In this document: one piece after another, positions 1 to 64,000 of the stretch
Numbering within the stretch: the stretch's first letter is position 1
How the letters are laid out: each line of letters starts with the position of its first letter
Source: Eledone cirrhosa
Lineage: Eukaryota
DNA: 64,000 nucleotides
Direction: 5' to 3'
Assembly: GCA_964016885.1 (NCBI GenBank)
Contig: OZ024764.1
Location: forward strand, 16,120,001-16,184,000
Program-made: the position numbers and the translations under genes
The notes under the pieces: model-generated
The model's input: the letters and a program-made list of their open reading frames with translations, nothing else
The model's database searches: none
What the model was told of the DNA's origin: nothing

Positions 1-114
1 CTGGTACTTTATTTTATCGACCCCGTAAGGATGAAAGGCAAAGTTAACCTATATAGAGAGAGATAGAAATGGCTTCTACAGGACTAGAACTGTTTCATTC
101 GAAGGAAATCATCA

Positions 115-167
115 GGGATTTCCTGATGATTTCTCTCGAATGAAACAGTTCTAGTCCTGTAGAATCC
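115..167 (+). ncRNA. Hammerhead-like motif within a foldback (63-175)
   Basis: GGATTTC-CTGATGA-TTTCTCTCGAAT-GAA-ACAG..CTGT-A-GAATCC; U-U at the first stem II pair; mirror copy on the minus strand. Confidence 0.5.
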
Positions 168-289
168 ATTTCTATATTAAATCTTATATATATATATACT
201 AAAGTATATAGTATATATAGTAACTATACTATCTATTGAGTACTTTACTTACTGTGGTGACCCCCGATTGAACACGGAACTCACGCACA

Positions 290-337
<48 letters not shown>

Positions 338-546
338 GAGTGGTTAGTGAATTGGATTGGCAATCGTGAGGTTGTGAGTTCGATTCCTGGACCAGGAGCA
401 AGACACTTTATTTTCCGTTGCTCCTTCTACCTGGAGTTGCCACTGATAGATAGTATTAGCAATTGGAAAGACCAGTGGAAACATTCCTTCCTCAATCCGA
501 TTTGACAAAAGTCAATCGATCCTTTATATATCATCATCACCATCAT

Positions 547-827
547 CATCAGGAACCCAGTCAACGTTTGGTAGAGTCAGTTTCATACACAGATCAATCA
601 AATGGGCTACTTTCATTAACCCTTTAGCCTTTAAACCGACAATATTCGGCCAGAATTCTCTCACCTCCTCCTGTACAAACCGGCTGTAACTGGCGACTCA
701 TACAGATGTTAAGCACTGCGGGATTTAGGACAAATGAGGCCCTGTGTTAGTTAAGTTATGAGACCTCTTACTTGGGCCCTGAAGGAGGGAAAAAAAAATT
801 TGGCAGGTAAATGGCTCCCCTGGCCAA
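547..827. repeat. ~280-bp inverted duplicate of 14086-14366
   Basis: Reverse-complement match with few mismatches, including the junctions between a MITE end and its flanks. Confidence 0.9.
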
Positions 828-1969
828 ACCCACGCTTGCATGGGTTTGGACGGGGGTTTTCCCACTTGAGGCAAGAGTGATTGTCTTGCTCGCATAGGAC
901 TGTCTGGCGGGTCTTCTACAGCTGGATGCCCTTCCTAACACCAACCACGTTTACAGTGTGGGGCTGGGAGGTTTTTACCGTGTTGCCTACACGGCCACAT
1001 TACAGCGTGGACTGTCTGGCGGGTTTTCTACAGCTGGATGCCCTTCCTAACACCAACCACGTTTACAGTGTGGTTACATATATATATATATATAACTCAT
1101 AGTCCACGCTGTAATGTGGCCGTGTAGGTAACACGGTAAAAAGCTCCCAGTCCACACTGTAAATGTGGTTGGTGTTAAGAAGGGCATCCAGCTGTAAAAA
1201 ACCTGCCAGATAGTCCTATACGAGCGAGACACGGTCACCCGACCAACCTTGCCTCAAGTGGCACAACTCCCGTCTAACCCATGCTAGCGTGGAAGATGGA
1301 CGTTAAATGATGGTGATGATTATATATATATATATACACTCACATACATATACATATGGTCTCAAACAGCATATTATCTGCCTTTCAACTTGAGAGAAAA
1401 ACCCTTTGTAGTTAGTAACAGCAGTAGCTCCCCAAACTTTTTCCATCTCGTTCTCACTTGGGCTACAGTATTTCAGAACACCAATCTTCTCAGTTAGGCT
1501 ACAGTACTTCAGATCACCAATCTTCTCAGTTAGACTACAGTACTTCAGAATACCTAAGTAACAGAAGCTATCAACTACTACATTTAATATAGCCTGTTTT
1601 CTGTAAGTGGTCGTGTAGGTGTCATGACAAAAAACACCCATCCCACACTGTAAAGTGGTCGTGGAGGTGTTATGACAAAAAGCACCCAGCCTACACTGTA
1701 AAGTGGTCGTGGAGGTGTCACGGCAAAAAGCACCCAGTGCTCACTGTAAAGTCGTGTAGGAGTCACGGCAAAAAGCACCCAATACTCACTATAAATGTGG
1801 TTGGCATTAGGAAGGGCATCCAGTTGTAAACCAGCCAGAAATAGTCCTTTATGAACGAGACACAGTCACCCAACCCAACTTGCCTCAAATGAGACAAACC
1901 CGTCTAACCCACGCTAGCGTGGAAAGTGTATGTTAGTGGATGATGGTGATGATGATATATGTATATATA

Positions 1970-3127
1970 GTATCCAGAATAAGGATGGGTTGGAAGAAGT
2001 TTAGGGATTAGGGAGCTGCTTCCTCTGTTGACAAAGAAGGGTTTATATGATACCTGAGTCAGATGCGCAATGCTGCATGGTGGTGAGACATGGACAGGAA
2101 CTGCAGAGGATATGTGACGGCTGGAGAGAAATGAAGCAAGCATGCTCCAATGGATGTGCAATGTCAATGTGCGTGAACAACCAAGCATGGATGAGTTGAG
2201 AGAGAAACTGGGTATAAGAGGGATAAGTTGTGGTGTGCAGGAGAGAAGACTGAGATGGTATGGACATGTGATGTATTGAGAAAGAAACTGTGTAGAAGGA
2301 TAAGTTGTGGTGTGCAGGAGAGAAGACTGAGATGGTATGGACATGTGATGTGTTGAGAGAGAAACTGTGTATAAGAGGGATAAGTTGTAGTGTGTGGGAG
2401 AGAAGACTGAGATGGTATGGACATGTGATGTGTTGAGAGAGAAACTGTATAAGAGGGATAAGGTGTGGTGTGCGGGAGAGAAGGCTGAGATGGTATGGAC
2501 ATGTGATGTGTTTAGAGAGAAACTGTGTATAAGAGGGATAAGCTGTGGTGTGCAGGAGAGAAGACTGAGATGGTATGGACATGTGATGTGATGTGTTGAG
2601 AGAGAAACTGTATAAGAGAGATAAGTTGTGGTGTGCGGGAGAGAAGGCTGAGATGGTATGGACATGTGATGTGTTGAGAGAGAAACTGTGTATAAGAGGG
2701 ATAAGTTGTGGTGTGTGGGAGAGAAGACTGAGATGGTATGGACATGTGATGTGTTGAGAGAGAAACTGTATAAGAGGGATAAGTTGTGGTGTGCGGGAGA
2801 GAAGGCTGAGATGGTATGGACATGTGATGTGTTGAGAGAGAAACTGTATAAGAGGGATAAGTTGTGGTGTGCGGGAGAGAAGGCTGAGATGGTATGGACA
2901 TGTGATGAGCATGGAAAATGACTGCTGGGTAAAGAAGTGCCAAGAAATCCCAGTAGAAGGAAGTCCACAAAAAAAAATGGGCAGACGTGGTGAGAGCTGA
3001 CCTCAGATTGCTGAAGCTAACAGAGCAGATAACAAAATACTGTGATGAATGGAGAGATGCCATGCTTAATAAGACCCGTCCCACCCTTGCAAGCAGGGAA
3101 AAACGGACGTAAAATGATGATGATGAT
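1970..3127 (+). mobile_element. RTE LINE 3' fragment containing an ~80-bp tandem array (2195-2908, ~9 copies)
   Basis: Homologous to 27320-27800; repeated unit encodes LREKLCIRGISCGVQERRLRWYGHV; (GAT)n tail. Confidence 0.85.
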
Positions 3128-3171
3128 GTGTCTTTATCATTCTATCTGTCTTTCTATCTATATCTCTCTAT

Positions 3172-3619
3172 GGTGAAAGAAGTTATATGGTGGACGAGGT
3201 TGAGAGGACTGAGGACAGATGCCTTTCTCTCCGGACAACAATTGATTCCCTTCTTTAAGTATCACTTTAGAAGGAGAATCAGGGTGGAGAGAGAGGCACT
3301 GCACCCCAGTAAATTTACTGAAAGGTGGGTGAATGAAGCGAAAATGGCCCGAGTGATTGGGCCTTCTCTGTTTATAAGCCTGTAGGTTGAGGAAGAGAGC
3401 AAAAGGAAGAAAGGAGCACTTGCACAACACGCTCCTCGAGTTGAGGGTTGTTCTATCGACGGGGTATTAAACAACCCATTTGTGGCGCCTCCCCCCTATT
3501 GAGGATTTCGATTGTTGAAATTGTTTGTTTTTATATTTTTTACACGACTGTATGTAAAATCCCCGGCATGTCTTTGTATTGTCCCCTTTCTTGTTGCGCC
3601 CTTGTGGCTAATAAAGAAA
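3172..3619 (+). mobile_element. 5'-truncated L1/Tx1-like LINE with 19-bp target-site duplication
   Basis: TSD tctatctatatctctctat at 3153-3171 and 3620-3638; KEVIWWTR..FFKYHFRRRIRVERE..FTERW resembles a Tx1 ORF2 C-terminus; AATAAA at 3610. Confidence 0.65.
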
Positions 3620-3684
3620 TCTATCTATATCTCTCTATATATCTTCTATTTCAGCTTGGAAGGAAACGGTACAAAACTACAGAG

Positions 3685-3738
3685 ATGGCGGATGATTTTG
3701 ATGTGGAAGCTATGCTGGAGGCTCCGTATAGGAAAGAA
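3685..3738 (+). CDS. RBM39: RBM39/CAPER-like splicing factor, first coding exon (exon starts at 3655 with 30 nt of 5'UTR)
   Basis: Translates MADDFDVEAMLEAPYRKE, matching the conserved RBM39/RBM23 N-terminus (human RBM39 MADDIDIEAMLEAPYKK). Acceptor tcttctatttcag ends at 3654; donor GAA|gtaagc at 3739; phase 0. Confidence 0.93.
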
Positions 3739-3769
3739 GTAAGCACAATAACAACAATAATTATATCTT

Positions 3770-3910
3770 TGGGACATTGTGGTGTGGTGTAGGAAGGGAT
3801 ATTGTGGTGTGGTGTAGGAAGGGATATTGTGGTGTGGTGTAGGAAGGGATATTGTGGTGTGGTGTGGTGTAGGAAGGGATATTGTGGTGTGGTGTAGGAA
3901 GGGATATTGG
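3770..3910 (+). repeat. 25-bp G-rich minisatellite, ~5 copies
   Basis: Unit attgtggtgtggtgtaggaagggat, just downstream of the first coding exon's donor. Confidence 0.9.
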
Positions 3911-4082
3911 TCCCAATAAATGTGAAATATAGGCACAGCTGTGTGTGAGGGTGTTTTGACTAAAAATGGATCAGTTTACAATAAGAATAGGGACCATTAA
4001 TATTTAAAGGTACCATTGGAGAGACTTGGGGACACCTCACACATAGCCCCTGTCCTTCACTGTCCAGTTGCTATAATAAACC

Positions 4083-4690
4083 AAAGAGGGACCACATAGT
4101 ATGTCTTGGGGACACTTTACACACGGCCCCTCTCCTTTCACTTTCCAAAGAGGGACCACATAGTATGTCTTGGGGACACTTTACACACGGCCCCTCTCCT
4201 TTCACTTTCCAAAGAGGGACCACATAGTATGTCTTGGGGACACTTTACACAAGGCCCCTCTCCTTTCACTTTCCAAAGAGGGACCACATAGTATGTCTTG
4301 GGGACACTTTACACACGGCCCCTCTCCTTTCACTTTCCAAAGAGGGACCACATAGTATGTCTTGGGGACACTTTACACGGCTCCTCTCCTTTCACTTTCC
4401 AAAGAGGGACCACATAGTATGTCTTGGGGACACTTTACACACGGCCCCTCTCCCTTCACTTTCCAAAGAGGGACCACATAGTATGTCTTGGGGACACTTT
4501 ACACACGGCCCCTCTCCCTTCACTTTCCAAAGAGGGACCACATAGTATGTCTTGGGGACACTTTACACAGCTTCTCTCCCTTCACTTTCCAAAGAGGGAC
4601 CACATAGTATGTTTTGGGGACACTTTACACATAGCCCCTTTCCTTTCACTTTCCAAAGGGGGACTACATAGCCCCTCTCCCTTCACTGTC
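4083..4690 (+). repeat. 64-bp minisatellite, ~9 copies
   Basis: Unit aaagagggaccacatagtatgtcttggggacactttacacacggcccctctcctttcactttcc. Confidence 0.93.
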
Positions 4691-6419
4691 CAGTTGCTCT
4701 GAAAAACCAAAGGCAGTGCCTTCTCCATTTTTTTTTTACCAGCCTATAGTTGTCTAAATTGAGACTGGTTACTATGGGGACCTTGGAAAGCTAGATCCTA
4801 TTTGAGGTTTAGAGACAAGGTTTGTCACCACCTTACAGCAAACCCCAACTGGGAGTAGAGGAAGTGTTTGTCACCACTTTACAGCAAACCCCAAACTGGG
4901 AGTAGAGGCAGTGTTTGTCACCACGTTACAGCAAACCCCAACTGGGAGTAGAGGCAGTGGGGGAGTATATTTACTTGGTTGGGTTAGCAATAATTATCTG
5001 GAAAGTTTTTAATAGCAGGAGAAGGGACAGGAATTCTTCTTGTCCTAAAAACAAGTTAAACCTTAACAAAACACAACAGGAGGCCCCTTAGCCACACAGA
5101 AATAAGAACATAGAATGCTTCCCACTCCAGGAACACAGCTGAACCTGGTGATTGCAGCAGGGCAGTGGTTCTTATAGTGAGTTCTGCAGAACCCAAGGAT
5201 TCTGCAAACGAGTCTCTGGGGTCCATGAAAAGGGGTAGAGGAGTATATTTATATTATGACCATATAACAGTATTAGACTTTGGGGTTTCCCCAGAAGTTT
5301 CTGAACCTGAAAGGGATCCAAGTTTGGGAAACCTTGCAGTAAAGATTAACAACTTGCATGAACAGTCAATTTTCAACTTTGATTTTCAAGGAATTGGATG
5401 GATTTAATAACATAACTAACTTGTGTGTTTGGAACATAACTTAACAAAGGTTCTTACATAAAATTATCATGGAATGATTTTTTATAAATGAAAACACTTT
5501 AACCCTTTCATTACCATATTTCTAATGAAAGACACTGTTGGTGTTTTAAACATAACTTAACAAAGGTTGTTACATAAAATTATGATGGAATGTCTTCAGA
5601 TAAATATAAGCACTTTAACCCTTTCATTACCATATTTCTAATGAAAGACACTGTTGGTGTTTGGAACATAACTTAACAAAGGTTGTTACATAAAATTATG
5701 ATGGAATGTCTTCAGATAAATATAAGCACTTTAACCCTTTCATTACCATATTTCTAATGAAAGACACTGTTGGTGTTTGGAACATAACTTAACAAAGGTT
5801 CTTACATAAAATTATGATGGAGTGTTTTTCGACACATGCATGGTCACCTCTCCAACTCATGCCAGTATGAAAAGTGGATGTCGAATGATGACATGTATAT
5901 ATACATTTACTCACATAGATACAAACACAGAGATTTAATAGATAATGCTTTTGTCTGTCATTGAGAAACTCATACTCTACTTGCATATTATATCTTATCT
6001 GATGGTGGGGGTGGTGGTGTATTGGTTTAGTGGTGATGGTGACTTCAGTATTGGGGTTCTGCTCTACTTAATAGTTAATTAGAGCAGGATCGTATTTTAC
6101 TGGTGTGAACTGAGTCAGTTTGTTTCATTGTTTTAACCCTTTAATGTTCAAACCGGCCAGAATTCTCTACCCTTTTCTGTTGAAACTGGCTGTAACTGGT
6201 CACTCAAACTGATAAGGTATTGTTCTCAAAATAAATACTTTCAAAATCTCATAGATTCGATATTATGTAAGATAATTATGTGAGGTAAAGCCTTTACTGA
6301 AAATACAATAGTATATATAGAGTAATGTAAATGTCATGTGAGATAATTATGTAAGATAAAGCCTTTACCATGAAAATATAATAGTATATATAGAGTAATG
6401 TGAATACTAAAGGGTTAAT

Positions 6420-7020
6420 GTCTGCTTTCCCAGCTAGCCACAGTTGTACAGGTCTACACAGACCAAGTCTGTACTGAAGAGGGGCGGCTGACCTCCCAGG
6501 CAGGTCAAGGTGTCTATATCCAGCTTAGATAGTCTTCTTGTGTCCACAACAGTGTCAGTTGCAAAGCTTGGCTAGATGTGGTTCCGCCACAGCTCAACAC
6601 ACTGCTGTCCTTTCTCATTAAACTCTGCCAAGTCCAATACTGTGCAGGGTTGTTCCAGCAGGGAACATATCAGGAGGTGCTGTGTAGTCTGTGGTTCGAT
6701 GCTGCAGTTACATACAATGTCCCCATCCTTTAAATATCCCCGTTTTGCAAGAGTGACTTTTGCATGTCCAACACCAAATCTTAGTCTGTTTAGGCATTTC
6801 CACACTGCATAGTTTGTATCTGCTCCAGGGGGGGCAGTGCCTCGCTAGCCTTTAGCTCCAGGGGGGAAGTGCCTCACTCACCTTTAGCTCCATTGTTGTT
6901 ACAGATGGGAGGTTGTTAAGTTTTTCTTCCCAGCAAGTGACTTTCTCACTACTTATGTTTGATGTTCCAAGGGGCGTGACACTCTTTAGGAAACTTTTCC
7001 CGGATTTACAGTCATGTCAT
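6420..7020 (-). mobile_element. Non-LTR retrotransposon 3' end (Ingi/Vingi-like)
   Basis: WKCLNRLRFGVG..CNCSIEPQTTQHLLICS C-terminal zinc-knuckle motif; same family as 29275-30195. Clade assignment from memory. Confidence 0.7.
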
Positions 7021-8408
7021 TTGTTTGGTAAGCCTTCTATAACTAGTTGCCCTTCCTATCACCAACCACTTTACAGGGTGTACTGGGTGCTTTTATCGTA
7101 TAGATCACCAACACTAGAGAGGTTGTCATTTTTTTGATTTAGCTTAAGAGTTCTCCCAACCCATGTTTGACAAGCTTTTTATGTCTGGTTGCCTTACCTA
7201 TCACCAACCACTTTACAGGGTGTACTCGGTGCTTGTCCTTGCAGTCTCAGTTTAAGTACTGCCAAAGTCAATTTGAATGTCACACCATGGTCTTTAGATG
7301 AGATGACTCACACACACACACACACACACACAAACATTATCACCATTTTATGCAGGTCTTAGAGAAGGTGCGTGGCCTAGTGGTAACAATCATAATGTTG
7401 TTGGTTTGATTCTTGGATTGGGTTGTGTGTTTTGTTCTTGAGAAAAACACTTCATTTCATGTTGTTCCAGTAAACTTAGCTGAAAATGAGTACCAGCAAT
7501 AAGCTGGGGGTTTAACCCTGCAATGGACTGGCATCCTGTCCAGGGGAAAGTCTTGTGCTCTCAGTCACTTCACCCCACGAAACCAGGATAAGTACCAGCA
7601 ATAGCTGGGGGTTTAACTCTGCAATGACTGGCGTCCTGTCCTTCGTTCTTTCTTGTACTGCAAGTGCAAAAAGGAAGACTTATTTCCAAGCCAAGCTTTG
7701 TAGGTCTCCTTCTTTGTTCGGATGGCATCTTTGACCACACATAGAGAGATAAGAAGCCCTAAACTGCTGTCCATGTTTGTCAATAGTGACAAAGGTGTTT
7801 TTAAAGATAACATTGATTCCCCCGTTTGGTGGAGAGGCAATAAAGGGAACCCTATATATTGCTTGTTCCCTTTTTAAACTTGACAGCCTGCTGTAGCTGC
7901 CTGTTTATCTAGTAACACAGCCCCAAGACCAGACAGGACTTTAGTGACAGGGCACAGACAAACAGCCTATCACTGACAGAGCCGAAGCTGCTAAACACTC
8001 CTCATATGTTGAGAATGATGGGAGGGGCCTTCATATATATATGTATCATCATCATCATCATCATCATACGTCTATTTTTCCACGCTTGCATGGGTTGTCA
8101 CGTTTTGTTCATACAGATTTGTATTTTGGTTCGGTTTCTATACTTGGATGCCCTTCCTAACACCAACCACATTAGAGTGTGGACAGGGTGGGTTTTTTTT
8201 TTTTTGTCACCAGCATGACCACATTACTGGGTGGACTGGGTACTTTTTGTCATGTCACCAGCATGACCGATTTACTGGGTGGACTGGGTACTTTTTGTCA
8301 TGTCACCAGCATGACCGATTTACTGGGTGGACTGGGTACTTTTTGTCGTTGCCACCAGCATCACTGATTTACAGGGTGAAGTAGGTACTTTTATTGTGGC
8401 ACCAGATC

Positions 8409-8453
<45 letters not shown>

Positions 8454-8881
8454 CGTGTGTGTGTGCGCGCGCGTGTGTGTATATACAATGTATATACATC
8501 ATGTGTTATAGAAAATATCTTTTTCAAAATTAAGAAAATAAATTTTTCTCTATGATAAATACAACTCATAATTTTGTGATGACCCAGGTTCATTAGTATA
8601 TCCTGGCTTTGTCTCTTTTTATTTTGTTATATCTTAACATGCACTGGAACGAAGAGTATCAACTTTAATGAACCAAAACTGTAGTGATTTCTAGAGGTTG
8701 ACTGGGGAAATGGGACTTTCCGTATTTTTTTTCTGTTTTTTTTTCCCCCGTTGTCTTTGTCCTGTGCGCCCCTTATTTTGAATTTATATATTATATATAT
8801 GTATATATATATATATATATAATGATTACAATAAATACAAAAGTGACTGAAGTTCAAGTAATTTTCAATTCTTTTTTCCAG

Positions 8882-8903
8882 ATGTCCTTATTCAAACACT
8901 GGA
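8882..8903 (+). other. Candidate 22-nt frameshifting micro-exon of RBM39
   Basis: attttcaattcttttttccag|ATGTCCTTATTCAAACACTGGA|gtgagt in non-repetitive sequence; inclusion gives TGA in the next coding exon. Confidence 0.45.
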
Positions 8904-8977
8904 GTGAGTGTAGTTAAGGCCATGAGTGACGTTACTCACACACCCACAGCTCCTTTTACTACCACCAACTTAACCGT

Positions 8978-9008
<31 letters not shown>

Positions 9009-9155
9009 CCCCACTGTGTGTGTGTGTGTGTGTGTTCTTGTTTTGCTTTCTATTTATTCAGATCTCCCCCCCTCCAACTTCTCCCCCACCCAGTCACCAT
9101 TGTCACAATTCACACATTTAAATCTGGTTTGAATTAACTCGGTTAGTACTAGGGT

Positions 9156-9193
<38 letters not shown>

Positions 9194-9513
9194 ATTATAT
9201 AGCAAAGAAAAAAAAAAAAAAAAAAAAGGCAAACAACCCCAAAAGGATAATTGTCGAAAAATTATAGGAAAGGAAAGAGCATTCATGCAGTTTTCTCATT
9301 TATTGAGGGTTGATATATCAACTGTGGCCTGTGTCGTATTATCAACCCTGATATATCAACGTCGCAGTCGGAGCTATAAGGGTTAATGACGATAAAATGG
9401 TACTCTTGAAACATTCCATTAACCTCCTAGCCTCCTGTTCTCTATTTCTGTCTATATATCTCTCTCCCCGCCCCCTCCATTTTAAAGGTTGTTCAGGTGT
9501 TCATTTATTGCAG

Positions 9514-9533
9514 GTGCCGATTAAATCCTAAAG
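9514..9533 (+). other. Candidate poison exon of RBM39 (alternative starts at 9488 and 9497)
   Basis: Perfect donor AAG|gtaagt at 9534; pyrimidine tract 9421-9483; three tandem AGs. The 20-nt form reads VPIKS-TAA; the 37- and 46-nt forms frameshift. Confidence 0.55.
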
Positions 9534-9754
9534 GTAAGTATGTCACTAATAGCCACTCTGATATATGTTCCTACTACTACTACTACTACTATCCAGGTTA
9601 TACCTCTGCTGTCAATAAGGATGGGGCTATCTGTAGCCAACGATAATGAAGTATAGCCCCCAGCTGTGCTTATTAGGGTCATATGATTCATTACAACTCT
9701 CTCCTGTTGTTTTCTTCTCTCAGTTTATGTTCAGGGGTCAACTTCCACGAAGGT

Positions 9755-10426
9755 CAACTTTCCCCTTTTCGTTGTTCCAGGGTCAGTAAAATGACCAGTT
9801 GAAAAGTGGGGTTATTTTAGTCAATTTTTCCCCTTTTCGTTGTTCCAGGGTCAGTAAAATGACCAGTTGAAAAGTGGGGTTATTTTAGTGAACTTTCCCC
9901 CTTTTCGTTGTTCCAGGGTCAGTAAAATGACCAGTCGAGAAGTGGGGTTATTTTAGTGAACTTTCCCCCTTTTCGTTGTTCCAGGGTCAGTAAAATGACC
10001 AGTCGAGAAGTGGGGTTATTTTAGTGAACTTTCCCCCTTTTCGTTGTTCCAGGGTCAGTAAAATGACCAGTCGAGAAGTGGGGTTATTTTAGTGAACTTT
10101 CCCCCTTTTCGTTGTTCCAGGGTCAGTAAAATGACCAGTCGAGAAGTGGGGTTATTTTAGTGAACTTTCCCCCTTTTCGTTGTTCCAGGGTCAGTAAAAT
10201 GACCAGTCGAGAAGTGGGGTTATTTTAGTGAACTTTCCCCCTTTTCGTTGTTCCAGGGTCAGTAAAATGACCAGTCGAGAAGTGGGGTTATTTTAGTGAA
10301 CTTTCCCCCTTTTCGTTGTTCCAGGGTCAGTAAAATGACCAGTCGAGAAGTGGGGTTATTTTAGTGAACTTTCCCCCTTTTCGTTGTTCCAGGGTCAGTA
10401 AAATGACCAGTCGAGAAGTGGGGTTG
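9755..10426 (+). repeat. 68-bp minisatellite, ~10 copies, SINE-1 derived
   Basis: Unit aactttcccccttttcgttgttccagggtcagtaaaatgaccagtcgagaagtggggttattttagtg. Confidence 0.93.
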
Positions 10427-10952
10427 TCAACATTCTCTTCCCCTAAATGGTTGATGTTGATTCATTACTTAAATGGTGTCATTGATTTGTGTGAAAAATG
10501 TGTTGAACTACAAACTAAAATGGGTGAATTTATGGGGTTTTAAAAAGAAATTATTAGTGTTTTTTTTGTTTGTTGTTGTTTGGCAAATGGTTTGATCTGA
10601 GGCCCATGTTTTGAAACTGAAGCAGTGAGATGGTGGAAGGGACTAGCTCATGAAAGAGGGCTTTAGTTCACTCCCAGAAGAACTGACTTTGACTGCAACG
10701 ATACATTCAACCCATGACAGCATTGAAAACTGACTTACAACAATGTTTTAACCATTCGAAATGTTCATGGCTCTCTTTGCAACCTGGTCACACATACAAT
10801 TCCACTGTACCTCTGAAAATATCGGCAGATACCAGAAAATGGATATAAGCTTTTAGGTTGTTATTTTTGTTGAGTTATCACAGTCCATGACAAGATGGGG
10901 TGGATATCAAAATCTTTTAAAAGATGTTCATATGCATACATATATAAGTATG

Positions 10953-10996
<44 letters not shown>

Positions 10997-11205
10997 AAAG
11001 ATAACATGGAGAATTGGTTACTCCTTCATTACATTTATTGGTTGGTGACACGTGTTTCACCACTGATCAGCTCAAGGTTTGATCTGTATCGATCTTACCC
11101 GACTCTGTAATCTGCGGCTTGACGGACCCCTTGAAATGCTGAAGTGAACCTCAACATCGAGTGCTCACCCGGGTGAACCTACAGTAACTCCAAGTTACAC
11201 TCCCT

Positions 11206-11247
<42 letters not shown>

Positions 11248-12332
11248 GTGTATATATAGAGTATTACTGTCTTAATACTCCTCTAGTGTTGTTATTACTT
11301 AACCCTTTAGCATTTAAACTGGCTGTATTTGGTCAGAATTCTCTCACCTCTTTCTGTTCAAACTGGCTGTAACTGGCCATTCATACTGATGTTAAGGTAT
11401 TGTTCTTAAAATAAATACTATCAACAAAATTTCATAGATTCGATATTATATATGGTAAAGCCTTTACTGTGACAATACAATAGTATATATAGAGTAATGT
11501 AGATGTTATGCGAGATATTATGTGAGGTAAAGCCTTTACTGTGAAAATACAATAGTATATATAGAGTAATGTAAATGTTATGTGAGATATTATGTGAGGT
11601 AAAGCCTTTACTGTGAAAATACAATAGTATATATAGAGTAATGTGAGATATGTGAGGTAAAGCCCTTACTGTGACAATACAATAGTATATATAGAGTAAT
11701 GTAAATGTTATGTGAGATATTATGTGAGGTAAAGCCTTTACTGTGAAAATACAATAGTATATATAGAGTAATGTAAATGCTATGTGAGATATTATGTGAG
11801 GTAAAGCCTTTACTGTGACAATACAATAGTATATATAGAGTAATGTAAATGCTAATGGGTTAAGTCAACTTAAGGCTTCAGCTTTTTTATCTGGTAGGGT
11901 AAAGATATATTTTCTAGATTAGCTTCAACATACAAATTCATGTTGTATCATCTTAGTGTTCATTGCAATTACTTCTCTGGTCTCTCTGTTACCTGGGACT
12001 ATCTACTGTCACCCCCTCCCTAATTTACTGTAAATCTCTGGTCACCTGTGACTATATTCTGTCATCCCAATTTAAGCAGTCACCTTTGCTCTATATTTGT
12101 AGCGGTGTCATCAGCATCTTGTTAATTCTGTTGATAAAGATGTTTTTTTGTTTTTTTTCATGAGAATTTTTCCATTGATTAGCCTAGTATCACTGACAGC
12201 GAGTAAGACAAGGCAATGAGTAGGTGAGGATGGTGGAAATAGAACCAGTGAGGAATGAGATGGTTGGGTCATGTGTGGAGAAATTCTTCAGTGAAATAAT
12301 GACTTTACTGATAGAAGTCTTAACCCTTAACC

Positions 12333-14050
12333 CTTTACATTACTCTATATATACTATTGTATTTTCACAGTAATGGCTTTACCTCACATAACATTTACAT
12401 TATTCTATATATACTATTGTATTTTCACAGTAAAGGCTTTACCTCACATAACATTTACATTACTCTATATATACTATTGTATTTTCACAGTAAAGGCTTT
12501 ACCTCACATAATATTTCACATAACATTTACATTACTCTATATATACTATTGTATTGTCACAGTAAAGACTTTACCTCACATAATATCTCACATAACATTT
12601 ACATTACTCTATATATACTATTGTATTGTCACAGTAAAGACTTTACCTCACATAATATCTCACATAACATTTACATTAGTCTATATATACTATTGTATTG
12701 TCACAGTAAAGGCTTTACCTCACATAATACCTCACATAACATTTACAATACTCTATATATACTATTGTATTTTCACAGTGCTGGATTTACCTCACATAAC
12801 ATTTACATTACTCTATATATACTATTGTATTGTCACAGTAAAGACTTTACCTCACATAATATCTCACATAACATTTACATTACTCTATATATACTATTGT
12901 ATTTTCACAGTAAAGGCTTTACCTCACATAACATTTACATTACTCTATATATACTATTGTATTGTCACAGTAAAGGCTTTACCTCACATAATATCTCACA
13001 TAACATTTACATTACTCTATATATACTATTGTATTGTCACAGTAAAGACTTTACCTCACATAATATCTCACATAACATTTACATTACTCTATATATACTA
13101 TTGTATTTTCACAGTAAAGGCTTTACCTCACATAATATCTCACATAACATTTACATTACTCTATATATACTATTGTATTGTCACAGTAAAGGCTTTACCT
13201 CACATAATATCTCACATAACATTTACATTACTCTATATATACTATTGTATTGTCACAGTAAAGGCTTTACCTCACATAACATTTACAATACTCTATATAT
13301 ACTATTGTATTGTCACAGTAAAGGCTTTACCTCACATAACATTTACATTACTCTATATATACTATTGTATTCTCACAGTAAAGGCTTTACCTCACATAAC
13401 ATTTACATTACTCTATATATACTATTGTATTCTCACAGTAAAGGCTTTACCTCACATAACATTTACATTACTCTATATATACTATTGTATTCTCACAGTA
13501 AAGGCTTTACCTCACATAACATTTACAATACTCTATATATACTATTGTATTGTCACAGTAAAGGCTTTACCTCACATAACATTTACAATACTCTATATAT
13601 ACTATTGTATTGTCACAGTAAAGGCTTTACCTCACATAACATTTACAATACTCTATATATACTATTGTATTTTCACAGTAAAGGCTTTACCTCACATAAC
13701 ATTTACATTACTCTATATATACTATTGTATTCTCACAGTAAAGGCTTTACCTCACATAACATTTACATTACTCTATATATACTATTGTATTCTCACAGTA
13801 AAGGCTTTACCTCACATAACATTTACAATACTCTATATATACTATTGTATTGTCACAGTAAAGGCTTTACCTCACATAACATTTACAATACTCTATATAT
13901 ACTATTGTATTGTCACAGTAAAGGCTTTACCTCACATAACATTTACAATACTCTATATATACTATTGTATTTTCACAGTAAAGGCTTTACCTCACATAAC
14001 ATTTACATTACTCTATATATACTATTGTATTGTCACAGTGCTGGATTTAC
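12333..14050 (+). repeat. 60/72-bp minisatellite, ~27 copies, from the piggyBac-like MITE interior
   Basis: Unit atttacattactctatatatactattgtattttcacagtaaaggctttacctcacataac with or without a 12-bp insert; same unit at 21540-21960 and inverted at 11450-11850. Confidence 0.95.
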
Positions 14051-14634
14051 CATTGGGCTTAGGTGTGTTTAAGGACATGGCCCTGTTGGCCAGGGGAGCC
14101 ATTTACCTGCCAACATTTTTTTTCCCTCCTTCAGGGCCCAAGTAAGAGGTCTCATAACTTAACTAACACAGGGCCTCATTTGTCCTAAATCCCGCAGTGC
14201 TTAACATCTGTATGAGTGGCCAGTTACAGCCGGTTTGTACAGGAGGAGGTGAGAGAATTCTGGCCGAATGTGGTCGGTTTAAAGGCTAAAGGGTTAATGA
14301 AAGTAGCCCATTTGATTGATCTGTGCAGGAAACTGACTCTACCAAACGTTGACTGGGTTCCTGATGTAATGTAGAAGAGTAATGTAGGAACTGAGGGTGC
14401 AACTTGATGATATCCATCATTCCCATACCAGTAATTGGTGCAGGTTGGTTGTTGTCTGACTGAGTGGACCGGGATGGGGTTTTAAGGGGCATGTTTGAAC
14501 TTAATCTATGGCTGATGTAATACAGTTTTGTAGGTAGGGTTGATTTTAGTATGGTAAATAGTGCTTGTTTTGGCCTGTGGAGAACACAGCTGTGTTTTAG
14601 ATTTGCTTATGTTCTAGTTGAGGCAGGTATAACC

Positions 14635-14673
<39 letters not shown>

Positions 14674-14811
14674 AGAGTTAAACAAGGTTCAATGAATACA
14701 TCAAAGAATGAGTTTTACAATAGATTGGAAGCACTCAACAGCAAAATGTTTTCCAGAGTTATTAATATTAATTCAAAATATTAACAAAATAGATATTCTT
14801 GTGATCAATTA

Positions 14812-14878
14812 TATTTTATTATACATATTTCAGAGGTACTGAGTTAAGTTCAACAGTACGTCCTCATCAGATAAAATA
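14812..14878 (-). ncRNA. Hammerhead motif, family A (left arm of palindrome)
   Basis: Reverse complement of the 14980-15046 motif. Confidence 0.65.
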
Positions 14879-14979
14879 AAATGATACATGACATACCCTG
14901 ACATGGTAGATGGTTAAGATTCTACTACCTTGATTGAATCTTAACCATCTACCATGTCAGGTTATGTCATGTATCATTT

Positions 14980-15046
14980 TATTTTATCTGATGAGGACGT
15001 ACTGTTGAACTTAACTCAGTACCTCTGAAATATGTATAATAAAATA
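14980..15046 (+). ncRNA. Hammerhead motif, family A (right arm of palindrome)
   Basis: TATTTTAT-CTGATGA-GGAC GTACTG..CAGTAC CTCT-GAA-ATATGTAT-A-ATAAAATA: 8-bp stem I, near-palindromic stem III. Confidence 0.65.
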
Positions 15047-15586
15047 TAATTGATCACAAGAATATCTATTTTGTTAATATTTTGAATTAATATTATATAT
15101 GTATGTAAAAGGTAAACAGCAAAAACAACACAATCGGTACAGTATATGGAAGGTATATATTAGATTAACGCTTGATATAGCAGGAAGATATATATCACCT
15201 ATTTGGGATAAACTACTGACATGCAGTGCTTTGGATGGCTCGGACCTGCTTATCATCAGGAGGTTATTATGTAACAACTAAGATAAACAACAGTCTTGTG
15301 CAACTATATATATATATTTATTAAAATAACAGATTAAAGTTTAAGCAAAGAATCGCTTAAGGGTGAAAGCAGTGATTTCTTTGCTTAAACTTTAATCTGT
15401 TATTTTAATAAATATTTGCTCTAGGCTTCTTATATATTTGATATATATTTATCCTTATCAAGCCCTCTTTGGATTTTAGTCTTCACATTTATTATTATTA
15501 CTATTATATATACATATATGTGTATGTGTAAAAAAGTACCCTGGTATGTTATATTTTTGTGCACAATGTCGTGTTTAAGGTATCTA

Positions 15587-15660
15587 TATCTTATGTAATT
15601 CTGACGAGTCCTAATATTGAGCTTTTAATATTAAGGATGAAACACTTGTAAATTAAGATA
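15587..15660 (+). ncRNA. Minimal type I hammerhead ribozyme motif
   Basis: Stem I TAATT/AATTA (extended TATCT/AGATA); core CTGACGA 15601-15607; stem II GTCC-TAATATTGA/TTAATATTA-A-GGAT; GAAAC 15639-15643; predicted cleavage after GTA at 15650. Confidence 0.75.
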
Positions 15661-15910
15661 TGATATAGTTAGCAGTGTATGGCTTATTTTTCAATGTATC
15701 TCTCTCTCTATATATATATATATATAGTTGCACAAGAGTGTTGTTTATCTTAGTTGTTACATAGTAACTTCCTGATGATAAGCAGGTCCTAGCCACCCAA
15801 AGCACTGCATGTCAGTAGATTATCCCGAGTAGGTGATAACGAGTGATGAAGTATTCATTTAGCAGATAATGGTAGTTAAGATGGGATTAAATGACCATAA
15901 TTTTTTTATT

Positions 15911-15961
15911 GCATTATATATATTTCTGGTACATGGTTATTCATGTGACTTCATCAGATGC
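15911..15961 (-). ncRNA. Hammerhead motif, family A-like
   Basis: Minus strand GCAT-CTGATGA-AGTCACATG AATAAC CATGTACCA-GAA-ATATATAT-A-ATGC; first stem II pair is mismatched. Confidence 0.5.
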
Positions 15962-17259
15962 TTAAGCATTGGTGCAGTTATGCAATCATTGTGATATGCC
16001 GGTGGCCATGCACATCCATCCAGTAGTGAAGTGGTTCATATATATATATATAATCTCTCTCTGCCACATAGTTTGTTCAACCTAGAAGTTCTTGCCAGTT
16101 TAGTATACTATTAACATCCGTCCTGTTTCTCCTTATAAGGCAATCTCTTTGTTTTATTTCTTTCACATCATATAAATCTAAATATAGTCTCTTCCACACA
16201 GTTTGTCCCATTTCTCCTTATAAGGCAATCTCTTTGTTTGTTTTTTTTACATGATGTTCCCTCCATGGCCTTCTCTCTCCCCACAACTTTAAGTGTCGTA
16301 AATTTAAATGTCATGTTCATCTACGTTTGATCAATATCACCATAAATATTAATTATTGAGAAGACATAATTACTATATAACCAGATGGATTAATATATTT
16401 AATTTTTCTAATTGACTTCCAAGTTAAATATTAAAGTCTTTCAAACAAATCGTTAAGAAATATTTCAAGAGATATTCTACTGTCTGGAAATGGTCTTATT
16501 TCTTCTAATTATTTACTTCCTCCCTCTTATAATAACCATTTTTTTTCCTCCGCATTCCTATTATTGATAAAGATTTACATTTCTTTTCGTAGAATAAATT
16601 GAAGGAAACCTGATTTCTGAAGTGACAGACCAAGGGAAATTCCAAATTGGTTTGATTAATTTGTCGACTCAGTGTTCAGTAAATATTTTTAAAAAAAAAA
16701 AATCCTTGCTGTCCGGCCAAAATTCATTGTGGGACTGAAACGTTACCCTACGTGTAATTTCATCTTCATCATGTTGACATTATTTCAGTGCGGAGGTCAG
16801 ACTGAGGACTCCAATTGCAGAATTTTAAACCAAGATTCAAAATGATAAATTATAATGTTGAAAGCAAACATAGTTTAGAGGAGAAAAGAAAGGAAAAAAA
16901 AAGACTATGACACCCAATCAAAATGCTGGCTCCTTGATATGTATATTTAGATAATGTATAGAATGATGCTATAAAATAGGGTGAAAACCCTTAAAAGACA
17001 GAAAAGAAGTTGCCATTGTCTACTATGAGAAACTTCCTCATAGTTAACAATGGCAACTTTTTCAGTCTTTTAGGGTTTCCACCCTAATTTATAGCATCAC
17101 CGCACATGTGCACATCATACCCTATATTAACTCTATCTTCTCAGCCCCTTGTAAGAGCCTGAGGGATCAGCCAGGTATACACAATGTATATTTAGATATA
17201 TTTTATACTTTGTAATTATTCAGTTGTGGGTTCAATCCCAGGTGTGTGACATCTTGGGT

Positions 17260-17296
<37 letters not shown>

Positions 17297-17704
17297 CAGC
17301 TCACACCTATGCAGGTTTAGCTGGCCTCCTCCAAGGTATATCTCGTTGGAGGTATCTTGGGTAATTTAATGATAGGGACCCCACTCCCTATCATCTCATT
17401 TCTACAGCTGACTAAACTGGAGCAACGTGAAATAAAGTGTCTTGCTCAAGGAAACAACACATCACCTGGTCCGAGAATTGAACTCACAACCTTTTGATTG
17501 CAAGCCCAATGCTCTAACCACTAAGCCATATACCTTCATTGTGAGCACAACAATATCATAATTGTTAGACAACACACCTCCATATTAACCAGTTGTGATA
17601 TGATGTAGTTAACTTTGTCATCTACACCAGGTGTCACACACCTGACAGCTAGCTCATCTAATGATTGAAAAACACTTTCTTTATGTGTGTGTGTGTAATA
17701 GACA

Positions 17705-17735
<31 letters not shown>

Positions 17736-19615
17736 TTATTTATTTATTAAAATAACGGATTAAAGTTTAAGCAAAGAATCACTGCTTAACGAAGGGTGAA
17801 AGCAGCGATTCTTTGCTTAAACTTTAATCTGTTATTTTAATAAATATTTGTTCTATGGTTCTTATATATTTGATATATATTTATCTTTATCGAGCCCTCT
17901 TTGGATTTTAGTCTTCACATTTATTATTATTACTATATATGTATATAGTTCAGCTGACCATTTATTGGCAGTTTTGTGTGTGTGTATGTGGAGCGAGAGT
18001 CTCCTAGTCTTCATTAAGACATCTCTCTAGAAGGTCACTCTGATAAAACCTGTGACATCCAATGATGTAGACCAGTTCTTCTTTTTGGGTAAATGCTTTC
18101 AATGTTCAGAAAGTGGGATTGGCCCCATGCAAAGCCTTTCCTCACTTAAAAAAGCTTTAAACACAGGCATTGCTTGATGTGTGACACTTTTCTGTGATGC
18201 ATGGCATTGCTGGCCATGGGCAAGTCCCTAGCAGGACTAAACTGCCATGTCGGTGATGTTCATGCTTAAGTATCAAGTGATGGCATTACACGAAATAGAT
18301 TTGCAGCCATTGTCTATCATCATCATCATCATCACCGTTTTACGTCTGTTCTTCCATGCACACAGATACATATATGTATGTCTATGCATGCATGTATATA
18401 TATATATATATACACACACACATATACATACACACTCAAACTTATGTATATATATACATATAGTGAAGATGCATGGCTTAGTGGTGGTAAGTTCAACTGT
18501 GAACTTGCGCTGTGTTTCCTTGAGCAAGACATTTTATTTGATGTTGCTCCAGTTAACTCGGCAGTTGAAATGAGTTGTGACATCACTGGTGCCAAATTTA
18601 GAATGAAAATATCTTAAAGTCAATCTAGCAAAGCAAGAAGAAAGGAATAGAGAGCCCTGGCCCCTTCAGTGAAATAGCCTTGCTCGGTACACTGGGAGTG
18701 GGTAGCAATTCCATCCTATGTCCCAAATGCAGACTATGGGTAGGTTTTATATGTGATTGATGTACTGGAGCTGTAAGTATCAAGGGCTCACAGAAGACCA
18801 GCTCTATGAAATGCTCTGAGGGCTCAGTAGTAGTAGTAGTTGTTAGCTTGTGTCACCTGGGCGACCAAATTAGCCGTGAAGGTGGGTTTTCCGAGAGTGA
18901 GAACAGGATGGAGAAAGTTTGGGGAGCTACTACTACTACTACTACTACTACTGCTTCTGCTGCTGCTGCTGCTAGCTCCGAAAGGTTTTTTTTTTTCCTC
19001 AAAATGAAGGGTAGATTGTATGATGCTTGTGTATGACTAGCCATGCTACGTAGTAGTTAAACGAGGGCTTTGTGAGTTCCCAGTGGAGGTGTGGCGTTTG
19101 ATGACATGGGCACAGAGAGCTGCATAAAAAGATAGAGGGCGCTTGAAAATCTTGGGATGATGTAGTAAAAGCTGAGCTCGCAAGAGATGTTACTGCATCA
19201 AGTCCTTTGGTGATGTGGCTGTACTGCAGAAGACCCCCCTTCTCTTCCCTTCCCCCCACACACACATGATTATATATATATTTATATATATATAAATAAA
19301 ATGTGTGTATATATACAAGCATACACACACATACATGGTGTATGTATGTATATATATATATATATATATGCACTGTGCATCTGCATGTGTGTTTACTTGT
19401 TCGTTATTTAAGTTGGTGCTGTTTGTTTATGCCCTGCATAGATTGAGTTAATGTAGAGCATGTCTTGGAGCCAGCATATTATACATACATATATGGACAT
19501 ACCACACATACATATGTGTACAGCATATAGACATTCGTACACCCACCAGCGTATATGAACACTGTTGCAGCTGATTGCAATTTTTATAATACTGATTATG
19601 GAACATTCCCCTCTC

Positions 19616-19665
<50 letters not shown>

Positions 19666-19766
19666 TCCTGCTGTGACCTGCTAGAACTCCGACAATGGAC
19701 ACTTGCTCCAGATATAACCAGAATTCAAAGGATATTCTTTTCAGCCCTGCATATATATATACATAT

Positions 19767-19799
<33 letters not shown>

Positions 19800-19800
<1 letters not shown>

Positions 19801-20110
19801 AGTGTACCCCCGGCATTTGCAGTCCCGGTTATTCACGGAATTTTCCTTAGAACCTAACTAATAAATATTCGTGGAAACCACCTCATATTTGTGGAATCGT
19901 AAATATCTTCAGTGAATTTTTTTATGGCAATGTATATGTTTTTTAACACTAAATTATTAATAACAATATACCGTATTTGCCGGCCCCTATTTTACGTTGT
20001 GGTTTGACGTTTGTAGGCATTTTTATGGACCATGTCCTCCATTCACGGCTTTTCACTCTTCGTGGGTGCTCTGGTTACATAACCTCCGCGAATACCGGGG
20101 GACAACTGTA
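19800..20110. mobile_element. Tc1/pogo-like MITE (other copies about 39497-40780, interrupted, and 55598-55883)
   Basis: Imperfect TIRs CAGTGTACCCCCGG / CCGGGGGACAACTG-TA; internal sequence shared by three copies. Confidence 0.65.
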
Positions 20111-20111
20111 T

Positions 20112-20166
<55 letters not shown>

Positions 20167-20378
20167 GGAGAAAGTATGACCCCGACGACAGAGCTCAAGC
20201 CGTTTCGACGGCTATTTCTGGACTAAAAAAAGTATTGAGTACTCTGGTGCGTTATGGTCCATCTGGTTCCTTACCACAGCTCCTTCATTATATATATATA
20301 CACACATACACACACTCTCCCTCGCTCTCACACACACACAGACACACTCCATCTCTCTCACACACATTTATACACACT

Positions 20379-20413
<35 letters not shown>

Positions 20414-20557
20414 GTGTGTGTGTGTGTGTATCTAGCATCTGTGTTTTTTAAAGAACTAACTGCTCCTCTCCAACTTTCATCTTTTCCACTTCAAAACTGA
20501 AACAAAGAATATTTTACTATTTCGTTTTTTTTTTCTGTTTTGTTTCTGTTTTTTTAG

Positions 20558-20601
20558 GACGACGTACTCAAGTCTGATGGAAGAGTTGAGAAAGAGAGAA
20601 G
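20558..20601 (+). CDS. RBM39: RBM39 second coding exon (44 nt, phase 0 to 2)
   Basis: Long U-rich tract ending ttttag at 20557; DDVLKSDGRVEKER+AG; donor AAG|gtaggt. In frame with the previous exon. Confidence 0.85.
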
Positions 20602-20695
20602 GTAGGTTCAATTTTCTTTCCCCCCCTCTATCTCTTTTAATATTGATCAGTATTGATTTTGTTTTTGTTTTAATTGGTCTTCATTGATATGTTTG

Positions 20696-20920
20696 TTAAC
20701 CCTTTAGCATTTACATTACTCTATATATACTGTTGTATTTTTGTGGTGAAGGCTTTACCTCACATATCTCACATAATATCGAAGCTATGTGATTTTGATA
20801 TTATATATTTTGAGAACAATGCATTAACATAAGTAGGAGTGGCCGGTTAGAGCCGGTTTGACCAAAAAGAGGTGAGGAAATTCTGGCCGGATACAGCCGG
20901 TTTAAATGCTAAAGGGTTAA
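20696..20920. mobile_element. piggyBac-like MITE (reference copy; others at 6133-6418, 11299-11863, 21533-22400, 23307-23472, 23469-23686, 23725-23917, 32126-32337)
   Basis: TTAA-CCCTTTAGCATTTA...TAAATGCTAAAGGG-TTAA: TIRs beginning CCC with TTAA target duplication; non-coding. Confidence 0.8.
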
Positions 20921-23900
20921 ACATTTGAACATGATTGGGTGGTATGGTGTGGTGTGGAAATTTGTTAAATAAATATATCTAGGCACAGACATAGCTGGGT
21001 GGGGATTGGTCGAGTTGTGATGATGGGGCAATATAACTGAAGTCAATAGAAACAATGATGGTCTCGTGCACAGAAATACTATAAACTAGGGTGAAGACCC
21101 TTAATGATGGAAAAAGGGGTTGCCATTGACTGCGATGAGGAATTGAATCCCTAATCAGTATCTGGGAGATATGGGATTCAATTGGTTCAATTCTTCATAG
21201 TGGCTGATGGCAACTCCTTTTTCCATCTTTTAAGGGACCTTACACTATTTTTGAGATCTGCTATGTATCCTGATAATTATTTTGTCTCTCTTGGAAAACT
21301 GTTTCCATGTGAAAAGAAAGGTTTAATTTCTTGTCTGCTTCACAATGATCAATACATTTATTGTATAATATTGATTAATATTGAACAATATTGAATACTT
21401 ACAGCTTTTCTTCTACTTTAATTCGGTTATTCACTTTATCTTATTAAGGTGCGTCTGGCAACGTCAGGCTCTTTTGCTAGTTCCAAATATAATAGAGAAG
21501 TTAGGTATCTTTAAATCGAATTTGAGATTTATTTAACCCTTTAGCATTTACATTACTCTATTATCACCTTAAAGGCTTTACCTCACCTAATTATCTAACA
21601 TAATATCTCACATAACATTTACATTACTCTATATATACTATTGTATTTTCACAGTAAAGGCTTTACCTCACATAATACCTCACATAACATTTACATTACT
21701 CTATATATACTATTGTATTATCACAGTAAAGGCTTTACCTCACATAATATCTCACATAACATTTACATTACTCTATATATACTATAGTATTTTCACAGTA
21801 AAGGCTTTACCTCACATAATATCTCACATAACATTTACATTACTCTATATATACTATTGTATTATCACAGTAAAGGCTTTACCTCATATAATATCTCACA
21901 TAACATTTACATTACTCTATATATACTATTGTATTTTTGTGGTAAAGGCTTTACCTCACATAAATATCTCATATAATATCGAATCTACGAGATTTTGATA
22001 TTATTCATTTTTGTGGTAAAGGCTTTACCTCACATAAATATCTCACATAATATTGAATCTACGAGATTTTGATATTATTCATTTTTGTGGTAAAGGCTTT
22101 ACCTCACAAATATCTCACATAATATTGAATCTACGAGATTTTGATATTATTCATTTTTGTGGTAAAGGCTTTACCTCACATAAATATCTCACATAATATT
22201 GAATCTACGAGATTTTGATATTCTTTTTTGTGGTAAAGGCTTTACCTCACATAAATATCTCACATAATATCGAATCTACGAGATTTTGATATTATATATT
22301 TTGAGAACACCACCTTAACATAAGTATGAGCAGCCAGTCTGAACAGAAAGAGGTGAGAGAATTCTGGCTGGATACGGCCGGTTTAAATGGCTAAGGGTTC
22401 AATAAAACGGACAGAACTTTTGTTACAAACTGATATATATGTATATGTGTGTGTGTGTGTGTGTATATGTATATATATATGTGTGTGTGTGTGTGTATAT
22501 ATATATGTGTGTGTATGTGTATATATATATAATATATATATCTGTATATATATATATATATGTGTGTGTATATATGTATATATATGATGGGTATTTAAAC
22601 GGTTTGTGGAATGTATCTTTTATAGGAACACTATGCAAATATTTTCCCATTTCTTTGTAGCAACCTAAACATGTACCTACATGTTCTAACCTGCATGATT
22701 TGGAAGTAATTTGAAGCAATAAATTGAATTTTATGTAATTTTAATAGCTACCATCCTGAGCCCTTTAGTTACCAACCCAGCCAAAATCGGCTTCTATTTT
22801 AAATTAAAATCTTCCAACACAATTTTATATAAGAACCTTACATTAAGTTACTCTCTTAGTAATGAAATAATAATTTTAGTAAATACCTCAAAATTCTTTA
22901 CTAATTAATTAAAAGAGTTTATTTCATTGAAAGAGATAAACAAGGTGTGTTCTCTCAAAACTGAAACAAGAACCTATTTACCAATTTATGGTAAAACTTT
23001 GTTGGAAGAAATAAAGTTAGTTATTGAATAAAGTAATATAGTTAATAGAAAGCATTGTGTGATATGTAATAATTGATAGGTTTTGAAAAGCCTATACCAT
23101 GTAGTAGAAATATATAAAGGGTGAAGAATGACAAATAAAACAAAGTAATGTTTTACTCAGTATATTTCAACATAATATTTCAGGGCTACAACCTTCTTTT
23201 CAAATGTAAAACGGAAAGTTCAAAACAAAAACAAACAAAATTTTGAGAAATGTTTATGGAGATACTGCCCTTAAAAAATTAGCAATTTACGAATGAATAA
23301 GTTGTTTTAACCCTTTTGTATTTACATTACTCTATATATACTATTTTATGTTCACGGTTAGAATGTCTTAGGAGAGAATCGCTGGACAGTTGATATTATC
23401 TATTTTTAGGATAATACTTTATTGTAGGTATAATTGGCCGGATACAGCTGGTTTAGATGTTAAAAGGGTTAACCCTTTAGCATTTATATTACTCTATATT
23501 TACTATTGTATTTTCATGGTAAAGGCTTTACCCCACATAATTATCTCACATAATATTGAATCTATGAGATTTTGATGTTATTTATTTTGAGAACATTACC
23601 GTGACATCGGTATGAGTGGCTGGTTACAGCCAGTTTAAACAGAAAGAGGTGAGAGAATTCTTCTGGTTTAAATGCTAAAGGGTTAAAGAAGGACGAGAAG
23701 GAACGCTGATGATGATGATGGTTACTTCATATTTACTATTGTATTTTCACAGTAAAGGCTTTATCTCACATGATATCAAATATATGAGATTTTGATAATG
23801 ATTATTTTGAGAACAATACCTTAACATCATTATGAGTGGTTAGTTACAACCGGTTTGAACAGAAAGGGGTGAGAGAATTTCGGCTGGATATGGCTGGTTT

Positions 23901-24414
23901 AAATGCTAATGGGTTAAGTGATACATAAAAACTGAGCAAACTTTCTGCTTGCTGGGTGCCATAACAACTGTGTATGGATCAACAACAAACAAGAGCCCTG
24001 CTTTCTTTAGAAAGTTCAAACTTCAAAGAAGTGGGATCAAAATCTTGGAGGGTTTCTGAAGTGAATTGTGGTGGGGGTTGAAATGTGGCTTTACCAGTAT
24101 GATCCTGAAGACCAAGCCCAGTCAAAGCAAGATTGAACTGTTTAGGAGGAAAGCTGATGCCAACAGACTTTTGGGATGTTTTGTATGTTGACTTCTTAGA
24201 GCAGAGGTTCTCAAAGTGGGCACTACTGCCTTCCCCTGGCTGGTGTTGAGAAGGACCAGGAGGTGCTGGAGCCTAATGGTGTTGTGGGGCAGTAGAGACG
24301 ATATTATAGTATATTAAATATCAAATTATACATACATATATATAAATATAGTAAAATAAAGAATATAAAATATTTATTTACACATAGTATATATTATATC
24401 ATATATAAATTAGG

Positions 24415-24828
24415 AGGAGGACAGCTGCATAAGGTGCAGAGCACTAGAGGTCGATGGAAGCCGTGGAGTGGGGAGACCCAAGAAGACCTGGGATGAGGTG
24501 ATAAAAGCTGACCTTACCCAATTGCACCTCTCAAGGGCGATGACACACAACCGTGACCTCTGGCGTCACGCAGTAATTCAGAAGACCCGACTTCCCACGG
24601 GTACAAGCCGAAGCTGAAGCATATTGACAATATGCCCCCCCCCCACCCCCCACCCCCCCCACCCCACTGTGAAGTGGTCGTGGAGGTGCCATGGCAAAAA
24701 AGCACCCAGCACTCACTGTAAATGAGGTTGGTGTTAGGAAGGGCATCCAGCTGTAGAGATCAAGCCAGAATCAGTTCCCGTCCCACCCTTGCAAGCAGGG
24801 AAAAGCGGAAGTAAAATGATGATGATGA
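24415..24828 (+). mobile_element. RTE LINE 3' end fragment
   Basis: Closely matches 27640-28030, with (GAT)n tail. Confidence 0.8.
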
Positions 24829-24838
24829 TATGTGTGTG

Positions 24839-24873
<35 letters not shown>

Positions 24874-24934
24874 ATATATATATATGTGTGTGTGTGTGTA
24901 TATATGTGTATGTATATATATGTGTGTGTGTGTC

Positions 24935-24985
<51 letters not shown>

Positions 24986-25530
24986 ATGTATATATATATA
25001 TGTGTGTATGTATATATATATATGTGTGTATGTATATATATATATGTGTGTGTATATATATATATGTGTGTATGTATATATATATATGTGTGTATGTATA
25101 TATATATGTATGTGTGTGTATATATATATATGTGTGTATATATATATGTATGTGTATGTATATATATGTGTATGTATGTATATATATGTGTGTATGTATA
25201 TATATATATATATGTGTGTGTATGTATATATATGTGTGTATGTATATATGTGTATGTATATATGTGTATGTATATATATATGTGTGTATATATATATGTG
25301 TATGTATATATATATGTGTGTATATATATATGTGTGTATATATATATGTGTGTATATATATGTGTGTATATATATATGTGTGTATATATATGTGTGTATA
25401 TATATATGTGTATTTATATATGTGTGTATATATATATATGTGTGTATATATATATATATGTGTGTATATATATATATATATGTGTGTGTATATATATATA
25501 TATGTATGTGTGTGTATATATATATATGTG

Positions 25531-25564
<34 letters not shown>

Positions 25565-25602
25565 TGTATGTATATATATATATGTGTATATATATATATA
25601 TA

Positions 25603-25643
<41 letters not shown>

Positions 25644-25684
25644 ATATATATGTGTGTGCGTGTGTCTATATATATATGCGTGTG

Positions 25685-25745
<61 letters not shown>

Positions 25746-25752
25746 ATATATA

Positions 25753-25785
<33 letters not shown>

Positions 25786-25845
25786 GTGTGTGTGTATATA
25801 TATATATATATGTATGTGTATATATATATATATACACATACATAC
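24829..25845. repeat. ~1-kb compound (TA)n/(TG)m microsatellite
   Basis: Almost uninterrupted alternating purine-pyrimidine tract; similar tracts at 22430-22585, 32640-32980, 34280-34390. Confidence 0.97.
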
Positions 25846-26109
25846 CAGTAAACCTCGTTTCACAAACTGTCTTGAGTAATGAACATACAAGGTTGGCAAC
25901 AACAGTTGACAAGCTTGGAGTATCATCGAGAAAGTGTCACTTGCTGTGTAGTTAGTTACTATGGTGATATCTATCTGTCTTTCACACACAGTCACTCTGT
26001 CTCTCTCTCTCTCAATGTTTTCTATGGGGAAAATATTTCGGTTTACGAACATTTCCAGTGACAAATGACCTTCAGGAACGAATAAGGTTTGTGAACCAAG
26101 GTTCCACTG
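25846..26109. mobile_element. Tigger/pogo-like MITE
   Basis: Imperfect TIRs CAGTAAACCTCGTTTCACAAAC / GTTTGTGAACCAAGGTTCCACTG. Confidence 0.55.
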
Positions 26110-26466
26110 CTGTGTGTGTGTATCATTTCATCATCATCATTTTACGTCCCCTTTTCCCTGCTTGCAAGGGTGGGACGGGAACTGATTCTGGCTTGATTTC
26201 TACAGCTGGATGCCCTTCCTAACACCAACCTCATTTACAGTGTAGGCTGTGTGCTTTTTTGCCGTGGCACCTCCACGACCACTCTGCAGTGGAATGATAG
26301 GGACCCCAGTCCCTATCATCTCATTTCTACAGCTGAGTAAACTGGAGCAATGTGAAATAAAGTGTCTTGCTCAAGGAAATAACACATCACCCGGTCTGAG
26401 AATTGAACTCACAACCTTTCAATTGCTAGGCCAATGCTCTAACCACTAAGCCATGTGCCTCCATTG

Positions 26467-26514
<48 letters not shown>

Positions 26515-26517
<3 letters not shown>

Positions 26518-28133
26518 GAAGAGGCACCACTGATGCCCTCTTCCTTGTGAGGCAGTTACAGGAAAAGTACCTAGCTAAAAGTAAGCCACTCTACCTGGCA
26601 TTCGTCGATCTCGAGAAAGCCTTTGACAGAGTTCCACGTGCTGTAATCTGGTGGGCTCTTAGAAAACTAGGAGTAGATGAATGGCTTGTGAAAGCGGTAC
26701 AAGCCATGTATAGGGGAGCAGTCAGCAAAGTTAGGATTAGCAATGAGTATAGCGAGGAATTTAGCGTACAGGTTGGGGTCCACCAGGGCTCTGTTCTTAG
26801 CCCCCTCCTGTTCATCATTGTCCTGCAGGCAATAACGGAGGAATTTAAGACCGGATGCCCATGGGAACTCCTGTATGCTGATGACCTCGCACTTATAGCT
26901 GAATCTATGGTAGAACTAGAGAATAAATTCCAAACTTAGAAGCAGGGACTAGAAAGAAAGGGTCTCAAAGTCAACATGACAAAGACTAAGGTCCTTGTAA
27001 GTAGACGAGAAGACAGAACCCAGATCCCCTCAGGGAAATGGCCTTGCTCAGTATGTAGGAAAGGTGTAGGTAGGAACTCCATCCTCTGTCCCAAATGCAA
27101 ACAATGGGTACACAAGAGATTAGCGGGGTCTCAGGATGCTTAATTAAGAATGTAGGCTTCACATGCAGCAGCTGTGCTGGGACAGCAAGCAGCAAACAAC
27201 CACAGGAAACAAGTACCACCAATCTCTGGGAGGGCTCTGTAGAAACAGTAGACAGCTTCTGCTACCTAGGTGACTGAATTAGCAGCGGAAGTGGGTGTTC
27301 AGAAAGTACAATAACTAGAGTAAGAACGGGATGGAAGAAGTTTAGGGAACTACTGCCACTGCTAGCTGCAAAAGGCTTCTCCCTCAAAATGAAAGGCAGA
27401 CTGTATGATGCGTGTATCCGAACAGCGATGTTGCATGGTAGTGAGACCTGGGCGCTGAAGGTGGAAGACTAAGAAGATTAGAAAGAAATGAAGCCTGCAT
27501 GCTCCGATGGATGTGTAATAGTAATATACGCGAACGTCAAAGCATAAATGAATTGAGAGAGAGACTGAGCATAAGAGGAATCAAATGCTGCGTGCAGGTG
27601 AAGCGGTTGCGTTGGTATGGACATGTGATGCGTATGAAGGATGACAGCTGCATAAAAAGGTGCAGAGCACTAGAAGTCAATGGAAGCCGTGGAGTGGGGA
27701 GACCCAAGATGACCTGGGATGAGGTGATAAAAGCTGACCTTACCCAATTACACCTCTCAAAGACAATGACACACGACCGTGACTTCTGGCGTCACGCAGT
27801 AATACAGAGTACCCAAACTCCCATGGGTACAAGCTGAAGCATATAGACAATATGCCCCCACACCCCCACTGCAAGGTGGTCGTGGAGGTGCCACGGCAAA
27901 AAAGCACCCAGCCCACACTGTAGAGTGGACGTGTAGGCGCCACGAAAAAGCACCCAGCACTCACTGTAAATGAGGTTGGTGTTAGGAAGGGCATCCAGCT
28001 GTGGAAATCAAGCCAGAATCAGTTCCTGTATGAGCAAGGCATGGTCAGCCGACCAGACACTGCCCACAACAGGACAACCCGTCTAACCCATGCTAGCGTG
28101 GAAGAACGGACGTAAAACGGTGATGATGATGAT
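26515..28133 (+). mobile_element. 5'-truncated RTE-clade LINE (RT domain, C-terminus, 3'UTR, (GAT)n tail), disrupted
   Basis: AFVDLEKAFDRVPR, GVHQGSVLSPLLF, LLYADDL, MLRWMC, RLRWYGHVMR, GRPKMTW; stops and frameshifts; 5' end abuts a (TA)n tract. Confidence 0.92.
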
Positions 28134-29274
28134 ATATATAAATATATATGAAGCTGCATAAGCCGATTGCGCATTGTTGCATAATTTATGCAGACGGATG
28201 GTGCAGTGCACCTTATTGCTGCATTAGTGTGGCCAAACCTCGAGTCCGGGAACTATTATAGGCACCAGTTTTACATGTGTTGTATTGAAGTGAATAACTA
28301 TGTGTGTACTCTGGGAATGTATCTTACATTACCTATTGAGTACGCTGAGGTACAACTGGTCCTGGCATTGATAAATATGCTGGGTCCGACAACTCCTTAT
28401 TATATATATAGATAGGTTAACTTTGCCTTTCATCCTTACGGGGTCGATAAAATAAAGTACCAGTAATGTACTGGGTGATTGCTGGCCTTGTGTCAAAAGT
28501 AGAAACAATTATATATATAGAGAAGACCCGCCTTACGCCGCCTTACCTAAATACAAAGTAAAACCTACTACAGTCAGTAGGCATCTCTAACAAAATACCC
28601 CCCCCCCCTCCACACCGCCCCTTTCATTGTAAAGTTATGTTGGTGCCACAACATCCAGGCCGAAACAAATGAGGTCGTGTAGGTGTCACGACAAAAAACA
28701 CACAGTCCATGCTGTAATGTGGCCGTGTAGGTAACACGGTAAAAACCTCCCAGTCCCACACTGTAAATGTGGTTGGTGTTAGGAAGGGCATCCAGCCGTT
28801 GAAAACCCGCCAGACAGTCCTATGCGAGCAAGACAACCACTCTTGCCTCAAGTGGGAAAACTCCCGTCCAAACCCATGCAAGCGTGGAACATGGACGTTA
28901 AACGATGATGATGATGATATAGATAGATAGCTGGCCTTGTGCCAAAAGTAGAAACAATTATATATATATAGATAGATACACACACACTCACACACCTGGT
29001 TATTTTAGTAGCTCATCACAAATGCTGATTGATGCTTTTGTTACCATATTTCTCATGAAAAAACACCACCCATGATTTTAATTTTATTTTGAACTAAATC
29101 AAGTATTTCGTGGGATTTAGTAATATCACTTTCTCATTATTTAAGTTTATATTTCAAACATAACAAAGGTTCTTTGTAACAAGACTTTCAAATAAATATG
29201 TAGACTTTAAAGTAAATGTTGTTGTTGTATAACAAAAGGCAGTTTCAGGTGGTTTTCTGAATTTCTTTTCCCCT

Positions 29275-30195
29275 CATCAATATCCACGTTTTAAGATCCA
29301 CATCGAGAAGGCAAAGTGCAAAGTGAATGCAAGGAACAGCATCCGCAAGCTCACTGGCACAACATGGGGTGCAAACACGCAGTCTCTGAAGTCAATTGCA
29401 CTAGCTCCCTGCTACTCAGCTGCCGAGTATGGGTGCAAATTGTCCATGTCCAGAAGTTAGCTGCCGCCTCATCACAGGCTGCCCGAAATCTACACCTATG
29501 GGCCGTCTGCATGTCCTGGCAGGCATAGTTCCACCAGAGATACGACAAAGTGCAGCAAGCAAGAAAGAGCGTCAATAAGCGACTACAGATCAAAACCATC
29601 CTCTCTTCGGCTACGTGCCAGTCAAAAGCCGCCTTAAATCCAGAAAAAGTTTCCTAAAGACTGTCACACTCCTTGGAACATGAAGCATAAGTAGTGAAAG
29701 AGTCACTCGCTGGGAAGAAAAGCTTAACAACCTCCCAGCTGTAACAACAATGGAGCTAAAGGTGAGTGAGGCACTGCCCCCTGGAGCTAAAGGTGAGTGA
29801 GGCACTGCCCCCTGGAGCTAATGGTGAGTGAGGCACTTCCCCCTGGAGCTAATGGTGAGTGAGGCACTTCCCTCTGGAGCTAAAGGCGAGTGAGGCACTG
29901 CCCCCCTGGAGCAGATACAAACTATGCAGTGTGTAAATGCCTAAACAGACTAAGATCCGGTGTTGGACATGCAAAAGTCAATCTTGCAAAATGTGGATAT
30001 TTAAAGGATGGGGACATTGATTGCAACATTGAACCGCAGACTACACAGCACCTCCTGATATGCCCCCTGCTGGAACACCCCTGCACAGTATTGGGCTTGG
30101 CAGAGTTTAATGAGAAAGGGCAGCAGTGTGTTCAGCTGTGACAGAACCACATCTAGCCAAGCTTTGCAACTGACACTGTTGTGGACACAAGAAGA
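29275..30195 (+). mobile_element. Non-LTR retrotransposon 3' part (Ingi/Vingi-like) with ~30-bp tandem repeat x5 (29752-29912)
   Basis: CLNRLRSGVGHAK..PQTTQHLLICP; upstream decayed RKLTGTTWGA..CYSAAEY-type motifs. Confidence 0.72.
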
Positions 30196-30899
30196 AGGGC
30201 AATACAAAATACCCAGCAGTAAAATAACTACTACATAAAGGCTAAAAATTTGTACATTATTTGCAATTTTTATGTTTTATTAATAATAAAACAAAAATAA
30301 TATTCGGTTTAAATATATTTTATAACAACCCTAAAATATTTTCTCCTCAGTAAAGAACTAACTAACATCCATGAAAGAATTTTACACATATATATATCAT
30401 CTATCGACAATATGACACACGTACACCTCAGTATTGTTTAATAAAATGGAAGTTCTCTGATTATTAGTTTACAAATGTATTTTAGAGGTTCACGGGATTT
30501 AAAATAATGAATTTAGTTGTTTATTAGTTTGTCGGTTCTTTCATCACACAGTCTGCGACCTCCTCAATGACTTTTGTTCTCTTTTGTGCCTCCCCTTCTT
30601 TCTGGTCTTAATGAAAAAGACAAGATGGAGTAGTAGATTAAGACCTGAAAGAAGAGGAGGCACAAAAAAAAGAACAAAATTGAGGAGGTCACAGAATGTG
30701 TGGCGAAAGAACTTTGATGAACCAATGAACAAGTAGTAATAAAGGTAGAGTGAAAATCATACGGTGCTTGTTTCATTTTATAGGCTATATGACCAACCCT
30801 GAATATAACAATATCGGTTTCAACACATGATCTCACATGAATTTTGCAAAACAAATAAACGTATATATCCCCCCCCCCCATATATATATATATATATAT

Positions 30900-31712
30900 G
30901 CTGCCTCTGCTGACGGAGAAGGGTTTCTCCCTGCGTACGAAAGGCCGGTTATATGATGCTGCATAGTAGTGATACATGGGCAGCAACTGCAGAGGATATG
31001 CGACGGCTGGAGAGAAATGAGGCAAGCATGCTCCGTTGGATGTGCAGTGTAAATGTGCGTGAACGACCCAGTATAAATGTGTTGGGAGAGAAACTGTGTC
31101 TGAGAGGGATAGAATGTAGTGTACGGGAGAGGAGACTGAGGTGGTATGGACATGTGATGTGGTGAGAGAGAAACTGTGTCTGAGAGGGATAGAATGTAGT
31201 GTACGGGAGAGGAGACTGAGGTGGTATGGACATGTGATGTGGTGAGAGAGAAACTGTGTCTGAGAGGGATAGAATGTAGTGTACGGGAGAGGAGACTGAG
31301 GTGGTATGGACATGTGATGTGGTGAGAGAGAAACTGTGTCTGAGAGGGATAGAATGTAGTGTACGGGAGAGGAGACTGAGGTGGTATGGACATGTGATGT
31401 GGTGAGAGAGAAACTGTGTCTGAGAGGGATAGAATGTAGTGTACGGGAGAGGAGACTGAGGTGGTATGGACATGTGATGCGCATGGAGGATGACCGATGG
31501 GTGAAGAAGTGCCAGGAATTGCCAGTTGAAGGAAGACGTGGTAGAGGTAGACCACGAAAAACATGGGCGGAGGTGGTGAGAACAGACCTCAGATCATTGA
31601 AGCTCACGGTGGAGATGACGAAGGACCGTGACGAGTGGAGAGATGCTGTACTTAATAGGACCCATCCCACCCTTGCAAGTAGGGAAGAGCGGACGTAAAA
31701 TGATGATGATGA
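30900..31712 (+). mobile_element. RTE LINE 3' fragment containing an 80-bp tandem array (31083-31478, 5 copies)
   Basis: LERNEASMLRWMC..RLRWYGHVMRMEDDRWVKKC..GRPRKTW; (GAT)n tail. Confidence 0.87.
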
Positions 31713-32647
31713 TATATATGTAGGAAAAGAGTCAGGACCCCGACAGCTGAGCTCCGGCTGTTTCAACAGCTAGATCCGAACTTAGAGTTCGGATCCAACT
31801 GTCGGGGTCCTGACTCCTTTCCGTTATCCACTCGACTACCCTAAGTATTGAGTACTCTGGTGCATTATGGCACACCTGGTATCTTACCACACCCTCTTTG
31901 TTTTATATATATATACATACATACATACATACACCTTGTATATATATATTCATAAGTCACACTGTTTCCCATAAAAAATATGACATGGAAAGTCAGCATA
32001 TGACTGATGTACTGGTCCTACAAAAGCTCAATTCACAATATATGGTACCTAGTAAATGTTGTCTGTAAAATGGGGGTGTGACATATCTACTGCTGTGGCT
32101 TGCCCCTTTTATGACAGGTTTTAATTTAACCCTTTAGCATTTACATTACTCTATATATTCTATTGTATTTTCGCGGTAATGGCTTTATCATCTCACATAA
32201 TATCAAATCTATGAGATTTTGATGTTATTTATTTTGAGAACAATACCTTAACATCAGTATGAGTGACCAGTTAAGCCCCAGTTCGAACAGAAAGAGGTGA
32301 GAGAATTCTGGCCAGATATGGCCGGTTAAAAGGTTAAATGTGAACCCTACAACAGGAGATGGGATGGTTGGAATCAAATAGATTTTTTATTGAACTATGA
32401 ACAATCAAGAATATATGAGTGAATCTTGTGAGAGCGAGTGAGGTTTTGTAGCAGCTATGCGGTCCTTAATAAAAATCCATTGGCTAGCTACCAAGGGCTA
32501 TTTTTTATTATTATTTTTTTTTAATTTTATATATGTAAACTTTGTTTATCACCTTTAAAACCTGTTGTTTTTATATCTTTTAAAAATAAATTTAAATATT
32601 TCAATAATCATTTTTATAATTCATAAATACCTACTTAATATGTATAC

Positions 32648-32697
<50 letters not shown>

Positions 32698-32730
32698 ACA
32701 TATATTTATGTATGTATATATATGTGTGTG

Positions 32731-32761
<31 letters not shown>

Positions 32762-32979
32762 GTATACATATATTTATGTATGTATATATATGTGTGTGTA
32801 TATATATATATATATATATGTGTGCATATATACATATATTTATGTATATATGTGTGTATATATACATATATTTATGTATATGTATATATGTGTGTATATA
32901 TACATATATTTATGTATGTATATATATGTGTGTGTGTATATATACATATATTTATGTATATATATATATATACACACAT

Positions 32980-33096
32980 AGGGTGGCCTAAAAGTCACTA
33001 GACCATTTTAAAATATAATAAATCCTTTTATCTAATATTCACATATATTATCAAAATTAATTGTAAAAAATGGTCTAGTGGCTTCTGGTTCACCCT
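32980..33096. mobile_element. Short Tc1-like MITE
   Basis: AGGGTGGCCTAAAAGTCACTAGACCATTTT / AAAATGGTCTAGTGGCTTCTGGTTCACCCT inverted termini. Confidence 0.55.
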
Positions 33097-33126
33097 CCCT
33101 CTCCCTATATATATGCATACACACAC

Positions 33127-33170
<44 letters not shown>

Positions 33171-33185
33171 ATAACTATATATACA

Positions 33186-33217
<32 letters not shown>

Positions 33218-33633
33218 GTAAAAAATTATTGTATTGCTAAAATATATAGATTTATATTTTTATACAAAATATTTATAACAAATATAATATGAGAATTTTT
33301 ATCATTTTTTTAGACACTTACGTCGTCTGCCACTTTCTTGCGGGTGGCAATAAAGTTAAATTCAACAACAACAACATTTAAACAAAATAACAATACATGG
33401 AAAATATAAATCACCAAAAACAACCCCAATTCCAAACAAAACAAGGCAGAAAACAGGGCTGCCTCTGTTTCTTGAAGGCTTTGGATTATACAGTGTGGCT
33501 TCTACTGACAAATTGGGAGAAGAAACTGCTGATAATGATTATTTCATCCATTGTATTCCTTTTCTTTGATATTTTAGAGACTCTGACCCCAGTTTTGTGG
33601 AAATAGGTGATTTCAGAATGATTGTTCATTTTT

Positions 33634-33711
<78 letters not shown>

Positions 33712-33892
33712 AATGAAGTAATTCCATCGGAAAAGTCCAGGAAAAAAGAGTGCTCTATGTAGGTAACAGAGCTTAATAGTTATGTAATAAACAACATAAG
33801 GCAATTATTCCATTTACCAGTGGTTTCTTAAAAGCAAATGCTTTTAAGAAACCACTGGTAAATGGAATAATTGCCTTATGTTGTTTATTACA

Positions 33893-33942
<50 letters not shown>

Positions 33943-34045
33943 GTGTGTGTGTGTGTATGTAAAAGGTAAACAGAAATAACAACACAATCGGTACAGTATA
34001 CGGAATGAATATATTAGGTTAACGCTTGATATAGAAGGAAGAGGG

Positions 34046-34085
34046 TCTTAAAGTTTCGGACGCCAGTCCTTCATCAGAAGAAAGA
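34046..34085 (-). ncRNA. Minimal hammerhead-like motif
   Basis: Minus strand CTT-CTGATGA-A-GGAC TGGC GTCC-GAAAC-TTTA-AG; stems I and III are weak. Confidence 0.45.
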
Positions 34086-34278
34086 ATGAGAAATAAGATA
34101 TATTGAAGGGACAGGCGGGTTGGAATTGGAAAAAAATGTCTTTAGATAAAAATAACAGGTCCATTCATGTTGACATCTCTTGCAAAAATGTTGGTGTTGT
34201 GTGTATGTGATCCACTTTTTAGAAAAGTGGATGATGGAGCGCGTCTACCTGAAATGGGGGGAAAAAACCCGCTATACT

Positions 34279-34328
<50 letters not shown>

Positions 34329-34334
34329 TATGTG

Positions 34335-34372
<38 letters not shown>

Positions 34373-34389
34373 TACATACACATATATAC

Positions 34390-34579
34390 ACAGGTAAAAT
34401 TCTGTTATAACAAATACCATTATCATGAATTTTTTAGTATAACAAAATTTTTTTCAATCGCCAAGGTAACAATAAACAAACGCTCAATTTGTTTCGGTCG
34501 ATCTCGTTATAAAGAATTTTTCGTTACAACGAATTTTTTTTATACCCCGTGAATTTCGTTATAACGGAATTTCACTGTG
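34390..34579. mobile_element. Tigger/pogo-like MITE
   Basis: TIRs CAGGTAAAATTCTGTTATAAC / GTTATAACGGAATTTCACTG. Confidence 0.6.
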
Positions 34580-35052
34580 TACCATATATGCCAGCGTACA
34601 AGGCGATCAAACGCACAGATCAACCCCTAATATTTTGAGGTGTAATTCAGGTTTAGGCCTATATTCGCTGGATAAGACGATCCCCTTCAAAAATAAGGCA
34701 GTTGCGGGGGAAATAATTAAGAGTTTAGTGGCGCGCTAAAGGCTAAGACACTTCTTCTAAAACACTTCAGTTGCAAGTGAGTCCTGACTCATTGTGTCAT
34801 ACACCAAGAAGAAGACTTTGGAGAAGAGTATCTAGACTGAGATGTGTATGGAAGAAGTTTCAGGAACTGAGTGGTGTATTAATGAGGGAGGGAAGTGAAG
34901 GAGAAGATTATACTGACTGTGAGATGTCAGCATTTCTAGGGTGTGAGGCATGGGGGATGAAGTTTGAAAATGCTCTGGTGAATGAGTGGAAAATTACTGA
35001 GAGAGCCATAAACAAAAAATTACAGAGGATGGTGGGAATAGAGACAAGATGT

Positions 35053-36960
35053 GAGATGGCTGGGGCATGTGTTGAGGAAGGATGGAAGTGACTGGGTGAG
35101 AGGGGAGATAGATGGAACGAGATGGCTTGGTCATGTGGTGAGGAAGGATGGAAGTGACTGGGTGAGAGGGGAGATAGATGGAACGAGATGGCTTGGTCAT
35201 GTGTTGAGGAAGGATGGAAGTGACTGGGTGAGAGGGGAGATAGATGGAACGAGATGGCTTGGTCATGTGTTGAGGAAGGATGGAAGTGACTGGGTGAGAG
35301 AGGAGATAGATGGAACGAGATGGCTTGGTCATGTGTTGAGGAAGGATGGAAGTGACTGGGTGAGAGGGGAGATAGATGGAACGAGATGGCTTGGGCATGT
35401 GTTGAGGAAGGATAGAAGTGACTGGGTGAGAGGGGAGATAGATGGAATGAGATGGCTTGGTCATGTGTTGAGGAAGGATGGAAGTGACTGGGTGAGAGAG
35501 GAGATAGATGGAATGAGATGGCTTGGTCATGTGTTGAGGAAGGATGGAAGTGACTGGGTGAGAGGGGAGATAGATGGAACGAGATGGCTTGGTCATGTGT
35601 TGAGGAAGGATGGAAGTGACTGGGTGAGAGGGGAGATAGATGGAACGAGATGGCTTGGTCATGTGTTGAGGAAGGATGGAAGGGACTGGGTGAGAGGGGG
35701 GATAGATGGAACGAGATGGCTTGGTCATGTGTTGAGGAAGGATGGAAGGGACTGGGTGAGAGGGGGGATAGATGGAACGAGATGGCTTGGTCATGTGTTG
35801 AGGAAGGATGGAAGTGACTGGGTGAGAGGGGAGATAGATGGAATGAGATGGCTTGGTCATGTGGTGAGGAAGGATGGAAGTGACTGAGTGAGAGGGGAGA
35901 TAGATGGAATGAGATGGCTGGGGCATGTGTTGAGGAAGGATGGAAGTGACTGGGTGAGAGGGGAGATAGATGGAATGAGATGGCTTGGTCATGTGTTGAG
36001 GAAGGATGGAAGTGACTGGGTGAGAGGGGAGATAGATGGAATGAGATGGCTTGGTCATGTGTTGAGGAAGGATGGAAGTGACTGGGTGAGAGGGGAGATA
36101 GATGGAATGAGATGGCTTGGGCATGTGTTGAGGAAGGATGGAAGTGACTGGGTGAGAGGGGAGATAGATGGAATGAGATGGCTTGGTCATGTGTTGAGGA
36201 AGGATGGAAGTGACTGGGTGAGAGGGGAGATAGATGGAATGAGATGGCTTGGTCATGTGTTGAGGAAGGATGGAAGTGACTGGGTGAGAGGGGAGATAGA
36301 TGGAATGAGATGGCTTGGTCATGTGTTGAGGAAGGATGGAAGGGACTGGGTGAGAGGGGGGATAGATGGAATGAGATGGCTGGGGCATGTGTTGAGGAAG
36401 GATGGAAGTGACTGGGTGAGAGAGGAGATAGATGGAACGAGATGGCTTGGTCATGTGTTGAGGAAGGATGGAAGTGACTGGGTGAGAGGGGGGATAGATG
36501 GAATGAGATGGCTTGGTCATGTGGTGAGGAAGGATGGAAGTGACTGGGTGAGAGGGGAGATAGATGGAATGAGATGGCTGGGGCATGTGTTGAGGAAGGA
36601 TGGAAGGGACTGGGTGAGAGAGGAGATAGATGGCATGAGATGGCTTGGTCATGTGTTGAGGAAGGATGGAAGTGACTGGGTGAGAGAGGAGATAGATGGA
36701 ACGAGATGGCTTGGTCATGTGTTGAGGAAGGATGGAAGTGACTGGGTGAGAGGGGAGATAGATGGAACGAGATGGCTTGGTCATGTGTTGAGGAAGGATG
36801 GAAGGGACTGGGTGAGAGGGGGGATAGATGGAACGAGATGGCTTGGTCATGTGTTGAGGAAGGATGGAAGTGACTGGGTGAGAGGGGAGATAGATGGAAC
36901 GAGATGGCTTGGTCATGTGTTGAGGAAGGATGGAAGTGACGGTGAGAGGATAGATGGAAT
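35053..36960 (+). repeat. 66-bp minisatellite, ~29 copies, from an RTE-like coding segment
   Basis: Unit encodes RWLGHVLRKDGSDWVRGEIDG(T/M); preceded by decayed RTE sequence (WKKFQELSGVL) from about 34830. Confidence 0.93.
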
Positions 36961-37023
36961 GGAGCCAGTGATGAATGTTGTGAAGATAAATACACATACA
37001 TACATAAATATATTTGTGTGTGT

Positions 37024-37087
<64 letters not shown>

Positions 37088-37366
37088 GTGAGGTTTTTTT
37101 ACAAAATGAAAAAAAAAACGAGGTGTCCTACACGAGTGAAAGTATAAGGAAAAAAGATGAAATCGAAAATGCAACTGGAGTCTTTTTTTTTTAAAACTAT
37201 ACATTTATTTGGTTCCTTTACCGGTTTCACAGTTCTTCTGCTTTTCAAAAGTAGAATTGAGATGGAGGGTCTGTAGTTTTTCTCACATCAGATGTGAGAA
37301 AAACCACAAACCCTCCATCTCAATTCTTAAAAAGACTCCAGTTGCATTTACAATTTCATCTTTTTT

Positions 37367-37430
<64 letters not shown>

Positions 37431-37535
37431 TCCTGTGAACTTGATATATATTTCTTGTTACATTGGTTTATATAGATAGTTGAATAGAAAGACTGACAGA
37501 TGTATAGGTGTATATCGAGTAGATATATGTGTATG

Positions 37536-37577
<42 letters not shown>

Positions 37578-39099
37578 TTTTATTAGTACAGATTAAAGTT
37601 TAAACAAAGAATTGCTGCTTACACTCTATTATGGGATTTTCTGAAGATCCTGTAATCATATATATATGATACATATTAATTAAAAAATAGAGCAAGAAGC
37701 CAGGACTATCCCTCATCATTACTTTCCCCTGCTGTTGTTGGAAAATTTCTGTGCACGGAGGCAGTCAGAACGTCTGCTGTGTTCCTTCCTACAAGCCACG
37801 GCCTCGTAGTCTCTGTGGCAGCTCTTTATTTGACGTCTTATCAGAATTTTGATGCCCTACACGAATCATCATAATGCAGGGTACCCTTTTCCAATATTCA
37901 GGTGGTTTCCACTTGTCCATTTCAGTTAATTTTGACATCTTTAAAACTGTAGTGATTAGGTTTCACAATGCTGTTCACTTTTCACAGATACAAGGGAATA
38001 TCAGGAACAAAACAAAAAAAGGAGAAAAAAGAGGCTATCAGATTTATTCCAAACACTGTATATGTACATCAAGACTCATCTTTTTCCATTTTTTAGAGGG
38101 TTCTAAACCCCCACTATCAGGCTAAAAAATTTTAAGTAAAAAAAAAATACGATGAAAGCTTTTATTTCTAATTTCAAACTAGCTATTGATCAGCTCAAGG
38201 TTTGATCTGTATTGATCTGGCCTGACTCTGTCATTACTACAGCAGAGGTCCGACGAGCTTTTGATTCCAGAGTCGGGCCAGATTGATACAGATCAAACCT
38301 TGAGCTGATCAATAGTGAAATGCGCGTCACCAATCAAACATAACGAGGGCTTAACAAATCGTCCTTGTATTATTATATTAGACTCAGGGCAGTGGATTGG
38401 CAGTATCGGTAGAGGGTCGGACACCATGCTTTGACGCATAGAGTTACGGCCCTTGCCATTCTGAGTTCAAATCCCGCTGAGGTTAACTTTGCCTTTCATC
38501 CTTACAGAGTTGATAAAATAAAGTACCAGTAATACACTGGGATAATTGCTGGCCTTGTACCAAAAGTAGAAAATTATTATATTACACTCTGTCTAGCTCT
38601 ACACCTCACCATTGACGTGAACCTAAACATCGAGTGCTCACCTGGGTGAACCTACAGTAACTTCACGTTACACTCCCTGGATATATATGTGTGTGTATAT
38701 AATAAATGTAGTTTACTTGAAGCATTGTATCTAATATATAATGTGGAAAGTGATATATGGTTAAACAATGGAAAATGGATGGCAACAAAAAACATAAACA
38801 AACAAAGATTACCAGGTAACTTTTTCCTTGCCTTCATCTTAAAGTCCATTTTGCATTGTTTAGCCTTCTATCTCCACATTATCTAAATATATAATTTAGG
38901 AAATTAAGTAATTTTGTTGGTTTCTGGTGGTGGAAGCAGTGTGTGCACTCATTGCCAATATTTAGACAGTGATTCCAAAGAAAGTGTATTCTTCTTGTAG
39001 TGGTTTTGTATTGCATGTTTCTATATGGTCAATGTTTTCGTAGTTGTGTAGTCTCTTTCTTCACCTCATTTACTTATGTTTTAGTTTGGGTGAGCAGGT

Positions 39100-39480
39100 C
39101 AAATTTACCCTACTTTGCCTCATTCCTTTCCAGTCTGTTGTTGATAGACAGTGCTAACTATTTTATCTAAGTGGCTTCTTTGATCGTCAGGCTGCCTACG
39201 TTGCGTTCAGTCTCTAATATCGTGACTGAGAGTCCCTTGACTTTGTTTCCACATTTAATGATATGTTTACAGAATGATGAGGAGTTAGTGGTTACATATT
39301 CTTTAATTCCGATATGCAGGGGTCGAATTGTGCTGCTGATGTAGCAATTGTTGCATTTGTCACATTCTTGTTTATATACTATGTAAGCACACATATGCTC
39401 TGCCTGGTTACGATGGGGGTCAACTTTCCTAGCTAAGAACAGGTTCCTATCTGCTGTATACAGTCTCCTTCGCGCCAGTT
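39100..39480 (-). mobile_element. Penelope-like retroelement remnant (GIY-YIG endonuclease fragment)
   Basis: ORF 39167-39394 IVYKQECDKCNNCYISSTIRPLHIGIKEY..FCKHIIKC..LTIKEA is a decayed VY..CxxC..YIGxTxRxLxxRxxEH..EA pattern of PLE GIY-YIG domains. Confidence 0.75.
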
Positions 39481-39814
39481 TATTCAGCTGACATATACAG
39501 TTGTCGTCCAGTATTCATGGCCGAGATGTTCCCAGAACATCTGCAAAGAGTAAAAAACTGCAAATATTGGATGTGGTCCATAAAAATGACCATAAATGTC
39601 AAAACAACATAAAATATAGGCCGGCAAATACAGTATATTGTTATTGATAATTTAGTGTTAAAAAACGTGAAAAAGCATATATTGCCAGGAAAAAAGCCAT
39701 AAGACATCATCATCATCATCTTACGTCCGCTTTTCCCTGCTTGCAAGGGTGGGACGGGAACTGATTCTGGCTTGATTTCTACGACTGGATGCCCTTCCTA
39801 ACACCAACCTCATT

Positions 39815-40505
39815 TACAGTGAGTGCTGGGTGCTTTTTTTTACCGTGGCACCTCCACGTCCACTTTACAGTGTGGGCTGGGTGCTTTTTTGCCGTGGCAC
39901 CTCCACGTCCACTTTACAGTGTGGGCTGGGTGCTTTTTTGCTGTGGCACCTCCACGTCCACTTTACAGTGTGGGCTGGGTGCTTTTTTGCCGTGGCACCT
40001 ACATGTCCACTTTACAGTGTGGGCTGGGTGCTTTTTTGCTGTGGCACCTCCACGTCCACTTTACAGTGTGGGCTGGGTGCTTTTTTGCTGTGGCACCTCC
40101 ACGTCCACTTTACAGTGTGGGCTGGGTGCTTTTTTGCCGTGGCACCTCCACGTCCACTTTACAGTGTGGGCTGGGTGCTTTTTTGCCGTGGCACCTCCAT
40201 GTCCACTTTACAGTGTGGGCTGGGTGCTTTTTTGCTGTGGCACCTCCACGTCCACTTTACAGTGTGGGCTGGGTGCTTTTTTGCTGTGGCACCTCCACGT
40301 CCACTTTACAGTGTGGGCTGGGTGCTTTTTTGCTGTGGCACCTCCACGTCCACTTTACAGTGTGGGCTGGGTGCTTTTTTGCTGTGGCACCTCCACGACC
40401 ACTTTACAGTGTGGGCTGGGTGCTTTTTTGCCGTGGCACCTCCACGTCCACTTTACAGTGTGGGCTGGGTGCTTTTTTGCTGTGGCACCTCCACGACCAC
40501 TTTGC
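39815..40505 (+). repeat. 49-bp minisatellite, ~14 copies, from the RTE 3'UTR (antisense)
   Basis: Unit cactttacagtgtgggctgggtgcttttttgctgtggcacctccacgtc; reverse complement of about 27870-27960. Confidence 0.93.
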
Positions 40506-40509
40506 AGTG

Positions 40510-40680
40510 GAATGATAGGGACCCCAGTCCTTATCATCTCATTTCTACAGCTGAGTAAACTGGAGCAATGTGAAATAAAGTGTCTTGCTCAAGGAAACAA
40601 CACATCACCCGGTCTGAGAATTGAACTCACAACCTTTCCATTGCAAGGCCAATGCTCTAACCACTAAGCCATGTGCCTCC
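40510..40680 (-). mobile_element. tRNA-derived SINE family 2 (other copies at 334-430, 7365-7600, 17370-17540, 18470-18570, 26295-26465, 45830-46040)
   Basis: Minus strand TGGCTTAGTGGTTAGAGCA (A box) and GAGTTCAATTCT (B box), followed by ttccttgagcaagacactttatttcac. Confidence 0.8.
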
Positions 40681-41292
40681 ATCATGGAAGATATTTACGA
40701 TTCAGTGAATATGCAGTGGTTTCCATGAACGATTATTAGATAGGTTCTAAGGAACATTCTGCGGATTCTAGGGGTACACTCTACACCCTTTATCTACCAA
40801 CTTTCATCAGAGTGATGATGTGTATTATTGTATCAGGATTGCTGGAAATTACGCACAGACACACAGACAGACACACACAGGCAGACACACATATATATCA
40901 TCATCATCATCATCATATATATATATATATATATGATGTCCCACTCTTGCAAGTAGAGAAAAGTGGACGTGAAATGATGATGATGATGATATGCATTCTC
41001 ATACACTACAGTTTCATTTTCAGGCTTTTTTTTGTGTGTGTCTTGGTAAGTATTGGGGTTGTTTGAAATGTTTATAATTGAAAATGCCTCCCTCCCCCCC
41101 ATTAATAATAATAATAATAATAATAATAAGAGGGGTTTCCTAAACTAAAGTACTTGTCCTTCAGATAATCCCCCCCCCCCCCAAATATATATATATATAT
41201 TCCAAGCAATCAATCTGGGTTTATCTCCCGACCGACACATCCATTGGTATTTTTCAAGGGCGGTGCCCCCAAATGGCTGGAACAGGTAAAAG

Positions 41293-41361
<69 letters not shown>

Positions 41362-42255
41362 ATATATACATTTTTATTTTTTTTTTCCTTTAGTGTATTA
41401 CTGGTACTGGCTGACATTGGCACTCGTTAAGCTCATTAATTACACATTTAAAGTTAATATCTTTCCTCTCATCATCCTAATATGTTTCTTGTAAAATGAT
41501 TTTTCAAATTTTCTGTTCGTTTGCAGGCAAGCTCTTTTTCGGAAATTTTTCTATAATCTTCGCCCCGTTTATAATTTTAATCTGATTTTGTTTTGTCTCA
41601 CAGGCTCTCCTTTAGGAATTCTCTTGTCATTTTGGAAATATTAAACTATATTTAAATATATTTGAATATATTTAAAATATTTTTATCGATATGTTTGAAG
41701 TTGTTCTCTTGTAGATTGACCCCCTGTAGTGGTTCCTTGATGGGAAAAACAGTTTGGCTTGAAAACAGATAGACTGACAGACAAATAGACTGACAGACAG
41801 ACAGATAGACTGACAGTTAGATAGACTGACTGACAGGAACATACAGATAGACAAGCTGACAGGGATAGACAGAGAGAGCCCTCCAAAATAAATAAGAATT
41901 GGTTTCGTTTCGTTTCAGTGAGTCCTTTCCTTTCCTTTTGCTAGGTTCTTCAAAAGGCCTGTCATACACACACACACACACACACACACAATACATATAT
42001 TGTTGTTGTTGTCATATTGTCTCTTCCTTCTTCTCCTCCTCCTCCTCTTCATTGCCAACTTGTGTCAGTCACATGGTTGTTTTTCCTGGCTTTTAATTCT
42101 TTTGCAGGGGTCACTTGGAAGGACTGGTTTTGTTTGTCACATGTCATATAAATGTTGTCTTTGTAGGGCTTCCCAGGGTCTGAGCAGGAGGCTTTAATAT
42201 GGAAAATAAACACTCGTTATGTACATCGAACCGAAAAAAGATTTTAATTATAAAG

Positions 42256-42295
<40 letters not shown>

Positions 42296-42435
42296 TAAAA
42301 AATAAAAAGGAAAAAAAAAACCCAACGAATTAACAAAATAAATATATAATTACATAATCTTTTCTCGCAATTTTTGGGGTTTCCTTCTAATGCTTCTGTT
42401 ATATATTGGACTTATAGGTGTCAATTTTGGTTCAG

Positions 42436-42490
42436 ATATTGGAGAGCGATGTGAAAGTTTTCTCATGCTAGCTGAGAACAAAGAGACCAG
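42436..42490 (+). other. Candidate 55-nt poison exon of RBM39
   Basis: ttttggttcag|ATATTGG...GACCAG|gtatgt; in phase 2 reads R-Y-W-R-A-M-TGA (42452-42454). Confidence 0.6.
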
Positions 42491-42659
42491 GTATGTGGGT
42501 TGAAGGAAACAACGGGGGTTGGTGGGGGCGGTTGTGACAGTTTGGCAACGGGGGAGGGTGGCTGCTGGGAAATGGGAGACGGGGTTGGATTGGAAGTTCG
42601 GGACTGCCCCTCACTCATTTGGTATTTTTCAAGGTTTTTTTTTTTTTGTATTCAAAAAA

Positions 42660-42699
<40 letters not shown>

Positions 42700-43691
42700 G
42701 CAGTAATAATAAAATATGAAGACTAGATTTCCATAATGCCTTTTACTATGTTTTAGCCCTAATACGTATTTCTGTGGTGCCATTGTTACATCATGATGCT
42801 ATAACACAATTACTGACATGACATCTTCAGACAGCCTCTTAGGTAATATGTGTAATCATATAATTTATTTCTAAATCACTGCAACCTTTTCATGTGGGGA
42901 GACAGATATACTTTCGATATACTCCATTCTCCCACTTCCATCCGCACCACCCTTTCTCTGTAAAGTTATGTTGGTACCACATAACATCCAGCCCAGACAG
43001 AAGTGGTCGTGTAGGTGTCGCGACAAAAAGCACTGTCTACACTATAAAGTGGTCGTGTAGAAGACATGGTAAAAAGCACCAGGCCCACACTGTAAATATG
43101 GTTGGCGCTAGGAAGGGCATCCAGTTGTGGAAAACCAGCCAGAAGTAGTCCTATACAAGTGAGACACGGTCACTCGACCAAACTTACCTCAAGTGGGACA
43201 AACCTGTCTAACCCATGCTAGCGTGGAAGATAGACATTAAACAGCGATGATGATGATGTTGCTACTTCAAGGGTCTGTTTACCATGTGAAGACAGAGCTT
43301 TGAAATAACAACATGGAATGCATAACAAGTGTATTACTTACGAGGCTGTCTGAAGACATTGTGCCTGTAACTGTGTCATAGCATCATGGCACTACAGAAA
43401 TGCGTATTATGGCTAATTATGTAATAAAAGGAATTATGGAAATCTAGCCATTGTATTTTATTGTTACTGTATGTGTACTCTGTCCTGTACTACCCATGTG
43501 ATACCACTCAGAATTGGAAGGATACATAAGACGTTGAATGCTTTTTCCTTATTACATCAGGATTTACTAATGTGAGTGATATAAAACACAGCCCCAGCAA
43601 GCAATTAGTAAATATTCTATAACACAAATAAATATATATATATATATATACGATATTAAATAAATGGAAACTATATTTATAAAACCATATT

Positions 43692-43756
43692 TATTTCATT
43701 ATACATATTTCAGGGATACCAAATTAAAATATGGTATGCCTTCATCAGACAAAATA
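43692..43756 (-). ncRNA. Hammerhead motif, family A
   Basis: Minus strand TATTTTGT-CTGATGA-AGGC ATACCA..TGGTAT CCCT-GAA-ATATGTAT-A-ATGAAATA. Confidence 0.62.
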
Positions 43757-45054
43757 CAATATATAAACAGTTTTATAAATAATTTTGACGTACCCTATTA
43801 GATGCGACCATTATTTTTGGAAGCTGTCTATCGTATATCTACTCCAAAAACTTGTCGAGTGCTTTATATCAGTTATAAAATATTTACTTGTTGTATCCCA
43901 ACAATTTTAAATAGAACTTTTGCATATATATATATGTATATATATATAAGGTAGTATTAATAAATACAAAGAGTACTTGATAAGAGATGTCTGTAAGTAT
44001 ATATATATATAGTTACACTGGGCCCCAACTCTCTAATATATATATATATATATGAGAGTTGGGGCCCAGTGACTGAGCTCTGGCTGTTTCGACAGCAAAT
44101 TAATGTCTACTATCCCAAGTCTCGAGTCCTCTGCAGAATAATAATGGCCTCACCAGTTTAAAACTTGTGCAATCCTGATCTAACTATATATATATAGTTA
44201 GGGGTTCTAACCCTATATTATCTTGGGAATTTTACCTGCCCTATATATATATATATCACATAAGAAACAGAGAATATATCTATGTATGTATATCCAGGGA
44301 GTGTAACTTGACTGTAGGTTCACCCGGGTGAACACTCAACGTTTAGGTACACTTCGGTGTCGAAGTGTAGAGCTAGACGGTGTATTATAGTGAAATAAAA
44401 TAGCATACACACACATACATACGGCAAATTGACAGAACGTCAGATAGAATGCTTTATGGTCTTCTTTCCGGCTCTCTCAGTTCAAATTCCGCCGAGGTCA
44501 ATTTTGCCTAAAATCCTTTTGAGGTCGATAAAGAAAAGTACCAGTCTATTACTGGGCTCGATTCATCCTCTCTCTGGAAGAAATTTGTTGTACTCAGGCC
44601 TGGAGAGAGATGGGCTCTGCCGGGAATTCAAAAGGTGTATGCCAATACAGCACCACTATGACTATCGGGAGTTACGGGGACCATGTATATAAATAAAACT
44701 CTTAAAGCAAATTTTTTTTATTATAAGCACAGATAAAAAAGTTTAAGCAAACAGTTTCTGCTCTCACCCCCAACTGGCATCTTCGGAAACTGAGATATAG
44801 CAATCTGTAGACACATATATAAACATTTCGAGAAAATTAGAAGCAAATATCACCTTTAGAATAGAAAAGCTTAATGGCTCCATGTGAAAATGTTCAATCG
44901 AGTTATGGCTATTTGTATGCAGGGAAAAGAAGATTGCGTCATTTAGCAAAGCTGAAAAAACTGATATGTACAAAGGAATGGTGTGGAGGTTTATATTGCG
45001 TTTGTAATTAGAATACTAACTTACTGCCAAGTATGCAAATTTGTGATATTTTTA

Positions 45055-45408
45055 ATCATCATCATTTTACGTTTGCTTTTCCCTGCTTGCAAGGGTGGGA
45101 TGGGTCCTATTCAGCACAGCATCTCTCCATTTGCCACGGTCCTTTGTCATCTCCTCTGTGAGATTCAGTGATCTGAGGTCTGCTCTCACAACCTCCGCCC
45201 ATGTTTTCTGTGGTCTTCCTCTACTGCATCTTCCCTCCACTGGGACTTCCTGGCACTTCTTCACCCAGCAGTCATCATCCATGCGCATCACAAGGCCATA
45301 CCAACGTAGTCTTCTCTCCTGCACGCTACAGTTTATTCCTCTTATACACAGTTTCTTTCTCAACTCCATGTTTCGTCATTCACGCACATTGACATTGCAC
45401 ATTCATCT
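45055..45408 (-). mobile_element. RTE LINE 3' fragment
   Basis: ORF 45067-45369 RLRWYGLVMRMDDDCWVKKC..GRPQKTW. Confidence 0.85.
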
Positions 45409-46037
45409 GGTGGTATTAACCCTTTAGTTACCAGCCCGGCCAGAACCTTACATTAAGTTACTGTCTTAATAATGATTTCTAGTATAGGCACCAGGCCAGT
45501 AATTTGGGGGGAGGGGAAAGTCGATTAAATATATTTTTTTGTTCAGCAGTGAGGCTCCCCAAATGTTTATTATATATATATTGTATGTATATCTATATAT
45601 GATTTCATATGCACCTCAGCTCTACTTAAACATTGTCTTAGTGCTTTCACCTATTATATATATATATTATGAATATATATACAATAGGAAAATGTTCAAG
45701 ACCCCGACGGCAGTGCTCAAGCCGTTTCGACAGCTATTTCTCTAGACCAGAATTTTTGTAGTAGTGCGGCCGACCTTATGATGAATGAAGTCCTATGCAG
45801 CCCACCGCTCAAAAAAGGTTGCCTATTCCTGGGTTAGTGGTTAGGGTTGTAATGTCGTGTTTAATTCCTCAGACAGGTGGGGTGTGTTGTTGATCGAAAC
45901 ACATTTCTCGTTGCTCTAGTCCACTCAGCTAAAAATGATGACCATTGGCAGCAAGGTGAGGGTTTGTCTTGTGCACCCCGTCACTTAATGCCAATGAAAC
46001 CAGGATGGATAAGCTCGAACCTTGTGGTCTTCTGGGC

Positions 46038-46876
46038 TTGTGACAGACTTTGGTGGTCTTCTGGGTTTGTGACAGACTTGCCGGGCTTCTAGGCTTGTGA
46101 CAAGTTTGGTAGTCTTCAGGGTTTGTGACAGACTTGCCGGGCTTCTAAGCTTGTGACAAGTTTGGTGGTCTTCTGGGTTTGTGACAGACATGCCGGGCTT
46201 CTAAGCTTGTGACAAGTTTGGTGGTCTTCTGGGTTTGTGACAGACTTGCCGGGCTTCTAGGCTTGTGACAAGTTTGGTGGTCTTCTGGGTTTGTGACAGA
46301 CTTGCCGGGCTTCTAGGCTTGTGACAAGTTTGGTAGTCTTCAGGGTCTGTGACAGACTTGCCGGGCTTCTAGGCTTGTGACAAGTTTGGTGGTCTTCAGG
46401 GTCTGTGACAGACTTGCCGGGCTTCTAGGCTTGTGACAAGTTTGGTAGTCTTCAGGGTCTGTGACAGACTTGCCGGGCTTCTAGGCTTGTGACAAGTTTG
46501 GTGGTCTTCTGGGTTTGTGACAGACTTGCCGGGCTTCTAGGCTTGTGACAAGTTTGGTAGTCTTCAGGGTCTGTGACAGACTTGCCGGGCTTCTAGGCTT
46601 GTGACAAGTTTGGTAGTCTTCAGGGTCTGCGACAGACTTGCCGGGCTTCTAGGCTTGTGACAAGTTTGGTAGTCTTCAGGGTCTGCGACAGACTTGCCGG
46701 GCTTCTAGGCTTGTGACAAGTTTGGTAGTCTTCAGGGTCTGCGACAGACTTGCCGGGCTTCTAGGCTTGTGACAAGTTTGGTAGTCTTCAGGGTCTGCGA
46801 CAGACTTGCCGGGCTTCTAGGCTTGTGACAAGTTTGGTAGTCTTCAGGGTCTGCGACAGACTTGCCGCGCTTCTGG
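46038..46876 (+). repeat. 56-bp (2 x ~28) minisatellite, ~15 copies
   Basis: Unit gacttgccgggcttctaggcttgtgacaagtttggtagtcttcagggtttgtgaca. Confidence 0.93.
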
Positions 46877-47027
46877 ATAACAATAGACTCTGACCTTAGC
46901 AAATTCAATAATCCCAAATATTTTCAGGTTTAAAAACTAATTATGAAGAGTATTGCTGAGAGCGTCTTATAGGATCAATCAGATATAATTTTATAAGAAG
47001 GCAGATTTAAGTTGAATGTAATAAAAG

Positions 47028-47762
47028 ACTGGGAGCCTTTTTACCATGTCCCCTACATGACCACCTTACAGTGTGGACTGGGAGCCTTTTTACCATGTCC
47101 CCTACATGACCACCTTACAGTGTGGACTGGGAGCCTTTTTACCATGTCCCCTACATGACCACCTTTACAGTGTGGACTGGGAGCCTTTTTACTGTGTCTC
47201 CTACGTGACCCCTTTACAGTGTGGACTGGGAGCCTTTTTACTGTCTCCTACATGACCCCTTTACAGTGTGGACTGGGAGCCTTTTTACTGTGTCTCCTAC
47301 ATGACCCCTTTACAGTGTGAACTGGGAGACTTTTTACCATGTCCCCTACATGACCACCTTACAGTGTGGACTGGGAACCTTTTTACTGTGTCTCCTTCAT
47401 GACCACCTTACAGTGTGGACTGGGAACCTTTTTACCGTGTCTCCTACATTACCCATTTACAGTGTGGACTGGGAGACTTTTTACCATGTCTCCTACATGA
47501 CCACCTTACAGTGTGGACTGGGAGACTTTTTACCGTGTCTCCTTCATGACCACCTTACAGTGTGGACTGGGAACCTTTTTACCGTGTCTCCTACATGACC
47601 CCTTTACAGTGTGGACTGGGAGACTTTTTACCGTGTCTCCTACGTGACCCCTTTACAGTGTGGACTGGGAGACTTTTCACCATGTCCCCTACATGACAAC
47701 TTTACAGTGTGGACTGGGAGTCTTTTCACTGTATCTCCTACATGACCACTTTACAGTGTGGA
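47028..47762 (+). repeat. ~49-bp minisatellite, ~15 copies
   Basis: Unit gactgggagcctttttaccatgtcccctacatgaccaccttacagtgtg; related to the 39815 unit. Confidence 0.92.
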
Positions 47763-48465
47763 TTGTTGTCATCGACACAGTGGACAGAACAGGAGAGGGT
47801 GTGTGGGATGAGGTGTATATTAGGTGAAGAGGTGCCTACTGACTGTAGGTTTGTATGCAATGGTAGTCAGATCTTCTGTACAACTGCATGGCGCCAAAGG
47901 TCTTGATCCAGTGTCATTGTCTTAGAGAGGTGTAGATGGGCATACACTTAAATCTGCCTTCCTAACAAATCACCTCTGATTGATCCTCCGAAGACCCTCA
48001 CTTGGAAACCCCTTTGATGATGGGCTTTAGACCCGAAAATATTTGGGATGATTAAATTTGCTAACGTAAGAGTTGATTGTTATCTTGGCATTTTTAATTT
48101 TCTAGTGCATTGTATGGTTTTCAAGGTTATATATATATTAGTTTTACCTTTCGTTCTTCCGGGGTCGATAAAATAAAGTAGCAGTCATGCGTTGGGGTTG
48201 ATTTAATCCCCTTTCCCCTCCCCTTCAAATTGCTGGCCTTGTGCCTAAATCAGAAACCATGTGTGTGTGTGTGTGTATATATATATGCGCACACACGCAC
48301 ACACACACACACACACACATATATATACACACGTACACCTCACACACATCTATGTAATATGTATGATTATATATACATACACACACACATCTCATACATA
48401 TGTACACCGTACACACATCTATCTATCTATATCTATCTCTCTCTCTCTATATATATAATATATAT

Positions 48466-48507
<42 letters not shown>

Positions 48508-48833
48508 ATGATATTAAATAAATGGAAACTATATTTATAAAACCATATTTATTTTATTATATATATTTCAAGGGTACCAAGGCACATTGGTGCGCTTTCA
48601 TCAGATAAAATACAAAGTTTGTTTTATAAATAGAGACGTACCCAGGAAAATCATACCTTATCCAGTGAATTTCCAACCGATAAGGTATGATTTTCCTGGG
48701 TACGTCTCTATTTATAAAACAAACTTTGGTACGCTTTCATCAGATAAAATACAATGTGTCTTGGTACCCTTGAAATATATATAATAAAATAAATATGGTT
48801 TTATAAATATAGTTTCCATCTATTTAATATCAT
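48508..48833. repeat. Palindrome, ~155-bp arms, with an internal 27-bp micro-inversion
   Basis: Arms pair except 48727-48753, which has the same orientation as the left arm. Confidence 0.88.
48550..48612 (-). ncRNA. Hammerhead motif, family A
   Basis: Minus strand TATTTTAT-CTGATGA-AAGCGCACCAA..TTGGTACCCTT-GAA-ATATATAT-A-ATAAAATA. Confidence 0.62.
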
Positions 48834-48975
48834 AGAATGTTTTTACTCCAGTAACTTGTTGAGTGCTCTAAATCAGTTATAAACATTTATATTTGTCGGA
48901 CTTCCAACAAATTAAATAGCCCTCCTACTTTGATAGATAGATATATATAAGTCCAGCAGTTGCAAGGGCGGGAGA

Positions 48976-49022
48976 GATCAATCTGATGAGAACCAGTTGA
49001 GTTCGAAATGCATCAACGATTG
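48976..49022 (+). ncRNA. Minimal hammerhead-like motif
   Basis: CTGATGA-GAAC CAGTTGA GTTC-GAA-ATGCAT-C: perfect 4-bp stem II, palindromic stem III, mismatched stem I. Confidence 0.5.
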
Positions 49023-49339
49023 CCCCCCCCCCCCTCTTCTGCTGGACACCACCGTGTGGCGTTAGCTGCCTGCCAGTGTTTTTGCATAGCTATGGCTTTC
49101 TAAATGTTTATTTATAAACATACTGTATTTCTTTGGAAATAGCAAATTCAAATACACATTTGTATACAGCTGTGTTTGAAGCTAAATTCTAATTCTATAA
49201 TATATATGGATATATTATTATATATCCAAACACGCACGCATACCTCCACTTATCTATATGTATATACTGTAATTTTTTGAAAACTTGTACATAGCTATGA
49301 ATAGATTTGTTCCATAATGACACTAGTGTGTTTGTGTGT

Positions 49340-50860
49340 CTTAGAAATATGGTAATGAAAGGGTTAATGACATAGACAGTGTCTTTCATTAGAAATATGG
49401 TAGTGAAAGGGTTAATGACATAGACACTGTCTTTCATTAGAAATATGGTAGTGAAAGGGTTAATGACATAGACAGTGTCTTTCATTAGAAATATGGTAAT
49501 GAAAGGGTTAATGACATAGACACTGTCTTTCATTAGAAATATGGTAGTGAAAGGGTTAATGACATAGACAGTGTCTTTCATTAGAAATATGGTAAGGAAA
49601 GGGTTAATGACATAGACACTGTCTTTCATTAGAAATATGGTAGTGAAAGGGTTAATGACATAGGCAGTGTCTTTCATTAGAAATATGGTAGTGAAAGGGT
49701 TAATGACATAGACAGTGTCTTTCATTAGAAATATGGTAAGGAAAGGGTTAATGACATAGACAGTGTCTTTCATTAGAAATATGGTAATGAAAGGGTTAAT
49801 GACATAGACAGTGTCTTTCATTAGAAATATGGTAGTGAAAGGGTTAATGACATAGACAGTGTCTTTCATTAGAAATATGGTAATGAAAGGGTTAATGACA
49901 TAGACAGTGTCTTTCATTAGAAATATGGTAGTGAAAGGGTTAATGACATAGACAGTGTCTTTCATTAGAAATATGGTAAGGAAAGGGTTAATGACATAGA
50001 CAGTGTCTTTCATTAGAAATATGGTAATGAAAGGGTTAATGACATAGACAGTGTCTTTCATTAGAAATATGGTAGTGAAAGGGTTAATGACATAGACAGT
50101 GTCTTTCATTAGAAATATGGTAGTGAAAGGGTTAATGACATAGACACTGTCTTTCATTAGAAATATGGTAGTGAAAGGGTTAATGACATAGACAGTGTCT
50201 TTCATTACAAATATGGTAATGAAAGGGTTAATGACATAGACACTGTCTTTCATTAGAAATATGGTAGTGAAAGGGTTAATGACATAGGCAGTGTCTTTCA
50301 TTAGAAATATGGTAGTGAAAGGGTTAATGACATAGACAGTGTCTTTCATTAGAAATATGGTAATGAAAGGGTTAATGACATAGACAGTGTCTTTCATTAG
50401 AAATATGGTAATGAAAGGGTTAATGACATAGACAGTGTCTTTCATTAGAAATATGGTAGTGAAAGGGTTAATGACATAGACAGTGTCTTTCATTAGAAAT
50501 ATGGTAGTGAAAGGGTTAATGACATAGACAGTGTCTTTCATTAGAAATATGGTAGTGAAAGGGTTAATGACTTAGATAGTGTCTTTCATTAGAAATAAGG
50601 TAATGTAAGGGTTAATGACATAGACAGTGTCTTTCATTAGAAATATGGTAGTGAAAGGGTTAATGACATAGTGTCTTTCATTAGAAATATGGTAATGAAA
50701 GGGTTAATGACATAGTGTCTTTCATTAGAAATATGGTAATGAAAGGGTTAATGACATAGTGTCTTTCATTAGAAATATGGTAATGAAAGGGTTAATGACA
50801 TAGACAGTGTCTTTCATTAGAAATATGGTAATGAAAGGGTTAATGACATAGACAGTGTCA
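49340..50860 (-). repeat. 48-bp minisatellite, ~31 copies, built on a TTAACCC MITE terminus
   Basis: Minus unit ttaaccctttcattaccatatttctaatgaaagacactgtctatgtca; same unit at 63280-63840 and same terminus at 5498-5830. Confidence 0.93.
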
Positions 50861-51214
50861 CTCCTTCCTGTTTAAACCGGCTGTAACCAGCTGCTCTTAT
50901 TTATGTTAAGGTATTGTTCTCAAAATAAATGTTTCTACTTTTGGCACAAGGCTAGTAATCACCCCAGTACATTACTGGTACTTTATTTTATCAACCCCAT
51001 AAGGATGAAAGGCAAAGTTAACTCTTTAATGTTCAAACTGGCCAGAATTCTCTCACCTCTTCCTGTTCAAACCGGCCATAACTGGCCGCTGAAACTGATG
51101 TTACGGTCTTGTTCTCAAAACAAATAATATCAAAATCTCATAGATTTGATGTTATGTGAGGTAAAGCCTTTACTGTGACAATACAATAGTATCATCATCA
51201 TTTCATTTTACGTC

Positions 51215-51793
51215 CTGTTTTGACAGCTCAACTTTAACCCCTTTCTCATTTCTGGGACATATTCCTGTTTTGACAGCTAAATTTAACCCTTTTTTCATTT
51301 CTGGGACATGGTTCCGTTTTGACAGCTAAACGTTAACCCTTCTCCCACTTCTGGGCCATGGTCCCGTTTTGACAGCTAAACGTTAACCCTTCTCCCACTT
51401 CTGGGCCATGGTCCCATTTTGACAGCTAAACTTTAACCCTTCTCCCACTTCTGGGCCATGGTCCCGTTTTGACAGCTAAACGTTAACCCTTCTCCCACTT
51501 CTGGGCCATGGTCCCGTTTTGACAGCTAAACGTTAACCCTTCTCCCACTTCTGGGCCATGGTCCCGTTTTGACAGCTAAACGTTAACCCTTCTCCCACTT
51601 CTGGGACATGGTCCCGTTTTGACAGCTAAACGTTAACCCTTCTCCCACTTCTGGGCCATGGTCCCGTTTTGACAGCTAAACGTTAACCCTTCTCCCACTT
51701 CTGGGCCATGGTCCCATTTTGACAGCTAAACTTTAACCCTTCTCCCACTTCTGGGCCATGGTCCCGTTTTGACAGCTAAACGTTAACCCTTCT
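51215..51793 (+). repeat. 50-bp minisatellite, ~11 copies
   Basis: Unit gacagctaaacgttaacccttctcccacttctgggccatggtcccgtttt. Confidence 0.93.
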
Positions 51794-52299
51794 TATCCCT
51801 GAGACTTCCATGGTTGTTGTTCTAACAAATTTACTTCATGTCTCTCCCTCATGGCTATAATCTTAAACCAGTTTATACATAGTATAATTATATTAGAGAG
51901 TTGGGGCCCTATGGCTGAGCTGTTGCTATTTCGACATAGCAAGAGCTCACCTGTCGAACTCTGACTCTTTAATATATACCTCCCTCCCTTATTCTCCAGG
52001 CATCTTCCCCACCTCACCCAAGTCCCCAACCCACAAAATGTGGTTGGCGTTGGGAAGGGCATCCAGCCAAAGTCAGTTCTGTGCGAGTGAAACCTGATCC
52101 TTTGCCTTGGATCTCTCACAACAGGAGCTCATCCCACTGCCCAGCTCAGGCATACCGACCCTCCACACCATTATGTATATATATAACTTTGACTTTCATC
52201 CTTACGGTGTCGATAAAATAAAGTACCAGTAATACACTGGTATAATTGCTGTCCGTGTGCCAGAAGTAGAAACATTATTGTATATATAGATATATATTC

Positions 52300-52985
52300 T
52301 AGATAGTTTCTGCTACCTGGGTGATCTAATTAGCAGTGGAAGAGGCTGTTCTGAGAGAATAGTTGCTAGAATAATGATTGAATGGAAGAAGTTTAGGGAA
52401 CTGCTACCCCTGTATATATAGATATATATTCTAGATAGTTTCTGCTACCTGGGTGATCTAATTAACAGTGGAAGAGGCTGTTCTGAGAGAATATTTGCTA
52501 GAATAACGATTGAATGGAAGAAGTTTAGGGAACTGCTACCCCTGCTAACAGCAAAATGTTTCTCCCTACGAACAAAAGGTCAGCTGTATGACGCCTGCAT
52601 GGGAAGTACAATATTGCATGGTAGAGAAACATGGGAAGTGAATGCAGAGGATATGTGAAGGCTGGAGAGAAATGAAGAGAGCATGCTTTGATGGATGAAC
52701 TGTGGGAGAAACTGGGTTTAAGAATAGTCGTAAATAGTGTGCAAGAGAGAAGGCTGCAGAGATATGGGCCTGTAATGCACATGGATGATGACCGCTGGGT
52801 GCAGAAGTCCCAGGAAATCCCAGTGGAAGGAAGCTGCTGTAGTAGAAGAGCAAGGAAGACCTGGGCAGGGGTGATAAGAACTGATTTCAAAATGCTGAGA
52901 CTCGCAGAGATGATGATGAAGGGAAGGAATATAATAGTAGACAGATGCTGCGCTGTAGAGGAGCCGTCCAGCCCATGCAAGTCAG
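52300..52985 (+). mobile_element. Decayed RTE LINE fragment with an internal ~135-bp direct duplication
   Basis: DSFCYLGD-encoding segment occurs twice (about 52300 and 52430); QERRLQRYGPVMHMDDDRW. Confidence 0.75.
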
Positions 52986-53853
52986 TTTGAGCACTTGGTT
53001 ATAATTTATCCATTTACGTATCTACTAATCATGTTAATCAATATAGCAGTTGAGGGTACCGGTTATTACCACTTTCATCTTTGATCAATGGTGAAACACA
53101 TGGCACAGATGAATAGAGTATGTACAAGATGTTGAATTTATAATTCGTTTCTGCTTATTATTATTATTATTATTAGACGATACGAAGAGCGCGATGCGAT
53201 TGCAATGGATGTTTTATTGGTTGAACGATATTTTGATAGCTAGTCTGTCTTCAGGAAATATAATAAAAAAAACATAACCATAAGTTGTTTAACCCTTTAA
53301 CATTTAAACCGACCGTATCTGGCCAGAATCCTCTCTCCTCTTTCTGTTCAAACTGCTGTAACCGGCAGCTCATACTGATGTTAAGGTATTGTCCTCAAAA
53401 TAAATAATTGTTTTTACTTTTGGCCCAAGGCCAGCAATTATCTGAGTGTATTACTGGTACTTTATTTTATCGACCCTGTAAGGATAGAAATAAATGTTTC
53501 TACATTTGGCACAAGACCAGCAATTATCCCAGTGTATTACTGGTACTTTATTTTATCGACCCCGTAAGGCAAAGTTAACCTTGGCGGGATTTGAACTCAG
53601 ACCATAAAGGGACGTAACTCTTTGCTGCAAAGCATGGCGTCCGACCCTCTACCGATACTGCCAATCCATCAAAATCTCATAGATTCGATATTATGTGAGA
53701 TAAAGTGTTTACCGTGAAAATACATTAGTAAATATAGAGTTATGTAAATGTTATGTGAGTGAAAGGTACTGTGTGGCCAATTCTGACCAGACTTCGCTCT
53801 CAACGTGGACAACCCATCTGACCCATGGTAAAATGGACGTTAAACGATGATGA

Positions 53854-53888
<35 letters not shown>

Positions 53889-54042
53889 AACATGTAAGAC
53901 AGAATAAAGGAGTGACAAAAGAGCTTTGACAATAAATAAACAACCATCTGGTTATTGAACCAGCCAACCAGAAATTTATAATAAATTGAAGTGAAAACCA
54001 ACAGGTGCCTGCATTTATTGGTAGCATGACCCTACCAAAGTA

Positions 54043-54081
<39 letters not shown>

Positions 54082-54844
54082 GAGGGGGCTTCAAAACGTT
54101 TGTGGAAAAAGTACATAGCTAAAAATCATGCAGGAAGTTTGATCTCAAGGCTAGCCTTGTCATATTCTGAGTCATGCTGAATCTGTCTGTGGAATGCTCA
54201 GCCACTTGCGCATCAATTTTATGAGCAGGCTGTTGATGAAATTGGTGATCAGATCAACTGGAACATTCATCGTTGTAACTGACAGAGTGCCATCATCATC
54301 ATAGGTCCGCTTTTCCCAGCTTACAAGGGTGAGACGGGTCCTATTCAGCGCAGCATCTTTCCACTTGTCACGGTCCTTCGTCATCTCCTCGGTGAGCTTC
54401 AGCAATCTGAGGTTAGCTATCACCACCACCGCCCATGTTTTACGTGGTCTACCTCTACTGCGTCTTCCTTGTGTTTGTCGCGTGGAGAGTGCCCGGTTTC
54501 AAATCTGAGGTGCCGCTATGAGAAGGGTTCAGTGTGGCCAACTGGCCTGTCCCTCCTCATCGTGGTATCATTGGTCCCTTTGCTTAGTGGTGCCATCCAA
54601 CGCCAGGCTGCTAAACTGTGGTGCCACACATGTCCTTCCTCATAGTGGTGTTACCCATTGCCGAGCAGCTAAACCATGGCTACTCTGTGAGATGGGTTAG
54701 GCTTCTCGTATTGGTGCCTTCCAATACCGGGCTCCAAAACTATGGTTCCCACTCTGTGATGGGTTGGGCCCTGAAAAACATGGTTCTGTTGTGAGACAGT
54801 TTTTGGCGCGGCCAACTGGCTTGTCCTTCCACACTGTAAACGCG

Positions 54845-55310
54845 TATCTAGAATAAGGACGAGTTGGAAGAAGTTTAGGGATCTGTTCCTCTGCTGATGA
54901 AGAAGGGTTTCTCCCTGCATATGAAAGGCCGCTTATATGATGCCTGTGTGAGGGGCGCGATGCTGCATGGTAGTGAGACATGGGCAGCAACTGCAGAGGA
55001 TATGCGACAGCTAGAGAGAAACTGTGTATAAGAGGGATATGATTGTAGTGTGCAGGAGAGAAGACTGAGATGTGCATGGAGGATGACCACTGGGTAAAGA
55101 AGTGCCAAGAAATCCCAGTCGAAGGAAGACGTAGTAGAAGATGACCACGAAAAACATGGGCGGAGGTGGTGAGAGCTGACCTCAGATAGCTGAAGTTCAC
55201 CGAGGAGATGGCAAAGGACCGTGACAAGTGGAGAGATGCTGTGCTGAATAGGACCTGTCCCACCCTTGCAAGAAGGGGAAAACAGACGTAAAATGTTGAT
55301 GATGATGATG
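54845..55310 (+). mobile_element. RTE LINE 3' fragment with internal deletions (inverted partner fragment at about 54290-54470)
   Basis: Collinear with 30900-31712 but lacking the segment between gagagaaa microhomologies; (GAT)n tail. Confidence 0.8.
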
Positions 55311-56227
55311 AAACATTCACACACATTATAGCAAATGGAACGCCAACTGCTGTTTTGTTATTATTTTCTCACCAGCCCCTTCCTTTTACACACCATACAC
55401 ACTCACACACACACAGTGTGATGGACGGACAGAAATCGCTCAATTTTATATATAGATCAACAAGTCTGGTGAGCTATCGATTCATTTCCAAAACTATGCC
55501 CAATCACTAGCAATCGTATCTTGAATTGATTGATTGTGAAACTTTGGTCATGGGTATAAAAGTTATGTAGATACTTCGGTCCTGCTTCTTTTATATATAC
55601 AGTTGTATATATTTGCAGGGGTTATGTTACCAGAGCACCCACAAAGAGTAAAAAAGCGTGAATATTGGACTTGCTCCATGAAATGCCTATAAACATGAAA
55701 ACATAACGTAAAATATAGGCTGGCAAATACAGTATGTTGTTATTAATAATTTAGAGATAAAATATCGCGGAAGATATTTACAATTCCGTGAATATGCGGA
55801 GGTTTCCACAAACAATTATTTGTTGGGTTCTAAGGAAAATTCCGCGAATAACCTGGACCGTGAATGCCAAGGGCACACTGTATATATTCATTAACAATAA
55901 CATCTGTATAGTTGGTGATTTATATGGTAAACACACCCAGTACACGCTGTAAAGTGGTGGAGATAGGAAGGGCATCCAGTCGTTGAAAGCTTGCCAAATG
56001 AGGGGTTAGCGGGAATCTTTCATTTGTTTTCGAAAATCACGACAACTTCACCTCTGCACTTGATAATCACTGTACATATGTGGGATACAGACCTCTCTGA
56101 CCTGAGAGGTCAGTAGCCTCGCTTCAGTACTGACTTGATCTATGTAGACCTGTCCAACCCTTGCTAGCAGGGAAAGTGGATGTTAAATGGTGATAATGAT
56201 GCTATATATCGTATTATTGTGTGCCAG

Positions 56228-56234
56228 TACTAAC
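56228..56234 (+). promoter_or_regulatory. Consensus branch-point sequence TACTAAC
   Basis: Perfect U2-complementary heptamer about 25 nt upstream of the 56258 acceptor. Confidence 0.75.
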
Positions 56235-56258
56235 AAGAGGAAAACTCTTGATTTTCAG

Positions 56259-56318
56259 ACATCGAAGAAGTCGGAGTTCCAGTAGAAGTCGCAGTAACAG
56301 CCCTGTAAAGCACCGAAG
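56259..56318 (+). CDS. RBM39: RBM39 RS-domain exon (60 nt, phase 2 to 2)
   Basis: TACTAAC branch point, acceptor attttcag, reads (R)HRRSRSSSRSRSNSPVKHR, donor AAG|gtaggt. Phase-compatible with 20558-20601; RS dipeptides are expected at this position in RBM39. Confidence 0.87.
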
Positions 56319-56418
56319 GTAGGTCATCTTGGCTTAGAGTTCCTTTGTCTCATGAGAACATGTAGAGGTGAATACAGCTGGCTTACTTGTAACAACATGT
56401 ATATATATACATATATAC

Positions 56419-57654
56419 AAATTTTTTTTACTTCCGTTGTCACTCTTGTCTTCATAAAAACAGTGACTATATTTCCGTTATTTATTTTCAGAATAATTGA
56501 TTATGAATAATTCTGAACCTCCAAATTTGTGGAAGAGGCACGGAGTTCTTCTTGGAATCCACGCCGGGAGGATAAATAAGGAAATTTCAGACTTTCTCAG
56601 CGTCAGCAGGAGAATGGTGGGAAAGGTCAGAAAGGAATTGGAAGATTCAGGATTCGACTACGAAGCAACATCAGAGAGGAAAACATGATCGACGATCTGA
56701 CGCCTTCAGAACTCCCGAGTTCATCGCTGAAGTTCAGGATATCATCATCAATGAACCTAGCAAGGCAATGCGTGCCATTGCAAGGGAGAAAGGCGTGGAT
56801 GAAAAGCTCATTAGGCTGGTGGTACATGAAGACATTCACTACGTTTCATACAAGATGAGGAAAGGGCAATTTCTGTCAAAGGCGATGCAAGAAAAGCAAC
56901 TGAAGCACGCAAAGAAGCTGATCAACAAGTTGAAACACCCACTGGAGCCAGACATGCTGTGGTTTTTCTCCGACGAGAAAAACTTCTGCCAAGACCAGAA
57001 GATCAACTCCCAGAACAACAGGTGGCTTGCTGTCTCATCCAAAGACGTGCCGAGTGTCATACAGACAAAGTTTCCAGCAACAACATTGGTCTTAGGTGTT
57101 GTCAGCAGTCAAGGTGACGTCATGCCACCTCACTTCTTCCCTGAGGGCCTCAAGCTGAACACCGATGGTTACATCCGCGTTCTGAGAAAGGTAGTAAAGA
57201 CCTGGATCGACCAGGTAGGCCGTACGTGTGGCAGCAGGACTCAGCGCCCTGCCATACCAGCCGAAAGACCCAAGCCTGGCTGTCAGAGAACTTCGTCGAC
57301 CACACTTCACCTGACATCTGGCCTCCCAGCTCGCCTGACTGCAACCCCCTCGACTTCTTTGTGTGGGGGCGCAGTGGAACGAGACACCAACAGATCTAGC
57401 TGCAATACGAAAGACGATCTGAAGGCCAGGATCACAAGTGCCTTTAGGGGCCTAAGTCGGGGGACAGTGACGAAGGCCTGTAGCCGGTTCCGAGGCCGTC
57501 ATTAAAGTCAATGGCGGGTCTATCGAGTGAGATCGAAAGAACAAGTCATGAAGACAAACTGACCCAAGGTTGATAAATATATCTTAAAAAATAAAACTAC
57601 TGTCTTATTTTTTCCTAGACAGTAATCTTGTGAACAGATATCGTCCGCACCCTG
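56419..57654 (+). mobile_element. Tc1/mariner DD37D (maT-type) transposon, disrupted
   Basis: WFFSDEKNF; after a frameshift near 57215, WQQDSAPCH..WPPSSPDCNPLDFFVWG with 37 residues between the last two Asp; stop at 56686; 3' end caccctg|TA; 5' TIR not seen. Confidence 0.9.
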
Positions 57655-57700
57655 TATATATAGTTTAGGGATTGTAATGTCACGTCACTTGGTTCACACA

Positions 57701-57785
57701 AGTCTGATGAGCTTTTGATTAAAGACAAGCCTGGTTGATGGAGATCAAACCTTGAGCTGATCAATTGTGAAACATGTGTCACAAC
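57701..57785 (+). ncRNA. Hammerhead-like motif with long loop 2 (family B)
   Basis: GT-CTGATGA-GCTTTTGATT..GATCAATTGT-GAAAC ATGT GTC-AC; paralogues at 38247-38331 (+, core CCGACGA) and about 11044-11130 (-, decayed core). Confidence 0.45.
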
Positions 57786-58059
57786 ACCCGAATAAACATA
57801 ATGAAACTTCCATGCTTTGCAGCATAGTTATGGCCCTTTACGTTCTGAGTTCAAATACTGCCGAGGTTAGCTTTACCTTTCATCTTTACGGGGTTGATAA
57901 AATAATAAAGCACCAGTAATGCGCTGGGGTAATTGCAGGCCTTGTGCCTAAAGTAGAATCTATAATTATTGTTGTAATATATATATGTATATATATATGT
58001 GTGTGTGTGTGTGTATACACCATGTTGCTCTTCAGCGCTACTGGTAACATGTTATCTAG

Positions 58060-58550
58060 TAGAAACTGTGTATGGTCGGGTCGCCAGTAATTAAACTGGC
58101 AACATCACATCACTAAGCTTGCGTGGTGAGGTGGGGGATTTTGGACACTTTGTGGGATGAAAAACTAAACCCGTGAAAGGGCAGAGGAACTCAGGGAGAG
58201 TCAACGGCCATCCAATAAAGTGTTGTTTTTTTTTTTTGTGGAACAAGATACTCCTAGTGTTCGTTAAGACATCTCTCTAGGAGGAGGTCACTCTGATATA
58301 AAACCTGCGACTTTGTTTACATCCAATGATGTAGACCAGTTCTTCTTATTGAGTAAATGATTTCAATGTTCAGAGAGTGGGATTGGCCCCGTGCAAAGCC
58401 TTTCCTCACTTAAAAGAATCTTCAAGCACAGGCACCGCTTGATATATGACATTTTTTTAGATGTAGGGCATTGCTGGCCATAGGCAAGAAACATACGTGG
58501 TGCTCAGGCTGAAGTATCAAGCGATGGCAAAATCGAGTTGCAGCCATCAT
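58060..58550 (+). repeat. Dispersed repeat of unknown class (second copy about 17995-18310)
   Basis: Shared ctcctagt..ttaagacatctctctag..catccaatgatgtagaccagttcttc..gattggcccc..aagtatcaag segments. Confidence 0.7.
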
Positions 58551-58729
58551 CATATATATATATATCATCATCATCATCATCGTTCATTGTCCATCTTCCA
58601 CGCCAGCATGGGTTAGATGGTTTTGTTCCATTTGGTGCGGGAATGGTCGGGAGTCCATGTCTCGCTCGTACGGAACTGTCTCTGAAAGATTTTTTACAGC
58701 TGGATGCCCTTCCTAACACCAACTACACT

Positions 58730-59250
58730 TACAGTGTGGGCTGGGAGCCTTTTTACTGTCTCCTACACAACCACCTGACCTGACAGTGTGGACTGGGAGC
58801 CTTTTTACTGTCTCCTACACAACCACCTGACCTGACAGTGTGGACTGGGAGCCTTTTTACTGTCTCCTACACAACCACCTGATCTGACAGTGTGGACTGG
58901 GAACCTTTTTACTGTCTCCTACACAACCACCTGATCTGACAGTGTGGACTGGGAACCTTTTTCCTGTCTCCTACACAACCACCTGACCTGACAGTGTGGA
59001 CTGGGAGCCTTTTTCCTGTCTCCTACACAACCACCTGACCTGACAGTGTGGACTGGGAGCCTTTTTACTGTCTCCTACACAACCACCTGACCTGACAGTG
59101 TGGACTGGGAGCCTTTTTACTGTCTCCTACACAACCACCTGACCTGACAGTGTGGACTGGGAGCCTTTTTACTGTCTCCTACACAACCACCTGACCTGAC
59201 AGTGTGGACTGGGAGCCTTTTTACTGTCTCCTACACAACCACCTGACAGT
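58730..59250 (+). repeat. 52-bp minisatellite, ~10 copies
   Basis: Unit gacagtgtggactgggagcctttttactgtctcctacacaaccacctgacct. Confidence 0.92.
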
Positions 59251-59368
59251 GAGGAGGGAATGGGAGGATGGGGTAGGGTGTGGGGGGGGGGGGGGGGGGG
59301 TATATTGGGTTAAGAGGTGCCTACTGACTAGGTTTGTGTGCAAGGCAAGGCGAGTCTTCTGTACAACT

Positions 59369-59436
59369 TTCATCTGATGAGTGTACCGGACATTTCTGTT
59401 AAGATCATCTAATTTCCTGAAACCTTTGGTAATGGA
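59369..59436 (+). ncRNA. Hammerhead-like motif (family D)
   Basis: TTCAT-CTGATGA..GAA-ACC TTT GGT-A-ATGGA; stems I and III pair, stem II is unclear. The 3' half recurs in the 33777-33898 palindrome. Confidence 0.45.
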
Positions 59437-59469
59437 ATAATTATATTGTGTTGTTTATTGTGAAATAAA

Positions 59470-59519
<50 letters not shown>

Positions 59520-59824
59520 GCAGACGTAAAATCGATGATGATGATGATATATATTCTGGGTTGTGACTGTTTTACCAATGGAAGGACCACTGGGATCATT
59601 GCCCCCTTGGTCCGATTTGATGAGTTCCGCTCCACTCAGTAAGTCTGGGATCTTGTTGATTATGGTAAAAACTTAATCAAGATTATGAATCTCTTCATCA
59701 GTATGTTTAAGTCCTCACTAAAATACATATCTCGCGCTCTATCAAAATCCTAGTGTCTACCCTTTGGGGAAAAAATTTATATAAATATTTTCCATGTGAT
59801 GTAAATTATAAAGAATTAAGTTAT

Positions 59825-60263
59825 GTATTCAACTACTCTATATATATATTCAACTACTGTATATATATATTCAACTACTGTATATATATATTCAGCTACT
59901 GTATATATATATTCAGCTACTGTATATATATATTCAACTACTGTATATATATATTCAGCTACTGTATATATATTCTACTACTCTATATATATTCAACTAT
60001 TGTGTACATATTCAACTACTCTATATATATATTCAACTACTGTATATATATATTCAACTACTGTATATATATATTCAGCTACTGTATATATATATTCAGC
60101 TACTGTATATATATATTCAACTACTGTATATATATATTCAGCTACTGTATATATATTCTACTACTCTATATATATTCAACTATTGTGTACATATTCAACT
60201 ACTGTATATATATATTCAGCTACTCTATATATATTCTACTACTCTATATATATTCAACTACTG
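59825..60263 (+). repeat. ~21-bp AT-rich minisatellite
   Basis: Unit tattca(a/g)ctactgtatatata with higher-order duplication. Confidence 0.9.
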
Positions 60264-61030
60264 TGATTTCAATCATTAGACTGTGGCCATATTGGGGTAA
60301 CCCCCTCACCCCATTGGTATGTTTCCATTGTAAAAGTCGTCACTAGCAGTTCCCATACAACAAATTAACATTCCTAAATTAACTTTGTAACATTTCTGTT
60401 CAGCTTACTATGAACATGATCATTTTTGTAAAGTGGTCATGTAGGTGTCAACAAAAAGTACCCAGTCCACACTGTAAAGTGGTCATGTAGGTGTCACAAC
60501 AAAAAGTACCCAGTCCACACTGTAAAGTGGTCATGTAGGTGTCATGACAAACAACACCCAGTCCACACTGTAAAGTGGTCATATAGGTGTCACAACAAAA
60601 AGTACCCAGTCCACTCTGTATATGTGAGAACATTGGTATAAGCAGCCTGTTACAGCTGGTTTGAACAGAAAGAAATGAGAGAATTCTGGCTGGATATGGC
60701 TGGCTTAAATGTTAAAGAGTTAAGTAGATGTCTCATATTTTAATGACTGTCATATCTGAAATAATCTGGTCGAAGGATTAACTTATAATTCGTTAATGTG
60801 CTGACTAAGACTTAACTAACCCTCCTTCTTTCCTTCCTTCCTCTTAATCCTTCTTTTGTGTGTCTGTGTTTATATACAGAGAGAGAGAAAGAGAGATAGA
60901 TAGTTTGTATATGTAAGTGTGTGTATATATAGTTTGTATATATACTCTTTTACCTGTTCCAGCCATAGCTCGTATATGTATATATATATTTATTTATATA
61001 TATTTGTGTGTGTGTATATATATATATTTG

Positions 61031-61061
<31 letters not shown>

Positions 61062-62302
61062 GTTTGTTTGTATATATATAGACATTCATAGCTTTTCTTT
61101 GGTACAACACTCTTATACACACGTTAATTTGGCTACACACACATATGTAAATATATACATACACACACACACACACACACACAGAGAAAGATTTACTGTG
61201 TATACATGATTTCATAAATCACTTATCCACACACATATGTACACACACCATATCTTGTACACCCAACCATCTTATCACAGCCCACAACATCAACAACATG
61301 TTGCTAAAAGAGATATTTTGACAAAGTGGTGTTAAAATCTCTCTGTTGTATTAATTTTGTCTGGCAATGAAAGAAATATGACCTTTGATTTAAGAGACCA
61401 GTAGGTACCCCATGTGGGGCACCTACTGGTCTAGAGCTTTCTCTCTTTGGATTTCTTTACTTATATATATGTTGGGGGTGATGGTCATATATTGGATTTT
61501 AATATATATTTATATATATATATATATATATATAAATATATATATAGGCACCTCTTAACAAAAATACACCCCCGTCCCACTATCCCCACCCCATCCACAC
61601 CACCCCTTTCTATGTAAAGTTATGTTGGTGCCACAACATCCAGTCCGAAATAAATGAGGTCATGTAGGTGTCATGAAAAAAACACAGTCCACGCTGTAAT
61701 GTGGCCGTGTAGGTAACACGGTTAAAACCTCCCAGTCCACACTGTAAACGTGGTTGGTGTTGGGAAGGGCACCCAGCCGTAGAAAACCTGCCAGACAGTC
61801 CTATACAAGCAAGACAACCAATCTTGCCTCAAGTGGGAAAATTCCCGTCCAAGCCCATGCAAGCGTGGAAGATGGACGTTAAACGATGATGATGATGAGA
61901 TATATATATATATATATATATTCATTAAAATAACAGATTAAAGTTTAAGCAAACAATCACCGCTTTCACCCTTAACGGGATCTTCTGAAGCTATTTGCTC
62001 TACGGTTCTTATATATTTGATATATATTTATCTTTATCAAGCCCTCTTTGTATTTTAGTCTTCATATTTATTATTATTACTGTACACAAAAGACACACAT
62101 CCTCTGCTCGTGTGTCCAGCAGACATATAAGTTCCTGAAAGGGTCGCCCAGGCGTCGTGTTTACTGGAGTAAAGTGCTATCCATGTGTCAATTAGCGAAA
62201 TCAGGATTCACACATCCCCCACGGTATTGAGGTCGTAACATCAGTCTCTATATTAATGTTATTATATATATACACATATATTATAATATATAATAGACAT
62301 AT

Positions 62303-62490
62303 GGCGGTGGATTGGCAGTATCGGTAGAGGGTCGGACGCCATGCTTTCCAGCATAGTTACGTCCCTTTACGATCTGAGTTCAAATCCCGCCGAGGTTAAC
62401 TTTGCCTTTCATCCTTACGGGGTCGATAAAATAAAGTACCAGTAATGCACTAAGTAATTGCTGGCCTTGTGCCTAAAGTAGAAACAATTA
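62303..62490 (+). mobile_element. tRNA-derived SINE family 1 (other copies or fragments at 1-50, 28414-28510, 38388-38580, 48140-48260, 52185-52280, 53410-53670, 57810-57965)
   Basis: A-box-like TGGCAGTATCGG, B-box-like GAGTTCAAATCC, conserved body ttgcctttcatccttacggggtcgataaaataaagtaccag, AT-rich tail. Confidence 0.8.
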
Positions 62491-62497
62491 TATATAT

Positions 62498-62539
<42 letters not shown>

Positions 62540-63029
62540 GTAGAACACTGGAAGGTAATATCCTTAGTGGTAGAGCACTCAGTCCATGGGACGAGTTAGG
62601 TAGAAGTGGTTACACAACAGTTAGTTCACCAGGGTGAACTAACTGTTGTGTAACCACTTCTATATATATATAATAATAATAATAATTCAACGGCAAGATA
62701 TTGTCAAGACAAATGTATCGACAATGGTTGGTTTAAATAACACATAAGATCAAGATGGTGTAGGACAGAATAAAGGAGAGACATAAAATAAGAAATCAGT
62801 TGCTGAGGAGGTCACTGAATGTGTGACAAAACAGCTTTGTTAATATATAAACAACCATCTGGTTATTGAACCAACCAACTGGAAACTGATGATAAACAGG
62901 TGCATGTGTTTTTATTGGCAGCATGACCCTCCCAAAGTATAACTATATATGTATATTGGGGGAGATAGTCACATATTGGATTTATATATATATATGTATA
63001 TTGGGGGAGATGGTCACATTGGATTTCAA

Positions 63030-63060
<31 letters not shown>

Positions 63061-63279
63061 AGAGAGAGAGAGACAGGGAGATTGTGGTCACCCGGTCGGA
63101 CTTCATTCATAATGTGACAACCCAGCTAACCTATAGGCATGTGTGGAAAAATAGACATCAAACAATGATAACGACATGGATATATATATATATATACATC
63201 ATTACCATATTTCTAATGAAAGACACATCATCATCATCATCATCATCGACGTAAAACGGTGATGATGATGATGATGATG

Positions 63280-63840
63280 ATGTGTCTTTCATTAGAAATA
63301 TGGTAATGAAAGGGTTAATGACATAGACAGTGTCTTTCATTAGAAATATGGTAATGAACGGGTTAATGACATAGACAGTGTCTTTCATTAGAAATATGGT
63401 AATGAAAGGGTTAATGACATAGACAGTGTCTTTCATTAGAAATATGGTAATGAAAGGGTTAATGACATAGACAGTGTCTTTCATTGGAAATATGGTAATG
63501 AAAGGGTTAATGACATAGGCAGTGTCTTTCATTAGATATATGGTAATGAAAGGATTAATGACATAGACAGTGTCTTTCATTGGAAATATGGTAATGAAAG
63601 GGTTAATGACATAGACTGTGTCTTTCATTAGAAATATGGTAATGAAAGGGTTAATGACATAGACTGTGTCTTTCATTGGAAATATGGTAATGAAAGCGCC
63701 AATGACATGGGGTGTTTTTGTCTGGTAATGAAACGATTAATGACATAGACTGTGTCTTTCGTTAGAAATATGGTAATGAAAGGGGTTAATAACATGGGCT
63801 GTGTGTTTCATGAGAAATATGATAATAAAAAGGGTTAATG
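63280..63840 (-). repeat. 48-bp minisatellite, ~11 copies, degenerating toward 63840
   Basis: Same unit as 49340-50860. Confidence 0.9.
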
Positions 63841-63910
63841 ACAACCCCACAACCCCCAACCACCCTAACTATGAAAACTTGATATAAGCAATTTGTTTTT
63901 TTCATTGCAG

Positions 63911-63962
63911 AGTTTCATCTGTGACATGCTTAGCTCATGCCAGCAAAACACATATAGCGAAG
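63911..63962 (+). other. Candidate 52-nt cassette exon of RBM39 (frameshifting if alternative)
   Basis: atttgtttttttcattgcag|AGTTTC...GCGAAG|gtatga; not a multiple of 3; peptide RVSSVTCLAHASKTHIAK is not RS-like. Confidence 0.5.
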
Positions 63963-64000
63963 GTATGACACAACTGTAAGCCGCTCACACTACATCACCC

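What the first reader, a model, noticed from the sequence alone, without database searches (positions are those of the whole stretch)
8860..9545. Candidate poison exons in the intron after the start-codon exon
Seen: a repeat-poor island with a 22-nt exon (8882-8903) and a perfect AAG|gtaagt donor (9534) served by three tandem acceptors. Each single inclusion gives a stop or frameshift, and the 22+20 nt combination reads into TAA. Established: human RBM39 autoregulates through a poison exon (exon 2b) in the intron following the MADD..YKK exon. Inference: a positionally conserved or convergent AS-NMD switch in a mollusc.
Basis: partly seen in the sequence, partly recalled or inferred. Interest (0 to 1): 0.75.

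Follow-up and report, generated by a model that had tools for sequence, protein, structure and literature searches.

The report
Candidate poison exon in octopus RBM39
A long intron of an octopus-like animal's RBM39 splicing-factor gene holds strong splice signals around a tiny stretch that would cut the protein short if spliced in, likely the self-limiting switch already known for this gene in humans and flies, though no RNA data show it being used.

Summary
Candidate B (9488/9497/9514-9533) looks like a real exon. Its donor ranks 1 of 1115 GT sites in the intron, and a branch-point motif (9422) and a 55-nt AG-free pyrimidine tract precede it. It is the best-scoring non-repeat, non-coding exon candidate in the gene. 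Candidate A (8882-8903) and the 'repeat-poor island' are at chance level. No RNA run covered the site and no other cephalopod intron was available, so use is unproven. In metagenome loci from termites and other animals the same intron holds conserved, stop-bearing exon-like cassettes, often with tandem acceptors, with no sequence likeness to the octopus one. One group has them one intron later. The human control element (RRM2 motif at the acceptor) is absent here; the branch point is instead predicted to lie in a stem (11 of 400 controls). This scan earlier noted a used stop-creating acceptor in an oomycete RBM39 first intron (unchecked here). Verdict: likely new member of a known kind, about 0.6 that B is a real poison exon.

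The parts
3655..3738 (+). Start-codon exon of RBM39 (ATG 3685, 18 codons, phase-0 donor at 3739)
   Evidence: same phase-0 boundary in other animals' loci
8882..8903 (+). Candidate exon A, 22 nt, frameshifting; acceptor rank 13 of 902, donor rank 42 of 1115; chance level
9152..9239 (+). T32 run facing an A-rich run, predicted long U-A hairpin between A and B; role unknown
9370..9435 (+). Predicted stem: 9380-9388 pairs with 9417-9425 and covers the branch-point motif and the AG at 9429-9430
   Evidence: opening cost 7.4 kcal/mol, 11 of 400 controls; whole-fold z -1.5 to -1.8
9419..9423 (+). Only yUnAy branch-point motif within 100 nt upstream of the first two B acceptors (branch A 9422, -65 from AG 9487)
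   Evidence: consensus recalled
9431..9485 (+). 55-nt AG-free tract, 82% pyrimidine
9488..9533 (+). Candidate poison exon B; 46, 37 or 20 nt from acceptors ending 9487, 9496, 9513
9534..9539 (+). Full-consensus donor of B, strongest in the intron; predicted paired, but its partner changes with the folding window
20558..20601 (+). Next coding exon (44 nt); holds the stop for the A, B46 and B37 frames

Best explanation
The stretch ending at the donor 9534 is likely a poison cassette exon of RBM39: spliced between the start-codon exon and exon 20558 it would stop the protein after 23-39 codons and likely send the mRNA to nonsense-mediated decay, and RBM39 itself likely promotes its inclusion as negative feedback. 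Shown: the gene, the splice signals, the stops, and stops 84-113 nt upstream of a later junction with more junctions behind. Inferred: splicing uses the distal branch point 9422, skips the too-close AG 9430, scans the pyrimidine tract and picks among three AGs, all of which give a stop, so acceptor choice does not matter. Inferred and weaker: the limiting step is the branch point, predicted to be hidden in a stem, which RBM39 would help U2 snRNP engage (human RRM1 binds stem loops; RRM3 and the RS domain bind U2). Exon A is probably incidental (about 0.3 real).
For: Donor rank 1 of 1115. B is the top non-repeat, non-coding candidate on the sense strand of 88 kb, behind only rows of four coding exons. 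37 comparable pyrimidine zones in 369 kb of unmasked control DNA, 0 of 37 followed by a strong donor; 2 of the 7 such zones in this gene are proven coding acceptors. Same intron in other animals: L014/16/19/21 cassette block 97 of 100 columns invariant against 266 of 529 elsewhere, five AGs and one donor, all five forms with a stop; termite loci (95-100% to named termite RBM39) have invariant runs of 306, 130 and 89 columns and two exon-like blocks of 51 and 57 nt with in-frame stops; L035 has six AGs before one donor, all six with stop or frameshift. RRM2 stretches carrying the human RNA contacts are nearly identical to PDB 7Q33/6PAI. Unproductive splicing of this gene is reported in human, mouse, fly and worm without sequence conservation (PMC8652244, PMC10332324, PMC3176834; passages).
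Against: No RNA evidence of inclusion. No cephalopod or other mollusc intron could be compared. No sequence similarity between the island and any of 43 loci. The RRM2 motif N(G/U)NUUUG directly before the AG, essential in human, is absent at all five island acceptors though present at cassette acceptors in L014/L021 and L027. By summed score B-like pairs are expected 0.24 times in this intron, and another candidate (21235-21448) scores 20.7 against 20.9. The stem's fold z-scores are not significant and branch points of the other animals' cassettes are mostly not hidden (0.4-5.6 kcal/mol). In the L041 group the conserved cassettes lie one intron later. A full-consensus donor is unlike the weaker donors of most of the other cassettes. 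Stops near the start codon can escape decay (recalled).
Confidence: 0.5

Rival explanations
1. Both stretches are chance pseudo-exons in a 16.8-kb intron and are not spliced at any meaningful rate.
For: 268 acceptor-donor pairs pass loose thresholds in this intron and the top scorer (14135-14248) is a repeat. A-like pairs and long unmasked runs are common in controls. About 0.1 full-consensus donors are expected per intron of this length (5 in 800 kb). No similarity to other animals' cassettes.
Against: Donor, tract and branch motif coincide in the right order and spacing; 0 of 37 control tracts had a strong donor; this intron carries poison-like cassettes in several other animals.
Confidence: 0.25
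2. B is a real poison exon but is set by something other than RBM39, such as tissue-specific factors, general U2 activity, temperature or RNA editing acting on the branch-point stem.
For: RRM2 motif absent at the acceptors; branch motif predicted paired, opening cost 7.4 kcal/mol at 37 C and 10.3 at 12 C; hidden branch sites control the SF3B3 poison exon and respond to several U2 factors (PMC11162794, sections 19-20 and passages).
Against: Stem not significant by z-score and not a shared feature of other cassettes; autoregulation is the shown mode in human, and fly Caper binds its own RNA (PMC10477243, PMC10332324).
Confidence: 0.14
3. The working switch lies elsewhere, for example in the acceptor-rich unique stretch 41024-42700 of the next intron, or B's donor closes an alternative first exon.
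For: L041-group loci carry their conserved cassettes in the next intron. 41024-42700 holds a 22-nt candidate, several pyrimidine-rich AGs and an AG at 42166 preceded by the RRM2 motif. Annotated mollusc isoforms start anew at either junction.
Against: The motif-before-AG pattern occurs 0.34 times per kb by chance; no candidate there scores as high as B; many annotated alternative N-termini end in residues that may be acceptor read-through.
Confidence: 0.11

Closest known systems
Human RBM39 poison exon 2b autoregulation (PMC10477243; abstract, passages, section 12 and supplement hits read; one scanned supplement not searchable)
   Same: Same gene, cassette early in the coding region that would create a premature stop; RRM2 largely conserved; donor predicted to be base-paired, as in the human inhibitory stem loop.
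Drosophila caper poison exons and metazoan RBM39 AS-NMD (PMC10332324, PMC8652244, PMC3176834; passages read)
   Same: Several poison exons per gene, mechanism kept without sequence conservation.
   Different: No mollusc case found in print; positions of the fly exons were not checked here.
SF3B3 poison exon with concealed branch site (PMC11162794; abstract, sections 19-20, passages, supplement hits; supplement file was cut when stored)
   Same: Predicted stem covering the branch point upstream of a stop-creating exon in a U2-linked splicing factor.
   Different: SF3B3 stem is 14-17 bp with a short loop, conserved and probed by SHAPE; here 9+7 bp around a 28-nt loop, one species, prediction only.

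Membership tests
RBM39/CAPER proteins | RS region, two RRMs, RBM39 linker (PF15519), C-terminal UHM | tested here: met
   one PF15519 match in the genome
Poison exon (AS-NMD) | Canonical splice signals flanking a cassette | tested here: met
   B; A has AG/GT but only chance-level strength
Poison exon (AS-NMD) | Inclusion gives a stop more than 50-55 nt upstream of a later junction | tested here: met
   7 of 7 isoforms, 84-113 nt before the junction after exon 56259-56318
Poison exon (AS-NMD) | Exon is included in RNA | tested here: inconclusive
   No run on record as RNA holds the stretch
Poison exon (AS-NMD) | Isoform is stabilised when NMD is blocked | not testable with these tools
   Needs experiment
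Poison exon (AS-NMD) | Sequence conserved in related species | tested here: inconclusive
   No cephalopod intron found; distant animals show no similarity; allele test had no power
Human-type RBM39 exon 2b switch | N(G/U)NUUUG directly upstream of the cassette's AG | tested here: not met
   0 of 5 island acceptors
Human-type RBM39 exon 2b switch | Stem loop sequestering the cassette's donor | tested here: inconclusive
   Donor paired in models but z -0.56 and partner varies
Human-type RBM39 exon 2b switch | Inclusion depends on RBM39 level | not testable with these tools
   Needs minigene or knock-down
Concealed-branch-site poison exon (SF3B3 type) | Branch point paired in a stable stem | tested here: inconclusive
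   11 of 400 controls as costly to open; z -1.5 to -1.8
Concealed-branch-site poison exon (SF3B3 type) | Stem conserved across species | tested here: not met
   Distant animals' cassettes show no comparable concealment; close relatives not available

The most novel reading that the evidence does not exclude
RBM39's first coding intron has carried an unproductive-splicing switch across animals, rebuilt again and again from unrelated sequence as several tandem acceptors feeding one donor; the octopus version has dropped the human RRM2 site and instead gates a distal branch point with an RNA stem that RBM39 senses, which could make the set point depend on temperature or RNA editing.
Probability: 0.15. 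Interest if true: 0.68.

Novelty: new member of a known kind. Interest (0 to 1): 0.42.

Why it matters
RBM39 feedback through a poison exon is established in human cells and is a proposed drug route. A mollusc case would fill a gap in a pattern already reported for mammals, fly and worm, which is expected rather than surprising. The more useful points are the comparative ones: position and tandem-acceptor layout recur while sequence does not, and the octopus candidate lacks the element that makes the human exon RBM39-dependent. That allows a direct minigene test of whether one protein can autoregulate through a different cis code.

Tried and rejected
RNA: no RNA holder listed; the two RNA-guess runs covered only low-complexity or repeat pieces at 8596-8627 and 8708-8766; this is no evidence either way. 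Allele test: island core showed 0 differences in two DNA runs of one sample (3 just downstream at 9589-9642), but background was only 1 difference in about 1.6 kb and 4 in about 2.3 kb of listed pieces, so no power. Truncated products: 19 short proteins with the start-exon peptide and 9 representatives were intron read-throughs, none a cassette junction; a search with the N-terminal 60 residues of a close homologue gave no cephalopod isoforms among the 120 listed of 237. A 25-nt, 84% match of exon A to L044 (E 0.53) lies beyond the next coding exon of that locus, in what reads like a LINE remnant (label recalled): rejected as chance. Pseudo-exon 14135-14248, the top scorer, is a high-copy repeat: rejected. 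Rfam: 49 matches in 3500-21000, none in the island. A two-state switch between helices at 9306-9394 was considered; the alternative fold did not dominate the models. Alternative N-termini in annotated isoforms cannot separate cassettes from retained introns. Of the 43 loci, L055 and L056 are not RBM39; L024, L038, L046 and L054 read on in frame with no cassette; L039, L040 and L053 had no partner for comparison; for L015/22/33 a conserved exon-like block (70, 92, 84 nt) was seen but the next coding exon was not located. Literature: 6 searches; none listed a mollusc or cephalopod RBM39 poison exon (one search returned 0 papers).

Full report
Gene. The window is G000:C25:16120001-16184000. PF15519 matches once in the genome, 24 kb beyond the window. 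Database proteins map exon by exon on the + strand from 3685 to about window-coordinate 91574, 91-100% identical to an Octopus bimaculoides RBM39 model over the RRM exons, lower in the low-complexity linker. The first coding exons are 3655-3738, 20558-20601, 56259-56318 and 70546-70602, which read in one frame. So the finding lies in the 16.8-kb intron after the start-codon exon, as stated. That the animal is an octopod is inferred from this identity.

Observation. All coordinates are right. A, the three B forms and the three A+B forms stop after 23-39 codons, 84-113 nt before the junction behind exon 56259-56318, with further junctions downstream. With a generic matrix (frequencies recalled), B's donor ranks 1 of 1115 GT sites, its acceptors 32, 108 and 56 of 902; A's acceptor ranks 13 and its donor 42. 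In 40 control stretches (800 kb counting both strands) there were 5 donors as strong with an AG in range, 2 B-like pairs and 17 A-like pairs; by summed score 0.24 B-level and 0.75 A-level non-repeat pairs are expected in this intron. The island is single-copy but not unusually long: 30 of 40 controls hold an unmasked run of 950 nt or more (the mask is insensitive, being built from 544 kb).

Upstream of B lies one branch-point motif (A 9422), an AG 7 nt behind it, then 55 AG-free nucleotides at 82% pyrimidine ending at AG 9487. This is the distal branch point layout (established knowledge, recalled). 37 such tracts occurred in 369 kb of unmasked control DNA and none had a strong donor behind it. 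B is the best non-repeat, non-coding candidate on the sense strand of the gene, closely followed by 21235-21448; the best antisense score was 20.0 against B's 20.9. The branch motif is predicted paired with 9380-9388 in every window that includes that arm; opening it costs 7.4 kcal/mol, reached by 11 of 400 control motifs drawn from 2171, yet the fold as a whole has z -1.5 to -1.8. B's donor is also predicted paired, with a partner that changes.

Other animals. A scan of metagenome contigs gave 43 loci from 99 pattern hits; most are genomic, with the intron at the same phase-0 site. Five termite loci have invariant intron runs of 306, 130 and 89 columns where 7% of columns vary, and exon-like blocks of 51 and 57 nt with in-frame stops; these loci are 98% alike overall, so the contrast is modest outside the longest run. 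Four loci of an unplaced animal group (two of them nearly identical) share a block with 97 of 100 invariant columns against 266 of 529, five AGs and one donor, each form with a stop. L035 shows six AGs before one donor, without an independent partner for conservation. Four loci of another group share a cassette with a branch motif and three AGs, and a second block, but in the next intron; L047 lacks the first block. None resembles the octopus island in sequence. None of these cassettes was seen in RNA.

Mechanism. [quoted passage not shown] The octopus RRM2 is nearly identical at both ends and more diverged in the middle exon, but the RRM2 motif is absent before all five island AGs, while present in the L014/L021 and one termite cassette; it occurs by chance 0.34 times per kb. 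So B may work like the human switch but fails the test for its defining cis element. Hidden branch sites control the SF3B3 poison exon, whose inclusion falls on Caper RNAi in fly cells (PMC11162794); the octopus stem suggests that route, but the other cassettes do not share it. That paper's table lists one human RBM39 acceptor with a concealed branch site, which I did not tie to exon 2b.

What is missing. No run on record as RNA held the stretch, no cephalopod intron was reachable, and allele data had no power. Searches for truncated products found only intron read-throughs.

Known context and verdict. Two vertebrate poison exons (PMC3176834), fly caper poison exons (PMC10332324) and AS-NMD of the gene in human, mouse, fly and worm without sequence conservation (PMC8652244) are in print; passages only were read. 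PMC13247117 was searched and named the gene only in its references. Six searches found no mollusc report. I put B as a real poison exon at about 0.6-0.65, as part of RBM39 feedback at 0.5, and A as real at about 0.3. It would be a new member of a known kind; interest 0.42.

Noticed in passing
window 41024-42700: Second long unique stretch, in the next intron: a 22-nt frameshifting candidate (41024-41045), several pyrimidine-rich AGs, an AG at 42166 preceded by the RRM2 motif, a donor at about 42491 and an A27 run; resembles the first island in style.
   Followed up: partly
window 21235-21448: 214-nt non-repeat exon candidate with stops, scoring almost as high as B, 630 nt after exon 20558-20601.
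   Followed up: partly
window 14135-14248 and 613-823: Top-scoring pseudo-exon lies in a high-copy repeat with a 98% identical inverted copy at 613-823; the pair could form long double-stranded RNA if both are in the transcript.
   Followed up: partly
window 9756-10425: Ten 68-nt tandem units directly downstream of B, each with a very strong acceptor-like site; possible decoys.
   Followed up: no
window 8978-9008 and 9571-9591: (CTA)n runs follow both candidate donors; 4 such runs on the sense strand of the 144-kb region, none antisense, 37 in 800 kb of controls.
   Followed up: partly
window 9306-9360: Two copies of a 12-nt word that forms short palindromes, plus a 10-bp inverted repeat, upstream of the branch-point stem.
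   Followed up: partly
L027:4852-6198 (also L029-L032): Termite RBM39 intron with several invariant exon-like blocks, one invariant over 306 columns, two with in-frame stops.
   Followed up: partly
L014:1768-1836 (also L016, L019, L021): Highly conserved stop-bearing cassette with five tandem AGs and a human-type RRM2 motif before one of them; a good target for its own follow-up.
   Followed up: partly
L041:4168-4246 and 5360-5411 (also L037, L042, L045, L047): Two conserved non-coding exon-like blocks in the intron after the second coding exon, one with a consensus branch point and three AGs.
   Followed up: partly
window 17467-17534: tRNA-like Rfam match on the minus strand just over the gathering score, in a very high-copy repeat; probably a SINE head.
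   Followed up: no

What the first reader, a model, noticed from the sequence alone, without database searches (positions are those of the whole stretch)
41370..42496. About nine 3' splice-site-like motifs stacked upstream of a 55-nt stop-containing exon
Seen: pyrimidine tract plus YAG ending at 41393, 41526, 41603, 41615, 41714, 41918, 41944, 42107, 42166 and 42435, rich in TTTG, mostly without a paired donor, ending at exon 42436-42490 (CAG|gtatgt; TGA at 42452). CAG|GCAAG (41524) and CA|GTGAGT (41916) overlap donor-like motifs. Established: RBM39 acts with U2AF/SF3B1 at 3' splice sites, its RRM2 is reported to bind UUUG-containing motifs, and decoy splice sites control intron retention in some splicing-factor genes. 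Inference: a U2AF/RBM39 sensor or decoy array.
Basis: partly seen in the sequence, partly recalled or inferred. Interest (0 to 1): 0.72.

Follow-up and report, generated by a model that had tools for sequence, protein, structure and literature searches.

The report
Stacked acceptors feed octopus poison exon
In an octopus gene for the splicing factor RBM39, a stop-codon exon that is spliced into RNA sits behind an unusually dense row of spare splice-acceptor signals, which likely helps the gene throttle its own output, a new layout of a feedback loop already known from humans and flies.

Summary
The stretch lies in intron 3 of an octopod RBM39 gene. All 10 listed YAG sites exist; 6 score as well as the gene's real acceptors, more than chance gives (0 of 1000 shuffles; look-anywhere p 0.002-0.012). 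TTTG richness overall is not unusual. The exon is real but not 55 nt: contigs of one public run join exon 3 to an unlisted acceptor (AG 42416-42417) and 42490 to exon 4, giving a 73-nt exon with TGA at 42452. The same run holds unspliced RNA over part of the stack. Use of the upstream acceptors is not shown; each would also give a stop. In 10 of 11 RBM39 loci of other animals the intron after the first coding exon is long, mostly with spare acceptors (pooled about 2-fold enriched); some are conserved between relatives, and one stop cassette is spliced in. So this is a poison exon of a known RBM39 feedback type, in a different intron from human exon 2b and lacking its RRM2 site, probably with a multi-acceptor capture or decoy zone. 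Sensing by RBM39 or U2AF is untested.

The parts
3655..3738 (+). RBM39 exon 2, first coding exon (ATG at 3685, ends in phase 0)
   Evidence: sequence, acceptor at 3654, translation matches N-termini of RBM39 homologues
8860..9539 (+). Second, smaller candidate unit in intron 2: acceptors 8881, 9061, 9513, a 20-nt exon 9514-9533 with an in-frame TAA, donor GTAAGT at 9534
   Evidence: predicted from sequence only; no RNA laid
20558..20601 (+). RBM39 exon 3 (44 nt, ends in phase 2); its donor is the one joined to the poison exon
   Evidence: its last bases form the loose end (compared)
41370..42166 (+). Stack of unpaired acceptors: strong 41393, 41526, 41603, 41918, 41944, 42107; weak 41615, 41714, 42166. 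Each would give a stop if joined to exon 3
   Evidence: unspliced contig over 42059-42249 in run X4
41765..41877 (.). GACA-type simple repeat inside the stack, not part of the signal
   Evidence: this segment accounts for the listed off-target matches among 261 in the genome (150 listed)
42262..42288 (+). Run of 27 A; possible internal oligo-dT priming site that can inflate unspliced cover upstream
   Evidence: sequence; effect is inference
42387..42417 (+). Branch-point-like CTAAT (A 42390) and the first AG after it (42416-42417): the acceptor used in RNA; weak by the model (-1.5)
42418..42490 (+). 73-nt poison exon; TGA 42452-42454 after 12 codons; contains the listed AG 42435 and an ATG at 42465 in frame with exon 4
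   Evidence: junction contigs on both sides in run X4; frame; single copy in the genome
42491..42496 (+). Donor GTATGT, joined to exon 4
56259..56318 (+). RBM39 exon 4 (60 nt, RS domain)
   Evidence: its first bases form the loose end (27 of 28 letters alike)

Best explanation
This is a poison-exon unit in intron 3 of octopod RBM39: a 73-nt stop-codon exon is spliced between exons 3 and 4, and the six strong unpaired acceptors upstream likely compete for the exon-3 donor so that the RNA would end up with a premature stop or stay unspliced, probably as negative feedback on RBM39 level. Shown: gene, exon, both junctions, stop, acceptor excess, unspliced RNA over part of the stack. Inferred: the single donor at 42490 pairs with exon 4; the 5' side is then resolved at the weak acceptor 42417 (73-nt exon), at an upstream acceptor (0.3-1.1 kb exon) or not at all (detained RNA); every route has a stop within about 60 codons of exon 3, removing the RS domain and all RRMs. 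Inferred from human data: higher RBM39/U2AF/U2 activity raises recognition of these sites, and decay or nuclear detention lowers productive mRNA.
For: Junctions 20601-to-42418 and 42490-to-56259 in contigs of run X4, not in X1 or X2; no processed copy of the exon in the genome. Acceptor excess. All 11 AGs tested give a stop. X4 holds contigs that run unspliced over 42059-42249 and 42326-42445 and 0.71 of the sampled words of 41370-42560 against 0.82 for X1-X3, which by inference needs cover well upstream of 42059. Other animals: 10 of 11 loci have a 1.0-1.9 kb intron after the first coding exon while the next intron is 58-108 nt in the 8 loci that have it; pooled strong acceptors 15 sense, 5 antisense, 6.9 shuffled; all 4 blocks conserved between L086 and L095 span an internal YAG, and contig L033 carries the stop cassette of L090 spliced in at 91% identity; L022 and L048 appear to enter at an internal acceptor and read on. 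RBM39 promotes its own poison exon through the 3' splice site in human cells (PMC10477243); Caper has PTC exons in flies (PMC10332324); competing sites mark decoy exons (PMC6097662, PMC7373989).
Against: Use of any of the 10 listed acceptors is not shown; the one junction seen uses an unlisted, weak AG. RNA support is one run of unrecorded kind, one contig per junction. No cephalopod genome was available, so conservation of the stack is untested, and it has no sequence likeness to the other animals' introns, where the unit lies one intron upstream. Enrichment in those animals is modest: best single loci 5 and 8 of 200 shuffles, L076 and L077 have no scoring site, L095 and L098 are at shuffle level; a strict site test on L095/L086 gave 2 of 5 against 13 of 250. 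The used acceptor lacks the human RRM2 motif and no stable stem-loop covers the donor (z -0.1 to -0.2). The acceptor model rests on 12 sites.
Confidence: 0.55

Rival explanations
1. The 73-nt poison exon is real and regulatory, but the upstream YAG sites are inert U-rich intron sequence kept next to it for other reasons; unspliced cover is nascent RNA captured at the A27 run.
For: No junction shown for any listed acceptor; region was picked after the fact; ordinary at a loose threshold; TTTG density not unusual; simple repeats have inserted in the stack; in human cells about 100 nt of flank suffices for RBM39 dependence (PMC10477243, section 12).
Against: Look-anywhere probability 0.002-0.012, local-composition shuffles never reach 6, and the densest acceptor window in 92 kb ends exactly at a proven poison exon; conserved internal acceptors in other animals. 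Unspliced contig 42326-42445 lies downstream of the A run.
Confidence: 0.28
2. The exon makes a split reading frame: the stop falls only 44 codons after the start, and ribosomes re-initiate at the ATG at 42465, in frame with exon 4, giving an N-terminally shortened RBM39 rather than decay.
For: ATG 11 nt after the stop, in frame with exon 4; start-proximal stops often escape decay (recalled).
Against: Poor start context (C at -3 and +4; sequence). No protein with this start found: 0 of 10 candidates (weak search) and 0 of 145 fetched homologues. Human exon 2b is also start-proximal and is decayed (PMC10477243). Does not explain the stack.
Confidence: 0.08
3. The exon and the stack are splicing noise in a 35.7-kb intron with no regulatory role.
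For: One run, no conservation test in cephalopods; most NMD isoforms in mammals are thought to be noise (passage in PMC3176834).
Against: Both junctions survive contig assembly, which drops rare forms; same gene and same RS-proximal region carry poison exons in vertebrates, flies and the unnamed animals examined here.
Confidence: 0.06
4. The sites are recursive-splicing points or trans-splicing acceptors that help remove a long intron.
For: Long intron; AG followed by GCAAGC at 41526; acceptors without donors.
Against: 0 of 11 AGs is followed by a GT consensus donor; the same AG|GCAAGC stands at the real last coding acceptor 91416; the junction seen is cis from exon 3; recursive sites are spread along an intron, not packed in 0.7 kb (recalled).
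Confidence: 0.03

Closest known systems
Human RBM39 poison exon 2b (PMC10477243; 73 bp per PMC11628860; conserved to Xenopus and zebrafish per PMC3176834)
   Same: Same gene, stop-containing cassette upstream of the RS domain, weak 3' splice site, same length (73 nt).
   Different: Octopod exon is in intron 3 (phase 2), the human one between exons 2 and 3; no N(G/U)NUUUG directly before the used AG; no stable donor-hiding stem-loop; preceded by six strong unpaired acceptors. Sequence homology could not be compared (human sequence is only in a figure).
Decoy exons in large retained introns (SF3B1 intron 4, OGT, ARGLU1, DDX39B; PMC6097662, PMC7373989)
   Same: Internal PTC cassette in a large intron of a splicing-factor gene, several competing splice sites, unspliced RNA beside it.
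   Different: Here many acceptors share one donor over 1.1 kb instead of several short paired cassettes or sites a few nt apart; the cassette is readily spliced; U2AF binding and decoy activity untested.
Drosophila Caper PTC exons (PMC10332324)
   Same: RBM39 orthologue in an invertebrate with poison exons and binding to its own RNA.
   Different: Passages read give no acceptor stack or intron position; autoregulation there is a proposed model.

Membership tests
RBM39/Caper gene | RS domain, two RRMs, RBM39 linker, UHM; conserved N-terminal peptide | tested here: met
   PF15519 over cut-off 24 kb past the window end; RRM exon 100% identical to an Octopus bimaculoides entry, all 120 listed hits carry PF15519; exons mapped
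Poison exon (AS-NMD) | Spliced in between two coding exons | tested here: met
   Both junctions in contigs of run X4
Poison exon (AS-NMD) | In-frame premature stop more than 50-55 nt before a later junction | tested here: met
   TGA 42452; 36 nt before the exon's own end but 96 nt before the next junction, with more downstream; the rule itself is recalled
Poison exon (AS-NMD) | Alternative: a skipping form exists | tested here: inconclusive
   Exons 3 and 4 join in frame and the close homologue P0123 runs straight through; the skip junction lies outside the stretch laid
Poison exon (AS-NMD) | Isoform stabilised when NMD is blocked | not testable with these tools
   needs perturbation data
Poison exon (AS-NMD) | Sequence conserved among relatives | tested here: inconclusive
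   No relative genome held; 0 exact 24-mer matches in metagenome contigs; no significant match in 80 other loci
Vertebrate RBM39 exon 2b | Lies between exons 2 and 3 | tested here: not met
   Junction comes from exon 3; a different 20-nt candidate occupies intron 2
Vertebrate RBM39 exon 2b | RRM2 site N(G/U)NUUUG directly before the AG | tested here: not met
   Absent at 42417; present within 22 nt of 3 of the other 10 AGs
Vertebrate RBM39 exon 2b | Stem-loop hiding the 5' splice site | tested here: not met
   Folds no better than shuffles, z -0.09 to -0.21
Vertebrate RBM39 exon 2b | Inclusion depends on RBM39 | not testable with these tools
   needs knock-down or degrader
Decoy exon (Parra/Conboy) | Several competing splice sites at an internal PTC cassette of a >1 kb intron | tested here: met
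   6 strong and 5 weak AGs, one main donor, 35.7-kb intron
Decoy exon (Parra/Conboy) | Host intron is retained | tested here: inconclusive
   Unspliced contigs over 42059-42445 fit retention, a long exon or nascent RNA
Decoy exon (Parra/Conboy) | U2AF binds the sites and their loss lowers retention | not testable with these tools
   needs CLIP and minigenes
Recursive splice site | Acceptor AG directly followed by a consensus GT donor | tested here: not met
   0 of 11

The most novel reading that the evidence does not exclude
RBM39 genes across animals carry a many-acceptors-one-donor trap that counts 3' splice-site recognition capacity: the layout, not the sequence, is conserved, and in octopods it has been rebuilt one intron downstream while a smaller copy persists at the old position, giving two tandem rheostats.
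Probability: 0.25. Interest if true: 0.75.

Novelty: new variant of a known kind. Interest (0 to 1): 0.45.

Why it matters
RBM39 feedback is of interest because it sets the level of a drug-target splicing factor, and it has been worked out only for one vertebrate exon with a single RRM2 site. An independently placed poison exon in an octopod, with an acceptor stack instead of that site, and a similar layout in other invertebrates, would show that selection keeps the loop while its wiring turns over, and gives a compact natural test of whether spare 3' splice sites act additively as decoys or sensors. If the stack is inert, the result is one more poison exon in a gene known to have them.

Tried and rejected
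No RNA holder listed by record; X4 was taken as RNA only because its contigs join distant exons. Protein searches for isoform peptides led nowhere: 0 of 10 candidates; uninformative: the chosen entry has a mis-modelled N-terminus; 8 hits; 7 run from the first coding exon into what looks like intron, 1 cluster of 4 stops after about 43 residues for unknown reasons. Exact 24-mer of the exon: 0 matches in metagenome contigs. Rfam: nothing in the region. RNA structure: no signal. Branch-point-like words are no more frequent than at real acceptors (3 of 11 against 2 of 12). L082 dropped from the insert count (my bounds gave 51 nt without a stop); L097 and L099 dropped as near-copies of L095 and L098; L091 not scored. 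Earlier findings: none. The 55-nt exon, recursive splicing, trans-splicing and a processed gene copy as source of the junctions were considered and rejected.

Full report
Gene context. The window is G000:C25:16120001-16184000 in a 3.0-Gb genome. It holds the 5' part of an RBM39 gene on the + strand: first coding exon 3655-3738, exon 3 at 20558-20601 and exon 4 at 56259-56318 join into one open frame; the RRM, linker and UHM exons lie beyond the window. The RRM exon is 100% identical to an Octopus bimaculoides entry, so the animal is an octopod by inference. The finding lies in the 35.7-kb, phase-2 intron 3.

The observation. All 10 listed sites are YAG ends. No published splice model was on hand, so I trained a simple one on the gene's 12 coding-region acceptors. 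Six listed sites reach the median real acceptor (5.5, leave-one-out); four do not, among them 42435. Background is 0.5 such sites per kb over 144 kb; 0 of 1000 dinucleotide shuffles and 0 of 1000 block shuffles reach six; the opposite strand has one. The top-scoring other windows fall on a tandem repeat at about 9.7-10.4 kb; with tandem repeats masked (36% of 92 kb) the next best window has three. Placing the 36 strong unmasked intronic sites at random puts six within 715 nt in 18 and within 1127 nt in 116 of 10,000 trials. At the loosest threshold the region is ordinary. TTTG (14) and the RRM2 motif (7) are reached by 6% and 13% of 417 gene windows; TTTG does sit in 4 of 6 strong tracts against 6 of 30 other strong intronic tracts (p 0.04) and in 7 of 11 cluster tracts against 1 of 12 real acceptors (p 0.009), both after the fact. 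Joined to exon 3, all 11 AGs tested give a stop at or before 42452, which most intron sequence would also do.

RNA. Four runs of one study hold the stretch, none on record as RNA. Three were laid on 41885-42600. X1 and X2 behave as DNA. X4, from another sample, has one contig whose loose end before 42416 is the end of exon 3 and one whose loose end after 42490 is the start of exon 4 (27 of 28 letters alike; compared). The exon in RNA is therefore 42418-42490, 73 nt, entered at the first AG after a CTAAT branch-like word; the TGA at 42452 follows after 12 codons. The exon is single-copy. X4 also has unspliced contigs over 42059-42249 and 42326-42445, the second running into the exon. Its 0.71 share of sampled words against 0.82 for X1-X3 suggests cover over much of the unlaid upstream part (inference). 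Contigs cannot tell a long exon from a retained intron or nascent RNA primed at the A27 run, nor levels.

Other animals. A scan of metagenome contigs with an 11-protein alignment kept 80 of 262 RBM39-like loci. 31 show the N-terminal motif; 17 read through, 14 do not. I class 6 of the 14 as genomic and 8 as transcript-like, from the absence of other introns: 6 of 25 transcript-like contigs carry stop-containing sequence right after the first coding exon (L022, L023, L033, L048, L060, L077), L070 keeps the next intron, L082 is unresolved. In 11 loci where this intron is visible, 10 have 971-1879 nt (two cut by the contig start), against 58-108 nt for the next intron in 8; six have exactly one consensus donor, two none, three have 2-4; pooled strong acceptors are 15 sense, 5 antisense, 6.9 shuffled, with no locus as dense as the octopod one and two with none. 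Between L086 and L095 all four aligned blocks span an internal YAG; L033 contains the cassette that L090 flanks with CAG and GTAAGT, 91% alike over 88 nt; the minus-strand control gave no hit and the octopod stack matched only by low complexity. A stricter site test was weaker, 2 of 5 against 13 of 250. These loci group on the arthropod side of a tree with moderate support. So a long intron with spare acceptors and a late stop cassette recurs in RBM39, but in intron 2; the octopod has a small predicted unit there (8881, 9061, 9513; 20-nt exon with TAA) and the large one in intron 3.

Mechanism. Shown: a stop-containing exon is spliced in, behind a non-random acceptor stack with one main donor. 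Inferred: the spare acceptors compete for the exon-3 donor, giving longer poison exons or stalling the intron, so that stronger 3' splice-site recognition lowers productive mRNA. That RBM39 itself drives this is carried over from human work.

Literature seen. PMC10477243: abstract, passages, sections 12 and 15 whole, supplement search; the exon 2b sequence is only in figures and one supplement was unreadable, so homology could not be compared. Passages only: PMC10332324, PMC4737145 (two retained RBM39 introns listed), PMC6097662, PMC3176834 (two RBM39 NMD cassettes), PMC13247117, PMC11628860 (73-bp exon), PMC13100119 (no RBM39), PMC6547761, PMC7373989. That human exon 2 is the first coding exon, the 50-55 nt rule and start-proximal escape are recalled. 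Searches listed no paper on a cephalopod RBM39 poison exon or an RBM39 acceptor stack (76: 0 papers; 79: 1 review on RNA editing, listing only); most subscription papers are not in the library.

Verdict. Observation partly confirmed, exon corrected and supported by junctions, interpretation partly supported. It works like vertebrate exon 2b and like decoy exons but fails membership in exon 2b on position, RRM2 site and stem-loop. New variant of a known kind; interest 0.45.

Noticed in passing
window 8860-9539: Second candidate poison unit in intron 2, the position used in other animals: acceptors 8881, 9061, 9513, a 20-nt exon with in-frame TAA and a GTAAGT donor.
   Followed up: partly
window 9700-10430: Tandem repeat of about 48 bp whose unit contains a strong acceptor-like word, directly after the 20-nt candidate; gives up to 11 strong sites per window. 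Probably a satellite, but its position is curious.
   Followed up: partly
window 42465: ATG 11 nt after the poison stop, in frame with exon 4; weak context.
   Followed up: partly
window 42418-42490: Same length (73 nt) as human exon 2b though in a different intron; likely coincidence.
   Followed up: partly
window 42693-42848 and 43332-43477: Inverted repeat (two arm pairs of 56-57 nt, 82% complementary) starting 200 nt after the poison-exon donor; possible double-stranded substrate for editing.
   Followed up: no
window 26430-27840: Broken LINE reverse-transcriptase remnant (PF00078); related pieces recur through the window.
   Followed up: partly
window 56576-57505: 309-codon open frame that looks like a transposase remnant by eye, 260 nt after exon 4; no Pfam match.
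   Followed up: partly
window 17467-17534: Weak tRNA match on the minus strand, part of a repeat also seen near 26400 and 40620; likely a tRNA-derived SINE.
   Followed up: no
window 14745-15095: Long near-perfect palindrome seen by eye, MITE-like.
   Followed up: no
L086:1-1574 and L095:1606-3014: Internal acceptors and a terminal cassette conserved between two related unnamed animals while spacers diverge.
   Followed up: yes
L090:492-578 and L033:296-380: Conserved 84-nt stop cassette seen unspliced in one contig and spliced in in a relative.
   Followed up: yes
P0149, P0154-P0156: RBM39 N-termini that stop after about 43 residues on 2.1-2.3 kb contigs of an unnamed animal; could be poison isoforms at the intron-3 position.
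   Followed up: no
P0121, P0001: Public Octopus bimaculoides RBM39 models lack the true N-terminal exons, so this region appears to be mis-annotated there.
   Followed up: partly
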